A stretch of DNA of 64,000 nucleotides from Patescibacteria group bacterium (GTDB taxonomy: Bacteria > Patescibacteriota > Minisyncoccia > Phycocordibacterales > UBA2100). The position numbers and the translations under genes are program-made. This document shows, piece by piece, positions 1-64,000 of this stretch. Below the pieces are notes generated by a model. It was given only the letters and a program-made list of their open reading frames with translations, made no database searches and had not been told where the DNA came from. How positions within the stretch are numbered: position 1 is the stretch's first letter; each line of letters begins with the position of its first letter. The stretch spans positions 1,636 through 65,635 of the forward strand of contig JAKFXQ010000001.1 of the NCBI GenBank assembly GCA_021731295.1. Direction: 5' to 3'.

Positions 1-19
1 ATGGTGTTGGCGTTTTCTA

Positions 20-90
20 TCGGGCTGCCGGGAATCGAACCCGGTCTACAAGCACCCCATGCTTGCGTACTACCACTATACTACAGCCCG
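20..90 (-). tRNA. tRNA-Pro (anticodon GGG)
   Basis: Reverse complement folds as a 71-nt cloverleaf: acceptor CGGGCUG/CAGCCCG with the C1:G72 pair typical of bacterial tRNA-Pro; T-loop GGTTCGATTCC; anticodon loop AUGGGGU. CCA not encoded. Confidence 0.8.
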
Positions 91-272
91 CTCGTCTTTC
101 GACGTGTCCAGAATGCTAGCAGAAAAAATTCGTAGTGAAAAACAACCCCGCGCAACCTGTGAAGGCGGCGCGGGGCGTCGGAAGCGAGGAAACGGTTCTT
201 GTTCTGCCCTTACTCTTGCGAGGAGGTGCAATTACCCGTTTAGGAGGGACAAGGCCCTCACCTTAGCTTCCG

Positions 273-497
273 TTAGTCTGAGGTAGCGAGAGAGACGCTC
301 CTCCGGCCGAGCATCCGACCGATGACTTTCGGGAGAAGAAACTCGTAGAACTGCTTCAGCGTCTCGGCGTCCTCGCCGATATCTTTAGCAGCATTTCCGA
401 GCTCCCGATTGAAATCGGACGCCGCCGGTAGTTGCTTCTTCATCATCTGAGACTCGATGAGCTTGAGCGCGATCTCGCCCCTGCGCTTCTCGTCCAT
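273..497 (-). CDS. hypothetical small protein (74 aa from internal ATG, MDEKRRGEIALK...)
   Basis: ORF 273..524; AAAGGAG Shine-Dalgarno 7 nt upstream of the internal ATG at 497. No recognisable domain. Confidence 0.4.
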   Translation of the reverse strand: MDEKRRGEIALKLIESQMMKKQLPAASDFNRELGNAAKDIGEDAETLKQFYEFLLPKVIGRMLGRRSVSLATSD

Positions 498-648
498 GAT
501 GCTCTCCTTTTGTAGGTACTTCATCCACGAGTCCCTCGTGGTCAGGGGCTACCAGAGGCTCTGGTGACAAGTAATTTATACCCCGTTCTGTGCATTTGTC
601 AAGCAGTAGAGCCAGAATACCGTTCTCATGCACGAACGAATCTAACAG

Positions 649-724
649 GGTGCGCGCACCAGGACTCGAACCTGGGGCCTTTCGAATGTGAATCGAATGC
701 TCTAACCAACTGAGCTATGCGCGC
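649..724 (-). tRNA. tRNA-Val (anticodon CAC)
   Basis: Reverse complement gives acceptor GCGCGCA/UGCGCGC, D-arm GCUCAGUUGGUUAGAGC, anticodon loop UUCACAU, T-arm CCAGGTTCGAGTCCTGG, discriminator A. Confidence 0.8.
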
Positions 725-735
725 ATCTCAAACCC

Positions 736-1212
736 CTACTTGAGCGTGACGATTTTGTACTTCTGTGCGCCCTTTGGAGTGTTGAATGTAAACTGATCGC
801 CCTTCTTCTTGCCCATGAGCGCGGCGCCCAATGGGGAGAGGTGAGAAATCTTGCGCTCCTGCATGTTCGCTTCAGCGCTACCGACAATTTCATAGATATG
901 TTCGTCCTTCTCGCCGATTTTCTGAATGGTGACGACACTACCGAGATTCACGGCGTTACCCTTCCCTTTCTCGTGCTCGATGATGCGGGCGTGTGCCAGC
1001 TGTTCCTCGATGACGCGGATACGGTCTTCAGTTGCGGCCTGCAAATTGCGAGCCTCTTCATACTCCGCATTCTCGGACAAATCCCCGAGTGAGCGTGCGT
1101 ATTCAAGCTGCTCCGCAATCTCGCGACGGCGGGCGGTCTTCATGTGTTTGAGCTCTTCAGTAAGCTCGTCGAACTTCTCTTGGGTGAGATAGTTGTTTTC
1201 GTCTGCAATCAT
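736..1212 (-). CDS. greA: transcription elongation factor GreA
   Basis: MIADENNYLTQEKFDELTEELKHMK... N-terminal coiled-coil plus C-terminal FKBP-like GreA domain. Start trimmed to the internal ATG matching the GreA N-terminus. Confidence 0.85.
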   Translation of the reverse strand: MIADENNYLTQEKFDELTEELKHMKTARRREIAEQLEYARSLGDLSENAEYEEARNLQAATEDRIRVIEEQLAHARIIEHEKGKGNAVNLGSVVTIQKIGEKDEHIYEIVGSAEANMQERKISHLSPLGAALMGKKKGDQFTFNTPKGAQKYKIVTLK

Positions 1213-1268
1213 AGTCAAAAAATGAGTAGCGGGGTCATTGTATACGGCAAACACCGAAAAGCAAAGGC

Positions 1269-2945
1269 CTACTCGGCATACTGCGGCGCTTCCCGTACGA
1301 GCCAGTCAAAAAACGGCCTCATTCCTGGCGATGCGCCTGAAAGCGTCCCTGCAGGCGCCCTCTCCAAAACGACAGCAAACGCATACTTCGGACTAGAGGC
1401 CGGCCAGAATCCAATGACCCAAGAATTCATAAACTGGTTGCGCTCGCCGACTTCTGCCGTTCCGGTCTTCGCCGCTATTTCCATCCCAGAGAGATTCAGA
1501 GCTGCCGCTGTACCGCCCTCCACCACCGCCGCACGCATGCCTTCGCGCGCAACCTCCAAATGCGCCTCGTCTATACCTATTGGGGACGCTATCGCGGGTC
1601 CTGTGGTGAGACGCGGCGTGAGCAGCTGTCCACCGGCCAATCCAGCGGTAAAGCGAACGGCCTGAAGCGGTGTTATCTGAAATCCGAACTGACCGATGGC
1701 GGTGATGAACGTATCGCCGAGTCTCCATTCATCCCCGTCGAACATCTCCGCCTTCCACTCCGGCGTTGGAATCACTCCGGCCTGCTCGCCGCCGAGCGCA
1801 ACGCCAGACAGACTACCAAGACCAAAGCGTCGTGCGTAGTCATCTATACGCGTAATGCCGAGTCCCGCCTGACCACCAAAGCCACCGCCGATAGTATAGA
1901 AATAGACGTCAGAAGAAACCGCAATCGCGCGACGCATGTCGGTATACCCGTGTGCGCGCCAGTCTCGGAACACGGACGGGCGACTGGGATTGTACGGATT
2001 AGGCACGGTAAGAGCGCCCGTCGAAAGAATCTCTTTCTGAGGACTGATGATGCCCTCTTGCAGCGCCGCAACGGCAAAAATCGGCTTCACGATAGAACCG
2101 GGCGTGTAGAGTCCTGCCACCGCGCGATTGAGAAGCGGCGTGAACGGGTCGGTATTAGCCGCATCAATCAGCGCGGAATCACCTTCACTAAATGCGTAGT
2201 TGTCGTACTCGGGGAAACTCGTGAGTGCCAGTAGCTCACCAGTACGCACATCCATGATGACAGCCGCACCACCCCGGAAGTTATTGTTCGATGCATGCGC
2301 GCTCAAGACTTCGTGCAGCTTCTGCTGTATCTTCGCGTCCACAGCTAGCGTAATGTCTGTGCCCTCTTTTGCCGGAATGACGATGTGTTCGCGCTGAATT
2401 TCACCGCGGGCATCGCGCTCGACGAGCACAGAGCCATTCTCGCCACGCAATTCGTGGTCATACACGAGCTCTGCTCCCGAGACACCTTCGTACTCTTCAT
2501 TCCACCAAATGCCTTTGTCGTCTTTTGAGGGATAGCGCACGAACCCGAGGACGTGCGCAAGCCCGGCGCCGATGTAGCGCCGCCGCGGGAACGTTTCTAC
2601 AACTTCATCCGTTGTTGACGCCGTCTGCGCATCATTCCACGCGATAGGCACACCATTTCTATCTAGAATGCGTCCGCGCGGAGCAAAGACGACTTCACGC
2701 GCGAGACGATTCTCACGCGATATCTGTGCGTACGTTTCACCTTCGACGACCTGCAGTGAGAAGGCCCGCCCCACGAAGAACAGGAGGCATATCATGAACA
2801 CAACGCCGATGCCGATGAGTGGGCCACTCGCGATAGGCCGCTCCATCCTGCCCTCGAGGCGTGCAGAATCCAGACTCGGGAGATTCGATGAATCGAGGAA
2901 AATCTCGTCAGGTTGTATCTCTACAATACGTCGTTTTCGCCACAT
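1269..2945 (-). CDS. mrdA: peptidoglycan D,D-transpeptidase (penicillin-binding protein 2)
   Basis: N-terminal TM anchor and PBP dimerisation domain; transpeptidase motifs SIVKP (SxxK), SSD (SxN) and KTGT. Immediately downstream of mreBCD. Confidence 0.85.
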   Translation of the reverse strand: MWRKRRIVEIQPDEIFLDSSNLPSLDSARLEGRMERPIASGPLIGIGVVFMICLLFFVGRAFSLQVVEGETYAQISRENRLAREVVFAPRGRILDRNGVPIAWNDAQTASTTDEVVETFPRRRYIGAGLAHVLGFVRYPSKDDKGIWWNEEYEGVSGAELVYDHELRGENGSVLVERDARGEIQREHIVIPAKEGTDITLAVDAKIQQKLHEVLSAHASNNNFRGGAAVIMDVRTGELLALTSFPEYDNYAFSEGDSALIDAANTDPFTPLLNRAVAGLYTPGSIVKPIFAVAALQEGIISPQKEILSTGALTVPNPYNPSRPSVFRDWRAHGYTDMRRAIAVSSDVYFYTIGGGFGGQAGLGITRIDDYARRFGLGSLSGVALGGEQAGVIPTPEWKAEMFDGDEWRLGDTFITAIGQFGFQITPLQAVRFTAGLAGGQLLTPRLTTGPAIASPIGIDEAHLEVAREGMRAAVVEGGTAAALNLSGMEIAAKTGTAEVGERNQFMNSWVIGFWPASSPKYAFAVVLERAPAGTLSGASPGMRPFFDWLVREAPQYAE

Positions 2946-2949
2946 GTTT

Positions 2950-3207
2950 CTATCCTAACCCATCAGTGATGAAAAGCTCTCTGCGCACCGGTTCGAGTAT
3001 CCATATGATGGCGATGGTCGCGTAGAGCATGAGTGGCATGCCCCACGCCAAACTGTTCGGAAGCCACAACACATCCGCTATGGCACCAACAAGCAGCATC
3101 TCGTACGCACGGTAACGCAGAGATACTGCCGTTGCGCCGATGAGCACTCCCCACCACGGACCAAACAGCGCACAGAGAAGCGTGGCGAGAAAAATAAACC
3201 CGCGCAT
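2950..3207 (-). CDS. mreD: rod shape-determining protein MreD (small polytopic membrane protein)
   Basis: 85-aa hydrophobic protein between mreC and mrdA in the canonical operon position. Assignment is mainly by synteny. Confidence 0.55.
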   Translation of the reverse strand: MRGFIFLATLLCALFGPWWGVLIGATAVSLRYRAYEMLLVGAIADVLWLPNSLAWGMPLMLYATIAIIWILEPVRRELFITDGLG

Positions 3208-3208
3208 A

Positions 3209-4015
3209 TCATTCGGGTATCGTCGGCAGATCGCGCGGCACGATGCGTATGTGGCGAATTGAATTCAGGCTGGTGGGTAGGGTTACATAAATGTCCGCGT
3301 ACACACTCGCCGTCGTGGATGCGATATGCGTGATGATGCCTGCGGGCAGACTGTTGAGTGATGGAATGTAGACGGGCGCACCGATAACGAGTGGCGTCTC
3401 TACCGGAACGCGCGCTGTTGCCGTGGTGAGTCCTTGCCCGATGAGCGTAAATGCGTTCGCGTCCGACGTCGCCTCCACGCGGGCTTCTGGCGCAAACACA
3501 AAGCGCACGGTCGCCGTGCGCAATCCGACATCCGCGATGGTGCCGAGAACGAATCCTTCCGACGAGAGCACCAACGCACCTTCTTCCACTCCACTCTGCC
3601 AGCCGGCGGCAACAACGAATGTCCCATATGGCGAGGCACGGAAGGACGATGCAATTGGTGCCGTGACGCTATCCACGGTTCCGGCGACACGTGCAATGTC
3701 TCTCAATTCCGCGTTCTCTCGTGCGAGAAACTGGAACAGCGCGTCGCGCTCTTTCAGGCGCGCCGCTTCATCTTCCGCAACCTGCACACGTTCGAGCAAG
3801 TCAACGCGCGTGGAGAGATCCGAAAAGGTGAGGAACGAGCGCCACGCGGTGGTCATCGAGTTGGCAAACGGCGTCAACGCGTCGCGTGCAAATGACCGCA
3901 GTTGACCACCAAGTCCCACGTCTATCATGCCGACGGCGACAACAATAATCGTGAAGAATAACGCCCGCTTCAAGGACGAGCTCTCCCTATCACTACTCCG
4001 TCGGGACCAGTTCAT
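3209..4015 (-). CDS. mreC: rod shape-determining protein MreC
   Basis: N-terminal TM segment, coiled-coil region (ARLKERDALFQFLARENAELRD), then beta-rich domain; directly downstream of mreB. Confidence 0.75.
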   Translation of the reverse strand: MNWSRRSSDRESSSLKRALFFTIIVVAVGMIDVGLGGQLRSFARDALTPFANSMTTAWRSFLTFSDLSTRVDLLERVQVAEDEAARLKERDALFQFLARENAELRDIARVAGTVDSVTAPIASSFRASPYGTFVVAAGWQSGVEEGALVLSSEGFVLGTIADVGLRTATVRFVFAPEARVEATSDANAFTLIGQGLTTATARVPVETPLVIGAPVYIPSLNSLPAGIITHIASTTASVYADIYVTLPTSLNSIRHIRIVPRDLPTIPE

Positions 4016-5033
4016 CGTCGTTCTTCACGAGTGCCTCGTTATAGGCTTCAAGATTCTCAAGAATGATTCCGGTGCCGCGCACCACGGCCGTCAACGGGTC
4101 GTTCGCCACATGCACGGGTACACCGAGTGCCGCCACGAGGAATTCAGGTAGACCGCGAATGAGCGCACCACCGCCCGCAAGATGTATCCCTTGTTGCATG
4201 ATGTCCGCGAGTATTTCCGGAGGCGCCGTTTCCAATACTTCTTTTATTGCCTCAACCAGTTCGTCTACCGAGTGTCCGATGGCATTGCGAATATCTTCGT
4301 CCGTTACGAGTATTTCGCGCGGAAGTCCGGTGACAAGATCGCGGCCGCGCGCGACATACTCCAGTCGTTCGCCGGTGCGCAGAATGGACGCAATGGCGAT
4401 TTTTACCTCCTCCGCCGTCTTCTCCCCGATGAGCATCTTCGATTCGTTTCGGATATAAGAAATGATGTCAGCGTTAAAACGGTCGCCGGCAATTTTCACG
4501 TTGCGTGAGGTGACAAGACCCCCGAGTGAAATGACCCCAATGTCTGTGGTGCCGCCGCCAATATCGACGACCATGCTTCCCTGCGGTGCGTGGACCGGCA
4601 GTTCAATGCCGATGGCCGCGGCCATGGGCTCTTCCACTACGTGCACTTCGCGCGCGCCCGCAGCTTTGGCCGCGTCACGCACCGCACGCACTTCGACGGA
4701 CGTAATGCCCGAAGGCACGCCGACCACGACGCGTGGTCCCAGGAGCTTCGAGCGTCCTGCCTGTGCCTTGGTGATGAGGTACGAGAGCATTTCCGAGGTG
4801 ATTTCGAAATCAGAAATGACACCGTCCACGACAGGCTGCACAGCGGTGATGTGCGCCGGTGTGCGTCCAAGCATTTCTTTCGCCTGTGCACCAACCGCGA
4901 CCACTTGGCCAGTCTTCTGATTCACCGCAACGATAGATGGTTCGTTGATGACGACGCCGCGCCCTTTTACATGGACGAGCGTATTCGCCGTACCCAAATC
5001 AATGCCGATGTCGTTAGAAAAGACTCCGAACAT
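3993..5033 (-). CDS. mreB: rod shape-determining actin homolog MreB
   Basis: MFGVFSNDIGIDLGTANTLVHV... classical MreB N-terminus and actin/HSP70 ATPase motifs. Start trimmed to the ATG with AAAGGA SD 5 nt upstream. Confidence 0.9.
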   Translation of the reverse strand: MFGVFSNDIGIDLGTANTLVHVKGRGVVINEPSIVAVNQKTGQVVAVGAQAKEMLGRTPAHITAVQPVVDGVISDFEITSEMLSYLITKAQAGRSKLLGPRVVVGVPSGITSVEVRAVRDAAKAAGAREVHVVEEPMAAAIGIELPVHAPQGSMVVDIGGGTTDIGVISLGGLVTSRNVKIAGDRFNADIISYIRNESKMLIGEKTAEEVKIAIASILRTGERLEYVARGRDLVTGLPREILVTDEDIRNAIGHSVDELVEAIKEVLETAPPEILADIMQQGIHLAGGGALIRGLPEFLVAALGVPVHVANDPLTAVVRGTGIILENLEAYNEALVKNDDELVPTE

Positions 5034-5067
5034 CCTGTCCTTTAATGCGCGCGCACCACTCATACCG

Positions 5068-6318
5068 TTATCGAACGCGCTCGATGAGCTGACTCTCAGG
5101 AATAAGTTGGGACGCACCGTTGTCGCGGTTGGTTACTTCCACACTACCTGCCGCAACGGTCTTCTCTGAAACGACGAGCCGCATCGGGATGCCGATTAAA
5201 TCGGCGTCAGCAAACTTTTCTCCAGCACGAACGTCGCGATCATCGTAGAGGGTGTCTATGCCGTTTTCTTTCAGGAGGTCGTAGATACGGTCTGCTTCCG
5301 CAATGAGGTCGCGGTTCCCGCCCGCAAGCGAAACCAGATGTGCCTGAAACGGCGACACTGAACGCGGCCAGAGCATGCCGTCGGAAGTGCCGAATTTCTC
5401 CGCAAGAACACCAATGAGTCGCGTTACGCCGATGCCATAGGACCCCATCCAGACCGGAATAGATGCGCCGGTCTCGTCTTTATAGGTCAGTCCGATGTCC
5501 TCTGCTTTCTGGCGCCCGAAATTAAAGATGTTGCCGACTTCTGCGGTCTTCACTTCTTCCAAATCACTCTTCTTGACCTTGAGTTCCTTCAGTGTGTCAT
5601 CGTTCATGACTTCTTGATTGATGGCGATGCCCTTTTCTCGGTTGATGTAGCAGACATCCTCGCCTGCCTCACAGACAGTCTGAAACTCGTGACTGAACTG
5701 GGTGAATGCACCGCCAGAGGCGAATGTAACGAACGTATCGTCGCCAATGCCGAGTCGCTTGAACACTTTCATGTACGCCTGCTTCATACCCTCGTACATT
5801 TTGTCGTGGTCCTCTTCGCCCGCTGCGAACGAGTACGCATCCTTCATGACGAATTCGCGTCCACGCATGATGCCGCTTTTTGCACGCATTTCGTTACGCA
5901 ACTTTGTCTGAAACTGATACACGCATGTGGGCAAATCTTTATAACTTGAAATGTATGCGCGCATCATGTCGCCAATCGGCTCTTCGTGACTCCATGCAAG
6001 GCCCACGTCCCCTCCCGCTTTCAATTCTGACTTGAACCAGATATCTACTTTCTTATCACTCCAACGGTCAGTGCGCGCCCACAGCTCTTTGCGCTGCAAG
6101 GACGTCATGATGAGTTCTTGGCTCCCAAGCGCGTCCATTTCTTCGCGGACCACCTGCTTCACACGATCGAGGACACGTAGCCCCAAAGGGAGATACGCGT
6201 AGACACCAGCCATTTCTTTGTGCACAAAGCCGGCACGAATCAGGAGTTGAGCATTTTTCGCTACCTCGTCTTTCGGTGCGGACTTCTGCGTTTTCGTGAA
6301 GAGGTGCGATTGCCGCAT
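5068..6318 (-). CDS. proS: prolyl-tRNA synthetase, short form lacking the INS editing domain
   Basis: MRQSHLF...LLIRAGFVHKEMAGVYAYLPLGLRVL matches the bacterial ProRS N-terminus and class II motifs; 416 aa. Confidence 0.85.
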   Translation of the reverse strand: MRQSHLFTKTQKSAPKDEVAKNAQLLIRAGFVHKEMAGVYAYLPLGLRVLDRVKQVVREEMDALGSQELIMTSLQRKELWARTDRWSDKKVDIWFKSELKAGGDVGLAWSHEEPIGDMMRAYISSYKDLPTCVYQFQTKLRNEMRAKSGIMRGREFVMKDAYSFAAGEEDHDKMYEGMKQAYMKVFKRLGIGDDTFVTFASGGAFTQFSHEFQTVCEAGEDVCYINREKGIAINQEVMNDDTLKELKVKKSDLEEVKTAEVGNIFNFGRQKAEDIGLTYKDETGASIPVWMGSYGIGVTRLIGVLAEKFGTSDGMLWPRSVSPFQAHLVSLAGGNRDLIAEADRIYDLLKENGIDTLYDDRDVRAGEKFADADLIGIPMRLVVSEKTVAAGSVEVTNRDNGASQLIPESQLIERVR

Positions 6319-6374
6319 TGCGCCATGATACCGGAAACAACACCTCGGTCAAAATCGGCGTCGTTGCGCGGAAA

Positions 6375-7463
6375 CTAGGTGAACAGTCGTACGATATCGT
6401 TGTACGTTACGGTAACCATAAGGACGATAATCGCGACAATGCCTACCGTATTCAGAGTAGCGACGGCGATGCGTGGCGCATCGCGGCGGATGATGGATTC
6501 GAGCGCGAGGAGGAAGAGTCTCCCGCCATCGAGCGCGGGTATCGGAATAAGATTGACGATGACTAAGTTGATGGAAATGAATCCGGCAAGGGCGAGTATG
6601 GTGCCGATGCCATGTTGCGACGCTTCACCAACGACACCGACTAACCCAACGGGCCCGACGATGCCTTCAAGTGCGGGCGCGCCCTGCAGTGCATTCTTGA
6701 GAATGTTGGCGAGTCCATCGAACACGACGAACAATTTATCAATGGCCATCGGGAACGCGATTGACATTGCTTTGCCGAGTGGCAATGGGTCGTTCTCCAC
6801 GAGGACGAGTCCCAGACCGACTGCTGGCCTACTTGCTTCGGCGGCAATGACCGAGTGCGCTGGATAAATTGTCGTCTCTAGTTCTGCCGCTCCGCGAAGC
6901 GTGCGTACTTCAATTGCCTTGCCGCCGCGCGCGCTCACGAAATCAATCACCGCTTCTGGAGTAAGCAATACTTCTTCGTCCGTATCTGCGTCTTTCACGG
7001 ACAATATCTCATCGCCGGGAATGATGTCGGAAGAGCCCGCGGGTGAACCGGGGATGACTGCGGAAACCACCAGACGCGCCTGACCCTGCGAGTCTTCTGG
7101 GGAAACCGCGTGAGGGATGCCGGCGTACAGTGCGCCCGCAAAGAGCGCCCAGCCAGCGACAAGGTTCATGGTTACTCCGGCGACAAGAATGAGCGCCTGC
7201 ACATAGCGCGGCGCTTGGGCGAAACTGCCCTTCTCTTTTGGCGCGTCAGCGTTCTCACCGAGGAGGCGCACGAATCCGCCAAACGGAATCCAGTTCAGGG
7301 TGTACTCGGTACCTTTGATGACGGCGAGACGGAAGGCCCGCGGTGGGTATCCGATACCGAATTCCTCAACCTTCACCTTAAAGAGTTTGGCGACGAAGAA
7401 ATGCCCCAGCTCATGGACTACTATAAGGAACACCAAAATCCCGACCACAAGGAGGGCTGTCAT
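6375..7463 (-). CDS. rseP: site-2 protease, M50 family RseP-like zinc metalloprotease with PDZ domain
   Basis: HELGHFFVAKLFKV (HExxH) in the first TM helix, central PDZ region, C-terminal LDGG motif region. Confidence 0.85.
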   Translation of the reverse strand: MTALLVVGILVFLIVVHELGHFFVAKLFKVKVEEFGIGYPPRAFRLAVIKGTEYTLNWIPFGGFVRLLGENADAPKEKGSFAQAPRYVQALILVAGVTMNLVAGWALFAGALYAGIPHAVSPEDSQGQARLVVSAVIPGSPAGSSDIIPGDEILSVKDADTDEEVLLTPEAVIDFVSARGGKAIEVRTLRGAAELETTIYPAHSVIAAEASRPAVGLGLVLVENDPLPLGKAMSIAFPMAIDKLFVVFDGLANILKNALQGAPALEGIVGPVGLVGVVGEASQHGIGTILALAGFISINLVIVNLIPIPALDGGRLFLLALESIIRRDAPRIAVATLNTVGIVAIIVLMVTVTYNDIVRLFT

Positions 7464-7628
7464 AGGGTCTTTAGTATACCCCGTGAGATAGCGGCAAGGC
7501 CTATGAGACGGGTATAGCCGATATTCGGAGCTCGGGCGTGTATCCTGCTATTTGACTTATGTCAATATTTGTGGTAATTTGCCGCCATCGGCCTTGAGCC
7601 GTGTTCACTACATGAGGGGATAGGTCCA

Positions 7629-7937
7629 ATGAAGACGATTATCGCTCTTGCTCTCGCCGCCACCCTTGCCGGCTGCGGTCACGCGCAGTACGCCCAAATC
7701 GACGACCCCGTGTTGGCCAAACTGACACGGGAGCGCGACGAAGCGGCGGAATATGCCTTCTGCAAAACAGGAAGCATGGTTCCGGCGGCCATTAACCCGG
7801 TCGCGTGGTACTGCGGCGCCAAAGGCGCTGCCGAAGCCATCGGTTGGGCGGTCGAGAAAGACCAGAGACTGCAAGAGTACGTTGCCAGGAAGTACCCCCA
7901 TCGCCGCGTTGCGACCCTGGTCGTCGCGCTGCCGTAA
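7629..7937 (+). CDS. hypothetical lipoprotein
   Basis: Signal peptide with lipobox LAG-C (MKTIIALALAATLAGCGH); GAGGGG SD-like motif upstream; followed by a terminator. Confidence 0.55.
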   Translation: MKTIIALALAATLAGCGHAQYAQIDDPVLAKLTRERDEAAEYAFCKTGSMVPAAINPVAWYCGAKGAAEAIGWAVEKDQRLQEYVARKYPHRRVATLVVALP

Positions 7938-7968
7938 GAAGTAGAGACTCGTACGTTCCGAGTTTCGG

Positions 7969-8004
7969 AGGGGCCACCAGACTATCGGTGGCCTCTTTGC
8001 TTTT
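7969..8004 (+). terminator. rho-independent terminator after the lipoprotein gene
   Basis: GGCCACC-agactatc-GGTGGCC followed by tctttgctttt; overlaps the frr stop on the opposite strand. Confidence 0.6.
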
Positions 8005-8554
8005 ACGACATCATCTCTGTCTCCTTTTTCTCAAAAAGTTTCTCAAGCGAATCGTTTGCGGCGTCCACACGCTTTTGCATATCTTCTTTGCCGCGAAACT
8101 TATCGTCCTCGCTCATCTCCCCTTCTTTCTCTTTGTCTTGAATATCTTTCCAGCATTCATCGCGTTCTTGTCGTACGCGCGTACGCGCCTCTTCAAGTAT
8201 TCCTTTAGCCTGCTTCACCATCTCCTGTCGGCGCTCTGTCGTTAAATCAGGAAATGAAAGACGAATACCAGATTGGTCCGGCACGGTACCGAGTCCTAAA
8301 TCTGCAGCGACAAGCGCGCGCTCAATATCTTTAATGAGACTCGCGTCAAACGGCTGCACGCGAATGGAGCGCGCATCTTCCACAGAAATGGATGCGACGT
8401 GCTTCAAGGGCTGCAGTGAGCCGTATGCGGAGACCTGCACGTTATCCAAAATGGCCGGATTCGCGCGACCTGTGCGCAATGCCTTGTACTCGCGCGAAAG
8501 CCATTCCTCTACACCTTTCAGTTGTGCTTCAAATGATTTGAAATCGTATGCCAT
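8003..8554 (-). CDS. frr: ribosome recycling factor
   Basis: MAYDFKSFEAQLKGVEEWLSREYKALRTGRANPAILDNV... typical RRF, 183 aa. ORF start trimmed from 8668 to the RRF-like ATG. Confidence 0.85.
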   Translation of the reverse strand: MAYDFKSFEAQLKGVEEWLSREYKALRTGRANPAILDNVQVSAYGSLQPLKHVASISVEDARSIRVQPFDASLIKDIERALVAADLGLGTVPDQSGIRLSFPDLTTERRQEMVKQAKGILEEARTRVRQERDECWKDIQDKEKEGEMSEDDKFRGKEDMQKRVDAANDSLEKLFEKKETEMMS

Positions 8555-8564
8555 ACAAAGAATA

Positions 8565-9218
8565 TTACATGCGTGGCGCGAGAAGCGCCACCTGTTCCAA
8601 GAGTGGCTTGAGGAGTGCGCCTTTGTCCGCAAGATACCGACGTGCACGATAGATGGCGCGGATACCATCGCGCGCGGCCGGATTGTTCACCGTGTCAGAG
8701 AGTACGACCTCTATGCCCTGCAAGAGATCTGTAGCGGCACGTATGTCGCGCTCATCGTCTTCGTCATGAGTGTACAAAGGTTTGAGTAGTTCGATTCGCG
8801 CTTCGGGTGTTGCTTTGAGGAAGGCTCGCGCGTCTCTCAGGTCGCGCTCGCCGCCAAGCGCGAGTGTCTGCAGACGTGAGCGCAGCGTCGGCAAGAGTGT
8901 CTCCGGCGACGGCACTATGAAGAAGAATGTGGCGCCCGCGCGCGGTTCTTCAAGTGTTTTCAAGAGCGCATTTTGCGCGTCAGCATAAAAGGTCGCAGAT
9001 ACCACAATGAATACCCGGCCACGTCCGCCCATGGCGCGCAGATCCGCGCGCTCTCGGAGCGCTCGGGCGTCCGCAATCTTGAACTGGCGATACTCGTGAA
9101 CAAATACATCCACACTTCCGTGCGAAATCACGCCTTCCTTCTCTAGAATCGTTCGCAGTTCCGGAAGGATGTCTGCCCCGCCAGCAATCAGATATGAGAA
9201 GCCAGGAATCACACGCAT
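8565..9218 (-). CDS. holB: DNA polymerase III delta-prime-like subunit (short, 217 aa)
   Basis: Clamp-loader AAA+-like fold with KTLEEP motif; lacks a canonical Walker A, as delta-prime does. Shorter than typical HolB. Confidence 0.55.
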   Translation of the reverse strand: MRVIPGFSYLIAGGADILPELRTILEKEGVISHGSVDVFVHEYRQFKIADARALRERADLRAMGGRGRVFIVVSATFYADAQNALLKTLEEPRAGATFFFIVPSPETLLPTLRSRLQTLALGGERDLRDARAFLKATPEARIELLKPLYTHDEDDERDIRAATDLLQGIEVVLSDTVNNPAARDGIRAIYRARRYLADKGALLKPLLEQVALLAPRM

Positions 9219-9264
9219 GGCGACAGTATACTCGTTCGTTCGTACGCGATGCTAGAATACCGGC

Positions 9265-9771
9265 ATGCGATCCCCAGATTCAGTTCAAAAAATGGCGCTC
9301 TCCGTTACCCGTGCGGTCGGCTCCCCGGCATCCATCATCTTTCACACAATACTGTTCGCCGGCAGTTTCTTTATTGCGTACGAAGGCGTCGTCGAATTTG
9401 ACCGCATGCTTCTTGTGCTGACAACTATCGTGTCACTGGAAGCAATCTACCTCGCCATCTTTATCCAGATGACTATCAACTTCCAAAGTCAGGTTATCGC
9501 CGCAGTCGAGGAGGATATCGGCGAGATCCAGGAAGACGTCGAAGAGATGACGGAAGACGTCGAAGAAATCCAGAAAGACGTGGATGAGATTCAGAAAGAC
9601 GTCGATGAGATTCAAGAAGACGTGGACGAGATGTCTGAAGACGTCGAGGAGCTTGAGGAAAGCGAGACGGAGGACGAGAAGCGAAAAAGCGAACAGCGCC
9701 AGATGCTCACCGGCATCGAAGCAACCCTGCGCCAACTCGCGCAGGATATCGAAAAACTAAAGGGGCGTTAA
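9265..9771 (+). CDS. DUF1003-like membrane protein with acidic heptad-repeat C-terminal tail
   Basis: Two TM helices (FDRMLLVLTTIVSLEAIYLAIFIQMTINFQSQ resembles the DUF1003 core); C-terminus is (E/K)DV(E/D)E(I/M)xx x7. True start may be the ATG at 9292. Confidence 0.5.
   Translation: MRSPDSVQKMALSVTRAVGSPASIIFHTILFAGSFFIAYEGVVEFDRMLLVLTTIVSLEAIYLAIFIQMTINFQSQVIAAVEEDIGEIQEDVEEMTEDVEEIQKDVDEIQKDVDEIQEDVDEMSEDVEELEESETEDEKRKSEQRQMLTGIEATLRQLAQDIEKLKGR
9512..9658 (+). repeat. 7 tandem copies of a 21-bp in-frame repeat (gaagacgtcgaagagatccag consensus)
   Basis: Direct reading of 9512-9658; each unit encodes the heptad EDVEEIQ/KDVDEIQ within the DUF1003-like gene. Confidence 0.85.
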
Positions 9772-9779
9772 GAACGCCG

Positions 9780-9959
9780 TTACGCAAGCAACGGTTGTTC
9801 GAGTTTCTGTGGCAAACCTTCAAGCTCCGCGTCAATTGCTCTGAATTCTGCGTAGAGTGCTTCGAGCGTTTTCGTCCCTTCTTCGCGAAGTGTCTGCGTA
9901 GCGCTTGCGACCTCGTCGGCCAGCGCTTCCATTTCCTTCAAATCGTTTTCGGTATCCAT
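9780..9959 (-). CDS. hypothetical small acidic protein (59 aa, MDTENDLKEMEALADEV...)
   Basis: Complete ATG..TAA ORF, just below the 60-aa track cutoff, 10 nt downstream of the coiled-coil gene on the same strand; predicted helical. Confidence 0.4.
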   Translation of the reverse strand: MDTENDLKEMEALADEVASATQTLREEGTKTLEALYAEFRAIDAELEGLPQKLEQPLLA

Positions 9960-9969
9960 ACGCTAGCTA

Positions 9970-11226
9970 TTAGAGCTTCTTATAAATCGCACTGTCTACG
10001 ACGCCGTCAAGAAATGCCACCTCCTCCTGTGCCCCCCGCAGATCCTTGATGCGGTCTCGAAACGCGGGCAATTTCTCACATAACTCTTTGAGTGCCGCCC
10101 GCCACTTAACGGAGTCCGTACCAGGATCGGCAATACCATTGTCCGTAAGATCCTGCAAGAGATTTACACCCTCCATGGAACCTCCATCGTCCATGCGCTC
10201 CGTGAGTACTTTGGCAATGTCGTCAGCTCCGACTGGAGTCTCTGGAAGTAGTTCAGCTATGATTGACTCGACATCGCGCGAGGCGCGACCAGTTTCGACA
10301 GCCGAAGATGGGGAGGCAGGTGCGCGAGTACTGCCCGGCAAAGCATCAACTGGCGGCGGTGTTGGTGCATTGTCTGGACGACGCACCATTCCCGCGTACT
10401 GCGACGCAACTCGGTCAATACCCGTTTTCACTATGGCCCTATCAGCCTCGATTCGTTCGCGGTGAGCGTATGCAGACTCGAGTTGCACCATGAGGGCCTT
10501 GATGGCTTTCTTTGAGTCTTTCGTCTGGTCTTCGAATGTTTTGCGGACACGCTCGTAACGGTCCATGTCCTCCTTCGTTGTGATGCCGCGACGCATTTGC
10601 TGCAATCGAGCCATTTTTTCGGCAGCGGTATTCGTACGGATCTCGTGATCTTTCATGACCGTCTCTAGTTTTTCAATATGCTCGTTGACTGGTCGCAGCC
10701 GCTCATCCACAACCTTCAGCGTACTCTCCATAGCCTTTGTCATTGATTCCGAGTGCATTAATCGACGTCTGTCGAGTTCGTCTCGTTGTTTGCTTACGGT
10801 CTCGTATGCATTAGTGGCGGCAAAGGCGCCGTCGCGCGCCGCGGTCATTGATGCGTCGTGCTTACTTAGGTGGCGGGAAGCGCGCCTGATGCGCATCTCG
10901 TTGATGCGATCTGAGAACGGCAGTCTCTTCCATTGATTTTCTGGGTCTTGCAACTTTTCGAGTCGTTCTTGTAGGGGCCCCCGTCCATCTTCTAGGCCGT
11001 CCAGCCTTCCATTCGTCTCGTCTGCACGAGATTTGAGAACGGCAAGGTCAGCTTCTGTAACCGATGCCGCCTTCGTGGTCTCTCTGTACCCCTTCGCTGC
11101 CGCACCCATGCGTGCGTCGAGCCCCGAAAGCAAATCGTTGGCCCATCGCTTTCCTGGCTTGCTGTCTAAACCAAGTTGTTTAGACTCATCCTTCAGTTCA
11201 GATACTTTGGGTGTCGCTTCAACCAT
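9970..11226 (-). CDS. hypothetical long coiled-coil protein (418 aa)
   Basis: Long heptad-rich helical segments and a Pro-rich linker (PDNAPTPPPVDALPGSTRAPASP); no enzymatic motif. Lies between mreB2 and the 59-aa gene. Confidence 0.5.
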   Translation of the reverse strand: MVEATPKVSELKDESKQLGLDSKPGKRWANDLLSGLDARMGAAAKGYRETTKAASVTEADLAVLKSRADETNGRLDGLEDGRGPLQERLEKLQDPENQWKRLPFSDRINEMRIRRASRHLSKHDASMTAARDGAFAATNAYETVSKQRDELDRRRLMHSESMTKAMESTLKVVDERLRPVNEHIEKLETVMKDHEIRTNTAAEKMARLQQMRRGITTKEDMDRYERVRKTFEDQTKDSKKAIKALMVQLESAYAHRERIEADRAIVKTGIDRVASQYAGMVRRPDNAPTPPPVDALPGSTRAPASPSSAVETGRASRDVESIIAELLPETPVGADDIAKVLTERMDDGGSMEGVNLLQDLTDNGIADPGTDSVKWRAALKELCEKLPAFRDRIKDLRGAQEEVAFLDGVVDSAIYKKL

Positions 11227-11308
11227 AGTTAATCGTTATCGGTAAGTGGGCGCACGCCCGTACCTCCATGATACAGAGAAGCTACCTCTTCGGAAACAGT
11301 TATACACA

Positions 11309-12319
11309 CTACCGCTTACTCATGATTGCCTTCTTGTAGACGTCGAGATGTTTGAGGGCCTCGCCGGTTCCCTTTACCACACAGTACTGTGCGTCTGCCG
11401 CGAGCTGGGCCTTTACGCCTGTGCGACGAAAGATGAGTTCAGGGAAATTGCGCAGCTGGGACGTGCCGCCCGTCATGATGATGCCGTTATCAATGATGTC
11501 AGAGGCTAGTTCTGGTGGCGTCTCTTGGAGCACGTCTTTGACCGCCTGCACCATGACGCGCAGTTCCTTGGCGACGGCCCGCACAGCTTCGTTCGTACCG
11601 AGCTCGATAGAGCGAGGAAGACCGGTCAGATAGTCACGCCCCTTCACGGTCATCGTGAGCTCTTCCTCGACTGGCACGGCAGAACCGATGGTGATTTTGA
11701 TACGTTCGGCCATCTTGTCGCCGACCGCTAGATTGAATGTTTTCTTTATATAGTCAGCTATCGCATGGTCCACTCTATTCCCCGCACACTTCACCGAGGT
11801 AGATGCCACAATGCCGCCGAGCGAAATGACGGCGACGTCCGTCGTGCCGCCACCAATGTCTACAATCATGTGTCCGCGCGCCTCGTGAATGGGGATGCCA
11901 GCGCCAATCGCGGCAAGAATCGGCTCTTTGACGACGTATGCCTGTCTGGCACCTGCCTTTGTTGCAGCTTCTACAACGGCGCGACGTTCTGTTGAAGAAA
12001 CGCCGGCTGGAACGGACACCATGACTTCTGGTCTGAAAATGTTGTATCTCCCCAGCGCTTTGCGCATGAAATAGCGCAGCATGGCTTCCGTAACGCGATA
12101 GTTTGCAATGACGCCGTCTTTCATCGGGCGATACGCTTTTATTTCATCGGGTGTGCGGCCAATCATCTCTTTCGCCTCATTCCCGATGGCAAGGATTTTG
12201 TTGTCGTCGGAGACGGCGACGACGGATGGTTCGTTCAAGACGATGCCGCGGCCGGGAACATATACCAATACTGTCGTTGTGCCTAAGTCGATGCCGAGCT
12301 TTGGAGTAAAGAATGACAC
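11309..12319 (-). CDS. mreB: second actin-homolog MreB/Mbl paralog (GTG start, leaderless)
   Basis: VSFFTPKLGIDLGTTTVLVYVPGRGIVLNEPSVVAV...; about 55% identical by eye to the mreB at 3993. Start set at the GTG placed 6 nt after a TACAAT -10 box. Confidence 0.8.
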   Translation of the reverse strand: MSFFTPKLGIDLGTTTVLVYVPGRGIVLNEPSVVAVSDDNKILAIGNEAKEMIGRTPDEIKAYRPMKDGVIANYRVTEAMLRYFMRKALGRYNIFRPEVMVSVPAGVSSTERRAVVEAATKAGARQAYVVKEPILAAIGAGIPIHEARGHMIVDIGGGTTDVAVISLGGIVASTSVKCAGNRVDHAIADYIKKTFNLAVGDKMAERIKITIGSAVPVEEELTMTVKGRDYLTGLPRSIELGTNEAVRAVAKELRVMVQAVKDVLQETPPELASDIIDNGIIMTGGTSQLRNFPELIFRRTGVKAQLAADAQYCVVKGTGEALKHLDVYKKAIMSKR

Positions 12320-12325
12320 CTGCGC

Positions 12326-12353
12326 ATTGTATCCACAGACCTGCCTTTGACAA
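12326..12353 (-). promoter_or_regulatory. sigma70-type promoter of mreB2 (TTGTCA-16-TACAAT), leaderless arrangement
   Basis: Minus strand reads ttgtcaaaggcaggtctgtggatacaatgcgcagGTG; near-consensus hexamers, start codon 6 nt after the -10. Confidence 0.55.
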
Positions 12354-12383
12354 ACAAACGGGGCGCCTCTTGGGCGCCCCGTG
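12349..12383 (-). terminator. rho-independent terminator downstream of purM
   Basis: Minus strand ACGGGGCGCC-caaga-GGCGCCCCGT followed by ttgtttgtc; the T-tail overlaps the mreB2 -35 box. Confidence 0.6.
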
Positions 12384-12424
12384 TCATTTGTGTGCACTCG
12401 TCAATATTTTCCGGCGGACGCGTG

Positions 12425-13531
12425 CTAGCGAATACTCATTGTCTCGCCAGCGAACTCGAGTCCTAGTGGCGAAATGACGACGCGCTTGCGGCCCGTCTCC
12501 ACGTAACCCGCATCCATGAGCTTGTCGCCGGTCTGGAAGCCGAGCGCGATAGCTTTCTCTGCATCGTCCGGATGCACGAAGATGGCAAAGCCCGCGCCCA
12601 TGTTGAACGTCTGGTACATCTCGCGCGTTTCAATCTTTCCCGCTTCTTGCATCATGCGGAAGATTGGTTGCTCGGGAGGCAGGCGTTCCAAGACATACGT
12701 GAACGCCTTCTCCAGACGCATGAGCTTGCGCCAGCCGTGACCGGTTACGTTCACGAGATACGAGATACGAATACCTTCGTCGAGAAGCTTCTCGATGAGC
12801 CGCGCGTAGATGCGCGTTGGCCGCAAGATGTCCTCGCCGTAGGTGAGCTTGGTATCAGGAACCGGCGTGTCGTATCGCTTCGGCAGTCTCTCGGCGATTT
12901 TGCGCGCGAGCGTGAGCCCGTTCGCGTGAATGCCATTCGACTGCGCGAAGAGAATGCGATGCCCGGGCTGGACATCGCCGCTGACTTTGCGCGTCTTCGG
13001 GAATATCTGCCCGACACACGCACACGACAGCGAGCATTCACCGGGCACGATGATGTCTCGAAGTACCGGCGTCTCACCGGGACCCCAAATCATCCGCGCG
13101 TCGTCACAGGCCGCCCGCCAACCCGTGCAGAGTTCGACCCAGCGTGGCTGGAATGCGAACCAGTCGGATTCGGCGACCTGCAGGTGCATGCTGGCATTCA
13201 CGGGCGCCGCACCAGAGGTAATGACGTCGTTCACTGCCATCGCGACCGTGTCGAACGCGTTGTGTCTCCAGAGATACTCTTTGCCACCCCACGCGAGACG
13301 TCGCGTCGCGACGTTCTTGGTGCCGAGGCCTTCATCCACGAACGCGAGGTACCGGTCAGGCAGCTCGATGAGGTGGGCACTTTCGCCACGGCTCGCGGTT
13401 ACGTCCACGACGCCAAGGCGCACGGCATTGCCCTTGGTCGCGTACGCGCAGACTTGCGCGTAGCGCTTGAACTCGTCCACCGGGTCATAGTCCACGCCGG
13501 CGTCTTTGTAGGTCAGACCTTTCGAAACCAT
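12425..13531 (-). CDS. purM: phosphoribosylformylglycinamidine cyclo-ligase-like protein (AIR synthase, PurM family)
   Basis: GLTYKDAGVDYD... (compare E. coli LSYKDAGVDIDAGN), GLGTKNV, VNDVITSGAAP, LRPTRIY, EMYQTFNMGAGF match PurM blocks. ORF trimmed to the PurM-like ATG; no other pur genes nearby. Confidence 0.7.
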   Translation of the reverse strand: MVSKGLTYKDAGVDYDPVDEFKRYAQVCAYATKGNAVRLGVVDVTASRGESAHLIELPDRYLAFVDEGLGTKNVATRRLAWGGKEYLWRHNAFDTVAMAVNDVITSGAAPVNASMHLQVAESDWFAFQPRWVELCTGWRAACDDARMIWGPGETPVLRDIIVPGECSLSCACVGQIFPKTRKVSGDVQPGHRILFAQSNGIHANGLTLARKIAERLPKRYDTPVPDTKLTYGEDILRPTRIYARLIEKLLDEGIRISYLVNVTGHGWRKLMRLEKAFTYVLERLPPEQPIFRMMQEAGKIETREMYQTFNMGAGFAIFVHPDDAEKAIALGFQTGDKLMDAGYVETGRKRVVISPLGLEFAGETMSIR

Positions 13532-13599
13532 TTGTCTGTACTCCCTATGTGACCGCCCATGCGGTCCCGCGGGCACTCTGACACCACTGCGTATGTGGG

Positions 13600-13875
13600 T
13601 CAACGCTTCGGCTCCTCGATATCTCGCGGCTTTAACTCCCACCAAAATTTTTTACTGAAGTTCTTTGAGTCGCCGCAGACACGTTTTAAGTAGTAGAGGT
13701 CTTTGGTCGGTATGCCTTCGAGTATTTTTCCCATGTGCGCCATGGAGATTGGCGGGTAGTTGTCGCGGAGGCGCTGCGCATTCAAACGCTCGCAGAAATG
13801 CTCCATCAGCTCACCCCTTTCGGTCGCCCGAACGCGCTGTTGGGGGGTCTTTAGGTGGACTTGTATGTGCTTCAT
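13600..13875 (-). CDS. hypothetical protein (91 aa from MKHIQVHLKTPQQRV...)
   Basis: ORF 13600..13950 trimmed to an internal ATG to avoid overlap with the upstream structured region; no recognisable domain. Confidence 0.35.
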   Translation of the reverse strand: MKHIQVHLKTPQQRVRATERGELMEHFCERLNAQRLRDNYPPISMAHMGKILEGIPTKDLYYLKRVCGDSKNFSKKFWWELKPRDIEEPKR

Positions 13876-13963
13876 CGCAGCTATTGTAACTTCCGATAAC
13901 CTGTTGTATAGTGCGCGCCGCGTGGCACCTCGTGCCGAGCACCTCCGCAAGGGGTCTTCGGCA

Positions 13964-14090
13964 AGAGGTCGCCACCACCAGCACCCCCCGCTGGCTGTAG
14001 GCCTCCCCCCGGCACACAGATCCGTGGTGGCGACCTCATTGGAGCCCTTCTCTGCATTCCCCCCGTGTGCAGAAAGGGCTCCTTCTTTTT
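13964..14090 (+). promoter_or_regulatory. structured leader upstream of def: 14-bp perfect inverted repeat (13964-13977 / 14023-14036) followed by a terminator-like hairpin (14040-14081) with U-tract
   Basis: gaggtcgccaccac...gtggtggcgacctc; then ggagccctt-N24-aagggctcc ttctttttt; a TATAGT -10 box at 14108-14113 lies 7 nt before the def ATG. Confidence 0.5.
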
Positions 14091-14120
14091 TGTCATATTT
14101 GCTTTGCTATAGTGCTCGCT

Positions 14121-14666
14121 ATGCGTTCCATCATTCCGATACAAGACAACCCGACGCTCCGTATAAAGGCGCGGACGGTGAGCGAGGACGAGATTGGCTC
14201 CCCCGCCCTCACGACACTTATTGCTGAAATGAAGGCACTGTTGGAAAAGGAAGAGTACGGTGTGGCACTCGCCGCACCGCAAGTCGGTGAATCACTTCGC
14301 GTGTTCGTCGTTTCTGGCGACGCAGTGCGCAGGCGCAAAGCATCGTACGATGACGCCGACGGCGAGGTTATTCCGATGGATCAGGTCTACATCAACCCCT
14401 CTATTGAAAAGATGTCTCGCACGAAGAAAGACAAGCACGAAGGCTGTCTCTCGGTGCGCGGCAAATGGGGCATGGTGCCACGCGCGGAGAAAGTCAGCTT
14501 GCGCTATCTCGACGAAACAGGAGCGGTGAAAGAACGTGGCGCTTCCGGACTTCTCGCTCACATCTTTCAGCACGAGATAGACCACCTCGAGGGCATCGTC
14601 TACATCGACAAGGCAACTGAAGTTTTCGATGACGAATCCACAGACAGTGATGGCGCGGAATCGTAG
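14121..14666 (+). CDS. def: peptide deformylase
   Basis: MRSIIPIQDNPTLRIKARTV..., motifs GVALAAPQVG, EGCLS, QHEIDHLEG. Start trimmed to the PDF-like ATG, probably leaderless. Confidence 0.9.
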   Translation: MRSIIPIQDNPTLRIKARTVSEDEIGSPALTTLIAEMKALLEKEEYGVALAAPQVGESLRVFVVSGDAVRRRKASYDDADGEVIPMDQVYINPSIEKMSRTKKDKHEGCLSVRGKWGMVPRAEKVSLRYLDETGAVKERGASGLLAHIFQHEIDHLEGIVYIDKATEVFDDESTDSDGAES

Positions 14667-14681
14667 TCGCGCTATCGTGGA

Positions 14682-15230
14682 GTGATGTTTAAAAACCATC
14701 TCTCGACCCTCAAGCTTTTTGCGTGGGTCTTTTATATCGGCGGGGGCGCGCTCTCATTAGCTCATCTTGCGCAGAATCTTGCTGAAGGTGCGGCGGCGGA
14801 TTTGTATTTCTCGATTGACGCCGCATGGGCGTTCGCTCTTCTCGGTGGAGGCTTGTACCTCGTCACACACGTGAAAAAGCTTCTGCCAAAACATCGGCGA
14901 GAAGTGCTGTTCGTTGTTACCGCCGAGTTCGCCTTCAGTGTCGTGTATAGCTCGGTGCTCTTCTTTATGTGGAACGCGCATCCGTTAGGAATCGAACCGT
15001 CTATCGGCCCCGACACGAGTTTTGTGTGGGGAGCATATCTTGCAGGAATCCTGTTTAGCGCTCTCGTCTATATGGTGATGGTGAATGCCATAAATGGCGT
15101 CGCGGGCGTAAAAGAAAAGCATTCTAAGGACCGCTCGGTCATCTATATGGCAATCGTCATAACGGTATTCGTTGTTTTCCTCGGCGCCATTTTCTGGGAC
15201 CCTGCGACGGGCACCTTCAACGTGCTATAA
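14682..15230 (+). CDS. hypothetical integral membrane protein (about 5 TM)
   Basis: Hydrophobic ORF inserted between def and fmt; overlaps the fmt start. Confidence 0.5.
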   Translation: MMFKNHLSTLKLFAWVFYIGGGALSLAHLAQNLAEGAAADLYFSIDAAWAFALLGGGLYLVTHVKKLLPKHRREVLFVVTAEFAFSVVYSSVLFFMWNAHPLGIEPSIGPDTSFVWGAYLAGILFSALVYMVMVNAINGVAGVKEKHSKDRSVIYMAIVITVFVVFLGAIFWDPATGTFNVL

Positions 15231-15237
15231 CTCAGGC

Positions 15238-16092
15238 GTGAACACGTCCCCGCGCATTGCCTTCTTTGGCACGGACCCGTTGGCCGGCCCCATTCTCGCT
15301 GAACTCGAAGCAGTTGGCATCACCCCGGCACTCATCGTTGCCGGAGCAGACAAGCTCGACCGAAAGAAAAATCCGGTTGCACCGACTGAAAAACAGTGGG
15401 CACACGAGCATGGCGTCGCTGTTCTCCAGCCGGAAAAGATTGATACGGCATTTCTGGATACACTTCGCGCGAGCGAGTGGGACCTCTTTATTGTCGCCTC
15501 GTACGGCAAGATTCTCCCGACGGCGCTCCTTTCGATTCCCAAACGCGGCGTCTTGAATGTGCACCCCTCACTCTTACCGCTATTGCGAGGCCCTTCGCCG
15601 ATTCGCAGTGCAATTCTTCACGACATGCAGGAGACCGGCGTCACCATCATGCAGATGGATGCTGAAATGGATCATGGACCAATAATCTCGCAGAAGAAAA
15701 TAAGGGTGGAACCTTGGCCGATGAAGGGACGCGAGCTCGATGCGCTACTCGCGAACGAAGGCGCACGGCTTCTGGCGTCGGTCGTCCCGTTGTGGCTCAC
15801 GGAAGACATCGAGGCTCGTGAGCAGAATCATGAACTCGCGACGTACTGCAGTTTTCTTGAGAAAGAGCACGGCGAAATTAACCTGTCAGATGATGCTCGT
15901 GCGAACCTGCTGAAGATTCACGCCTACGACGGCTGGCCAAGTGCGTTCTTCTTTGCGGAGCGCGCCGGTAAGCGCATGCGCGTACAAATCGTGGACGCGC
16001 ACATTGAACACGGAAAGCTCATACTCGATACGGTGAAGCCGGAAGGAAAATCGGTGATGAGTTATCCGGAATTTGAGCGCGGAAACGCTTGA
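15238..16092 (+). CDS. fmt: methionyl-tRNA formyltransferase
   Basis: RIAFFGTDPLAGPILAEL..., NVHPSLLPLLRGPSPIRSAILHD (formyltransferase HxSLLPxxRG motif). GTG start chosen at 15238, in frame with ORF 15172. Confidence 0.85.
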   Translation: MNTSPRIAFFGTDPLAGPILAELEAVGITPALIVAGADKLDRKKNPVAPTEKQWAHEHGVAVLQPEKIDTAFLDTLRASEWDLFIVASYGKILPTALLSIPKRGVLNVHPSLLPLLRGPSPIRSAILHDMQETGVTIMQMDAEMDHGPIISQKKIRVEPWPMKGRELDALLANEGARLLASVVPLWLTEDIEAREQNHELATYCSFLEKEHGEINLSDDARANLLKIHAYDGWPSAFFFAERAGKRMRVQIVDAHIEHGKLILDTVKPEGKSVMSYPEFERGNA

Positions 16093-16165
16093 CTTTTCGC
16101 GTATCTATGGCAGGTTGTACGTAGTGCTGGGGAGCACACAACCACGCGTAGAGGAGTTGCGTTCT

Positions 16166-16351
16166 ATGAGTACGCCTGCCCCGAACGAGAAACAGGTTAC
16201 CAAGGTTGTCCGCGCCGTCTTCGACCAAGAGCCTGTCGCCGTCGAGGCGATTCGCATCGGCCGGAAGGGCCAGTTCGTCGTCGATGTCGTCACGGAGACC
16301 GGCCGAGCCACGATCATGACGCCCTACAACGCGCGTCACGCCGTCCACTGA
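16166..16351 (+). CDS. hypothetical small protein (61 aa)
   Basis: GAGGAG SD 8 nt upstream of the ATG (MSTPAPNEKQVTKVV...). Confidence 0.4.
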   Translation: MSTPAPNEKQVTKVVRAVFDQEPVAVEAIRIGRKGQFVVDVVTETGRATIMTPYNARHAVH

Positions 16352-16418
16352 TTTCGGACGAGCGCCCCACGACCACAGCGAAAAGCGCCGATATGATGTC
16401 GGCGCTTTCCATTTGTAC

Positions 16419-16781
16419 CTAGCCGCGCATGCGACGCTTCACTTCTCTTCCCTTCTTCTTGTTGTCCGTCGTGCGTGATTTCTTTTCTTTGCGAATTTGT
16501 CGCTCGATTTCTGAGCGCACGTCGTCAATAGACGCTTTGACGGTAGCCGCGTGGTTACGGGCATACAGCGGCTTACCGCCTGTCGTCAGGATGCGGATTT
16601 CCGTGTACCACATGTAGTCGCTGGTGTGCTTGCCGCTCGCTTTTCCAATTTCTACTTCACAGCGCGTCTTTCCGGCTGTCTCGGCGCCGAGCATTTTCTC
16701 TATCGCCGTGAGTTTGATGTCGAGGTAGCTCGCGATGTCCGGAGTGATTTTGTAGTTGGTTGCTTTCGTGCGGAGTTCCAT
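16419..16781 (-). CDS. hpf: ribosome hibernation promoting factor / ribosome-associated inhibitor A (RaiA/HPF family)
   Basis: MELRTKATNYKITPDIASYLDIKLTAIEKM... typical HPF beta-alpha-beta fold sequence with a basic C-terminal tail. Confidence 0.75.
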   Translation of the reverse strand: MELRTKATNYKITPDIASYLDIKLTAIEKMLGAETAGKTRCEVEIGKASGKHTSDYMWYTEIRILTTGGKPLYARNHAATVKASIDDVRSEIERQIRKEKKSRTTDNKKKGREVKRRMRG

Positions 16782-16806
16782 AGGAATATCGTTACTGGGT
16801 ATGTAT

Positions 16807-17070
16807 TCATCGTATCACGGTGAAGCGTTTTTTGCGGGAGCGCGCCCCACTCACGAAACGCACCGCTTTCGGCGCAACGCCAAAGTACACGGCGAGTAGC
16901 TCGCGCACGCGCTCGTTTGCTGCATTGTCCTGCGCCGGCTCTTTCACGGATATGTCGAAAACGCCGTCGCGCGACTCTATGCGTTCACGCCGCGAATCAG
17001 GCGTTACGTGAACAACGATAGTGCTACTTTCACGCGGTATTGATGATGTGCTGGATGACCGTTTCGACAT
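16807..17070 (-). CDS. DUF167 / YggU (UPF0235) family protein
   Basis: VKEPAQDNAANERVRELLAVYFGVAPKAVRFVSGARSRKKRFTV matches the YggU signature (VKP..GKAN..L...LA..F.V....V.I.SG..SR.K). Confidence 0.65.
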   Translation of the reverse strand: MSKRSSSTSSIPRESSTIVVHVTPDSRRERIESRDGVFDISVKEPAQDNAANERVRELLAVYFGVAPKAVRFVSGARSRKKRFTVIR

Positions 17071-17461
17071 CTTCTTCAGAGACTGCCATCTGCTTCGCCT
17101 TTGCCGCTTCGATAATCACCTGGACTTTCGGTCCGTTGCGGACTCGATCATAGTCAGTCCTGTCCTTTCGGGCGAGTGCTTCCTTACGAACGGCGACGAT
17201 GCTGTCGAATGCCTGGTTGATTGCGGGATTAGAGCTAAGACTTCGCAACAGATACGCCGCGCCCGGAGTAAACGTTTCGGCATTCCCCGCATCAGGTGAT
17301 CCGGCTGTCTGACGGAGTCCAAATACTGTTCGAGGCGGAAAACCGCCGGCCTCGTATTTCTGATGTGTCGGGATGTCACCATCTCCGAATTCTTTTTGAG
17401 ACGGGATTTTCGGAATGCTGTCATCGCCGAATTCTTTTCGAGACGGAATGCTTTCAGACAT
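17030..17461 (-). CDS. hypothetical protein with N-terminal tandem SIPxxKEFGDxxIP repeats
   Basis: MSESIPSRKEFGDDSIPKIPSQKEFGDGDIP... then a helical C-terminal domain; overlaps the yggU 3' end in another frame. Confidence 0.4.
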   Translation of the reverse strand: MSESIPSRKEFGDDSIPKIPSQKEFGDGDIPTHQKYEAGGFPPRTVFGLRQTAGSPDAGNAETFTPGAAYLLRSLSSNPAINQAFDSIVAVRKEALARKDRTDYDRVRNGPKVQVIIEAAKAKQMAVSEEDVETVIQHIINTA

Positions 17462-17474
17462 AGAGGTGCTCTAG

Positions 17475-18080
17475 GTGAATATGTATACGTGCATAGTAGC
17501 ACGTACGACACTTTCGCCATGGCACAATGTGCCGATGGACGCTCTTTTGGAGTGGGACACAGGGATGGCCGCCATCCTCTACTACATCGGCCGGATGCTC
17601 CCTGGCGGAGACATGCTCATTGTCGGCGTTGGCATGTACGCAACATTCGCTCTCGCCGCGCTCGGTGCCCTCTGGCTCATGCGCGCCGTTTGGCTCAAAG
17701 ACCCTCGCGTCATGGGGATTGTCTGGGCCGTATGCGGTGCGCTCGTTGCCCGTTTTGGTATTACCGAAGTCCTACAGTTCATTGTCGCCCGAGAGCGCCC
17801 GTACATGACGCTTAATCTCGACCCCCTCATCCTTCAGACCGACTATTCGTTCCCGTCTGGCCATGCGACCTTCTTTTTCGCCCTCGCCATGGGCCTCATG
17901 TACGTCGATCGTCGCCTCGGTCTCGCCTTTTTCGGCATTGCTGCCGCCATTTCCGTTGCCCGGATTATGGCTGGTGTGCACTACCCATTCGACATCCTCG
18001 GCGGTGCCCTTGTGGGCATCCTGACGAGTGCTGTGGTTATGTCTCTGCGAGGATTGAAATCTATTCCCCGTCGGCTATAA
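17475..18080 (+). CDS. PAP2-family phosphatase (phosphatidic acid / undecaprenyl-diphosphate phosphatase-like)
   Basis: PAP2 motifs SFPSGH and ARIMAGVHYPFD; multiple TM helices. An alternative start exists at 17535. Confidence 0.75.
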   Translation: MNMYTCIVARTTLSPWHNVPMDALLEWDTGMAAILYYIGRMLPGGDMLIVGVGMYATFALAALGALWLMRAVWLKDPRVMGIVWAVCGALVARFGITEVLQFIVARERPYMTLNLDPLILQTDYSFPSGHATFFFALAMGLMYVDRRLGLAFFGIAAAISVARIMAGVHYPFDILGGALVGILTSAVVMSLRGLKSIPRRL

Positions 18081-18113
18081 TCCCGCCACGTGGCAACACG
18101 CTATTCCCTCGGT

Positions 18114-18154
18114 ACCTGCCTGCCGGCAGGCAGGGCTCAATGGTTGAATCCATT
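18114..18154 (+). other. 20-nt perfect palindrome (cctgcctgcc/ggcaggcagg), then a 13-nt copy of the tRNA-Asn D-arm (gctcaatggttga), then IR caatgg-ttgaat-ccattg
   Basis: Direct reading. 18134-18146 is identical to 18203-18215 inside tRNA-Asn. Not a foldable tRNA. Confidence 0.5.
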
Positions 18155-18193
18155 GCTCGAATCGAGAAGCCGGAAAGGTGCACGTAAACATAT

Positions 18194-18265
18194 TCCCCGG
18201 TAGCTCAATGGTTGAGCACCTCGCTGTTAACGAGGGGGCTGTAGGTTCGAGTCCTACCCGGGGAG
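18194..18265 (+). tRNA. tRNA-Asn (anticodon GUU)
   Basis: Acceptor UCCCCGG/CCGGGGA, D-arm GCUC-AAUGGUU-GAGC, anticodon loop CUGUUAA, T-arm GUAGGTTCGAGTCCTAC, discriminator G. CCA not encoded. Confidence 0.85.
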
Positions 18266-18276
18266 CAGATTAATCT

Positions 18277-18313
18277 TGTGGAACTGACCCGGTCCCGTCA
18301 GGCGGGGTCAGTT
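18277..18313 (+). terminator. 11-bp stem hairpin between tRNA-Asn and the convergent 196-aa gene (no U-tract)
   Basis: ggaactgaccc-ggtcccgtcaggcg-gggtcagttcc. Confidence 0.35.
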
Positions 18314-18329
18314 CCGGAACACAAAAGAC

Positions 18330-18920
18330 TTAGAAGGGTTTGTTGACTAGCAGTGTGTGAATCATCGGCGCGAGTTGCGTGATGAGCTGCGCAAAACCCT
18401 GAACATCGGCAAGACCTTGTATCGTTTTCCACGCCGCGCTAATAATGTTGCGGTTGGGCTTTGTTTTTCCAATCTGACTTGCGAGAGCCTCAACGTCTGA
18501 TTTGTAGTCGCTCTTTGCCTCGGGCGTGAGCCTCGTCGTTTTCTCAATTTTCTCAAAAAGCTCCGATAAAGAAGCATCGAGATTCACGACCGATTGGTTG
18601 ACGGTCGACCGATCGCCGAAAGAAAGGTTATGAATCGGTGAATTGGTGATGTTGAGGGTCCTCTTATCGATCTTCACGTTCTTTGTGCTGTTGACCTGCG
18701 TTATCGTCTGGACAGAAGCTAGAGACCGTCGATCTTCAGGGTCGAGTTTTGGCATGATGGAAGTGCCATGGCTCTCTGCGTACAGTTGTGCTGCCGCGTT
18801 TGGTGTTAGCCCGCTATGCTTTCGACGAAGTTCTGAGAGGCGCGGCCTGATTTTCTCCGGCGTCTTCCCGGTACGTTCCTTCAATATCCGCAAAATGTCA
18901 GAATTGAGCTTGTCGGCCAT
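18330..18920 (-). CDS. hypothetical protein (196 aa), last gene of the tandem-HTH operon
   Basis: MADKLNSDILRILKERTGKTPEKIRPRLSELRR...; no recognisable domain. Start lies 2 nt after the stop of the preceding HTH gene; lower GC than the flanks. Confidence 0.55.
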   Translation of the reverse strand: MADKLNSDILRILKERTGKTPEKIRPRLSELRRKHSGLTPNAAAQLYAESHGTSIMPKLDPEDRRSLASVQTITQVNSTKNVKIDKRTLNITNSPIHNLSFGDRSTVNQSVVNLDASLSELFEKIEKTTRLTPEAKSDYKSDVEALASQIGKTKPNRNIISAAWKTIQGLADVQGFAQLITQLAPMIHTLLVNKPF

Positions 18921-18922
18921 GG

Positions 18923-19093
18923 TTATTTCTTGCCTTTCTTCGGGGAAAGGATACGGCTCACAATTGCAGGATCGACCCCTAACACATCTGCAATACGTCT
19001 ACCCTGCACCCCTTGATGATTCAGTCCGAGGACGAGAAGACGCTTAATCTGCTCAAGAAGCTCCACCTGTCCTTGTTCGTTCATTTTTGCCAT
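18923..19093 (-). CDS. small HTH protein, paralog 1 (56 aa)
   Basis: MAKMNEQGQVELLEQIKRLLVLGLNHQGVQGRRIADVLGVDPAIVSRILSPKKGKK; complete ORF below the 60-aa cutoff; 3-nt gap to the next gene. Confidence 0.55.
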   Translation of the reverse strand: MAKMNEQGQVELLEQIKRLLVLGLNHQGVQGRRIADVLGVDPAIVSRILSPKKGKK

Positions 19094-19096
19094 ATA

Positions 19097-19276
19097 TTAT
19101 TGTGGTTTTTTAGTGCCTTTTAGAAAGGCGTTTACCATTGCGGTATTCATCTTCACTTTCTTTCCGATCTCTGCCTGTGGCACGCCGAGCTTAAAAAGCT
19201 CCAGGATGAGGAGTTTTTTAAGAAGACCTACGTCTCCTTCCTGGGCGTCACCTGTGGATTTAGTATTCTTCGCCAT
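19097..19276 (-). CDS. small HTH protein, paralog 2 (59 aa)
   Basis: MAKNTKSTGDAQEGDVGLLKKLLILELFKLGVPQAEIGKKVKMNTAMVNAFLKGTKKPQ; hand-translated and frame-checked (180 nt). Confidence 0.55.
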   Translation of the reverse strand: MAKNTKSTGDAQEGDVGLLKKLLILELFKLGVPQAEIGKKVKMNTAMVNAFLKGTKKPQ

Positions 19277-19278
19277 AA

Positions 19279-19485
19279 TTATTTTTTCTTACTTTTAATG
19301 CGACTTTTTAAAACCGAGACCGTGCCCGGCGTAGCGCCGAGTATCTCGGCTATCTCTCCCGTTGAAAGTCCAAGGCGAGAAAGGCGTGCCACACCGTCCT
19401 GCACACTCTCGTCACCTTTTAACTGCAACGCGATGAGTGCGCTTAACTTTCGGGATATTTCTTTCAGTAGTTCGGTTTCGTTCAT
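19279..19485 (-). CDS. small HTH protein, paralog 3 (68 aa), sigma70-region-4-like
   Basis: ...LSRLGLSTGEIAEILGATPGTVSVLKSRIKSKKK resembles sigma70 region 4.2 / LuxR-type HTH. Confidence 0.6.
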   Translation of the reverse strand: MNETELLKEISRKLSALIALQLKGDESVQDGVARLSRLGLSTGEIAEILGATPGTVSVLKSRIKSKKK

Positions 19486-19488
19486 ACC

Positions 19489-19722
19489 TTACTTTTTGGC
19501 AGCGCGTCTTATAGCAACCAGTTCTTTATTAATATGGCCTGAGGTCTTGCCAACAATCGCCGCAATCTCAACCGGGCGCACACCAAGACCGTCAAGAATC
19601 GCGATTTGCTCCTTAAGAGGAAGACCCGCGGTGTCCCGTGACACTGAACGCAGGAGAAGAGCTATTACCACTTCCATTTTTTTGTTAAGCTCGACGAGCT
19701 GTTCAAATTCTGATGTAGTCAT
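19489..19722 (-). CDS. small HTH protein, paralog 4 (77 aa), first gene of the operon
   Basis: ...LDGLGVRPVEIAAIVGKTSGHINKELVAIRRAAKK; promoter immediately upstream. Confidence 0.6.
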   Translation of the reverse strand: MTTSEFEQLVELNKKMEVVIALLLRSVSRDTAGLPLKEQIAILDGLGVRPVEIAAIVGKTSGHINKELVAIRRAAKK

Positions 19723-19752
19723 AATGAGTAAGTATGTTAACTGTACTATCCC

Positions 19753-19780
19753 ATTATCCTATCTGAATCAGGCCTGTCAA
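19753..19780 (-). promoter_or_regulatory. near-consensus sigma70 promoter (TTGACA-16-GATAAT) for the HTH operon
   Basis: Minus strand cttgacaggcctgattcagataggataatggg, about 30 nt upstream of the ATG at 19722. Confidence 0.6.
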
Positions 19781-19898
19781 GCAGTTTTGTTAAGATACCA
19801 GGGCTCAAAGTGACCTGTCCCCGTCCAAAATACCTTAACAAAGTCGCCAAAGAACCCTTGTGGTGCTTGGAGACCCAAAGTTGACGACCTGTGTGGGG

Positions 19899-19926
19899 AG
19901 CCAACGCCGGAACGACCGCACACATG
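19899..19926. repeat. perfect 12-bp-arm palindrome gaacgaccgcac-acat-gtgcggtcgttc
   Basis: Direct reading; no adjacent U-tract on either strand, so it is not a classic terminator; candidate operator or recombination site. Confidence 0.6.
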
Positions 19927-20056
19927 TGCGGTCGTTCTGCGTTAGCGCTCCCTTTCGGCAGGACTCGAACTCCGAAGATATGTCTGCCGATTTCGCTCGA
20001 CACGGACATCACATTTTGGCACTATCGAATCTGCGAAGCGCTAGCGGAGGTATCGA

Positions 20057-20276
20057 CATGCGAATCGTTGCCATAGAGAGCAGTGCACTTTGGACTGGTG
20101 CTATCCAGGAAAGAATCTATCTGGATGTTCCAGAGGTGATGGACCTTCAGAAAGAAGAGGACAGCTGGTTCGCCGCGGGCGGCGGAACACCACGAGACTT
20201 CGCGAATTTCTTAATCGCGAAGGGCGCGCAAGAGTTCACGACTATTGAGACTTGGAACATCAACTACCAGTCGTGA
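20057..20276 (+). CDS. hypothetical small protein (73 aa) with strong SD and terminator
   Basis: GGAGGT SD 7 nt upstream of ATG (MRIVAIESSALWTGAIQERIYLDVPEVMDLQKEEDSWFAAGGG...); rho-independent terminator follows. Confidence 0.6.
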
Positions 20277-20299
20277 CGCTTCTGCCGGCAGGACACAAT

Positions 20300-20331
20300 G
20301 GGCCGCCCCGTCTGGGGCGGCTCTGTTTTTT
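20300..20331 (+). terminator. rho-independent terminator
   Basis: GCCGCCCC-gtct-GGGGCGGC followed by tctgtttttt. Confidence 0.75.
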
Positions 20332-20361
20332 GGGCCGCGGCACGAGGTGTACACTAACCCC

Positions 20362-20700
20362 ATGTGGATGAGTACTCGCCCGCTTCTGCTCGGCACTGCC
20401 TTCGCACTCCCCTTTTTCATTGCAAACGTGCTGGTCGCGATGCACTCACCCCTTTTCCTTTCCCTCATACGCCCGTCGGGAGAAAGCTCGGGGGGCGAAC
20501 AGATTCTCGTACTCGTACTCATCGCACTCGTCGGCATTGGTGGATTGTTTGCACTCTTGCCCCTGGTGAGCGAACGGAAGTTCTACACAGTGAATGCATT
20601 GGTAGGCATAACGATGATTCTTTTCGCAATCTTCGCTGGCTACGGACTCGGTGAAGATGTCTACCACTGCAACATCCTGCAAATCCCAAATTGTGATTGA
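20362..20700 (+). CDS. hypothetical small membrane protein (about 3 TM)
   Basis: MWMSTRPLLLGTAFALPFFIANVLVAM...; trimmed from ORF 20245. Confidence 0.4.
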   Translation: MWMSTRPLLLGTAFALPFFIANVLVAMHSPLFLSLIRPSGESSGGEQILVLVLIALVGIGGLFALLPLVSERKFYTVNALVGITMILFAIFAGYGLGEDVYHCNILQIPNCD

Positions 20701-20726
20701 ACCATCGGACGGCGAAAATAAGACGC

Positions 20727-21254
20727 ATGTCATCTAAGGCACTCGGTCTCAAGCGTGGGTCTGTACAACTGCATCCGTATGCAAAGCAATGGGCCGCGGA
20801 GTTTGAGCGTGAAAGGAACCGGCTGCTCACCAAGCTTGGCAATCTCGTCGTGGATATACAGCATATCGGCAGTACATCGGTCCCGGGTCTTTCTGCAAAA
20901 CCCATTCTCGATATTTCTGCAGGGGTGAGGCGATTTAAGGATGCAAGCAAACTCACGAGCTCGTTGCGCGAACTGGGCTATAGTTTTGATCGCTCGTTCC
21001 AGCACCAACTTTTTTTTGCAAAAGGCCCTGATGCAAACCGTACTCACTATCTGCACGTCATGCGGTACAAGGGTGCGAAATGGTGCAGTGATGCATTATT
21101 TCGCAACTACCTAATACAGCATCCTCGTCGAGCGAAGGAGTACGCCCAACTGAAAACACGTCTCGCCAAACAATTTCCGCACGAGAGACAAAAGTACACA
21201 GACGGAAAGAATGCATTTATTAAAGAAACGATTCGGATGGCGAGAGGTACATAA
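20727..21254 (+). CDS. GrpB-family (UPF0157) nucleotidyltransferase-fold protein
   Basis: VQLHPYAKQWAAEFERERNRLLTKLGNLVVDIQHIGSTSVPGLSAKPILDI matches the GrpB pattern. Confidence 0.65.
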   Translation: MSSKALGLKRGSVQLHPYAKQWAAEFERERNRLLTKLGNLVVDIQHIGSTSVPGLSAKPILDISAGVRRFKDASKLTSSLRELGYSFDRSFQHQLFFAKGPDANRTHYLHVMRYKGAKWCSDALFRNYLIQHPRRAKEYAQLKTRLAKQFPHERQKYTDGKNAFIKETIRMARGT

Positions 21255-21293
21255 CGCTGACGTTCTGTGCCGCCCAAGATATACTGCCCCTGC

Positions 21294-21896
21294 ATGACAA
21301 TACTTCTCACCTCACTGTTCAATGCCGTCGGCGACAAAGTCGCGAGTTACATACCTGAACACGCGACGGTCGCGTTCATTCCTACAGCGGCGGATGTCTA
21401 TGACACGAAACCTTGGATGGAAGCTGACCGCCTCAAGCTTCAGGAACTTGGGCTAGCAGTCGAGGACTACGATATCAAAAATAAAACGAGCGAGTTGATA
21501 TACGCTGAACTTCGCGAGAAAGCTGTCATCTTTGTTTCCGGTGGTAACTCGTTTTACCTTCTGAAGCACGCACGAGCGAGTGGTTTTGATACGGCAGTAA
21601 AGAAACTCGTAGCAGAAGGAAAAATCTATATAGGCTCCAGCGCTGGCTCAATTCTGCTGGGACCCACCATCGAGCCCGTCATGGCGCTTGATAATTCAGA
21701 ACAGGCGGGAACACTGGATTCATACGTTGGTCTCGGTATCGTCGATTTTGTCGTGCTTCCCCATTATGGGAAGGAGAAATATGCACAGCGATACGAGGCG
21801 ATTATTCGGGAGTGGTCCGACAAGGTGTCGCTCAAACCTCTTTCGGATTCTCAATTCATCGTGGTGGACCAGAACGGTTCGCATCTCGTCAGTTAG
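21294..21896 (+). CDS. peptidase S51 family (dipeptidase E / cyanophycinase-like)
   Basis: VIFVSGGNSFYLL and IYIGSSAGSILLG (nucleophile Ser in GxSAG) are typical of S51. Confidence 0.65.
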   Translation: MTILLTSLFNAVGDKVASYIPEHATVAFIPTAADVYDTKPWMEADRLKLQELGLAVEDYDIKNKTSELIYAELREKAVIFVSGGNSFYLLKHARASGFDTAVKKLVAEGKIYIGSSAGSILLGPTIEPVMALDNSEQAGTLDSYVGLGIVDFVVLPHYGKEKYAQRYEAIIREWSDKVSLKPLSDSQFIVVDQNGSHLVS

Positions 21897-21980
21897 CGAC
21901 GTGGCTCCCGCGCGCTCTTCTCGAATAAGTGACATGGTATAACGCGATGGGGCGAGTATCTTCAGAGCGAAGAGGACGAA

Positions 21981-22196
21981 ATGACCGATACGCACACGCA
22001 CCGATGGAAGTACAAGATGGGACAAGGGCGATGGTATCGATGTACCGACCGACACTGTCGTCAGTATGGAGATGCGTACGTGCCAGGACACAAAGGTAAG
22101 ATTGTCGCTGTCTTCTGTCGGCAACCTGACTGCGACCAGCCTGCGACGGTACTTTCCGGCACGGGTGTCTGGTGTGAACGACACGGAGGCTCTTGA
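21981..22196 (+). CDS. small Cys-rich (zinc-ribbon-like) protein, 71 aa
   Basis: CTDRHC...CRQPDC...C pattern; GAAGAGGA SD upstream; terminator downstream. Confidence 0.45.
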   Translation: MTDTHTHRWKYKMGQGRWYRCTDRHCRQYGDAYVPGHKGKIVAVFCRQPDCDQPATVLSGTGVWCERHGGS

Positions 22197-22224
22197 ACTG
22201 CGCCCATCGAATCCAACAAAGGAT

Positions 22225-22258
22225 ACCCGCCCGGCACTGACGTCGGGCGGGTCTTTTA
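22225..22258 (+). terminator. rho-independent terminator
   Basis: ACCCGCCCG-gcactgacgt-CGGGCGGGT followed by cttttagt. Confidence 0.65.
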
Positions 22259-22373
22259 GTGACGACTCTTGACGTGGCGTCTCCTCTACGGCACAGGCTA
22301 GTAATTGCGTACCATCCGTGTAAGCATGCGGGCCGTCTCTCGTCTGCAGAGACATACCAACACGAACAACTTC

Positions 22374-23801
22374 ATGCGAACTATACCAACCTCGATTACA
22401 AAACGTTCCGCAATTTTAGCAATAGGACTCGTTCTCGTAAGCGGGCTCTTTCTCTATACCCGACCCGTCGCGGCGGAAACGACATCGACGGACGCTCAGG
22501 GGCAGATTGCGTTACTACAGAAACTCATCAAGACACTGCAAGAACGGCTCGCTGTGCTACTTAACGGAAGTGCGGCGGAAAACAAGAGTGGTCACGACCA
22601 CGCCCTTCATGTGGGCCACACAGTCGGCACGACCGATACGCTTAAAGTGCGTGGCAATCCCAGCGTTAGCGGGGACTTACTCGCCGTGCTCAAACCGAAC
22701 ACTCGGGGTTCCGTTGTAGATGGGCCGAAAAGCGCGGATGGCTACGTGTGGTGGAAAATTGCGTATCCGTCTGTAACCGGATGGAGCGCGGCAAATTGGT
22801 TAAAGGCAGATGAACATGCCGAAGAACCAGGTACTGTCGCGGCGGATGATGGGCCCGATAACGATACCCCGAAACACGAACATAAAGATGAAGACACGGG
22901 CGATGCGCCGCCAGGTACTGTGTGGATTGGAGAGAACGCGAGCCAGAACGCACGCACCTTGCCCAATTCAAAGACAGTCGCGACATCCGCACCCTTCATA
23001 GAACTTTTCACTGGCAACACCGGCAAAGTCAATTTCCGCTTTGGTGTCTTCCATGCCGGCGTGGGCTTCCAAGAGCTCGGCTATCCGGCGCGCATTTGGG
23101 GCGATGGCAACGCACAAAACGGCCACGGCGGTCATTGGACTGCAGACCATGACATGAATTGCGGCACACCGGCAACACAGCGCCCGCTCTCTTCCTCTGC
23201 AAGTGACTTCAACATCGATGAGATATTTTTCCTCTGCAAAGACCACATCATGAGTTCGATGGGCGATGTCGATGGATATTCCATCGCATGGTTCTCGCCT
23301 AAGAACTCGTTCAGTCGTGCGACGCACAAGACGGTGTCGTGGGACGTGAATGTGACAGATCTCTTCGGTCGCCAGTGGTGGGAAGTGGCTATTGTGCCGA
23401 AAGGCGGTCACGTCGTCGCCACCATTGAATGGAATTCGCGTGGCGACCTCCTCCCCTACGACAACGCTTCGGTCATCATCGGAAACGGTCCGTTCGGCGG
23501 CGGGGTGAACATGATTACCAAGGGCGAGAATCATTACGAGGACTGGCGACCAATCTGTGATGGCGATTTCGCGCTCGACCCTGTTGGCTGCAAAGACAAA
23601 ATGATTCGCCGTCCGTTCTCAGTAATCGACAACGGGAATGGCACGCTCACCGTCAATTACGCCGGACTCTACACACAAACTATTCCCGGGAAATTCCCCG
23701 AGGAGTTCGATATTTATTTCACTGACCACAATTACACCCCAGACAAAGACGGCAAGCCTGTGGGACACACGTGGCACTGGGATTCAATACGTGTTGAGTA
23801 A
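22374..23801 (+). CDS. secreted/membrane-anchored protein with SH3b-like domain and large C-terminal domain of unknown function
   Basis: N-terminal TM anchor (AILAIGLVLVSGLFLYT); YVWWKIAYPSVTGWSAANWL resembles a bacterial SH3 domain. Remainder has no recognisable family. Confidence 0.5.
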   Translation: MRTIPTSITKRSAILAIGLVLVSGLFLYTRPVAAETTSTDAQGQIALLQKLIKTLQERLAVLLNGSAAENKSGHDHALHVGHTVGTTDTLKVRGNPSVSGDLLAVLKPNTRGSVVDGPKSADGYVWWKIAYPSVTGWSAANWLKADEHAEEPGTVAADDGPDNDTPKHEHKDEDTGDAPPGTVWIGENASQNARTLPNSKTVATSAPFIELFTGNTGKVNFRFGVFHAGVGFQELGYPARIWGDGNAQNGHGGHWTADHDMNCGTPATQRPLSSSASDFNIDEIFFLCKDHIMSSMGDVDGYSIAWFSPKNSFSRATHKTVSWDVNVTDLFGRQWWEVAIVPKGGHVVATIEWNSRGDLLPYDNASVIIGNGPFGGGVNMITKGENHYEDWRPICDGDFALDPVGCKDKMIRRPFSVIDNGNGTLTVNYAGLYTQTIPGKFPEEFDIYFTDHNYTPDKDGKPVGHTWHWDSIRVE

Positions 23802-23850
23802 TACCGTTGCGTCCGAAAATACGCAGTTACGCAACGTTATTTGTCGACGC

Positions 23851-24876
23851 CTACCAATTCTTCTGATCGATAATGGTGTATCGCTTTCTCCCCTCTTTGC
23901 CCTCGGACACTAGAATATTTTGAGAGGCGAAATCGGTCATACCATAGAGTCCTGCCGCGGCGAGGGCCTCTTGAAGCGCTTTCACAGACCCTGCTTCGAG
24001 GTCGGGAATATGCTTCGTCTTGTCGGGGACATAGAGTTCATGGCGAACTATCGGTTTCTCCAAATACTTCCGTGCAGTAGCGATGAGCTCCGCGTGTTCT
24101 TTTGGGTCGAAATATTCGGGTGCCATCATCCGCGCTATCACGTCGTTCGCCCAATTGACGGAATTTTTATCTTGACGCCTGACGACGCTTAGCGGCGTGC
24201 CCGTGACTCGTTGCATGAGGAGCCATTCGTGGTACTTCTTTACGCCTTCCTCTGTCTGCGTGGGCACTCGAATCAATGCATACATCGCACACGGTGCGAT
24301 GATGTTGCGCAAATCTTCCGGAGCGTTAAGCGAGCGCAGGTATAGTTCTCGCATGTGGAGATACTGCTTGTCCAACTGCTCTGCAGAGTCCTCATAATCG
24401 AACTTTCCCGTGCCCGTGCCTTTGATGGCCGCCGGTACCCCCATGAGCCCTCCCAATTCTTTACTGACTTGGTTCACCGTGCGAGCGCGGCGCGCTTGTG
24501 CAACATGCTTTGCGGGATCGAGTGAACGCTCGCCAAATGCGTCGGCTTTTAGACTTTCAATGTCCGCTTCAAACGCAGAGCGAATCGCTTTCCATCCGAC
24601 GGAACGCATATGCCGGTGCAGTTCGTTGGACAGGTATATTTCTATGCCGGGATTTCCCTTCGCATCCATCGCGACATAGCGTAGGTACTGCAAACGATCG
24701 TTTGCGAGCGTAATGAGCGTGGAACGCTCGCTGTCAGAAAACGCATCCGGTACACTACTGCCCCGCGTTGAGCGCAAAATTCGTTCTCCATTATTGAGCG
24801 GGAGGTTCTCCGGTATCTCTGGAGACGGGTGGGCCACGCGTTCGTTCATGGTACTTGAAATAGTATCACTCCCCAT
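23851..24876 (-). CDS. hypothetical protein with possible C-terminal kinase-like catalytic motifs
   Basis: C-terminus YGMTDFASQNILV...YTIIDQ resembles an HxD..N catalytic loop plus metal-binding Asp of protein-kinase-like folds. Weak and speculative. Confidence 0.4.
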   Translation of the reverse strand: MGSDTISSTMNERVAHPSPEIPENLPLNNGERILRSTRGSSVPDAFSDSERSTLITLANDRLQYLRYVAMDAKGNPGIEIYLSNELHRHMRSVGWKAIRSAFEADIESLKADAFGERSLDPAKHVAQARRARTVNQVSKELGGLMGVPAAIKGTGTGKFDYEDSAEQLDKQYLHMRELYLRSLNAPEDLRNIIAPCAMYALIRVPTQTEEGVKKYHEWLLMQRVTGTPLSVVRRQDKNSVNWANDVIARMMAPEYFDPKEHAELIATARKYLEKPIVRHELYVPDKTKHIPDLEAGSVKALQEALAAAGLYGMTDFASQNILVSEGKEGRKRYTIIDQKNW

Positions 24877-24911
24877 TCATCTACGGTGACACGCGGGCGT
24901 TTTACGGACAC

Positions 24912-25280
24912 TTACGCACGCAGTATCTTCTCCATCACTCTCCCCTTCGCGAGTTCGTCAATGAGTTTGTCTAGGTAGCGCATCTCGCGCATGACGGGGT
25001 CTTTGATGTCTTCCACACGAACGCCGCACACAACACCCGTGATGAGTTTCCGCGCAGGATTTAAGCGCGGTGCCTTGGCGAAGAACGTCTCAAAGTCCGC
25101 GCCCTTCTTAATCTGTGCCTCTATTCCCTTCTGTGTGTAGCCGGTGAGCCAACGGATGACCTCGTCTACTTCTTTCTTCGTACGCCCCTTCTTTTCAGCC
25201 TTCGCGACGTACAGTGGATAGACTTTGCCGAACACAATCGCGTAGACACGGCGCAGTGTCGCCTCATTGGGTTCTTTCAT
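24912..25280 (-). CDS. DUF2200-family protein
   Basis: [39 protein letters not shown] matches the conserved DUF2200 N-terminal block. Confidence 0.55.
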
Positions 25281-25365
25281 GCGGCCATCCTAACACAAGC
25301 ACCCATGGCACGGTGCTACACTATCGCTATAGGATTCTTAATTGGATTCTGCGAGTCCTCAACGT

Positions 25366-25845
25366 ATGAACGCGAAGTACATCATTGGCGGCATTGTATT
25401 CGTTGCCGTATCTGGTTTCGCGTATTACGCAATCTCGCCACTGTTTAGGAACGTGACCATAGACGAAGCGGCACCGGAGCCTGCAGAGCGGAGCTCGTCG
25501 GTGAACGGTGCAGAATCTTCCGTAGCTCTCGCTCCCGTCGTTGGCACGATAGGACATCCAGCTTCGGGAACTGCGCGCATTATTGAAACGGATGATGGTT
25601 CGTACGTTCGCTATGAAAACTTTGAGACGATAAATGGGCCTGATTTATACGTGTATCTTGCTAAAGACAAAGACGCGCGCGAGTTCGTGAACCTTGGGCT
25701 TATCAAAGCGACGCAAGGCAACATTAACTATGCCGTGCCCGATGGCATTGAGGTGCATGACTATCGGTACGTGCTCGTATGGTGTAAAGCATTCGGTGTT
25801 TTGTTTAACCATGCGGACTTGCACGCCTCACAGAACACGCAGTAA
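25366..25845 (+). CDS. DM13-domain protein, membrane-anchored
   Basis: N-terminal TM segment; GTARIIETDDGSYVRYENFETINGPDLYVYLA matches the DM13 domain pattern. Confidence 0.55.
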   Translation: MNAKYIIGGIVFVAVSGFAYYAISPLFRNVTIDEAAPEPAERSSSVNGAESSVALAPVVGTIGHPASGTARIIETDDGSYVRYENFETINGPDLYVYLAKDKDAREFVNLGLIKATQGNINYAVPDGIEVHDYRYVLVWCKAFGVLFNHADLHASQNTQ

Positions 25846-25945
25846 ATCGAGTGCACGCGCAGCCATGGCAAGCGCGACCAGACTTTACGTGCTAGGGTGC
25901 GGTTAGCGGGAAGAGTGGTTCTTCCCCTGACTAGGAGGTACGACC

Positions 25946-26287
25946 TTGAAAACGACAATCTCGCTTTCTATCGGCCAAGGCATCACGTCAGCACTCGCCG
26001 TCGCCGCGGTCACTTTCGGTGGCATGTGGCTCGGCCTCGGCTGGATGAGCCCCAGCGCTCACAAAGCCGCCGTAACCAAGGCAGTTGACGCCGCACTGGT
26101 TCCCGTCTGCGCGGAGCGCTTCATCGCCAAGCCTGGCGCTCTCGAAGCGTTCACAAAGACGCAGAGCTACAATCGTCAGGGCGTTCTCAATGAACACCTG
26201 CCGGCAGTTGGCGCCGCGTCAATGGGCTGGACCTTCAAGAACGAATGCATCGAAGCGATAGCCAAGCTGCAGACCGCCGCGAAGTAG
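25946..26287 (+). CDS. hypothetical secreted/membrane protein (TTG start)
   Basis: AGGAGG SD 7 nt upstream of TTG; hydrophobic N-terminus. Confidence 0.45.
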   Translation: MKTTISLSIGQGITSALAVAAVTFGGMWLGLGWMSPSAHKAAVTKAVDAALVPVCAERFIAKPGALEAFTKTQSYNRQGVLNEHLPAVGAASMGWTFKNECIEAIAKLQTAAK

Positions 26288-26403
26288 AAGCTCTGGCGTC
26301 GGGTCCCCTTCACCTCCCTGTGCCCGGAAAGTCATTCGTGATTTCCCGGGCATCAGTCTTGCCTCAAACTAGTCACTCTCCAGAATTCTGTAATAATGAC
26401 GTC

Positions 26404-44771: not shown

Positions 44772-46759
44772 CGCCTGCGGAGTGGATAGCACGCGGCGCA
44801 GAGGCCGAGGTCATCCATTTTCTGAATATATTCCACAACAGTAGTGACGAATTCTGCGTGGCTCCACACGAGTGGCGTAACGGATAGTGCCTCACCCGTG
44901 TATGGATTTACCTGCTCCGAGAGCATGCCGGAATCGGTCGCACGCTCGACCACCCACTCAAGGAGTCCGGTAATCTGGGCTAAATCGTCTGCCGTCTTCA
45001 CGCGAGAGAGGAGGTACTGCGCTTTCCACAGCGTGGTCACTGTCCACGGATTCGGCGCCGCGTCTTTCGACGTGCGGTAGTACATGTCGCCTTGGTTGCG
45101 CGGCATGCCACGAATCGTGCCTTCCTTTAGTTCGAGTTCGCGCGACATGGTCTCAAAGGACATCGCCAAGTGCGAATCATCCTTTGGTACTACACCAAAC
45201 TCATACACACCGTAGCTTGATGAAAAGTCGAGCGTGTAATCGTAGGTAAATTCTCCAGGACGCGAGCGGAACACGGCCTTCACGAACGCCTGCTTCGCGT
45301 CGCTCCAGAGCAATGAGGTAATGGCATCGCGCATTCGCTCGGCGGCGTTGCGATACCCCTCCGCGAGCTGGTGTTTCCCGAGCAAATCCGCAAAGTACTC
45401 GCCAACACGCAGTGCGCCATACGTCGTTGAGGCTGTATACGTAGAGACGCAATACACTTCCTCCCACAAATCGTAGCTCGGCTTCGGCAGGCCTGTTTCG
45501 TGATCCACGTGCGCTACCAAAAAGTCTGCACATCGCTTTATCAGCGAATTAAATACTCGCTCCACGAACTCGAGATCGCGCGTGACGTGATAGTACTCTT
45601 TCAGCACGACCAGGATGATTGCCGTCTCGTCTGCTTGCACGGGCAATTCCGTCGCGCCGTTTCGGTACCACGGATGCCACGAGGAACCGACAGAACCGTC
45701 CGCGAGGTACTTGTGCATGAAATACCCTTCCTTCGCCACTATCGAATCGCAGAACTCAAAGAAATTGCGTGCGCTTTCGAAATCACCCGCCAGAATGAGA
45801 GCCCGAATGGCGTAGGCTGCATCACGCGGCCAGACGTACGCATACGTGTCGCGCCCCTGATTCAAGATGCCCGTATCGCTCGCGGCGATGATGCCGCCAC
45901 GCTTGTCTGTATGTGCGCGAATGACAAGGAGTGAGCGCGTAAACATCTCCTGAATGCCGGTAGGAATTTTAGAGAGATTGATGCCTTGCCGTGTCAGCCA
46001 TGCGCGCCAGTAGTCACTGACGGTACCGAGCAAGTATTGTGGCGTTTTTGTGCGCACGTACTCATTCAAGTCTTGTATCGCTTCGAACGTCTCTCCCGCA
46101 CAAAGCCAGTAGTAGAAGGTGCGTGACTCGCCTGGTTGATAGTGCGCCTGAAGGCGCATCACCGAATCCACCTGTCCGTGTTCGATGCCGTTTTGTGACA
46201 ACACGCCGTCGTCCGCATCCCTGAATGTCCCCTCCTTCCCTTCAATACCGGAGAGGCCCACACTCCACTGGTCAAATGGCGCGCTCTCGTGCGATTCGGC
46301 TCGCATGAGGAACATACGCCGACCTTCATAGTGGACCAGTGCGTGCATGCGTGGATCATAGTACGCAGTATCGCCACGCGCCGTTTCTCCCACCTGGAAT
46401 TCATGCCCGAAGAACAATCCAATATCACGTGCATTTTTCGCATCGTTCGTGACAACGATTTCGCGCAGGAAAATATTCTGTTCATTATAGACGGCGTCCC
46501 GCACCGACAAGCGCACTCCCTTTCCAGAGAGCACACCCTCCGCGGTCCCCACCATCGTGTCGTGCATCATGGTCGTCGTCATCTGCCACGAATCGCTTTC
46601 GGTCCAATGCATAGCACCGTCAACGAACACGCCGATGCGGTGGGTGCGGCCGCTCACATGATTCTCACGACCGATGTACGGAAAATAGAGGTCGCGCATT
46701 TGCGCACGCGCATCCACGCCCACGAGGAGCGAGCCGTTCCCCAATGTATAGGACCTCAT
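44768..46759 (-). CDS. glycoside hydrolase family 15 (glucoamylase / glucodextranase / trehalase-like) with N-terminal beta-sandwich domain
   Basis: GIIAASDTGILNQGRDTYAYVWPRDAAYAIRAL (GH15 YxxxWxRD signature); 663 aa. Confidence 0.75.
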   Translation of the reverse strand: MRSYTLGNGSLLVGVDARAQMRDLYFPYIGRENHVSGRTHRIGVFVDGAMHWTESDSWQMTTTMMHDTMVGTAEGVLSGKGVRLSVRDAVYNEQNIFLREIVVTNDAKNARDIGLFFGHEFQVGETARGDTAYYDPRMHALVHYEGRRMFLMRAESHESAPFDQWSVGLSGIEGKEGTFRDADDGVLSQNGIEHGQVDSVMRLQAHYQPGESRTFYYWLCAGETFEAIQDLNEYVRTKTPQYLLGTVSDYWRAWLTRQGINLSKIPTGIQEMFTRSLLVIRAHTDKRGGIIAASDTGILNQGRDTYAYVWPRDAAYAIRALILAGDFESARNFFEFCDSIVAKEGYFMHKYLADGSVGSSWHPWYRNGATELPVQADETAIILVVLKEYYHVTRDLEFVERVFNSLIKRCADFLVAHVDHETGLPKPSYDLWEEVYCVSTYTASTTYGALRVGEYFADLLGKHQLAEGYRNAAERMRDAITSLLWSDAKQAFVKAVFRSRPGEFTYDYTLDFSSSYGVYEFGVVPKDDSHLAMSFETMSRELELKEGTIRGMPRNQGDMYYRTSKDAAPNPWTVTTLWKAQYLLSRVKTADDLAQITGLLEWVVERATDSGMLSEQVNPYTGEALSVTPLVWSHAEFVTTVVEYIQKMDDLGLCAACYPLRRR

Positions 46760-48087
46760 GCCTTCTTGCGCGCAGGTCGCGCAGGCGATTTCCCTTTCGC
46801 CGGTGCCAACAATTTCTTAGGAGGGGCGGCCGCCTTCGCTCGTGCGAGAAGTTTTGGTGGAGCTTTCGTTTTTACCGGAGCCTTCGTTGATGCTTTGGGC
46901 TTCTCGATGCGTAACATTAAGTCAGCCAGCGCGTTCCGATACGCAATGTAGGCATTGTAGGGAGACTCGTACGGATTGAAATAGGCATGAATATCTCCGT
47001 CGTTGAACCACTTCGTGCACATATAGTAGAAGTGGTCAGACGTCTGCAGCTTCCTCCAGTCCTCGATGATGGCATCGTCCTTGGTCGCCATGACCTGGTC
47101 TTCAATTGCGTAGACGTCTGCGAGCGCGGAGCGTTGCAAGTCATTGCCCATCCATGCGGAGAGATCACGATCAGTGTCTGCCCACGAGACGACATGTGGC
47201 ACGTCTACCACGCCGACCGGCTTATTGCGTTCAGCCGCCTCGGAGACCGTAACGAAATCCGTGTCCTTGTGCGCGAGAATGTGCTCTGGCAAGTGCCGAA
47301 CGAACTCGAAGATGCCGGTATCTGCCCACTTGTGCTCACCAAAGGTCTCGTAATCTAAAAAGAGGTTCACGACTTGCCCGTTGCCGTGATACGCGTGCAC
47401 CCAGTGCGCAAACTTATCCGCGGTCAACGGCCACCCGGCCCACGATGAATCGTGGAAGCGGAACGCGATGTCATCCGACAGTTTATAGTGCTTCATGAGA
47501 AGCGCTGTCTTTCCCTTCGGTGGACGATACACGTAGGTTGGCGCGCGCCAGCCGAGAATCGCATCCCATCCTTCAAGCAGCACTGCTTTGTAATTCTTTT
47601 TTGCTGCCCACTCAGCAAGCGAGTTTGTGTACGCGAGTTCGGTATTCCGCAGCGTCTTTGGGGTAACGCCGAAAATCTTCTTAATCTTGGCCGCGTGCAT
47701 TTCTACCTGTCGCTCGAACTCCGGCACTGAATAGAAGAACGCGAGGGAGTGATAGTACGTTTCTGCAACAATCTCAACGCGCCCCGTCTTTACCATTGCG
47801 CGATAAATATCTAAGACGTCCGGCGCCCATCGTTCCATTTGTTCTAACACCGTCCCTGTGAATGAGAACGAGAGCTTGAGTTCAGGATGGCGATGCAAGA
47901 GTTCGAGAAATAGTTCGCCTGCAGGGCGATAGCATTTGTTGGTTACCTTGCGCAGAACCCACTCGTTGTTCAGGTTTTCTTCGCCGGCGTGAGTGAAGTA
48001 GTCGTGACTGTGTCCGACGTCAAAGATGCGATACCTGCGCACGCGGTACGGCTGATGTACATGGAAATAGAGACACACTGAGAGCAT
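46756..48087 (-). CDS. glycoside hydrolase family 57 (alpha-amylase / branching-enzyme-like) with basic Ala/Pro/Lys C-terminal tail
   Basis: CLYFHVHQPYR...HAGEENLNNEW; about 440 aa; tail KAPVKTKAPPKLLARAKAAAPPKK. Confidence 0.7.
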   Translation of the reverse strand: MLSVCLYFHVHQPYRVRRYRIFDVGHSHDYFTHAGEENLNNEWVLRKVTNKCYRPAGELFLELLHRHPELKLSFSFTGTVLEQMERWAPDVLDIYRAMVKTGRVEIVAETYYHSLAFFYSVPEFERQVEMHAAKIKKIFGVTPKTLRNTELAYTNSLAEWAAKKNYKAVLLEGWDAILGWRAPTYVYRPPKGKTALLMKHYKLSDDIAFRFHDSSWAGWPLTADKFAHWVHAYHGNGQVVNLFLDYETFGEHKWADTGIFEFVRHLPEHILAHKDTDFVTVSEAAERNKPVGVVDVPHVVSWADTDRDLSAWMGNDLQRSALADVYAIEDQVMATKDDAIIEDWRKLQTSDHFYYMCTKWFNDGDIHAYFNPYESPYNAYIAYRNALADLMLRIEKPKASTKAPVKTKAPPKLLARAKAAAPPKKLLAPAKGKSPARPARKKA

Positions 48088-48093
48088 GAAAGA

Positions 48094-49287
48094 TCACGAG
48101 GAGGTGACACATGCAGTATATAGTGCAATACATCGTTTCGCCGAGATATCCCATGTGGATTGCAACGCCTCGTGCGCGCCGTTTTTACTCAACGTATCGT
48201 GAAGCGGCTTATACGCAGCAATGGAGAGCATGTACTGAGCAAGCAATTCTACATCCCAGAAATCTGCTACAAGCGCGCTCGGCAAAACTTCTTTCACGCC
48301 TGATTGCTTGGAGATGATCGTCGGAATTCCTTCTGCCGCTGCTTCAAGCGCGATGAGACCAAATGGTTCGGCGACCGACGGCATCACCAGCATGTCAGCG
48401 GCCTGCATGAGCGCGCGACGTTCTGCTCCGCGAGCGAATCCGGCAAAGAACACATGCTTCCCTAACCCGACACCGGCAGCGTGAAAAAGCAGTTGGCGTT
48501 CGAGTTCGCCCGCGCCCGCAAGAATGAATCTAAATCGCGGATTGTGTCTGATAACAATTTCTGCCGCACGCAAGAATATGTCGGGACCTTTATGCAGAGT
48601 CATACGTCCCATGTAGAGCGCGACCGCTCCCCTATCGGGCTTTACGGTAACGGGCACGAAATCTTCGTGCTCGCGCAACAGTCCATTATGGATGACATAA
48701 ATCTTTTCGCGCGGAACGTTGTACTTTGTTTCAAGAAGTTCGCGCACGCGGTGCGATATTGCAATGATGGCATCTGCGCCATCAAATGATTCCTTCTCTA
48801 TCGCGAATACGCGTTCGTCGAATCCCAGTGCCGCGCCCTGATCCACAGACGGAAGGTGCACGTGGAGAATCAAGGGCTTCCCCGTTGCCTTCTTTGCCGC
48901 GAGTCCTGCAGGGAACGCCAACCAGTCGTGCGCGTGAATGACATCGAATTTCTCGGTGAGTGCTATGTCTTCAGCGGCCTCCGCGTAGCGCAATACTTCT
49001 GAAAATAAATCATGCGCGAATCCACCCTGAATGCCCATGCGCATCTGTTCATACAATGTCGCCGTCATGTAGGGCGAGAGCAAAGAGTTGACGAAGCGTC
49101 CGCGAACACGCTCCTTGGGTGGGAAAATGACGTCGAGATGTTCATCGGGCACGTCTTGTGGACGCGGAAGAACGAAGGTCACCGAAACGCCCGCGTCTGC
49201 GAGAGCCTTCGTTAGTCCACGACAGGCGACTCCTAAACCGCCACTATTGTGCGGCGGAAACTCCCATCCAAACATGAGTACGCGCAT
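48094..49287 (-). CDS. GT-B glycosyltransferase (GT4/GT5, glycogen synthase-like)
   Basis: MRVLMFGWEFPPHNSGGLGVACRGL... N-terminal motif of archaeal-type glycogen synthases; C-terminal E-x7-E GT4-like region. Confidence 0.7.
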   Translation of the reverse strand: MRVLMFGWEFPPHNSGGLGVACRGLTKALADAGVSVTFVLPRPQDVPDEHLDVIFPPKERVRGRFVNSLLSPYMTATLYEQMRMGIQGGFAHDLFSEVLRYAEAAEDIALTEKFDVIHAHDWLAFPAGLAAKKATGKPLILHVHLPSVDQGAALGFDERVFAIEKESFDGADAIIAISHRVRELLETKYNVPREKIYVIHNGLLREHEDFVPVTVKPDRGAVALYMGRMTLHKGPDIFLRAAEIVIRHNPRFRFILAGAGELERQLLFHAAGVGLGKHVFFAGFARGAERRALMQAADMLVMPSVAEPFGLIALEAAAEGIPTIISKQSGVKEVLPSALVADFWDVELLAQYMLSIAAYKPLHDTLSKNGAHEALQSTWDISAKRCIALYTACVTSS

Positions 49288-49350
49288 GCGTTTTCAGTAT
49301 AGACTGCGCACCTAAGGATGTGGCCCTGCAAAGCCACAAAAGGGGGACAA

Positions 49351-50154
49351 CTAGCGCCCCCGCATGGCAAGCGCCCGACCACCTTCTAAACCGCCATTAT
49401 CTTTAAGAGAGGCCATGACCAGTTTCGGCATTGTGGCGAAGGGACTGATGCGCGCTGCGAGGTCCGCCTGCAGACGTTCAAGTGGAATAGGATTAATCCC
49501 GACAATCATCGAGCCCCCTATCACAATGGTATCCGGCGACCAGTGCACGCACGAGTTGTAGAGCCCGATGCTCAATATGTCAGCGAGTTTGGTACGCTCT
49601 TCAAGTGAGTCGAGATCCTTAGGATGAATGCCGAACTTCTTCTGCACGGCTTTTCCAGAAACTTGATCTTCCAGAGACTCAGTACCAACGAGCTGCTTGC
49701 CTGGGTGGAACCCGATGGCGGCCCTATCGATTCCGCCGTCCACGATGCGCGCCCCACCGACACCCGTGGAAACGGTGACATACATCATGATTGACGACCC
49801 CTGCCCTGCCCCGAAGGCGAACTCGCCTAACCCAACACACCCCGCATCGTTCACGATGGTGACAGGAGCGGATACAACTTTCTGCAGATGTTCTGCGGGC
49901 GATAGGCCGACCCACTGCGGAATATTGGGCATCTCGCGAATCCTCTCTCCGTCGAACTCCCCTGGCATGCAGCCTGCTATAGCATCTACCGTCCGGTCGC
50001 CCGCAAGTGTCTTCACGAGCTCCGAGAAGCGCGCCATGCCCTCGGCCGGATCTTGTGGCGTCGGAATTTTGCTTATATCTTCGAGACCATTCTCGCTCGC
50101 TCGCGCAACGCGCATGTTCGTACCTCCGATATCAAAAACAATGTAGGTGCTCAT
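49351..50154 (-). CDS. ROK-family sugar kinase (glucokinase-like)
   Basis: IVFDIGGTNMRVA... and GCVGLGEF ROK motifs. Confidence 0.7.
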   Translation of the reverse strand: MSTYIVFDIGGTNMRVARASENGLEDISKIPTPQDPAEGMARFSELVKTLAGDRTVDAIAGCMPGEFDGERIREMPNIPQWVGLSPAEHLQKVVSAPVTIVNDAGCVGLGEFAFGAGQGSSIMMYVTVSTGVGGARIVDGGIDRAAIGFHPGKQLVGTESLEDQVSGKAVQKKFGIHPKDLDSLEERTKLADILSIGLYNSCVHWSPDTIVIGGSMIVGINPIPLERLQADLAARISPFATMPKLVMASLKDNGGLEGGRALAMRGR

Positions 50155-50175
50155 ACGCGCCAGTATCGCACCGCG

Positions 50176-51168
50176 CTAGTCGGCGAACAAGACTTTCGCA
50201 AAGAGCCAGTGGTCAGGGTGGCCCTTTTCGCGCATGTAGTACCACCACTCCACGCCCCACAAGTATTGTTCTCTAAACGGCGTCTCTGCCGCATAGGCGA
50301 TTATTTCCTCCATCATTGGGACACTCATGCGCGAACGCTGCTCTAGGAGCGGCACGTCTTCTATGGGCGCTGCAAGCCACGGCTCGAGTGAGAGTTCGGA
50401 AAGAATGACGGGCTTCTGACCGTACAGAAGTCGCATCACCGTGCCTTTGACCGCATAGAGCGAGGACGGCAGCGCCGTGCGGAACATGCCGGTATCAGGT
50501 CTGTAGAAATAAATGTACAGACTGGTGCCGAAGACGTCGGCGAGTTGATACGGTTTGTACCAGAGGCCGAGATTGCCGCTGTCGGTAACCATGATTGGGC
50601 GCGAGTCGAGCGAACGAACTAGTGCGAGCTCTTCCTCAAAAAATGCCTCGTCTACCATATCTCCGCATGACTCGTCCGCAAAGACGGGGAGGAACACCTC
50701 GTTCTCTACCTGCCACATGGTGATGGTCGGATTGTCCTTGTATCGCTCGACGGTCGCCCGCACGATGTCGCGCAGCTGACTCTTCTGCTCTTCCCACGGA
50801 AGTTCGCGTGCCCACTGCGGAATATGACATTCGGGCCAGCGCGGAACACGCCTGCCTATCGCCAGGATGACACGGGCGTCGCGCGCACCCGCCTCGCGAA
50901 TAAGCTCGTCGAGTTCGCTCCAGTCATACGCGTCGCGCTCGCGTTCTATCTGGTCCCAGTACGCCACGAGACGAAACTTTCGGACACCAAGCTCATCGAG
51001 CGTTGCACGATACGCTGCCCGCCAATCAATACCAATTTCGCGTGCATAGGCCGGTGAGAATGTGACGCCGTATTCGCGTGTCGGAGGAATGTCGGCACGA
51101 GATAAAAAGAAGTACCCAAGTATGACGGAGCCAATGATGGTGGCGAGCGTAGCGAGAATGGCTTTCAT
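50176..51168 (-). CDS. TIM-barrel glycoside hydrolase (GH5/cellulase-superfamily-like), membrane-anchored
   Basis: N-terminal TM; TMWQVENEV (catalytic acid NE); trimmed from ORF 50176..51426 to MKAILATLA. Confidence 0.55.
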   Translation of the reverse strand: MKAILATLATIIGSVILGYFFLSRADIPPTREYGVTFSPAYAREIGIDWRAAYRATLDELGVRKFRLVAYWDQIERERDAYDWSELDELIREAGARDARVILAIGRRVPRWPECHIPQWARELPWEEQKSQLRDIVRATVERYKDNPTITMWQVENEVFLPVFADESCGDMVDEAFFEEELALVRSLDSRPIMVTDSGNLGLWYKPYQLADVFGTSLYIYFYRPDTGMFRTALPSSLYAVKGTVMRLLYGQKPVILSELSLEPWLAAPIEDVPLLEQRSRMSVPMMEEIIAYAAETPFREQYLWGVEWWYYMREKGHPDHWLFAKVLFAD

Positions 51169-52058
51169 GCAAACGTGTACGCGAGTGCCGCGAGGCCGAC
51201 GCAGATGAGCCCAATACCGACACCCGTATGCCAGCCACCATGCGTTAGTGAATCCTGTTTCATCCCGGGCATGTAGCGTGCAAACAGAATGGACATGATG
51301 AAGAGGAAGACGAACTGTAATCCGGTGAGCGCATTGACGAGAGCGACACTCCCCAGAGACACGGCAAATGAAAACAAGATACTCGCGGCGCCTGCTATCA
51401 CTTTGTTCCCCATCACGAGTGCCCATGCGCCACGCGTGGACTGTTTCGCGCTATGGAATATTTTCGCGCGCATCTGTGGAAGAAGGAGGAGCGAGAGGAC
51501 GAAGAGAACGCCCATCATGCGCATCCAGAAGAATGCGTCTATGAAGTCCGTTCGCTCAAAGACGAGCTTGGAGAGAAACACGGTCGAGCCAAACGCGACT
51601 CCCGCACAGATCGTGTAGAGGAGCGCACTGCGAGAGAAGTGGAAGTGCGAAATAATCGCCGTGCCGATTGCAAGGAGGAAGGCCGGTAGAATGAATCCTT
51701 CGACATCCGTGTGCAGAATGAGTGCCGAGAGGACAATGGTCGTCAGCGCAGAGATTCCTCCCACGGCAGGAGCAACATCTGAGGCGCGTGCGATTTTGAG
51801 TGCCGAGTAGAGCGTGAAAAGCGCGGTGAAAAATGCCATGCCGTTCATGAGCGCGATGCCAATGAGCGACCACGTGGGCCACGACACAAACCCAAAGGGT
51901 GCAAATCCCGCTACGACCGCAGAAAAGAGCACGGAGAAAAATGCGTAGGCCGCTGGCTCACCTATTGCACGCGCGCGGATGACAATATGCTTGTCAATGA
52001 GAATGGAGACCGCGTACAAGAACTGCGCGGCGAACGCGAGGAGAATCCAGAGCTCCAT
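51165..52058 (-). CDS. EamA/DMT-superfamily transporter (10 TM)
   Basis: Two EamA-like repeats of 5 TM helices. Confidence 0.65.
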   Translation of the reverse strand: MELWILLAFAAQFLYAVSILIDKHIVIRARAIGEPAAYAFFSVLFSAVVAGFAPFGFVSWPTWSLIGIALMNGMAFFTALFTLYSALKIARASDVAPAVGGISALTTIVLSALILHTDVEGFILPAFLLAIGTAIISHFHFSRSALLYTICAGVAFGSTVFLSKLVFERTDFIDAFFWMRMMGVLFVLSLLLLPQMRAKIFHSAKQSTRGAWALVMGNKVIAGAASILFSFAVSLGSVALVNALTGLQFVFLFIMSILFARYMPGMKQDSLTHGGWHTGVGIGLICVGLAALAYTFA

Positions 52059-52127
52059 CCGCGTATTCTACCGTGCTCAAAGCCCATACCCTTGGTGCAA
52101 CGCCCGAGACGGGTATAATCGCCCCAC

Positions 52128-52658
52128 ATGATAGTACTCGGCACTATCCTTCTCCTCCTTCCAGCAGCGGCCGCGAACATGGCGCCCGTCTTTTTTAGCC
52201 GCGCCACGTTTCTCTCTACCCCGCTCGATTTGGGAAGACACTACCGCAATAGACGTGTGTTCGGTGACAATAAGAAGGTGCGCGGGCTTGTCGTCGGAAT
52301 CTGTGCTGCCGTTCTCGTCGCCTGGATACAGGTTCTCGCGGCACCACTGTTCGCTGAATACGCGCTTATCGATTATGCCGCCGTGGACCCGATCCTCCTT
52401 GGGCTCCTTCTGGGGACGGGAGCACTCGTCGGTGACGCTATAGAGAGCTTTTTCAAGCGCCAGCGTGGCATTGCACCGGGAGAATCTTGGATGCCGTTTG
52501 ACCAGATTGATTGGATACTGGGTGCGTTCGTGTTTCTCACGCCACTGTACATGTTCTCCCCTGCCGTCTATTTCGCAGCACTCCTGATTGGCGGGTTACT
52601 CCATCCCGTCATCAATATCATCGGCTACCACATAGGACTCAAGCGCAAACGCCTCTAG
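52128..52658 (+). CDS. CarS-like (CDP-archaeol synthase / DUF46) CTP-transferase family membrane protein
   Basis: LPAAAANMAPVF N-terminal motif and GDAIESFFKRQRG (CDS/CarS signature GDxxESxxKR); about 5 TM, 176 aa. Confidence 0.5.
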   Translation: MIVLGTILLLLPAAAANMAPVFFSRATFLSTPLDLGRHYRNRRVFGDNKKVRGLVVGICAAVLVAWIQVLAAPLFAEYALIDYAAVDPILLGLLLGTGALVGDAIESFFKRQRGIAPGESWMPFDQIDWILGAFVFLTPLYMFSPAVYFAALLIGGLLHPVINIIGYHIGLKRKRL

Positions 52659-53869
52659 GTCGATTTCTCTTTGATTAGACGCGCGTAGTCATACGCACTT
52701 TGTCGAATGGTTCGTGTCTGCGTCGCGTAATCAATCGCGACAAGTCCGAAGCGCTTGTCGAATCCATGCGACCACTCGTAATTATCGAGAAGTGACCAGT
52801 ACATATAGCCGCGAAGGTCCGCGCCGCGCTCGCGCGCTCGCTCCATCGCATAGACGAGTTCACGAATATACGAGGCACGATTCACATCTTTCTCGTCTGC
52901 AATCCCCGCTTCACTCACGTAGAGCGGCTTGCCGTAGCGCTTCAGCATTACTAATGCCTCTTCGATGCCCTCGGGATAAATGTCCCAGTTCATGTCGGTT
53001 TTCGAGTACTGACGCGTGTCGCCAAACTTTTTGTGGAGGTAGTAATTGACTCCGATAGAGTCGCACTGCTTCGCGACGCGCGACATAAAGTAGTGCGTCC
53101 AATGCCAATTGAGAACGGCCGCAAGAACGCGATGCTTGAGCCTTCCATCGTCATGGAAGAGGATAACTTGGTGCACAAGCCCAACGTCGAGAGAGGGCTG
53201 TGCCCGTTTCATCTCGCGATACGCCGCATTGTGCGCAGCGATGAGATTTTTTATGACACGAAAATACAGATAGATATTCCGGAAACTGGTGTCTTTCTTC
53301 ATATCCGGCATAGAACCAGGAACTCCGGAGAGCGCCATTTCTATCCCAGGCCAACTTTTGAATGGCGCCCACGTGCCGCGCCGCCACCCATTCGAAGAAA
53401 ACGGCATCGCCTCGTTCATCGTCGCAAAGTGTGCGCATAAGTCACCAAGTTCGCGCGCGACGTGGCCGCAGTAGCGAGCGAAGATTTCGGGTGCATCCTT
53501 TCGTTCGAAGCCACCCGTCCGTGCAAACCACAGCGGTAAGGTGAAGTGCCAGACCGTGACGAAAGGCTCAAGCCCCCGCGCACGCAGTGCCATCAAGACC
53601 TTGCGGTAGTGTTCGATTTCTTTAGCGTCAAACTTTCCTTCTTCGGGTTCGATACGCGCCCATTCAACAGACAGGCGATGACAATTGTGCCCGAGCGATT
53701 TGGCGATATCGAAATCACTTTCGTAGCGCGCGTAGTGCTCGCACGCAGCACCACAGACCGGCACGCGTCCTTCTCGTGCCGCTTCCGCCCAATCACAATT
53801 CTCAATGCCGCCTTCTACTTGATAGCTCGCTGTTGCGGCGCCCCAGAAGAAACCCTTCGGGAATGACAT
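52655..53869 (-). CDS. GH1 beta-glucosidase
   Basis: MSFPKGFFWGAATASYQVEGG..., TVWHFTLP, YVSEAGI (ENG-type nucleophile region). Start trimmed to M7 of ORF. Confidence 0.85.
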   Translation of the reverse strand: MSFPKGFFWGAATASYQVEGGIENCDWAEAAREGRVPVCGAACEHYARYESDFDIAKSLGHNCHRLSVEWARIEPEEGKFDAKEIEHYRKVLMALRARGLEPFVTVWHFTLPLWFARTGGFERKDAPEIFARYCGHVARELGDLCAHFATMNEAMPFSSNGWRRGTWAPFKSWPGIEMALSGVPGSMPDMKKDTSFRNIYLYFRVIKNLIAAHNAAYREMKRAQPSLDVGLVHQVILFHDDGRLKHRVLAAVLNWHWTHYFMSRVAKQCDSIGVNYYLHKKFGDTRQYSKTDMNWDIYPEGIEEALVMLKRYGKPLYVSEAGIADEKDVNRASYIRELVYAMERARERGADLRGYMYWSLLDNYEWSHGFDKRFGLVAIDYATQTRTIRQSAYDYARLIKEKST

Positions 53870-53950
53870 CACGCTAGTATACGGCATTGCGCAGACCAGT
53901 TTGTCGCGCTATACGTACGGATGGCTAGGAGGCAGCAGAAAGGGAGCGCC

Positions 53951-54133
53951 ATGTGCGTAACGAGAGAACGTGAGACGGTCTTGTGCCCCGAGTGTCGTCA
54001 AATCGTCCCTGCGCGACTGGATCGCGTTGACGAATGGGTGGCGAGCGGCCACAAACGCTGGATAGTAAGGAAGAATCGCCGACGCGACGAATTCTGTCCT
54101 GGCAGCGGGCAAAGGCCCTACGAGCCGAGATGA
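53951..54133 (+). CDS. possible small zinc-ribbon protein (60 aa)
   Basis: AAGGGAG 7 nt upstream of ATG (MCVTRERETVLCPECRQ...); weak support. Confidence 0.25.
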   Translation: MCVTRERETVLCPECRQIVPARLDRVDEWVASGHKRWIVRKNRRRDEFCPGSGQRPYEPR

Positions 54134-54173
54134 CCCTACGGGGTCGCGAATGCGCATGCGGTATACTGCCGTC

Positions 54174-55178
54174 ATGCGCATTCTCTTTGATGCTGTCGAA
54201 ACGGACGAGCAAAACTTTTACCGTAGCGAATTACCCGAACATGAACTCACGTTTCTCGACACGCCACTCACTGCCGTGCGAGATGAATTGCAAAATGCTG
54301 ACATTCTCTCAGTGTTCGTCTCTTCCTCGGTCACGCCAGAGATGATTGCGGCAATGCCGACCGTTAAGGCGATTGCGACGCGCTCCATGGGGTTTGATCA
54401 CATAGACAAGGCGGCGTGTAAGGAGCGTGGCATAACACTTACCTACGTACCCTCCTATGGGACGCGTACGGTCGCCGAGTTCGCATTCTCGCTCATCCTC
54501 GCACTTTCACGAAAGGCGTACGCTGCGTATGACCGCCTACGCACCGACGGCACAACCGACGTGAAAGACTTTGAGGGATTCGACCTTGCGGGAAAAACCA
54601 TCGGCGTCGTGGGCACCGGCAAGATTGGCAAGAACATGGCTCGCATTGCGCGCGGCTTCGACATGAAGGTAGAAATTTGCGACAGTTTCCCAGACGAATC
54701 ATTCGCAAAGGAGATTGGAAGCACGTATTGCTCGCTTGAGGAACTTGTTGCCGCAAGCGACATCATCTCCATTCACGTACCTTTGATGCCTCAGACGCAG
54801 CATCTCTTTAACGCCGACATTCTCGCGAAGTGCAAACCCGGAGCCTACCTCATCAACACATCACGCGGCGGCGTGGTGGATACCAAGGCGCTCGTTGATG
54901 CGCTCAAGCGCGGACACCTCGCTGGCGCAGGACTCGATGTTATAGAAGGCGAACGTGCACTCATGGACGAAACATCACTCCTCTCCGAATCGCACCAGGA
55001 CGTGAACGAGTTCCAAGAGCTCGTCGCGGCACACGCACTCCTCGACATGCCAAACGTAATTCTCACACCGCACATCGCGTTCAATACGAAAGAAGCAAAG
55101 CGTGAGATTGCGACGGTCACGGTCGCGAACATACAGGCAGCTATTGCGGGCACGCCACAGAATACCGTCGCACTATGA
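54174..55178 (+). CDS. D-isomer-specific 2-hydroxyacid dehydrogenase (glycerate dehydrogenase / hydroxypyruvate reductase / D-LDH family)
   Basis: GKTIGVVGTGKIGKNMARIARGFDMKV NAD-binding motif; catalytic R/E/H region ...TPHIAFNT. Confidence 0.8.
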   Translation: MRILFDAVETDEQNFYRSELPEHELTFLDTPLTAVRDELQNADILSVFVSSSVTPEMIAAMPTVKAIATRSMGFDHIDKAACKERGITLTYVPSYGTRTVAEFAFSLILALSRKAYAAYDRLRTDGTTDVKDFEGFDLAGKTIGVVGTGKIGKNMARIARGFDMKVEICDSFPDESFAKEIGSTYCSLEELVAASDIISIHVPLMPQTQHLFNADILAKCKPGAYLINTSRGGVVDTKALVDALKRGHLAGAGLDVIEGERALMDETSLLSESHQDVNEFQELVAAHALLDMPNVILTPHIAFNTKEAKREIATVTVANIQAAIAGTPQNTVAL

Positions 55179-56464
55179 GTATCGTGCAGAACGCAGAGGA
55201 ACTCGGCCGTACCGAGGGACGGCGAACGATGCTGCGCATCATAGAATCTGGACTGCGCGGAATCGATACCGACCACGTTGTGCGTTCAAGCGTGCACATA
55301 GACGGGACCGTACTCACGATTCGCCCGACGCACAGTCTCTCGCACCCAGACGCACACACCTACGACCTCGCCCATTTCGAACACGTCTACATTGTCGGCT
55401 GCGGCAAAGTGGCGTGCACAGCCGCCGCAACACTTGAGTCCATCCTAGGTCATCGCGTGAAAGACGGCGCGGTCGTTGGACTTTCAGACAACATTTGTGA
55501 AATCGTTTCCACCTACAAAGGTTCACACCCGCTTCCGTCGACACAAAATTTTCGCGCGAGCGAGCACATGAAGGAGATTGGGGCACAGATTACGGATAAG
55601 GACTTGGTCATCGCAGTCATTTCAGGCGGTGGTTCCGCAATGCTCTGTTCCAGCGCGGGCGAGTGCGACCAAGGAGCACGTCTGTATGATGCATTTCTTC
55701 CAACGGGAGGCACTATCGACGAACTCAACGTCGTGCGCCGCCACATCTCCGACCTGAAAGGAGGTGGGCTGGCCAAGGCGCTCTATCCAGCAACGGTGGT
55801 AGGCCTCATCTTTTCCGACGTTCCGGGCGGGAACCCGGAAACGGTCGCATCAGGCCCGACGTATCGTGATACAACAACCACCGAGGATGCACAGCGCATC
55901 ATCGCAAAGTACTCGCTCGGTGAGTATGCGCTGACCGAGACACCAAAAGAGGAGCGGTACTTTGAGAAAGTGACGAATGTCCTTCTCGCCAGCAACGAGA
56001 CAGCGCTCCATTCCATGGCACATGCAGCGCGCGAACTGGGCTTTCACGCGATTCTGCCGCAGTGTGACCCGTACAGCACACCTGATGCACTGGTCAGCTG
56101 CATGCTCGGCGCGTCGCAACCGCACGCAGTGGTGTTAGTTGGCGGAGAGCCACGACTCGCCGTTCCCGCAGTCGGCTCTGGCGACGGTGGACGCTGTAGC
56201 TATACGGCCCTCGCTGCGCTCGAAACACTCTCTGGACATCACGTCTTCGCGGCCCTCGCTTCTGATGGTCACGACAACAGTGTCCATGCGGGCGCTTTCG
56301 CCGATTCGCTCACACTCACCCGCGCGCACGAGCTGGGAATTACTCCAAACATGTACCGCCCATCACTCACTTCGAACGCCTTCTTCGCACAGACGCATGA
56401 CCTTATTGATACGGGCCCACTCGAATCGAATGTCTCCGATTTATTCGTCCTTCTGAGTGTATGA
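55175..56464 (+). CDS. glycerate 2-kinase (MOFRL family)
   Basis: MOFRL-type N-terminal block, VIAVISGGGSAML and LKGGGLAKA motifs; ATGA overlap with upstream gene. Confidence 0.75.
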   Translation: MSIVQNAEELGRTEGRRTMLRIIESGLRGIDTDHVVRSSVHIDGTVLTIRPTHSLSHPDAHTYDLAHFEHVYIVGCGKVACTAAATLESILGHRVKDGAVVGLSDNICEIVSTYKGSHPLPSTQNFRASEHMKEIGAQITDKDLVIAVISGGGSAMLCSSAGECDQGARLYDAFLPTGGTIDELNVVRRHISDLKGGGLAKALYPATVVGLIFSDVPGGNPETVASGPTYRDTTTTEDAQRIIAKYSLGEYALTETPKEERYFEKVTNVLLASNETALHSMAHAARELGFHAILPQCDPYSTPDALVSCMLGASQPHAVVLVGGEPRLAVPAVGSGDGGRCSYTALAALETLSGHHVFAALASDGHDNSVHAGAFADSLTLTRAHELGITPNMYRPSLTSNAFFAQTHDLIDTGPLESNVSDLFVLLSV

Positions 56465-57675
56465 ACGGCATCACCGCAATTCATGCTGAACGTATCCGCG
56501 ACTCACGCGGGAAGGCAACGCTGCGCATTATCGTTGAAGCTGGAGACGCACGCGGTGCGTTTGACGTGCCCAGCGGCGCATCCACCGGTTCGCGTGAAGC
56601 GCACGAACTCCGCGATGACGATGGCGGCGTTACCCGAGCCGTACATGCTGTCGAATCCGAGATTGCCCCCGCGCTCAGTGGCACCGACGTTACCAAACAA
56701 CGTGCACTCGATGAGCTTCTGATTTCGCTCGACGGCACGCCTCGCAAGGAGCGCCTGGGCGGTAATGCGCTCATCGGCGTCTCCATCGCCGCGGCGCGGG
56801 CCGCCGCCTCCTCACTACACATTTCCCTGGTCGCACACCTGCGATCGCTTGCGTCCATGATGCCATCGCGCGAGACACCGCGCCTTTTTGTTAATCTCAT
56901 TAACGGCGGCAAGCACGCCGAGGGCGGCTCCCCTATCCAGGAGCACCAGATTGTCACCGAAACGGATAACATCGCCCAAGCACTCCAGCAAGCAGAGCAG
57001 GTTGAGCGCGTTCTCGGAGACATACTTGAAGCTCGTGGCATTCTTGCGCGTCGCGGAGACGAAGGAGGCTACGCATTCTCCGTGAATTCCATAGACGAAC
57101 CGTTCGCGCTCCTCGGTGAAGCGGTGCGCACGTGTAATATCCCGGGACTCTCCCTTGGAGCTGACGCGGCCGCCTCGTCTTTTTTCAACGATGGCGCATA
57201 CCACGTTCTCGGCGAGTCGTACGATACGGCGGCACTGAGCGCGCACTATCGCTCACTGCATGAGACGCATGGACTCATCTTCCTTGAAGATCCATTTCAC
57301 GAAGACGCAGTACCAGACTTCGCTGCACTCAAAACGGCACAACCAGCATTCATTCTTATTGGCGATGACCTCACGACAACGAACGCGGAGAGTATTCGTG
57401 CAGCCGCGAAGCAGCATGCCATCCAGGCCGTCATCATTAAACCGAATCAAATCGGCACGCTCACGGAAACCATCGAAGCAATGAAAGTAGCGCGCGAGAA
57501 CAGCGTTCACTGCATCGTTTCCCATCGTTCTGGCGAAACACACGACGACTTCATTGCAGATGTAGCGTACGCCTTTGGCGCGTATGGACTGAAGGCAGGG
57601 GCCCCGTCTGCGCCTGAACGTAAGGTAAAATATGAACGTCTCGTCGAGATTTCTCATGATAGAGCGCACACATGA
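56461..57675 (+). CDS. eno: enolase (phosphopyruvate hydratase)
   Basis: VPSGASTGSREAHELRDDD, SHRSGET, KPNQIGTLTE enolase signatures; overlaps glycerate kinase stop by 4 nt. Confidence 0.9.
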   Translation: MNGITAIHAERIRDSRGKATLRIIVEAGDARGAFDVPSGASTGSREAHELRDDDGGVTRAVHAVESEIAPALSGTDVTKQRALDELLISLDGTPRKERLGGNALIGVSIAAARAAASSLHISLVAHLRSLASMMPSRETPRLFVNLINGGKHAEGGSPIQEHQIVTETDNIAQALQQAEQVERVLGDILEARGILARRGDEGGYAFSVNSIDEPFALLGEAVRTCNIPGLSLGADAAASSFFNDGAYHVLGESYDTAALSAHYRSLHETHGLIFLEDPFHEDAVPDFAALKTAQPAFILIGDDLTTTNAESIRAAAKQHAIQAVIIKPNQIGTLTETIEAMKVARENSVHCIVSHRSGETHDDFIADVAYAFGAYGLKAGAPSAPERKVKYERLVEISHDRAHT

Positions 57676-58462
57676 CCGTTCGGATACACAGCTCATAGCA
57701 ACCATTGGGCCAGCATCTGGTGCACGCGAAAAAATTCGCATGATGCTGGATGCGGGTATGGACGTCGCGCGCCTCAACGGTGCGTGGGGCGACCATGAGC
57801 AGTATGAAAGCTTCATCGCGCCACTGCGTGCAGAAGCGCAGGCACTGAGACGAAACATACCCATCATCCTCGATCTTCCTGGGCCGCGCGTGCAAGAAGG
57901 ACAGGAACATCACGCTGGCACGGGACCACTCCTCACCGAACGAGACTGCGAGCACATCGCCTTCGGCGTGAAGCACGCGATCGAGTACTTCGCACAATCC
58001 TACGTAGGACGCGCGGAAGACGTGGAGCGACTCCGCGAAGAAATCACACGACACGGGGGGCGTGCGAAAATTATTGCAAAAATTGAACGTAAGGAAGCAC
58101 TCCAAGATATACAGGCAATCGTCCGAGTCGCTGACGCTATCATGATTGCGCGCGGCGATTTGGGGAACGAAATTCCACTAGAAACCATTCCGTTTGTGCA
58201 AGCAGACCTCATCAAGGCAGCGCGACGCGGCAAACGCCCCGTTATAGTGGCCACTGAAATGCTTTCGTCCATGGTTGACCAGGACCGTCCCTCGCGCGCG
58301 GATGTGACGGATATCGTCACTGCCGTCATGCAGGGAGCGGATGCCGTTATGCTCTCAAACGAAACAGCGACGGGTCAGTTCCCTATCGAGTCGGTTGATG
58401 CCATGGAAAAAACGCTGCTCGAAGCAGAGAAGCACATTGCGATTACCCGCAGACTCCTCTAG
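57656..58462 (+). CDS. pyk: pyruvate kinase, short form lacking the C-terminal allosteric domain
   Basis: LIATIGPAS, MIARGDLG, KRPVIVATEMLSSM, RPSRADVTDIVTAV; 268 aa; overlaps eno by 20 nt. Confidence 0.75.
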   Translation: MIERTHDRSDTQLIATIGPASGAREKIRMMLDAGMDVARLNGAWGDHEQYESFIAPLRAEAQALRRNIPIILDLPGPRVQEGQEHHAGTGPLLTERDCEHIAFGVKHAIEYFAQSYVGRAEDVERLREEITRHGGRAKIIAKIERKEALQDIQAIVRVADAIMIARGDLGNEIPLETIPFVQADLIKAARRGKRPVIVATEMLSSMVDQDRPSRADVTDIVTAVMQGADAVMLSNETATGQFPIESVDAMEKTLLEAEKHIAITRRLL

Positions 58463-59046
58463 TCAACGACGGGCAGTCCGCCAAAATCTTCAGTCCGGAT
58501 TTCTGCGTAGAGCGGATTCTTCTTCAGCGCGGGCTTTCCCTCATGCTCGACTACGTAGTACGCGAATCCGCGCATCTTTTTCACCATTTCGTAATCCGCG
58601 TGTCCGGGCATCGAAACCGGATCTTTGTCACCGAAATCAACCGGTGAGTCATCGGCAGTAACGAAGTACGTTTTCCCCACGTTTACCACAAGGTGGCCAT
58701 GCCCCGGTGCCATGTATACACTGTCACCCGCTTTCACCTGAATCGCCTTAAAGAGTTCGAGCTTTTCTGGAACCGACGCACCTCCCTCTTCAACCATTTT
58801 CTGAATGAGCGCAACGCCGTCACCGTGTAAGACCCAGTATGTCTCGTCCAACTGCCCAATGTGATAGTGACCGTACGTTTTTATGTATTCACCCGCAACG
58901 GTGCCCGGTTCCCAAACGGTAATGTTCCGCACGTCCTTCCCACCACGAATCATGTAGTAGTGCGTGTCGGGACCGTTCGCTGCCGGGTCCATCAACACAT
59001 CCTTCATCTTTTCGTGCGTTCGCACCGCTAAGTGTTCAACAGTCAT
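58459..59046 (-). CDS. cupin-type glucose-6-phosphate isomerase (archaeal-type cPGI)
   Basis: TYGHYHIGQLDETYWVLHG and VYMAPGHGHLVVNVG parallel Pyrococcus cPGI TKGHFH...EVY and VYVPPYWAHRTVNIG. Trimmed to MTVEHLAV. Confidence 0.65.
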   Translation of the reverse strand: MTVEHLAVRTHEKMKDVLMDPAANGPDTHYYMIRGGKDVRNITVWEPGTVAGEYIKTYGHYHIGQLDETYWVLHGDGVALIQKMVEEGGASVPEKLELFKAIQVKAGDSVYMAPGHGHLVVNVGKTYFVTADDSPVDFGDKDPVSMPGHADYEMVKKMRGFAYYVVEHEGKPALKKNPLYAEIRTEDFGGLPVVD

Positions 59047-59068
59047 ATGTGCTAGTATCTCACCTTGT

Positions 59069-59776
59069 ATGAACCGATTGTACACGATTGCGACGAGTGA
59101 CACCCTGCGCAACATCTTTTTCTTTGCGCTTGCGCTCGGGTCGCTCTACGTCATTGCTCACGCCTTTGGTGATGAAAAGCTGCGAGCATTGGTACACGAC
59201 GCCGGCCCGTGGGGCTGGCTCGTCCTGATTGCAGCGAAAGCCTCAACAATGATTTTTGCACCGCTCTCCGGCGGATTGCTCTATCCGCTCGCTGGCTCAC
59301 TCTACGGATTCTGGACAGGCTGGCTTTTGGTCGTCATTGGAGACTTCATCGGGGGCACGGTTACATTTTGGATTAGTCGCATCTGGGGACGTGCCTTGAC
59401 CGAGCGCTTCCTGGGAAATGACACCGCCTTTCTCACGCGTGCACTGGAACTCATGGGCTCGTTGCGCGGGTTTCTCGTCGCCCGCGTCATGATGATATCG
59501 CTTCCTGAATTGGCGACGTACGCCGCGGGACTCACGAAAATCAATTACATTCCTTTCGTCATTATTCATGTGTGTGTCGGCCTCATTCCGAGCAGCATTT
59601 TGGTTGCGACCGGCGGGTACATCGTCGAAGGCAACTGGTACGGTACGGGGCTCACCTTGGGTGCCATGAGCCTCATCGGGGCGGCTGCAACGTACACATT
59701 CATGCGTGCAAATGGCATCGATTTGCTCTCCCCAGAGGTCCTGGAGGGGCGTGTTGCGAAAGATATTGACAAATGA
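59069..59776 (+). CDS. DedA/TVP38-family membrane protein
   Basis: FAPLSGGLLYPLAGSLYGFWTGWLLVVIGDFIGGTVTFWISR matches the DedA core. Confidence 0.65.
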   Translation: MNRLYTIATSDTLRNIFFFALALGSLYVIAHAFGDEKLRALVHDAGPWGWLVLIAAKASTMIFAPLSGGLLYPLAGSLYGFWTGWLLVVIGDFIGGTVTFWISRIWGRALTERFLGNDTAFLTRALELMGSLRGFLVARVMMISLPELATYAAGLTKINYIPFVIIHVCVGLIPSSILVATGGYIVEGNWYGTGLTLGAMSLIGAAATYTFMRANGIDLLSPEVLEGRVAKDIDK

Positions 59777-59839
59777 TAGTATCGTTGCGGGGAAAGTTCA
59801 CCGTTTCATCTGTATCGGTTTGGCCTGGAGGACAAGCGA

Positions 59840-60304
59840 ATGCCTATCCACGAAAAACGTCTCGACGTCGCAACGGTTCTCGACATTGGGGTCGAGGCGC
59901 GCAACCTCGGATTTCTGAATGTGCAGAACATGGCAATCGCCGTGTTGGTGCACCAAGCACTCATCGGGCACCCACTCTTGCGTCTCCGACTGTACATGGA
60001 CGACCCGTACTGCGAAGATGTGGACGAGCACAGCGACCTCGTCTCCGTCTCGCTCACCCGTGGCGAAAAGAAGTTGCGGCTGCCCTTGAACATGCTGACG
60101 GATCGGGCCCGCAATGAATTCTTGCGGACACTGGAACCCGCGGAGCGACTGCCGCGCGAAGAGAGCACACGCCGGCCACAGCGCAAAGAAGCGGCATCTG
60201 AAGCTGCCGAACGCAGGCTCGCGAACAAGCTCGTTCAGTGCGCCGGTCAGATTCCGATGGGAATCGTCCGCAACGTGCGGGCCGCGGACATGGCGACAGC
60301 CTAA
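59840..60304 (+). CDS. hypothetical protein (154 aa)
   Basis: GGAGGA SD upstream; no recognised domain; basic C-terminal tail. Confidence 0.45.
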   Translation: MPIHEKRLDVATVLDIGVEARNLGFLNVQNMAIAVLVHQALIGHPLLRLRLYMDDPYCEDVDEHSDLVSVSLTRGEKKLRLPLNMLTDRARNEFLRTLEPAERLPREESTRRPQRKEAASEAAERRLANKLVQCAGQIPMGIVRNVRAADMATA

Positions 60305-60380
60305 CGAAGGAGACCACATCTCACACAAAGGGCCGCACCGGCAAAACCGGGCGGCCCTTCGAGTTTGTTGCTGATAAAGT

Positions 60381-62285
60381 CTACGCTCCTGGATTCGGCG
60401 TCACATTTTCTGCCCAGTCGGCGGCAGTATCCGTGTCCACAAGTGTCGTACGCGCAGTTGAACTGCCCGCAGGCATGATGGCGACGGATGGGTCAAACGC
60501 ACTTACGTCTGTCCCCCAACTCACGGAATCCACGAGTGCCGCCTCTGTGTTGCGAAGCTCAACGCGATCACCTATATTGCCGAGACCATTGCTGCCTATC
60601 GAGTTCCCAATCACATAGACCATCGTTCCTTCTGGGAATGTCCAGAAATCATCGGTCGTCGAAGTCGCCGTGACAATCATGTATTGCCCTGCAGCGAGCA
60701 CCGTTCCTTCTGTGAAGACGTCAGAGTTGGCCGCGTCATGAATGGCGTAGCCCGAGAGGTCGATGTCTGCATCGGTACCGTTGTGGATTTCGACCCACTC
60801 ATTACCAGGCTCTTCCCCCTGTCCTTCGCCGAGGTCATAGATAACTTCAGTGATAAGCAGGTCTCCCGGCACTGGTTCATCTGCCGGAGGAGTAAGAACA
60901 GTATCTATGACGTGAATGACACCGTTACTTGCTTCAATGTCGGTCACGATAATTTCGGCATCATTCACGAAGACACCATCCTCGTTTACCGTAATATCTA
61001 CCGTCTCACCAAGGAGTGTCGTCAGCATATCGGCAAGTACCACATTTGCCGCCATGAGTTTTCCGGAGACGACGTGATACAAGAGCACGTCTGTGAGTGC
61101 GGGAATGTCAGCGAGCAGTGCCGCAAGCACTCCTTCCGGTAACGCAGCGAATGCGTCATCAGTTGGAGCGAAGACCGTAAATGGTCCCGTGCCAGCTAGA
61201 TCATCGTCAAGACCTGCGGCGATAACCGCTGCCTCAAGCGTGTCGAACCTATCATCCGCGACGACAAGGGCCGTTATCGTCTGCAGGACTGGCTCTTCGG
61301 GAGCGATATCGTTGTTCGAAATCGTACAGATTTCCGTCTCGCCGTTACTTACCACAACATCCGCGCAGTTTTCATAACTCACCGCATATCCGTCCGCTGC
61401 TGTTTCAACAACGGAGTACGTGCCAGCATCTACCGACACGTCATTCTGTCCATCTTCCTCAAACGCAGTGGCCGAACCGCCGTTCACGCTGAACGAGAAA
61501 TCGCTCGCCATTGCATCGCCCTCGTCGTCGTTCACGACTACTTTCACGACACGCAGGGTACCCGGTTGGTCATCATTGGTTATCGTGCACGTTTTATTTT
61601 CGCCCAAAGCCACGGTGACTGTGCCGTCTGCGGCGCAGTCCCCTCCCCAGGTTCCGGCGGTATATCCCGCAATGTTAACCTCGCTTACCGTATGTGCGCC
61701 TACCGAGACAGTGTGCGCAACACTCCAAGACACGTTTACGTCGTCAATCTTTGCCTGGAACGCAGCGGCTGATGCGGCGCCACCGTCATCATTGACGACT
61801 GTCTTTGTGAGCGTGATGGTCGGCTGTGGAACCGGCTCATTGACCGTGACCGTAACGGATTTCGTCACGCTTCCTCCCGGGCCCGTGCATTCAAGTGCAT
61901 AGGTACTAGTTTCTTCCGGTGTCACTACTTGGTTGCCATCTGCTGTTTTTACGCCACTCCAATCGTTTGCTGCAGTGCACGACGTCGCATCAGTCGAATC
62001 CCACGTCAACGTGGATGACTCACCCTCCGTAATCGTCATCGGGCTCGCGCTGAACGTCAGCGTTGGTTCTTCTGGCGGTGGCGGCGGATTACAAATATCG
62101 GGATTGATAATCGGTTGCATCAGGCGGGCGCCAAGTCTGTCTTGTCGCTCACATAAACGTTCTACGATATCGGTGCCTGACCTATCTCCTCTCGCGTCGG
62201 CGAATAATGGAAGCATGCTCGCAAGAACGAGCAGACTTATGGTGAGCACGGTCCCCCGACGCGCTCCGAAACGTATATTGCCCAT
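60381..62285 (-). CDS. secreted protein with fasciclin (FAS1) domain, beta-sandwich repeats and C-terminal lamin-tail domain (LTD)
   Basis: [11 protein letters not shown]...LLYHVVSG...[11 protein letters not shown] (FAS1); C-terminal LLITEVIYD...[19 protein letters not shown] (LTD). Confidence 0.65.
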
Positions 62286-62394
62286 ATGAATGGGTTAGTT
62301 GCGCGGCGCACACGCGCGGTTGCTAATACCTCATTCTACGCGCGCGCGATAGATGCATTTCGCATCGTGCTGTGCATAACTACAAGACGAGATC

Positions 62395-63510
62395 CTAGTG
62401 CCACTTACGCGCGATGTCCCATTTAAAACTTATTGCGACACCAAGCGCGAGGAAAATAAAGAAGGCGCGCGCCAGCCAGCCGACGATAGGGACAAACCAA
62501 ATGAGATAAAAGATTGTCGCACCCAAGGTAGTCGTCTTCCATGTCACTTTCGGGGCGTTTCCTGATATCCACGAGTATAAGAAGCTGCCAAAGAGAATCG
62601 GACCGATGAGGTGTGCGAATACGCCAAGGCCCAAAAATCCCAGAATGCCAAGAAGCCCGAGCGGTAAACCAATTATTGAAACGATGAGAATGATGGAAAT
62701 GACCGGAAGCACTATCATCGTCGCTAAGCCCAGCGCGAACTCCTGCACCGGTCGCGCCTTTGCGCGCCCAATAAGGTCAACCGCGTACGAATTGAAGAAA
62801 TACGAAATGACGAGTGAGCCAACAAGGAGCATTAGGAATTTGAGTACAAACCAGACGGATAGAAACGCGATGAATCCTTGTGCTGCTGCTTCCCTGACAT
62901 TCGGGCGCGGGGTGAACGTGACTTCGCCTGCAATGGTCGCGCCAGCCGCTTTCTGCATCGCGGAAATTGCCGAATAGCGCAGAGCACCAGCGAGAGATGC
63001 GCTGTCGGAGAGAATTAGTTTTTCCGCATCGATGCGCGCATCGCCGCCGACGGACGAATTCAGCTCCACCGTCCCTCCGCCCGCGTACACGTCGCCGCGA
63101 ATCGGCGTATCTATGCGGACCGTTCCTCCGTATGCAACGACATCGCCGGCTACTGGCCCCGAAACCAAGACGTGCCCGCCGAAAACAAGAAGGTCTCCGC
63201 CGACTGCGCCGTGGATGGTGACGTTCCCACCAACAATGCGCACATCGTCCGTCGTCGTTCCCACCGTCGTGACACCACCTGCGGCGATGAACATATCGCC
63301 AGTGACAAGTCCTTGAGACAGCACCTGACCACCGGTGGCGAAAAAGTCGCCACGCACCGTACCTAGTTGCGAGACGGCACCGCCAGCAGCATACAAATCA
63401 TCAACAATCGTTTCTGACGCGAGCAAGCTGACTTGGTCTGATGCCCGCATCTCGAATGCTGCTGCATACAGAGGTGCGATGAAGGAGAGGAGTATCGCGA
63501 GACGTACCAT
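62395..63510 (-). CDS. bactofilin-like repeat (polymer-forming beta-helix) protein with C-terminal multi-TM region
   Basis: Signal/TM; repeated G-x-V-x-x-x-G-x-V-x-G-D units x8; about 5 C-terminal TM helices. Confidence 0.5.
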   Translation of the reverse strand: MVRLAILLSFIAPLYAAAFEMRASDQVSLLASETIVDDLYAAGGAVSQLGTVRGDFFATGGQVLSQGLVTGDMFIAAGGVTTVGTTTDDVRIVGGNVTIHGAVGGDLLVFGGHVLVSGPVAGDVVAYGGTVRIDTPIRGDVYAGGGTVELNSSVGGDARIDAEKLILSDSASLAGALRYSAISAMQKAAGATIAGEVTFTPRPNVREAAAQGFIAFLSVWFVLKFLMLLVGSLVISYFFNSYAVDLIGRAKARPVQEFALGLATMIVLPVISIILIVSIIGLPLGLLGILGFLGLGVFAHLIGPILFGSFLYSWISGNAPKVTWKTTTLGATIFYLIWFVPIVGWLARAFFIFLALGVAISFKWDIARKWH

Positions 63511-63556
63511 CCCCGCACTATAGCAAAGCTGTCATCCGCGGACTACACTATTGAGC

Positions 63557-64000
63557 GTGACATTCTTCGAGAGCATCATTCTGGGAGTTGTCGAGGGTCT
63601 GACCGAATTTCTACCGGTTTCCTCCACGGGCCACCTCATACTGACATCCAGCGCACTCGGCCTGCCGCATACGGAATTCGTGAAGAGTTTCGAGATTGCC
63701 ATTCAGCTGGGCGCCGTACTCGCCGTGCTCGCGCTTTTTCCGCGGAAGTTCCTGGATATCGAGGTACTGAAGCGGCTCGTTGTCGCCTTCGTCCCGACTG
63801 CTGTCATCGGCCTTGTGGCCTACGAATTCATCAAGGGGTATCTGATTGGTAATGAGCTCGTCGTCGTTATCGCGCTCGCATTCGGCGGACTCATCATGAT
63901 TGCATTTGAATACCTGCGGCGCGACGCGCCGGAAGGTACGAGCAAACTGAGCTATCGTCACGCCGCACTCATCGGCATATTCCAGTCTTTCGCCGTTGTG
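63557..64000 (+). CDS. uppP: undecaprenyl-diphosphatase (UppP/BacA), 5' partial at window end
   Basis: VTFFESIILGVVEGLTEFLPVSSTGHLIL signature; GTG start; runs off the window. Confidence 0.85.
   Translation, partial: MTFFESIILGVVEGLTEFLPVSSTGHLILTSSALGLPHTEFVKSFEIAIQLGAVLAVLALFPRKFLDIEVLKRLVVAFVPTAVIGLVAYEFIKGYLIGNELVVVIALAFGGLIMIAFEYLRRDAPEGTSKLSYRHAALIGIFQSFAVV

Follow-up and report, generated by a model that had tools for sequence, protein, structure and literature searches.

A Conserved Second MreB Gene Followed by a Fast-Evolving Coiled-Coil Cassette in a Patescibacterial Genome

On the minus strand of a Patescibacteria contig, a second mreB gene (mreB2) is followed by a gene for a 418-aa coiled-coil protein (cc418) and a gene for a 59-aa acidic protein (s59). 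This arrangement raises the question of whether the actin homolog is accompanied by dedicated partners or whether its neighbours are there by position. The original prediction, made from the 64,000 nt stretch of DNA analysed here (the window), favoured the first answer. The present analysis points to another one, which we consider likely: the locus would be one transcription unit composed of two evolutionarily independent parts, a conserved mreB2 and a fast-evolving two-gene cassette lying in a hypervariable slot.

MreB2 Is a Canonical MreB under Strong Constraint

The mreBCD-mrdA cluster (1269–5033) was as predicted, with MreC, an 85-aa hydrophobic ORF and a PBP2-type transpeptidase present together with MreB1 (3993–5033). 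The gene mreB2 (11309–12319, minus strand, GTG start, 336 aa) does not belong to this mreC/mreD/mrdA operon, as a terminator and a promoter of its own delimit it and the elongasome genes go with MreB1. The two proteins share 46% identity. MreB2 had been called a diverged MreB, a description that turned out to be misleading: it is unlike MreB1, yet it lies above the curated MreB cutoffs and is extremely conserved. It matched the Pfam family MreB_Mbl (PF06723) with E = 3e-129 and 430.8 bits (cutoff 27), and the NCBIfam models NF010539 and TIGR00904 with 433.7 bits (cutoff 293) and 417.6 bits (cutoff 365.75), respectively. The scores were below the cutoffs of the divergent actins MamK (70.5 bits for a cutoff of 400), BeeR (66.2 for 530) and FtsA (53 for 175.85), and of MreBH (351 for 515).

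Compared with the solved MreBs of Geobacillus (7ZPT), T. maritima (1JCE) and C. crescentus (4CZE), MreB2 is full-length and 48–53% identical; its residues 5–331 align with the three structures with at most three small gaps, and the match to 7ZPT reached 53% identity and 356 bits. It differs from the known family in lying outside the mreCD-PBP2 operon, which contains MreB1 instead. The phosphate-binding motifs DLGT, DIGGGTTD and GG[GT] are retained, as well as the Glu of the E-P motif (KEP). The residues I/F align with L93/F94 in the hydrophobic membrane-insertion loop of T. maritima MreB, and the N-terminal MSFF motif is kept in the MreB2 orthologs; this loop and the hydrophobic N-terminus we take to be the membrane-binding element of MreB. 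On sequence evidence, MreB2 is a canonical, extremely conserved MreB and no divergent actin. Bacillus subtilis similarly possesses several canonical paralogs in one genome (MreB, Mbl and MreBH), of which only one is linked to mreCD.

MreB2 was 77–97% identical to thousands of Paceibacteria proteins. In the 46 loci possessing both genes, the mean pairwise identity was 80% for MreB2 and 71% for MreB1, compared with 45.5% between the paralogs, and MreB2 was the more conserved of the two in 45 loci. The number of alignment columns conserved at 95% or more was 192 in MreB2 versus 141 in MreB1, and 34 paralog-specific fixed substitutions separated them (for example DLGTTT/DLGTAN, KEP/EEP and GGT/GGG). 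The MreBs of the CPR fall into two clades, both of which are carried by some Parcubacteria genomes, and the duplication seems to have taken place within the CPR (Takahashi et al., bioRxiv 10.1101/2020.05.13.095042). The window carries both clades, as reported there, with MreB2 in the second one: across the 46 loci, each paralog was nearer to its own orthologs than to the other paralog. A second MreB having already been noted in Patescibacteria, MreB2 is in this respect ordinary. No genomic context is given for the clades in that study (10.1101/2020.05.13.095042), beyond which the present analysis adds that mreB2 is in fixed synteny at approximately 5 kb from mreB1CD, that of the two paralogs the one outside the operon is better conserved, that its promoter is putatively leaderless and that the slot downstream of it is hypervariable. 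The paralog outside the elongasome is thus the more constrained one (about 80% identity across the class), and this constraint together with its fixed position argues for an essential role in these tiny cells.

Transcription Signals of the Locus

The three ORFs and the promoter were found on the same strand, at the positions predicted. From 5′ to 3′ on the minus strand, the locus consists of a strong terminator, the promoter, mreB2, the genes for the 418-aa coiled-coil and the 59-aa acidic proteins and, last, a weak terminator; no Rfam match was found in the region. The gene adjoining mreB2 upstream is a lineage-specific purM-like gene with a GC3 of 75%. Its terminator (12358–12382, minus strand) is made of a 10 bp stem with nine G-C pairs, followed by TTTGTTTGT, and constitutes the 5′ boundary of the unit. 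The folding energy from 12382 to 12358 was −29.9 kcal/mol (z = −4.68), and none of 200 shuffled sequences folded equally well. The T-tail of this terminator reaches into the −35 box of a sigma-70-type promoter (12326–12353, minus strand), formed by TTGTCA (12353–12348), a 16 nt spacer and TACAAT (12331–12326), the latter ending 6 nt before the GTG.

Ten of the 12 positions match the consensus. The motif alone was not above chance, with two such sites in 4 kb versus 1.6 expected. The promoter is credible because of its position, directly after a strong terminator, and because the same −10 box precedes the orthologs: of the 82 relatives whose upstream sequence was available, most (approximately 55, counted by eye) show a TACAAT/TATAAT-like box at 6–14 nt upstream of the start codon. 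These upstream regions had C-rich spacers and no Shine-Dalgarno motif, and the terminator-plus-promoter layout recurred in a sister lineage (L092). The idea that mreB2 has a promoter of its own was thereby upheld. The GTG start is backed by homology, the window reading VSFFTPKL where the orthologs read MSFFTPKL. This codon sits inside a longer mechanical ORF (11309–12397), whose upstream in-frame start at 12397 was rejected, as the extension would cross the terminator and the promoter and is missing from the orthologs. Transcription is predicted to begin at the G of the GTG (12319) or at most 2 nt from it.

A leaderless transcript, as originally proposed, is plausible, the layout being kept among relatives, but not as a special feature of this operon: 11 of the 73 genes of the window have a TANNNT motif whose end lies precisely 6 nt upstream of the start codon, 22-fold above the 0.5 expected. 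The leaderless layout appears to be a genome-wide habit of many first genes of operons and is not peculiar to the mreB2 operon. Leaderless transcripts have been described for Actinobacteria and Deinococcus-Thermus, and the layout found here is the same, in that a −10 box ends 6–9 nt ahead of the start codon and a Shine-Dalgarno motif is lacking. The present case differs in that mreB2 uses GTG, while most of its orthologs use ATG, and in that the start is deduced from the sequence.

The spacer of 82 nt separating mreB2 from cc418 (11227–11308, minus strand) was free of terminators, of leaderless-type −10 boxes and of Shine-Dalgarno motifs, and its fold was neutral (z = −0.05). Because neither a terminator nor a stable structure is present in this spacer, mreB2, cc418 and s59 can be co-transcribed as one putative transcript. 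The 3′ end of the unit may correspond to a weak terminator-like hairpin (9764–9778, minus strand; GGCGTT-CTT-AACGCC with six pairs, then CCTTTAGTTTTT), which overlaps the end of the convergent DUF948 gene. This assignment is tentative because the fold of the region has a z of −1.6 only and the minimum-energy structure favours another pairing.

The Coiled-Coil Protein and Its Small Acidic Companion

The cc418 gene (9970–11226, minus strand) encodes an orphan protein, for which a heptad-rich coiled coil and a Pro-rich linker had been predicted. Both were recovered. In the AlphaFold2 model (mean pLDDT of 82), helices 26–93, 103–212 and 218–281 form a long antiparallel coiled-coil rod (residues 26–281, positions 10384–11151). 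The rod is followed by a disordered linker with eight prolines (residues 283–317, positions 10276–10380) and by a predicted small, acidic, six-helix C-terminal domain (residues 318–418, positions 9973–10275). The 3.5-residue hydrophobic periodicity was significant in helices 1 and 2 (p~0.01 and p~0.004, respectively) and marginal in helix 3 (p~0.09). The ORF is under purifying selection, with a pN/pS of 0.49, the synonymous sites being saturated. No transmembrane segment or signal peptide was present in the protein, and no enzymatic or toxin-like domain was recognised. Searches in Pfam, NCBIfam, PHROG and PADLOC gave no significant match, only coiled-coil noise (E ≥ 4e-4 in PHROG and PADLOC), and no significant fold match to solved structures was obtained with Foldseek. 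The weak Foldseek and HMM matches were with long antiparallel rods such as SMC/JetC arms, spectrin-like repeats and the coiled-coil domains of PG-hydrolase regulators of the Cg1735 kind, to which cc418 is similar in having three long helices with heptad periodicity. Membership in the SMC/JetC/LmuB type was rejected: the coiled-coil segment alone matched, at 12–24 bits for cutoffs of several hundred, and there is no ATPase domain.

The s59 gene (9780–9959, minus strand) starts 10 nt past the cc418 stop codon. Its product of 59 aa is helical and very acidic, with 15 D+E versus 5 K+R. A spurious ORF was rejected, and the gene is regarded as real, because an ortholog of 59 aa with 64–66% identity exists in a sister lineage (L089 and L090), in agreement with the small acidic protein initially proposed. 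In this sister lineage the order of the mreB2, coiled-coil and s59 genes is the same, with identities of 43% for the coiled-coil protein and 65% for s59, compared with 83% for frr and 92% for MreB1. At the level of the sequences, this conservation shows that the cassette is real and selected, cc418 being the fastest-evolving gene locally.

Only five representatives of the cc418 family were found in public protein collections of approximately 15 billion sequences, using a word-indexed search, a profile search run exhaustively over 1.84 billion cluster representatives and a five-member profile. No homolog was detected in GTDB species representatives, JGI metagenomes or IMG/VR viral contigs. In all five representatives with readable downstream sequence, a rod-linker-head protein of 418–459 aa was followed within 10 nt by an acidic ORF of 59–77 aa; in the other family members, the small ORF (68–77 aa) begins 2–5 nt downstream. 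The pair cc418 and s59 is a new orphan family.

A Hypervariable Slot Directly behind mreB2

The gene order around mreB2 was fixed among the relatives: def-fmt, (up91), mreB2, a slot of variable content, DUF948, holB, frr, and further on mreB1-mreC-PBP2. In 47 of the 72 informative loci, less than 500 nt separated mreB2 from the conserved gene that follows, mreB2 abutting DUF948 or holB. Relatives with an MreB2 91–97% identical to that of the window carried unrelated genes in the slot. The position directly behind mreB2 is by this comparison hypervariable and turns over extremely fast, even between near-identical lineages.

This distribution bears directly on the original prediction of a dedicated cytoskeletal or scaffolding module, apart from the rod complex; in such a module, MreB2 filaments would be anchored, bundled or positioned by the coiled-coil rod. 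The three genes are on the same strand with no terminator between them, cc418 and s59 lack a separate promoter in this genome, which would tie their expression to mreB2, and the gene order is kept in the sister lineage despite a 57% divergence of the coiled-coil protein. The predicted rod-linker-head architecture could also suit a filament adaptor. Yet the gene order, whose lack of conservation had been set beforehand as a refuting outcome, was not conserved: as judged by sequence comparison, a cc418 homolog was located downstream of mreB2 in none of the 80 species-level relatives, and beyond this lineage the mreB2-cc418-s59 order was kept in one sister lineage only. MreB2 is 77–97% conserved in hundreds of genomes devoid of a cc418 homolog, most of which have an empty slot. 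Distant cc418 homologs, still detectable at 18–21% identity, are located elsewhere in their genomes and keep the small acidic partner, with no link to MreB. The three distant homologs (P0123, P0124 and P0125) each adjoin a convergent LysM-M23 peptidase gene and are each followed by a small acidic ORF. No MreB was present on their contigs; two of these contigs are short (3.3–4.1 kb), so that an mreB gene a few kb away is possible, and the third (L085) measures 14.8 kb. The coiled-coil gene has its own leaderless-type −10 box, identified by eye, in the sister lineage (TAGTAT, 6 nt, ATG) and in L084 (TATACT, 6 nt, ATG), unlike cc418 in the window, where the spacer showed none. Sequence searches placed cc418 in none of the known MreB partner families, and fold comparison gave no significant hit among solved structures. 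Since mreB2 is ordinary and the cassette stands behind it only here and in one sister lineage, the module of an actin and its partner is not supported, and we regard it as unlikely. Adjacency to an actin homolog is here no evidence of a cytoskeletal partner.

The patchiness of the cassette could instead reflect the horizontal acquisition of a conflict or accessory pair (effector-chaperone, toxin-immunity, anti-phage or host-interaction) at a hot spot of integration, the pair playing no part in cell architecture. A large protein tightly coupled to a small acidic one is typical of effector-chaperone and toxin-immunity pairs, and the cassette has this layout. Its GC3 (55% for cc418 and 53% for s59) is lower than that of most neighbouring genes (approximately 62–63%), the slots of L028 and L059 contain proteins which by the look of their sequences are IS200/RAYT-like transposases, and the lineage-specific purM-like gene of high GC3 also landed beside mreB2. 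This explanation is nevertheless very unlikely in our opinion: PADLOC and PHROG returned coiled-coil noise only, the pair shows no enzymatic or toxin-like domain, signal peptide or transmembrane segment, the cassette is without flanking repeats, direct or inverted, and no integrase was found, and viral contigs (IMG/VR) gave no match.

Two other slots end with a pair composed of a large helical protein and a small acidic one, of 405 and 85 aa in L092, and of 459 and 77 aa in L002, where the pair lies behind a 664-aa ORF. Together with cc418 and s59, they could be orthologs diverged beyond recognition, the slot then holding one ancient, extremely fast-evolving family of MreB2 partners. The recurrence of size, composition and order in a slot where MreB2 is 93–98% identical speaks for such a family, and so does the rapid evolution of cc418 (43% versus 83% for frr). 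Against it, cc418 compared with the slot proteins of close relatives gave nothing by BLAST and hmmsearch, and a probability below 1% by hhalign. A fall from 43% identity to an undetectable level at nearly equal genomic distance is implausible under vertical descent, L003 and most other species show another layout or an empty slot, and the true distant homologs are detectable but sited elsewhere. We hold this common ancestry to be highly improbable.

The reading that we prefer is that of two independent parts sharing one transcription unit. The first is mreB2, a canonical membrane-binding actin homolog under very strong constraint, whose place on the chromosome is fixed and whose expression would start from a sigma-70 promoter of its own, leaderless or nearly so. 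The second is a rare, fast-evolving cassette, with a predicted coiled-coil rod of approximately 420 aa with a linker and an acidic head, tightly coupled to a small acidic helical protein. As no separate promoter precedes the cassette in this genome, its transcription would most likely proceed by read-through from the mreB2 promoter, which would make the locus an operon by position and not a conserved functional MreB module. The two products probably constitute a self-contained cytoplasmic structural pair whose function would be independent of MreB2. The cassette did stay behind mreB2 in two lineages while cc418 fell to 43% identity, which is compatible with a functional link, and the helical and acidic pairs of L092 and L002 could correspond to cryptic homology or to a recurrent theme tied to MreB2. 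A bolder proposal, to which we give little credence, is that the slot is a site of diversification for lineage-specific, rapidly replaced MreB2-associated adaptors, represented by cc418 with s59 and by the pairs of L092 (405 and 85 aa) and L002 (459 and 77 aa). In these ultra-small episymbiotic bacteria, an actin-like filament that stays constant would through such adaptors be linked to cellular or host-contact functions that vary.

The constraint on MreB2 and the turnover of the slot are of interest for specialists of CPR/Patescibacteria cell biology, and the slot is a convenient place in which to seek lineage-specific accessory genes. From a reading of the sequences, its content in distant relatives comprises transposase-like proteins, ABC transporters and membrane proteins. 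For the other slot proteins, Pfam, NCBIfam, PHROGs and PADLOC returned coiled-coil noise only, and the sole Pfam match among those of distant relatives was an RNB domain in L003.

Gene Organization and Promoter of mreB2

The second MreB gene of the window, mreB2, was found on the reverse strand within an ORF covering 11309..12397. MreB2 orthologs begin with MSFF[ST]PKL or MAFSF.PKL and the window reads VSFFTPKL; on this homology the start codon was placed at the GTG at position 12319. On the same strand, the ORF list showed the gene of the 418-aa coiled-coil protein cc418 (9970..11226), followed by that of the 59-aa acidic protein s59 (9780..9959). A consensus scan placed the promoter TTGTCA-16-TACAAT at 12353..12326 (reverse strand), ending 6 nt upstream of the GTG and lying directly after a strong terminator hairpin (12382..12358, reverse strand; −29.9 kcal/mol, z = −4.7). 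The three genes and the promoter were present where the original prediction had put them, and mreB2 does appear to have a promoter of its own. The operon-like arrangement was also upheld, all three genes sharing one strand and the 82 nt spacer between mreB2 and cc418 showing no stable structure upon folding (z = −0.05). A weaker, poorly supported terminator-like hairpin (z = −1.6) was located by the scan directly 3' of s59 (9778..9764, reverse strand). The canonical elongasome cluster named in the same prediction was real, consisting of MreB1 (3993..5033), MreC, an 85-aa hydrophobic ORF and a PBP2-type transpeptidase.

The proposal of a leaderless transcript was strengthened by comparison. Upstream sequence was available for 82 relatives; in most of them, approximately 55 (listing read by eye), a TACAAT/TATAAT-like box was situated 6–14 nt upstream of the mreB2 start codon, and the intervening spacers were C-rich and lacked a Shine-Dalgarno motif. 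In the close relative L092 the layout was the same as in the window: a terminator, TTGTAA-17-TACAAT, 8 nt and ATG. The retention of the box, together with the L092 layout, supports a predicted leaderless or near-leaderless mreB2 transcript. GUG is known as a leaderless start codon from mycobacteria. This layout is genome-wide and is nothing particular to the mreB2 operon: among 73 crudely called genes of the window, 11 had a TANNNT whose end fell precisely 6 nt ahead of the start codon, compared to an expectation of 0.5, and the enrichment of Shine-Dalgarno-like 4-mers was only mild. The 46 nt intergenic region 9219-9264, common to the divergent genes holB (reverse strand) and DUF948 (forward strand), had TATACT, 6 nt and ATG on the holB side, and TAGAAT, 6 nt and ATG on the DUF948 side.

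Relationship of MreB2 to Its Paralog

The best matches of MreB2 were in metagenome-assembled genomes of Kaiserbacteria, Paceibacterota and Parcubacteria, which places the window in a Patescibacteria (CPR) genome. Both MreB2 and MreB1 passed the curated NCBIfam MreB thresholds, and MreB2 fell short of the MreBH, MamK, BeeR and FtsA models. It was 53% identical to the Geobacillus MreB (356 bits, compared to 340 bits for MreB1 against the same structure) and less similar, at 46%, to its own paralog. The nucleotide-binding motifs of the family were retained, and a hydrophobic I/F pair occupied the position of the Thermotoga maritima MreB membrane-insertion loop. A divergent actin was rejected on the model cutoffs, the Geobacillus identity and the motifs. 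That CPR MreB proteins form two clades, and that some Parcubacteria carry both, has been published (bioRxiv 10.1101/2020.05.13.095042), and the window MreB2 belongs to a CPR clade that was already known.

Conservation of the two paralogs was compared over 46 species-level loci of Paceibacteria carrying both. MreB2, the paralog encoded outside the elongasome operon, was the more conserved in 45 of them, with a mean pairwise identity of 80% versus 71% and 192 columns at least 95% conserved versus 141 in MreB1. Thirty-four positions were fixed differently between the two proteins. The distance between mreB2 and mreB1 was fixed at approximately 5 kb in the window and in loci L004-L083.

Variability of the Segment Downstream of mreB2

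In 80 species-representative loci around MreB2 the conserved frame was def-fmt, (up91), mreB2, a variable slot, DUF948 (opposite strand), holB, frr and, further on, mreB1CD. Neither tblastn nor the family HMM detected a cc418 homolog in the slot of any of the 80 loci. The next conserved gene was recognisable in 72 loci, lying less than 500 nt from mreB2 in 47 and at least 1 kb away in only 12. Filled slots, their sequences read by eye, held unrelated cargo such as apparent IS200/RAYT-like transposases (L028, L059), ABC transporters, membrane proteins, a sigma factor and methyltransferases. In more distant species the slot was empty or carried unrelated cargo.

The order mreB2, coiled-coil gene, s59, DUF948, holB, frr was kept in one sister lineage only (L001, L089-L091), with identities to the window of 43% for the coiled-coil protein, 65% for s59, 66% for holB, 83% for frr and 92% for MreB1. 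Three distant homologs of the cassette were located away from MreB, none being present on their contigs, one of which spans 14.8 kb. The original prediction of a dedicated module, in which MreB2 would be the actin and cc418 its coiled-coil partner, was therefore not borne out and failed its own conservation test; it retains a small probability because the arrangement survives in the sister lineage. The best-supported reading, which we consider probable, is that the operon is a positional one. Behind a conserved mreB2 driven by its own promoter, a hypervariable slot would have received a rare and rapidly evolving cassette of two genes, whose expression in this genome probably depends on read-through.

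The slot gene sets were non-homologous among lineages with MreB2 91–98% identical. The window slot (9780-11308) contains cc418 and s59; that of L092 (1272-2798; MreB2 97% identical) a 405-aa protein and an acidic 85-aa protein; that of L002 (5032-8767; 93%) a 664-aa protein, a 459-aa protein and an acidic 77-aa protein; and that of L003 (3812-7387; 91%) a 276-aa protein, then an RNB ribonuclease. Several slots of close lineages hold a large helical protein with a small, very acidic one. This recurring pattern at the same place raises two further explanations: that the cassette is a conflict or accessory element, which is improbable, and that the pairs share a cryptic homology, which is more improbable still. 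The L092, L002 and L003 proteins were unrelated to cc418 and s59 by BLAST, hmmsearch and hhalign (probability below 1%).

The Coiled-Coil and Small Acidic Proteins

The cc418 and s59 proteins are an orphan family. When 1.84 billion representatives were searched exhaustively with a profile, only five cc418-type proteins were obtained: the window protein itself, P0002 (43% identical to cc418) and P0123, P0124 and P0125 (18–21%, same architecture). GTDB genomes, JGI metagenomes and IMG/VR contributed no others when scanned. No significant match was found in Pfam, NCBIfam, PHROG or PADLOC, the weak ones being SMC-arm-type coiled-coil noise. The AlphaFold2 model (mean pLDDT 82) showed three long helices (26-93, 103-212 and 218-281), a disordered Pro-rich linker (283-317, eight prolines) and, at the C-terminus, a domain of six helices; no informative structural neighbour was obtained for the whole model or for this domain alone. 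The 3.5-residue hydrophobic periodicity was significant in helices 1 and 2, and the protein lacked both a transmembrane segment and any signal-like hydrophobic stretch. From this anatomy, we infer that cc418 may act in the cytoplasm as an elongated coiled-coil scaffold that carries an acidic head on a tether and is bound by an acidic partner. Purifying selection, on which the original prediction depended, was indicated by pN 0.40 against pS 0.81 (synonymous sites saturated) between the cc418 and P0002 genes and by conserved blocks within the rod.

A 59-aa ortholog of s59 (64–66% identity) lay after the P0002-type gene, and the 59-aa ORF is a real gene. Behind P0123-P0125, an ORF of 68–77 aa started 2–5 nt downstream in every case and was equally acidic (17–18 D+E versus 2–5 K+R). 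A weak R-x-x-D-[AE]-[EQ]..GL motif was common to the small ORFs. Their presence behind every family member makes the coiled-coil and small acidic proteins a conserved two-gene cassette. In the sister lineage and in L084, the coiled-coil gene was preceded by a −10 box of its own, at a distance of exactly 6 nt from the ATG; no such box preceded the window copy. The GC3 of cc418 (55%) and s59 (53%) was below the 62–63% of most neighbouring genes; no flanking repeats marking an insertion were found.

After each distant homolog came a peptidoglycan peptidase gene, convergent with it on the opposite strand (L085, 9636-10709; L088, 1869-3068; L084, 3734-4078). Those of L085 and L088 were of the LysM-Peptidase_M23 type, and in L084 a reading of the translated sequence showed a C-terminal fragment resembling M23. 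A ComM-like gene was located upstream in L084 and L085. This neighbourhood may reflect inherited synteny, or it may hint at a cell-wall context.

Other Genes of the Locus

The up91 gene (13600-13875, reverse strand), encoding 91 aa without a Pfam, NCBIfam or PHROG match, immediately preceded mreB2, in the same orientation, in approximately 26 relatives (52–69% identity); as a neighbour of MreB2 it is conserved more widely than the coiled-coil gene. In the window, a purM-like gene of the AIR synthase family (12425-13540, reverse strand) stands between up91 and mreB2. It scored 165.6 bits, under the NCBIfam purM cutoff of 236, matched the PHROG "auxiliary metabolic gene" purM family (9e-29) and had a GC3 of 75%, compared to approximately 62% for most neighbours. 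None of the 80 species-level relatives had it at this position, a fragment being present in the sister lineage L094, and it is likely a recent horizontal acquisition. The DUF948 gene (9265-9771) contains a 21 nt unit repeated seven times in tandem (9488-9671, forward strand), which encodes an acidic seven-residue repeat, roughly (I/M)-x-(E/K)-D-V-(D/E)-E.

Follow-up and report, generated by a model that had tools for sequence, protein, structure and literature searches.

Four consecutive minus-strand open reading frames of 56, 59, 68, and 77 aa, found in a bacterial window of 64 kb (the window being the whole stretch of DNA analyzed, 64,000 nucleotides), raise the question of what several miniature helix-turn-helix (HTH) proteins, encoded side by side on one transcript, could be doing together. 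An earlier note on this DNA described them as a tandem quadruplication of a sigma70-region-4-like protein. Judged by sequence comparison, the four genes and a fifth one behind them would form an autoregulated conflict or defense cassette, the conserved core of which is a multi-paralog HTH module; this reading is given a probability of roughly 0.6. To our knowledge, there is no precedent for several conserved HTH paralogs placed ahead of a single effector.

Organization of the Operon

All four reading frames were confirmed, and the unit to which they belong is larger than first described, as it further comprises a fifth gene, P5, together with a predicted promoter and operators at 19731–19843. 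In order of transcription, the genes are as follows:

19489–19722, minus strand: gene A, 77 aa, which opens the array and is its most conserved mini-HTH gene
19279–19485, minus strand: gene B, 68 aa, a mini-HTH gene
19097–19276, minus strand: gene C, 59 aa, a short three-helix mini-HTH gene
18923–19093, minus strand: gene D, 56 aa, a short three-helix mini-HTH gene
18330–18920, minus strand: P5, the terminal gene, 196 aa, with its ATG 2 nt past the stop codon of D

The spacings A/B, B/C, and C/D amount to 3, 2, and 3 nt, respectively; with a single predicted promoter, gaps of 2–3 nt, and translational coupling, the proposal of stand-alone HTH proteins made from one mRNA is upheld. The further expectation that the two shortest frames would escape default annotation holds only in part: public gene calls at related loci do include 56- and 59-aa genes.

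Paralogy and Selection

A hydrophobic helix, an HTH, and a basic tail are common to A–D, and the relatedness claimed for the four proteins is well supported. The MAFFT identities of the other three proteins to D are 36, 42, and 19%, and an HHalign test in which every frame was represented by its ortholog family gave probabilities of 99.2% for A–B, 98.4% for C–D, 96.4% for A–C, 95.3% for B–C, 95.1% for B–D, and 93.0% for A–D. A recent quadruplication at this site, by contrast, has to be abandoned, because each copy owns separate orthologs in other genomes; the four genes are ancient paralogs, and the number (2–6) and order of such paralogs differ among loci. Among the 120 matches listed, 101 are of type A, 9 of type B, 9 of type D, and 1 of type C. 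Orthologs of B share 60–97% identity, and those of D share 73–89% and usually occupy the place of the final small gene ahead of the terminal gene, while those of C keep their position in L004, L006, L012, L018, L031, and other loci. A profile search with gene A yielded 600 clusters (50% identity, E ≤ 1e-3), each of 45–128 aa; an exact-sequence look-up returned a single match for the gene A protein, a 777-bp contig, and no match for the P5 protein.

Strong purifying selection acts on A–D. Compared with orthologs in three related loci (L006, L021, and L002), pN is 0.035–0.25 against a pS of 0.5–0.95, and dN/dS is 0.04–0.08 where calculable, with the synonymous sites saturated (gene A, 0.04–0.07; gene B, about 0.05–0.08; gene D against L006, 0.07; gene C against L006, pN 0.20 and pS 0.83). 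On account of these values, A–D are genuine genes. That they might instead be chance frames or an annotation artifact, such as fragments of an IS transposase N-terminus or antisense frames, retains a virtually negligible probability. They are certainly very short, long antisense frames are present on the plus strand, and weak matches were obtained to the transposase-type families HTH_23 (19.0 bits for gene D and 18.4 bits, against a GA of 24.6) and HTH_28 (13.6 bits against a GA of 25). Nevertheless, all of these matches are sub-threshold, no DDE or transposase domain occurs in the cassette flanks, and the homologs of A–D, which number in the hundreds and conserve their length and gene order, are independent full-length small genes. 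The chance-frame reading is thus refuted by conservation and selection, both of which are strong, and no relationship to IS transposases was found.

Related Cassettes and Their Terminal Genes

About 100 related metagenomic loci follow one plan, in which gene A comes first, 1–5 further mini-HTH paralogs come next, and a variable terminal gene closes the array. At least one further paralog follows gene A in 97 of the 97 loci having remaining sequence; four loci without a second paralog, in which the sequence ends within 89 nt, were left out of this count. Stop and start codons abut or overlap throughout, and the gene order is kept with differing flanks in L006, L009–L012, L015, and L018. The homologs number 154, several of them occurring as pairs on one contig, and a narrow profile of close A-type relatives recovered related loci in 4 genomes. 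A reading frame of at least 90 aa follows the array in 63 loci, and more were found by hand; L036, with an array and no effector on the same strand, is an exception. Most cassettes are situated among housekeeping genes, not in recognizable defense islands. Two unrelated cassettes lie near rpoD.

The terminal genes are of the HEPN (Ymh or Swt1), TIR, SIR2, Schlafen/AlbA, Mrr-like, or P5 type. Among 50 unique terminal proteins, Pfam recognized Hypoth_Ymh in 10, HEPN_Swt1 in 5, TIR in 4, SLFN_AlbA_2 in 2, and SIR2_2 in 1; PADLOC models matched as PD-Lambda-3_B (8), PDC-M34B (5, E 1.8e-42), PDC-S66 (4, with a match at E 1.9e-62 in related loci), ThsB-like TIR (4), and PDC-M14B (2). The motifs RNRTHH (HEPN) and W..E.EL (TIR) are visible in the related terminal sequences, Ymh being a HEPN family in which the motif Rx4-6H is conserved (PMC3710099). 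Each terminal protein combines either of two constant N-terminal adaptor domains with a swappable C-terminal module: according to the alignment, a wHTH adaptor is common to the TIR proteins and the "KDWGGE" proteins, and a helical adaptor is common to P5 and the HEPN proteins. The 299-aa "KDWGGE" effector gave no significant match in PDB profile and phmmer searches. The possibility that the adaptor domains are themselves additional mini-HTH copies was also considered and was rejected because the HHalign probabilities stay below 25%.

In P5 itself, an N-terminal three-helix adaptor domain is connected by an invariant linker motif (NSPIHNLSFGDR) to a four-helix bundle at the C-terminus; no enzymatic or toxic domain was recognized in the protein. 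Its 163 homologs are 183–199 aa long, 58–90% identical, and without annotation, and its dN/dS is 0.04. For the C-terminus (aa 105–189), the PADLOC candidate PDC-M14B gives a match at E 2e-7, and the N-terminus aligns with the N-termini of HEPN effectors (HHalign 68%, E 5e-5). A Foldseek comparison of the AF2 model (pLDDT 69.5) links the N-terminus with the AROD domain of P. abyssi RPA at a probability of 0.93–0.99 but E > 0.5; PDB profile and phmmer searches with P5 gave no significant match. In L105, a separate Ymh gene comes after the P5-type gene, so the role of P5 may be that of an adaptor and not of an effector.

Type of the Helix-Turn-Helix Domain

Profile and model comparisons suggest that the HTH of A–D is of the tri-helical sigma-4/LuxR kind, in agreement with the earlier description. 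Near-threshold similarity to sigma-70 region 4 and LuxR domains is confined, among the four, to gene B, which scores 24.1 bits against Sigma70_r4_2 (GA 25.7), 14.7 bits against Sigma70_r4 (GA 24.1), and 20.9 bits against GerE (GA 23.5); Pfam gave no match to any of these three families in A, C, or D. The AF2 model of gene A (pLDDT 82; helices 3–30, 36–45, 50–57, and 61–76) comprises a long N-terminal hydrophobic helix, a three-helix HTH, and a basic tail, and its HTH core aligns locally with region 4 of SigD, SigC, and SigE and with LuxR-type domains (43–46 residues at an rmsd of 2–3 Å; 43–68 residues over the full set of SigD, SigC, and SigE alignments), with all Foldseek E-values above 0.1 (the best being 0.15) and with MarR and LuxR folds scoring equally. 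Helix order and size are shared with sigma-70 region 4 and LuxR-GerE domains, whereas the mini-HTH proteins differ in standing alone, devoid of a region 2, receiver, or ligand domain, and A and B differ further in their additional N-terminal hydrophobic helix.

Formal family membership is another matter, as the profile searches suggested in the earlier note left the Sigma70_r4, GerE, and transposase HTH matches all sub-threshold, with gene B alone coming near the Sigma70_r4_2 cut-off. In NCBIfam, the sigma70-ECF model scores 20.7, with its cut-off at 42.9; no Sigma70_r2 occurs in the mini-HTH proteins, each of 56–77 aa with a single HTH, or in the neighboring genes. No HTH_3 or HTH_31 match was found among the mini-HTH proteins, which gave a sub-threshold Xre-like-HTH match at E 0.08, and PDB profile and phmmer searches with gene A had no significant match. 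The four proteins have no match in PADLOC-DB v2 at E ≤ 0.1, and neither they nor their arrangement produced anything above threshold in Pfam, NCBIfam, PHROGs, or PADLOC. Likewise, literature on the PDC names, Hypoth_Ymh, sigma-4 decoys, and tandem HTH arrays offered no description of the cassette; the remark that the arrangement is unlike characterized systems therefore stands.

Promoter and Candidate Operators

The predicted control elements of the operon are listed from the distal side toward gene A, followed by a repeat at the far end of the unit:

19831–19842, minus strand: candidate operator box O1, an inverted copy of O2 located 33 nt upstream of it
19786–19799, minus strand: candidate operator box O2, which lies immediately next to the -35 and reads GGTATCTTAACAAA on the coding strand
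19753–19780, minus strand: sigma-70-type promoter (TTGACA, 16 nt, GATAAT; 11 of 12 consensus positions)
19731–19742, minus strand: candidate operator box O3 (inverted copy), AGTTAACATACT, located between the -10 and the ATG and overlapping the region of translation start
18280–18315, strand unspecified: inverted repeat with 11-nt arms, GGAACTGACCC and GGGTCAGTTCC, between the P5 stop codon and the 3' end of tRNA-Asn

The promoter is the sole minus-strand promoter-like site in 18000–20500, and a TTGACA-like -35 occurs at the equal relative position in most related loci. Around it, the predicted operator boxes, GGTAnnTTAAC and inverted copies, are conserved. A generic count of inverted repeats (8 nt, at most 1 mismatch) failed to separate real upstream regions (52 of 58) from shuffled ones (about 48 of 58), for which reason motif discovery was used instead. 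An unsupervised Gibbs search then yielded the motif TG[CT]TAAnnTAC[CT], situated at -73 to -92 from the ATG in a fixed orientation in about 30 of 58 nonredundant loci. To this motif, O2 is the top match of the whole 64-kb window at 14.9 bits, and O3 scores 8.7 bits in the inverted orientation; because the matrix was trained on the sites scored by it, only the positional and orientational constancy of the operator serves as independent evidence. O1 and O2 constitute an inverted repeat (19786–19797 and 19831–19842, 12 nt, 92% complementary), which is most likely the "12-bp palindrome" of the earlier note; no other exact match to TGTTAAGRTA exists in the window, and the repeat recurs in the close relative L021. 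Boxes equivalent to O3 (YTAAY-N3-4-CTAC[CT]) are present 3–8 nt ahead of the ATG in many loci. The recognition helix of gene A is nearly identical across loci with differing operator classes. At the distal end, the repeat at 18280–18315 probably serves as a terminator for the two converging transcripts; lacking a T-run, it departs from the canonical intrinsic type.

Hetero-oligomeric DNA binding by the mini-HTH proteins, as proposed earlier, is plausible because translational coupling, composite (predicted) operators, and conserved gene order coincide. A competing reading, near the anti-sigma or anti-repressor idea of the earlier note, takes the mini-HTH proteins as mimics of sigma region 4 or other HTH targets, acting as decoys or guards so that binding of a phage anti-sigma or anti-repressor would free or activate the effector. 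The best sub-threshold likeness in sequence and fold is indeed to sigma region 4 and LuxR-type HTHs, several diverged paralogs would broaden the range of ligands, and two unrelated cassettes are found near rpoD. However, the similarity lies below all family thresholds, with a Foldseek E never under 0.1, the closeness to rpoD amounts to two cases, and strongly conserved recognition helices along with specific boxes at the cassette's own promoter argue for DNA binding in cis; sensing by mimicry is considered quite unlikely. The graded anti-sigma or anti-repressor set of the earlier note drew no support from the analysis.

Genomic Setting and Mobility

The operon A-B-C-D-P5 (19722–18330) is a 1.5-kb low-GC insert, across which the GC content falls from about 0.55 to 0.46, and it adjoins a tRNA gene that marks one edge of the insert:

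18194–18266, plus strand: tRNA-Asn(GTT), convergent with the operon (ARAGORN, Rfam)

Cassettes are also placed beside tRNA-Asn in L003, L006, and L007. DNA homology between the window and L006 is limited to 19693–18187, that is, to the cassette, and the flanks in the window are ordinary housekeeping genes; in L018–L020, the setting is an integrative element with integrase, resolvase, and TrwB. Such a distribution points to a mobile cassette. An inverted copy of the tRNA T-arm at 19957–19970 (I7) was considered as a remnant of an att site and rejected because about 5 chance 14-nt matches with at most 1 mismatch are expected in this region, the T-stem is unpaired, and Rfam and ARAGORN detect no tRNA there.

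These surroundings could alternatively denote a cryptic integrative element or a phage satellite, of which the cassette would be the regulatory switch region, with the mini-HTH proteins being Cro/CI/Xis-like and the terminal genes being uncoupled cargo. Phage early regions typically contain clusters of small HTH genes, the cassette lies beside tRNA genes in the window and several other loci, and an integrase adjoins it in L018–L020. In contrast, the conserved unit in the window and most loci has no recombinase, replication, or structural genes, the homologous block extends over only about 1.5 kb, and the paralogs are co-directional instead of forming divergent repressor/antirepressor pairs. 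Moreover, a scan of IMG/VR yielded no relatives, a tblastn search with gene A had no match among PLSDB plasmids or GenBank phages, and an effector-type gene sits directly behind the array, start-stop coupled to it, in dozens of unrelated contexts. A switch region is accordingly rated as improbable, and the operon is, on comparative grounds, one of a widespread class of unannotated small mobile cassettes in uncultured bacteria.

Comparison with Known Systems

Among known systems, the controller (C) proteins of restriction-modification, such as C.PvuII, C.AhdI, and C.Esp1396I, are single Xre-type HTH dimers paired with a methyltransferase. Their small stand-alone HTH gene lies upstream of, and is co-transcribed with, a potentially lethal gene, often with overlapping codons; the unit is mobile, and inverted operator boxes at its own promoter bring about autoregulation. 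A comparable layout is seen in the window and related loci, with small HTH genes upstream, gaps of 2–3 nt, and a single predicted promoter, and comparable inverted boxes (O1, O2, and O3 around the -35/-10, in about 30 of 58 loci) are predicted from sequence. C-protein systems differ, however, in that the present cassettes carry 2–6 sigma-4/LuxR-like paralogs, no protective methylase (the window cassette contains no methyltransferase), and terminal HEPN, TIR, SIR2, and similar proteins. By analogy, the logic of the cassette resembles that of restriction-modification C proteins or of an HTH antitoxin, widened to a multi-paralog module.

Type II toxin-antitoxin and abortive-infection HEPN modules (Ymh, Swt1/Abi2; PMC3710099) share the same HEPN families, a small upstream partner, mobility, and a solitary occurrence, but in the known cases the partner is an MNT nucleotidyltransferase or a single antitoxin. 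Ymh has been reported solo or fused to pMORC, AbiJ-NTD1, or AbiTii (PMC3710099), unlike its position here behind a mini-HTH array. An addiction module of this kind, in which one or more mini-HTH proteins would be labile antitoxins that neutralize the terminal protein and autoregulate the operon, would need no dedicated anti-phage role and would persist selfishly. Small HTH genes translationally coupled to a HEPN or other toxin-type gene behind them, a predicted autoregulatory operator architecture, and solitary, mobile cassettes among housekeeping genes are all consistent with it; nonetheless, known type II modules use one antitoxin, not 2–6 conserved paralogs each with its own orthologs, and TIR, SIR2, and Schlafen partners typify defense systems, not classical toxin-antitoxin pairs. 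Addiction is therefore regarded as an unlikely account, and it overlaps with the preferred defense reading because the boundary between toxin-antitoxin and abortive infection is blurred.

Two further comparisons concern defense catalogs. The PADLOC entries PDC-M14B, PDC-M34B, PDC-S66, and PD-Lambda-3_B are matched by the C-terminal domains of terminal proteins only; the array is not part of these candidate definitions because the mini-HTH proteins match no PADLOC model, even beside PDC-M34B effectors, and those of L038 and L045 had no relevant PADLOC match either. With Thoeris, the TIR effectors of L012–L017 are alike (ThsB-type models, E 1e-30), but the ThsA (SIR2/SLOG) partner is absent, and, unlike in Thoeris, the TIR domain is joined to the wHTH adaptor specific to these cassettes and placed behind five mini-HTH genes; the window contains no TIR domain.

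Proposed Function

A defense function suggests itself because the cassettes associate with TIR, HEPN, SIR2, and Schlafen effector domains, and the cassette probably represents a conflict or anti-phage system not described before, controlled by an unusual module of several proteins. In the proposed mechanism, the mini-HTH proteins, probably as a hetero-oligomer, would bind the composite operators and thereby hold the strong promoter, and hence the toxic terminal gene, under tight autorepression; the adaptor domain of the effector may additionally dock onto the mini-HTH complex. Phage infection or transfer would disturb this complex and free the expression or activity of the effector, which would lead to growth arrest or abortive infection. 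A bolder version, which is tentative and rather doubtful, regards the array as a DNA-bound hetero-oligomeric sensor platform of 3–6 sigma-4-like subunits that grips the effector through the constant adaptor and frees or activates it when the platform is attacked by phage factors, such as an anti-sigma protein, an anti-repressor, or competing DNA.

If such a platform existed, bacterial immunity would include a sensing principle not known before, one that occurs chiefly in uncultured lineages, Patescibacteria among them. If the defense reading holds, current catalogs have missed a family of conflict or defense cassettes because the core proteins are 55–80 aa without a Pfam family and the cassettes occur in uncultured bacteria of soil, peat, and groundwater, not on plasmids or phages or in model organisms. 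Several PADLOC "candidate" effector families would also gain their first functional context. The swappable TIR, HEPN, SIR2, Schlafen, and nuclease-like modules, joined to two constant adaptors, amount to a natural experiment in effector exchange, and the need for several paralogs poses a clear, testable mechanistic question. At about 1.5 kb, the cassette is easy to synthesize and test.

Organization of the operon and reality of its genes

The operon is encoded on the minus strand, where four short genes (A–D), separated by gaps of 3, 2, and 3 nt, are followed by a fifth, terminal gene (P5) that starts 2 nt past D and precedes a tRNA gene of opposite orientation:

19731–19742, inverted operator copy, from the matrix scan
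19722–19489, minus strand, gene A, ORF of 77 aa
19485–19279, minus strand, gene B, ORF of 68 aa
19276–19097, minus strand, gene C, ORF of 59 aa
19093–18923, minus strand, gene D, ORF of 56 aa
18920–18330, minus strand, P5, ORF of 196 aa
18280–18315, inverted repeat between P5 and tRNA-Asn
18194–18266, tRNA-Asn, convergent with the operon

The GC content changes from ~0.55 to ~0.46 exactly over this cassette, i.e., the array of small helix-turn-helix (mini-HTH) genes together with its terminal gene. A–D are built alike, with a hydrophobic helix, an HTH, and a tail rich in Lys and Arg, in line with the earlier note. Searching with a profile built from all four yielded 154 small proteins of 42–100 aa, all unannotated, in which every mini-HTH of the window has its own orthologs; among the 120 matches listed, 101 are A-type, and B-type and D-type account for 9 each (60–97% identity). 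Compared with the orthologs in three other loci (L006, L021, and L002), pN is 0.035–0.25 vs pS of 0.5–0.95, with synonymous sites near saturation, and dN/dS is 0.04–0.08 where calculable. Family-versus-family HHalign gives 99.2% for A–B, 98.4% for C–D, 96.4% for A–C, 95.3% for B–C, 95.1% for B–D, and 93.0% for A–D, with families assigned by best BLAST hit, such that the separation of A and B may be slightly blurred. The orthologs of each copy, the selection, and the HHalign comparisons together show that A–D are four real, ancient paralogs; the tandem quadruplication proposed earlier stands as four consecutive related HTH genes, but not as a recent local event. Likewise, the reading of A–D as chance ORFs is excluded. 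With an A-type profile, 600 clusters at 50% identity are found among 1.84 billion representatives, the members of which are all stand-alone proteins of 45–128 aa.

Two plus-strand ORFs run antisense over the cassette (18643–19047, 134 aa; 19298–19813, 171 aa) and would be favored over the real minus-strand genes by an ORF-length filter; they are almost certainly spurious, because purifying selection acts on the minus-strand genes.

Fold of the mini-HTH proteins

None of A–D reaches the threshold of any model in Pfam, NCBIfam, PHROG, or PADLOC, and gene A is without any match in these collections; B comes nearest, with Sigma70_r4_2 at 24.1 bits vs a threshold of 25.7 and GerE at 20.9 vs 23.5. 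The AF2 model of A (35-sequence alignment, pLDDT 82) comprises a long N-terminal helix (3–30) and a three-helix HTH, for which Foldseek returns weak matches (best E 0.15), with weak local alignments to sigma region 4 of SigD, SigC, and SigE, LuxR-type domains, and MarR. Given the sub-threshold scores and this resemblance, "sigma-4/LuxR-like tri-helical HTH" is a fair description of the predicted shape, not of family membership, and it is in this restricted sense that the earlier sigma70-region-4-like label can be retained. A sensor that mimics sigma region 4 is considered less probable than the conflict or defence role discussed below.

Promoter and predicted operator boxes

The sole promoter-like site on the minus strand here is TTGACA-16-GATAAT at 19780–19753 (−), ~30 nt 5′ of the A ATG, and a near-consensus −35 (TTGACA) and −10 are found upstream of gene A across 58 non-redundant loci. 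An unsupervised Gibbs search yielded a 12-nt motif, TG[CT]TAAnnTAC[CT] (coding-strand GGTAnnTTARCA), positioned −73 to −92 relative to the ATG in ~30 of the 58 loci, always in the same orientation and just 5′ of the −35; a matrix scan added weaker copies in inverted orientation at −16 to −25. Matrix sites reach 7.3 per kb upstream vs 0.33 per kb in long loci; since the matrix was trained on sites that it scores, it is the constancy of their position and orientation that counts as independent evidence. Over the full 64 kb of the window, the top matrix site is at 19788–19799 (14.9 bits), a third box at 19831–19842 gives an inverted repeat (12 nt, 92% complementary), and exact TGTTAAGRTA has two matches, both of them operator boxes. 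Loci of a second class (A-X-C-B) have their promoter enclosed by nested inverted repeats, TCAATAA..AAGGTAAT ... ATTACCTT..TTATTGA. A GGTA sub-site is common to both operator classes, between which the recognition helix of gene A (H/Y-[VI]-N-K-E-L) is nearly invariant. The cassette thus has conserved predicted operator boxes at a strong promoter, and two-part half-sites with several paralogs would fit a composite DNA complex.

Gene A has no Shine-Dalgarno sequence; instead, a conserved CTAC[CT], which is a portion of the inverted operator copy, lies 3–8 nt before its ATG (window 19723–19745, and many loci). The internal genes are also without clear Shine-Dalgarno sequences, and their translation probably relies on stop-start coupling. 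A perfect 13+13-nt palindrome at 19910–19937 (GAACGACCGCACA nn TGTGCGGTCGTTC), ~130 nt 5′ of the promoter of the cassette, is flanked by no T-run; it could act at this edge of the cassette either as a terminator that insulates it or as a site bound by a protein.

Recurrence and mobility of the cassette

When contigs encoding relatives were fetched, the cassette recurred amid unrelated surroundings, for example, as genes of 81, 71, 59, 56, and 196 aa (L006–L008); of 83, 69, 58, and 58 aa before a 235-aa Hypoth_Ymh protein (L009–L011); as five small genes before a TIR protein of 281–284 aa (L012–L017); as four small genes before a 292-aa protein and a Schlafen/AlbA_2 protein, with an integrase alongside (L018–L020); and as genes of 76, 74, 61, and 299 aa on a JGI contig. 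A metagenome scan added 80 loci. Across 101 loci, at least one further mini-HTH paralog lies directly 3′ of A wherever sequence remains beyond it, in orders including A-B-C-D, A-B-D, A-B-C-E-D, and A-X-C-B(-D), in which E and X are paralog types absent from the window; an invariant lead gene is therefore followed by a variable number of paralogs, and stop/start codon overlap is common between cassette genes. The relatives belong to MAGs labelled Vulcanimicrobiota, "Pseudomonadota", and "Bordetella" (uncertain binning), to Lloydbacteria, and to metagenomes from soil, peat, and groundwater.

At the DNA level, the window is homologous to L006 only over 19693–18187, i.e., the cassette and tRNA-Asn. 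The cassette end adjoins a convergent tRNA-Asn in the window (18194–18330) as well as in L003, L006, and L007; the relative sharing this adjacency is an unrelated MAG contig with different other flanks. This suggests tRNA-linked insertion, although a search for a direct repeat of the tRNA end gave none. The operon is conserved, mobile, and translationally coupled; its flanks in the window contain no recombinase and consist of genes typical of a chromosome (PAP2, hibernation factor, formyltransferase, GrpB, peptidase S51, PBP2, and PurM). A switch region of a mobile element is again given a lower probability than a conflict or defence cassette.

In L023, L036, L069, and L089, too, the cassette has a tRNA no more than 1.2 kb away; in L036 (4980–5908), an "orphan" A-B-B-C array sits right behind a five-tRNA gene cluster, with no same-strand effector-type gene in the following 4.3 kb. 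The Ymh/HEPN terminal gene of L009 (8820–9537, on a 268-kb contig) is frameshifted into 176 + 78 aa, which may reflect effector inactivation or an assembly error; it is intact (238 aa) in L010 and L011, the small genes of which are identical to those of L009. In L101–L104 (Candidatus Lloydbacteria, after rpoC-dnaG-rpoD) and L105, the cassette follows rpoD, the gene for the primary sigma factor, at a distance of 0.5–3 kb; two cases in two unrelated genomes may be chance. The closest named PurM homologs of the window are from Patescibacteria (46–50% identity); on this weak evidence, the host is probably an uncultured bacterium, perhaps of CPR type. Its lineage appears deep-branching, with a GC of ~55% that is unusually high for this group; its PBP2 scores 372 bits vs an NCBIfam equivalog cut-off of 455, and PurM 166 vs 236 (housekeeping genes, including 12428–13645).

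Terminal genes and proposed role

In 63 loci, the last small gene is followed within 200 nt by the start of an ORF of 90 aa or more, and extra ones were added by manual inspection. Among 50 unique terminal proteins, the matches are to Hypoth_Ymh (10), HEPN_Swt1 (5), TIR (4), SLFN_AlbA_2 (2), and SIR2_2 (1) in Pfam, and PD-Lambda-3_B (8), PDC-M34B (5; E 1.8e-42), PDC-S66 (4), ThsB-type TIR (4), and PDC-M14B (2) in PADLOC. Ymh, a HEPN family, conserves an Rx4-6H motif (PMC3710099). About a dozen further terminal proteins carry a conserved "KDWGGE..D ... AFKG" domain with no match in Pfam or the PDB. From the Mrr catalytic motif, this domain is presumably a PD-(D/E)xK-like nuclease.

Two constant N-terminal adaptors underlie these swappable, immune-type domains: a wHTH-like adaptor common to TIR and KDWGGE proteins by alignment, and a small helical adaptor common to HEPN proteins and P5 (HHalign 68%, E 5e-5, 64 columns), neither detectably related to the mini-HTH families. 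PADLOC matches of terminal proteins are confined to the C-terminal domains, and the mini-HTH proteins of the same loci match no PADLOC model.

These features are best read, on computational grounds, as a modular cassette for defence or another genetic conflict, in which the array would autoregulate the operon and hold a harmful terminal protein in check, and disturbance of the array would trigger that protein. The nearest known logic is that of R-M controller proteins or of an HTH antitoxin; neither accounts for the retention of 2–6 paralogs. A plain addiction module is likewise considered less probable than the conflict cassette. The multi-paralog HTH core is rated as its unprecedented part, the array being undescribed in family models, PADLOC systems, or the literature found.

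P5, the terminal protein of the window

P5 falls into a tight family, with 163 matches of 183–199 aa (58–90% identity), one of them from Candidatus Lloydbacteria. Its AF2 model (pLDDT 69.5) consists of an N-terminal three-helix domain and a C-terminal four-helix bundle; the C-terminus of the protein matches PDC-M14B (E 2e-7). No enzymatic domain is evident. Directly behind the P5-type gene of L105 (6001–7282) and L106 (192 aa) comes a Hypoth_Ymh/HEPN gene of its own (233 aa), so that a P5-type protein and an enzymatic effector can occur together; in the Lloydbacteria loci, the array ahead of P5 counts six small genes. P5 may thus serve as an adaptor or as an effector without enzymatic activity. 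Residues 1–60 (window 18741–18920) resemble the AROD domain of Pyrococcus abyssi replication protein A (RPA; Foldseek probability 0.93–0.99, 28% identity, E non-significant), and sub-threshold matches fall in the same region (phmmer E 0.069; NCBIfam PRK08402 E 0.012). The linker NSPIHNLSFGDR (residues 93–104, window 18609–18644) and its neighbours are invariant over 31 homologs, despite which residues 72–106 are unmodelled by AF2 (pLDDT <50); the linker probably serves in an interaction or in oligomerisation.

Follow-up and report, generated by a model that had tools for sequence, protein, structure and literature searches.

A Patescibacteria-type (CPR) genome carries a four-gene operon that leads from glycerate to pyruvate and then, probably, to D-lactate. 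We are inclined, on balance, to read this operon as lower glycolysis entered from glycerate and ending in D-lactate. The enzymes themselves are familiar, and the distinctive part is a minimal pyruvate kinase without lid and regulatory domains.

Layout of the locus and its convergent neighbour

The window, that is the whole 64-kb stretch of DNA analysed, contains four overlapping plus-strand genes and a convergent gene for a cupin-type phosphoglucose isomerase (cPGI). A domain search on each ORF placed all five, at family level, where the first-pass annotation had put them:

54150/54174 to 55178, plus strand: 2-hydroxyacid dehydrogenase (334 aa from 54174)
55175 to 56464, plus strand: MOFRL (class II) glycerate 2-kinase (429 aa)
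56461 to 57675, plus strand: enolase (404 aa)
57632/57656 to 58462, plus strand: minimal pyruvate kinase, A-domain barrel only (268 aa from 57656)
58459 to 59115, internal ATG at 59046, minus strand: cupin-type phosphoglucose isomerase (195 aa from 59046)

The overlapping junctions claimed for the four plus-strand genes can be read directly in the sequence. ATGA overlaps join the dehydrogenase stop to the kinase start (55175-55178) and the kinase stop to the enolase start (56461-56464), while the enolase stop (57673-57675) and the pyruvate kinase ATG at 57656 give a 20-nt overlap. An alternative in-frame ATG for the pyruvate kinase at 57632, with 'taaggt' just before it, would make this overlap 44 nt; the start at 57656 is favoured by a 268-aa database copy (P0001) and by the N-termini of homologues. 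For the dehydrogenase, homologues begin MRI(L/V)FD, which agrees better with a start at 54174 (MRILFD) than with the database-called one at 54150. The stops of the pyruvate kinase (TAG, 58460-62) and of the cPGI (58459-61, minus strand) share the letters CTAG.

The cPGI matches PF06560 (GPI cupin; 3.1e-18, score 66.1 against a cut-off of 20.7), and alignment with the T. litoralis and P. furiosus structures identifies His83, His85, Glu91 and His141 (218-aa ORF numbering) as the four metal ligands, in agreement with the family first proposed. The phosphate-site motif 'GHxDY' is also conserved. The accompanying suggestion that the gene is sporadic in bacteria and was laterally acquired finds no support, at least for a recent acquisition. 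Copies in many CPR lineages share 70-89% identity with it. Of its 3053 homologues, the top 120 have 68-100% identity and come, by the source names shown, almost entirely from CPR lineages (Kaiser-, Roizman- and Magasanikbacteria, Minisyncoccia); the distribution of cPGI in CPR, with a CPR clade sister to the archaeal sequences, has already been reported (PMC7304191). Furthermore, the gene lies near the operon in none of the relatives examined, and GC content is flat over the whole window. The cPGI is a separate CPR-wide glycolytic gene which, in this genome, simply lies next to the operon. It shares the PF06560 cupin signature, the metal ligands and the phosphate-site His/Tyr with the Thermococcales enzymes (P. 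furiosus; T. litoralis 1j3p), but the similarity is distant (phmmer 2.8e-07) and it sits in a large, highly conserved CPR clade.

The core route and the minimal pyruvate kinase

The kinase has Pfam matches to DUF4147 (2e-55) and MOFRL (7.8e-17) and is similar to T. maritima TM1585 (2b8n, 1.6e-40) and P. horikoshii PH0495 (1x3l, 7.2e-37). It also matches the NCBIfam glycerate 2-kinase models, with scores under the lineage-specific cut-offs of those models. All characterised MOFRL kinases give 2-phosphoglycerate (2-PG) as the sole product (PMC2063504). From this homology and from the enolase fusions given below, the kinase would convert D-glycerate to 2-PG, spending one ATP. The enolase, which would then convert 2-PG to PEP, has both Enolase_N and Enolase_C domains, scores 330.2 against the TIGR01060 cut-off of 300, and is closest among solved structures to M. 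jannaschii enolase (2pa6, 2.5e-76). The motifs SGASTG, GDEGG, EDP, GDDL, KPNQIGT, SHRSGET and KxGAP are all present.

The fourth gene matches the pyruvate kinase barrel in Pfam (2e-69). It had been described as a short form lacking the C-terminal regulatory domain; that domain is indeed absent, but the description is incomplete, as the B (lid) domain is gone too, and this is the more unusual loss in a pyruvate kinase. Residues 18-89 and 99-268 (276-aa ORF numbering) align with 4-75 and 169-339 of the G. stearothermophilus enzyme, and in alignment with E. coli PykF approximately 75-165 and 345-470 are deleted. In place of a B domain of about 90 residues there is a linker of some 12 residues (roughly 79-92), predicted to form a short β-hairpin, and a C domain of about 125 residues is lost. 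An AlphaFold2 model (pLDDT 95.1, pTM 0.92) gave Foldseek TM scores of 0.88-0.92 to pyruvate kinase A domains, including that of the engineered B-deleted PKL 7qdn.

Residues R39, N41, D73, K142, E144, D168, T200, S234 and E236 do not vary among 39 homologues of about 50% identity, and this invariance of the PEP-binding, metal-binding and phosphoryl-transfer residues points to purifying selection. The 22 kinases that have neither a B nor a C domain group in a clade of their own, beside canonical kinases with L113 and K/R117. Going by these sequence comparisons, the protein is a member of a conserved, large, monophyletic family of kinases of about 265 residues, and in the relatives examined genes for enolase, a mutase or a kinase invariably accompany the minimal kinase gene or are fused with it. 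We did not find a description of the 268-residue form without lid and regulatory domains in the literature. The conserved active-site residues suggest that it would transfer the phosphate of PEP to ADP, gaining one ATP.

A lidless enzyme may fall short of full activity, since canonical kinases bind the nucleotide in the A/B interdomain cleft, where B-domain residues touch it. Together with the changes, in most members, of the residues matching rabbit R119 (to Gln) and H77 (to Trp), and a TIGR01064 score (296.1) under the cut-off of 306.4, this gives some grounds for regarding the protein as a decayed remnant, or as an enzyme that uses PEP with a different acceptor or in a different role, rather than a working ADP-dependent pyruvate kinase. 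We consider this improbable given the invariant residues, the size and monophyly of the family and its constant genetic linkage, and given that a PEP synthase takes the place of the pyruvate kinase in one related locus (L045).

The order dehydrogenase, kinase, enolase was found again in eight further loci (44-61% identity where measured). The gene after enolase is a pyruvate kinase in six of these (L005, L032/33, L043, L047, L050); L045 has the PEP synthase in this slot and in L044 the contig ends within enolase. The flanks of the kinase-type loci vary from locus to locus. The operon is thus conserved in Patescibacteria (Parcubacteria/Paceibacteria), with Kaiserbacteria and Nomurabacteria as the closest named relatives. 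Fusions occur between kinase and enolase (L043, a continuous ORF of 822 aa), kinase, enolase and pyruvate kinase (P0383/L050, 1092 aa), kinase and pyruvate kinase (P0376) and pyruvate kinase and enolase (P0374), some of them on single metagenomic contigs, where genes that overlap by 4 nt could look fused after an error of a single base. These natural fusions back the route from glycerate through 2-PG and PEP to pyruvate that the first-pass annotation had outlined, and they suggest that the three middle enzymes probably act as a physically coupled unit. One might speculate that such coupling could offset the missing lid.

The stoichiometry contradicts the accompanying idea of a self-contained route to ATP, because the kinase spends one ATP and the pyruvate kinase makes one. 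With a net yield of zero from glycerate to pyruvate, the module would supply pyruvate, an electron sink, or both, but not energy itself.

The dehydrogenase and its likely place in the route

The dehydrogenase (Pfam 2-Hacid_dh_C 1.4e-58, 2-Hacid_dh 6.8e-30) had been assigned to the glycerate dehydrogenase/hydroxypyruvate reductase type, and the evidence runs counter to this. Its closest solved structures, aligned over the full length, are D-lactate dehydrogenases (3kb6, 4.9e-63; 5z20, 3.8e-61), whereas matches to glyoxylate/hydroxypyruvate reductases are 1e-46 or worse and stop at around residue 261-265. The catalytic R231/E260/H300 are invariant. At the LDHD determinants (PMC6303947) it matches E. 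coli LdhA and not GhrA, GhrB or SerA, with Phe in 'VFV' (the Phe51 equivalent), Tyr in 'VPSY' and Phe in 'HIAF'; the Asp in 'CDSF' and the long loop that runs from E260 to the catalytic H300 are likewise LdhA-like. It scores below every NCBIfam D-lactate dehydrogenase cut-off, and 3kb6 (subfamily X9), its best structural relative, is itself biochemically uncharacterised (PMC6303947). Judged by these features it is an NADH-type enzyme of the LDHD/X9 (D-lactate dehydrogenase) type, and pyruvate reduction at the end of the route appears more likely than glycerate formation at its start. It would most likely convert pyruvate to D-lactate, re-oxidising NADH. Lactate dehydrogenase is reported to be common in CPR genomes (PMC5220378). 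With lactate as the end-point and zero net ATP, another source of NADH and ATP would be needed, and none is evident in the window.

Counting against the D-lactate reading, the dehydrogenase gene lies directly upstream of the kinase in every kinase-containing locus, often overlapping it, which also fits a hydroxypyruvate to glycerate step. In that case hydroxypyruvate, supplied for instance by transamination of serine, would first be reduced by the enzyme as a hydroxypyruvate reductase/D-glycerate dehydrogenase, and the resulting glycerate would pass via 2-PG and PEP to pyruvate, much as in the Thermotoga serine-degradation route or steps of the serine cycle. Two characterised LDHD enzymes do accept hydroxypyruvate (PMC6303947), and class II kinases are classically tied to hydroxypyruvate/glycerate pathways (PMC2063504). 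The sequence evidence comes close to the result that, in the first-pass annotation, was to refute its assignment, a D-lactate dehydrogenase devoid of glycerate activity, although activity on hydroxypyruvate remains conceivable. However, the Phe/Tyr/Phe determinants are thought to limit the pocket to pyruvate-sized substrates (PMC6303947), and in related genomes the genuine reductases, of GHRB type, belong to operons with a mutase, not to those with the kinase. Moreover, a search of the window for genes that form hydroxypyruvate, aminotransferases included, found none. Orthologues of the dehydrogenase (53-61% identity) also occur without any nearby kinase, alone or beside a PGM_PMM gene, as expected of a general terminal dehydrogenase, and it is part of none of the fusions found. 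We therefore hold a hydroxypyruvate-first order to be the lesser, though still appreciable, possibility. A different origin for the glycerate, compatible with either role of the dehydrogenase, is that the kinase replaces phosphoglycerate mutase, with 3-PG from upper glycolysis or RuBisCO-type salvage being dephosphorylated and then re-phosphorylated at C2. In sister lineages the slot between dehydrogenase and pyruvate kinase/enolase indeed holds a mutase, either iPGM (L001, L002) or His_Phos_1 (L003, L004, L006, L031, L034, L051); no mutase was found among the scanned ORFs of the window or by tblastn with the relatives' mutases, and PGM is reported absent in several shallow Parcubacteria clades (PMC7304191). 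Such a bypass would nevertheless waste one ATP per triose, no 3-PG phosphatase was identified, a mutase may lie elsewhere as the view covers 64 kb of the genome, and the division into kinase and mutase types may go back to no more than two ancestral events. We think it quite unlikely.

Relation to known systems

Compared with canonical pyruvate kinases (E. coli PykF, G. stearothermophilus 2e28), the minimal enzyme has a similar A-domain barrel (36-40% identity, TM 0.88-0.92) and keeps all A-domain catalytic residues, but has Trp for His77 and Gln for Arg119 and lacks the allosteric site and the C-C tetramer interface. Leu113 and a positive residue at 117 mark K+-independent pyruvate kinases (PMC4284704, PMC8835810); the minimal enzyme carries both, with Arg rather than Lys at 117. 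In 7qdn, human liver pyruvate kinase, the B-domain deletion is artificial and the C domain is kept, whereas here both domains are lost naturally.

The dehydrogenase resembles the LDHD/X9 enzymes (E. coli LdhA, P. aeruginosa 5z20, Aquifex aq_727 3kb6) over its full length, in the catalytic triad, the Phe51/Tyr/Phe determinants, the long pre-His loop and the Asp for NADH. It is only 34% identical to LdhA and differs in that its gene opens an operon which also encodes a glycerate kinase, where a hydroxypyruvate role is conceivable. The mutase-type CPR operons have the same minimal pyruvate kinase family (about 51% identity) and a similar layout of dehydrogenase, 2-PG-forming enzyme, then pyruvate kinase and enolase. 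They differ in having a mutase for the kinase, the pyruvate kinase before the enolase, and a non-orthologous GHRB-type dehydrogenase that, among solved structures, is closest to the archaeal glyoxylate reductase 2dbq (5.9e-87).

MOFRL kinases likewise supply 2-PG to enolase and pyruvate kinase in T. maritima (TM1585) and in the non-phosphorylative Entner-Doudoroff pathways of Thermoproteus and Picrophilus, and the gcl-hyi-TSAR-GKII-pyk cluster of Pseudomonas fluorescens also groups the kinase gene with one for pyruvate kinase (PMC2063504). Unlike these systems, the window yielded no glyoxylate carboligase, tartronate-semialdehyde reductase, KDG aldolase or aminotransferase. The operon instead combines the kinase with a partner of the D-lactate dehydrogenase type, an enolase within the operon and a minimal pyruvate kinase, and in some relatives the kinase, enolase and pyruvate kinase are fused.

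Layout and surroundings of the operon

The ORF list gives four plus-strand genes and one convergent gene.

54150/54174-55178, plus strand, 2-hydroxyacid dehydrogenase
55175-56464, plus strand, MOFRL-type glycerate 2-kinase
56461-57675, plus strand, enolase
57632/57656-58462, plus strand, pyruvate kinase
58459-59115, minus strand, cupin phosphoglucose isomerase (cPGI), convergent with the four plus-strand ORFs

The junctions, read directly, comprise ATGA at 55175-55178 and at 56461-56464 and a pyruvate kinase ATG at 57656, giving an overlap of 20 nt with enolase (stop codon 57673-57675). Pfam and NCBIfam together assigned the family of each ORF. Hence the five ORFs, their overlaps and the family given to every one of them in the first-pass annotation were borne out. 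An alternative in-frame ATG for the pyruvate kinase at 57632, preceded by 'taaggt', would overlap enolase by 44 nt; the start at 57656 is matched by homologue N-termini and by the public copy (P0001, 268 aa, 100% identical). Homologues of the dehydrogenase begin MRI(L/V)FD, corresponding to 54174, and its public copy (P0249, 342 aa) uses 54150. The cPGI ORF opens at 59115 with an internal ATG at 59046, and its public copies have 195 or 177 aa. The pyruvate kinase stop TAG (58460-58462) and the minus-strand cPGI stop overlap in the palindrome CTAG (58459-58462), leaving no intergenic room for a terminator. A promoter and terminator scan found one promoter-like site where 2.6 were expected, and all terminator-like sites lay inside genes. 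The GC content (0.50-0.58) is flat along the whole window, so the operon region bears no compositional sign of foreign origin.

The rest of the window consists of housekeeping and surface-protein genes, the former including a penicillin-binding protein, MreC, two MreB, a class II tRNA synthetase, RRF, deformylase and formyltransferase, alongside a pilin-like gene and large surface proteins. Rfam matched three tRNAs and nothing else in the window. Both MreB paralogues are full length (3993-5117 and 11309-12397, minus strand; 434 and 430 bits), and both MreC and the penicillin-binding protein lie close by. The large predicted surface proteins (37498-40203 and 60381-62285, both minus strand) comprise one with HYR/Ig-like/PG_binding and one with fasciclin/lamin-tail/SpaA-like domains. 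A small minus-strand ORF (32669-33406) has weak cohesin/dockerin matches, and four long ORFs of 341-498 aa (9970-11226, 22305-23801, 23851-24876 and 30452-31681) have no Pfam match at E <= 1e-4. Directly upstream of the operon lies a carbohydrate island.

43021-53887, carbohydrate island: two GH15-like genes, a beta-lactamase-fold gene, GH57, a GT4/GT5-like glycosyltransferase, a short (267 aa) ROK kinase, a GH5/42-like hydrolase, an EamA transporter, a CarS-like cytidylyltransferase and GH1

No gene of this island was found beside the operon in relatives. The CarS-like protein (52128-52658, plus strand) matches PF01864, the CDP-archaeol synthase family, at 1.3e-28 and scores 126.8 against the NF003114 cut-off of 148; it belongs to an archaeal-type lipid enzyme family, found here in a bacterial genome.

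For every operon protein the nearest homologues lie on metagenomic contigs, with source names, where given, of Kaiserbacteria, Nomurabacteria, Pacebacteria, Taylorbacteria, Campbellbacteria, Minisyncoccia and 'Patescibacteria group'. These names point to a Parcubacteria/Paceibacteria (CPR) genome.

A pyruvate kinase of the A domain only

In canonical pyruvate kinases the nucleotide binds between the A and B domains, in a cleft where B-domain residues contact it. The window enzyme aligns with Geobacillus stearothermophilus pyruvate kinase in two blocks, residues 18-89 on 4-75 and 99-268 on 169-339 (276-aa ORF numbering), and residues 76-168 of the latter, its B domain, have no counterpart. Against E. 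coli PykF, both the B lid (~75-165) and the alpha/beta C domain (~345-470), which is allosteric and forms tetramers, are missing. The first-pass annotation had described a short form without the C-terminal domain; this is correct, as PF02887 (the C domain) found no match in the protein, which stops at about PykF residue 345, and the alignment with PykF shows that the lid, on which that annotation was silent, has gone too. In its place is a linker of ~12 residues with a near-invariant His85 (268-aa numbering). An AlphaFold2 model (pLDDT 95.1, pTM 0.92) has a full barrel on which the linker forms a short hairpin, and superposes on pyruvate kinase A domains with TM scores of 0.88-0.92, including that of 7qdn, an engineered B-domain-deleted human liver enzyme.

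The active-site residues of the A domain are conserved. R39, N41, D73, K142, E144, D168, T200, S234 and E236 are invariant in 39 homologues (~50% identity) and align with rabbit R72, N74, D112, K269, E271, D295, T327, S361 and E363, the PEP-binding, metal-binding and phosphoryl-transfer residues of the A-domain (beta/alpha)8 barrel. This invariance implies that the minimal family is under purifying selection.

The minimal kinases are numerous. Among the best 120 matches in a database clustered at 90%, 115 are proteins of 198-284 aa and five are fusions of phosphoglycerate mutase with pyruvate kinase; among the 150 top clusters at 50% identity, about 20 match in a single stretch that has no B-domain gap. 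The window enzyme exceeds the cut-off of the Pfam kinase domain PF00224 (234.7 against 30) and falls below that of TIGR01064 (296.1 against 306.4), and strict annotation pipelines may therefore overlook the minimal form. In a neighbour-joining tree of A-domain columns, the 22 kinases that have neither a B nor a C domain form an exclusive clade when the tree is rooted on a canonical kinase, the midpoint root being misplaced inside the long-branched minimal kinases. One B-less protein that has a PK_C domain (P0515, 377 aa) falls outside this clade, and may have lost its lid independently or be an artefact. A member labelled 'Candidatus Nanoarchaeia archaeon' (P0118) pointed to an archaeal (DPANN) link, which we rejected: its locus, L051, has a bacterial-style secE-nusG and a CPR operon with a mutase in place of the glycerate kinase, and the label probably stems from a mistake in binning or taxonomy.

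The nearest canonical relatives of the minimal kinases have Leu113 and Lys or Arg117 (rabbit numbering), and the minimal kinases share these (Leu113 in 21 of 23, Arg117 in 22 of 23). Leu113 with a positive residue 117 is the signature of K+-independent pyruvate kinases, the positive side chain standing in for the cation (PMC4284704, PMC8835810, PMC4374775). Two changes set the minimal family apart, His77 to Trp (19/23) and Arg119 to Gln (17/22). Searches of the full-text literature, in which subscription journals are thinly covered, for a natural pyruvate kinase without a B domain, and also for pyruvate kinase in CPR/Patescibacteria, returned no account of such an enzyme.

Conserved gene order, fusions and sister operons

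The glycerate kinase carries DUF4147 (PF13660, 2e-55) and MOFRL (PF05161, 7.8e-17) domains and matches the solved class II kinases TM1585 (2b8n, 1.6e-40) and PH0495 (1x3l, 7.2e-37). It scores below the NCBIfam glycerate 2-kinase cut-offs (153.5 against 550 and 122.5 against 670), which belong to lineage-specific archaeal equivalog models of the Thermoproteus and Thermoplasma types. Characterised class II kinases give 2-phosphoglycerate (2-PG) as sole product, and 'hydroxypyruvate reductase', an old label of the MOFRL family, is an error (PMC2063504). The enolase passes TIGR01060 (330.2 against 300) and keeps the catalytic motifs of 2pa6.

The order dehydrogenase, kinase, enolase recurs in genomic and metagenomic contigs of relatives (L005, L032/33, L043, L044, L045, L047 and L050), with 44-61% identity where measured and unrelated flanking genes. 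The pyruvate kinase follows enolase in all of these but L044, where the contig stops within enolase, and L045, and in L050 the last three genes are fused. The operon is conserved and made of known enzymes. In L045 the slot of the pyruvate kinase holds a 796-aa PEP synthase (8452-10842; PPDK_N, PEP-utilizers and PEP-utilizers_C domains), which identifies the fourth step as PEP/pyruvate interconversion.

Several relatives encode the enzymes as single polypeptides. L043 (3281-5749) has a kinase::enolase protein of 822 aa in a single continuous ORF, and L050 (2279-5557) a kinase::enolase::pyruvate kinase protein of 1092 aa (P0383) in the order of window genes 2-4, its start overlapped by a separate dehydrogenase gene. 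Further fusions join kinase to pyruvate kinase (P0376), pyruvate kinase to enolase (P0374) or to mutase (P0375), and mutase to pyruvate kinase (P0028/P0372); none of the fusions found includes the dehydrogenase. Several are known from single contigs, and with gene overlaps of 4 nt a one-base error could make them. An AlphaFold2 model of a mutase::pyruvate kinase fusion, intended to show if the mutase covers the active site and built from five sequences only, reached a pTM of 0.56, at which the domain arrangement is unreliable. The natural fusions are the strongest evidence that kinase, enolase and pyruvate kinase form one pathway, and the two that contain kinase and enolase (L043 and P0383) argue for 2-PG as the likely product of the kinase. 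The predicted conversion of PEP and ADP to pyruvate and ATP by the minimal kinase is supported indirectly: its gene is always linked or fused to those of enolase, mutase or glycerate kinase, and PEP synthase takes its place in L045.

In other relatives with a minimal pyruvate kinase (~51% identity), the gene order is dehydrogenase, phosphoglycerate mutase, pyruvate kinase, enolase. L001 and L002 have iPGM as the mutase, and L003, L004, L006, L031, L034 and L051 have one of the His_Phos_1 type. The dehydrogenase of these operons is of the GHRB type and not an orthologue of that in the window, its best solved relative being the archaeal glyoxylate reductase 2dbq (5.9e-87). The comparison shows the predicted glycerate kinase in the slot of the 2-PG-forming enzyme, which fits the report that some shallow Parcubacteria clades lack the mutase (PMC7304191). 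In the window, tblastn with the relatives' mutases gave no match, and phosphoglycerate mutase, GAPDH, PGK and TPI were not found among the ORFs scanned in these 64 kb. Pairing was perfect in the sample, with mutase and GHRB-type dehydrogenase in seven loci and kinase and LDHD-type dehydrogenase in seven, leaving out L050 and L051, whose dehydrogenases are untyped. The split probably reflects two ancestral states or lineages and not independent events, and the pairing is for that reason weak evidence for a functional link.

Dehydrogenase, isomerase and a reading of the pathway

The first-pass annotation took the dehydrogenase for a glycerate dehydrogenase or hydroxypyruvate reductase, and this is the main rival to a place after pyruvate kinase. 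Pfam gives a two-domain 2-Hacid_dh fold, and the Arg-Glu-His triad (R231, E260, H300) is invariant in an alignment with E. coli LdhA, GhrA, GhrB and SerA (from NC_000913). No NCBIfam model of the superfamily reached its cut-off, with PGDH, glyoxylate reductase, VanH and D-lactate dehydrogenase models all at 140-210 bits (PRK08605, 167.6 against 356; PRK12480, 143 against 579). D-lactate dehydrogenase structures match over the full length (3kb6, 4.9e-63; 5z20, 3.8e-61; also 4zgs and 5z21), whereas glyoxylate/hydroxypyruvate reductase and glycerate dehydrogenase structures match at 1e-46 to 1e-37 and align only to residues ~261-265. The determinants of the LDHD subfamily are a Phe in the beta3-alpha3 loop (E. 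coli Phe51), a Tyr at beta5-alphaA and a Phe or Tyr at betaG-alpha5 (PMC6303947). The window protein has 'VFV', 'VPSY' and 'HIAF' where LdhA has 'IFV', 'VPAY' and 'HQAF', so that the Phe51 equivalent, the Tyr of VPxY and the Phe of HxAF are common to these two and absent from GhrA, GhrB and SerA, which differ at all three motifs. Also shared with LdhA alone are the Asp conferring NADH preference and the great length of the loop that separates the catalytic Glu from the His; in GHR enzymes this loop is short and the motif is 'H-I-G-S/A', and the true GHRB-type proteins of relatives fall in a group of their own. These matches and determinants place the enzyme in the LDHD/X9 type and speak against the earlier assignment.

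LDHD enzymes usually favour pyruvate, two characterised members take hydroxypyruvate, and 3kb6, whose crystal contains lactate, belongs to X9, an uncharacterised sister group of LDHD (PMC6303947). Orthologues (53-61% identity) stand beside kinase, enolase and pyruvate kinase in L047, alone in L046 (a Kaiserbacteria contig) and L048, and beside a PGM_PMM gene in L049; JGI annotates the family as D-lactate dehydrogenase, and lactate dehydrogenase is reported to be common in CPR genomes (PMC5220378). A 'constant' dehydrogenase beside mutase or kinase was considered as proof of a pyruvate substrate and discarded, because by alignment and tblastn the two operon types carry non-orthologous dehydrogenases. 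Structure matches, LDHD determinants and orthologue contexts lead us to place the enzyme after pyruvate kinase, where it would reduce pyruvate with NADH to D-lactate, a role that we judge to have about an even chance of being correct.

The cPGI passes the gathering cut-off of PF06560 (66.1 against 20.7), and its His83, His85, Glu91 and His141 (218-aa ORF numbering) align with all four metal ligands in 1j3p and 4luk (T. litoralis and P. furiosus), equivalent to P. furiosus His88, His90, Glu97 and His136; the phosphate-site His and Tyr are also kept. Membership of the cupin family, as annotated, therefore stands. The accompanying suggestion of lateral acquisition of sugar-metabolism genes finds no support as regards a recent, operon-linked gain. 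The enzyme has 3053 homologues, the best 120 of them 68-100% identical and, among the names shown, almost all from CPR (Kaiser-, Roizman-, Magasanikbacteria, Minisyncoccia), and similarity to the Thermococcales enzymes is only distant (2.8e-07). No cPGI lies within 6-8 kb of the operon in the relatives examined, and the GC content is flat. PF06560 isomerases across CPR form a sister clade to archaeal sequences (PMC7304191), and an ancient inter-domain transfer is possible. The literature searched contained no assay of a CPR member of this clade.

The core route from glycerate through 2-PG and PEP to pyruvate is upheld by the enzyme families and the natural fusions of kinase, enolase and pyruvate kinase. 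Forming 2-PG from glycerate costs one ATP and converting PEP to pyruvate gives one (EC 2.7.1.165, 4.2.1.11, 2.7.1.40), so the net ATP from glycerate to pyruvate is zero; with lactate as end-point one NADH is used as well (EC 1.1.1.28). The operon is thus not the 'self-contained route to ATP' first proposed, and supplies pyruvate and/or an electron sink. Collectively, the first-pass reading was right in its pathway core and wrong on dehydrogenase role, ATP yield and isomerase role.

Three things go beyond the ordinary: a pyruvate kinase family reduced to the A domain, multi-enzyme fusions that occur in nature, and the exchange of the mutase for a kinase. A speculative model, which is rather unlikely to be right, is that one Patescibacteria branch has re-plumbed its lower glycolysis. 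The MOFRL kinase and D-lactate dehydrogenase-type enzyme would occupy the position held by mutase and GHRB-type enzyme in sister lineages, and glycerate would enter instead of 3-PG. The terminal kinase would be lidless, unregulated and K+-independent, with an A domain only, and would work in a channelled kinase-enolase-pyruvate kinase assembly whose partner enzymes substitute for the missing B domain, the two- and three-enzyme fusion proteins being a fossil trace of that assembly.

Pyruvate kinase is reported in only about one third of CPR genomes (PMC7304191). Low counts of this enzyme and of the mutase in CPR surveys may in part reflect misses driven by architecture and the substitution of kinase for mutase, which, if true, would change metabolic reconstructions of CPR symbionts. 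The classical coupled assay of glycerate 2-kinase uses enolase, pyruvate kinase and lactate dehydrogenase, the operon's other three activities (PMC2063504). The fusion proteins are ready-made constructs for tests of substrate channelling. To our knowledge every pyruvate kinase characterised so far closes its nucleotide cleft with a mobile B domain; a lidless enzyme raises the question of how phosphoryl transfer is shielded, and a conserved natural family of ~265 residues that lacks lid and allosteric domain alike would mark out the smallest catalytic unit of pyruvate kinase.
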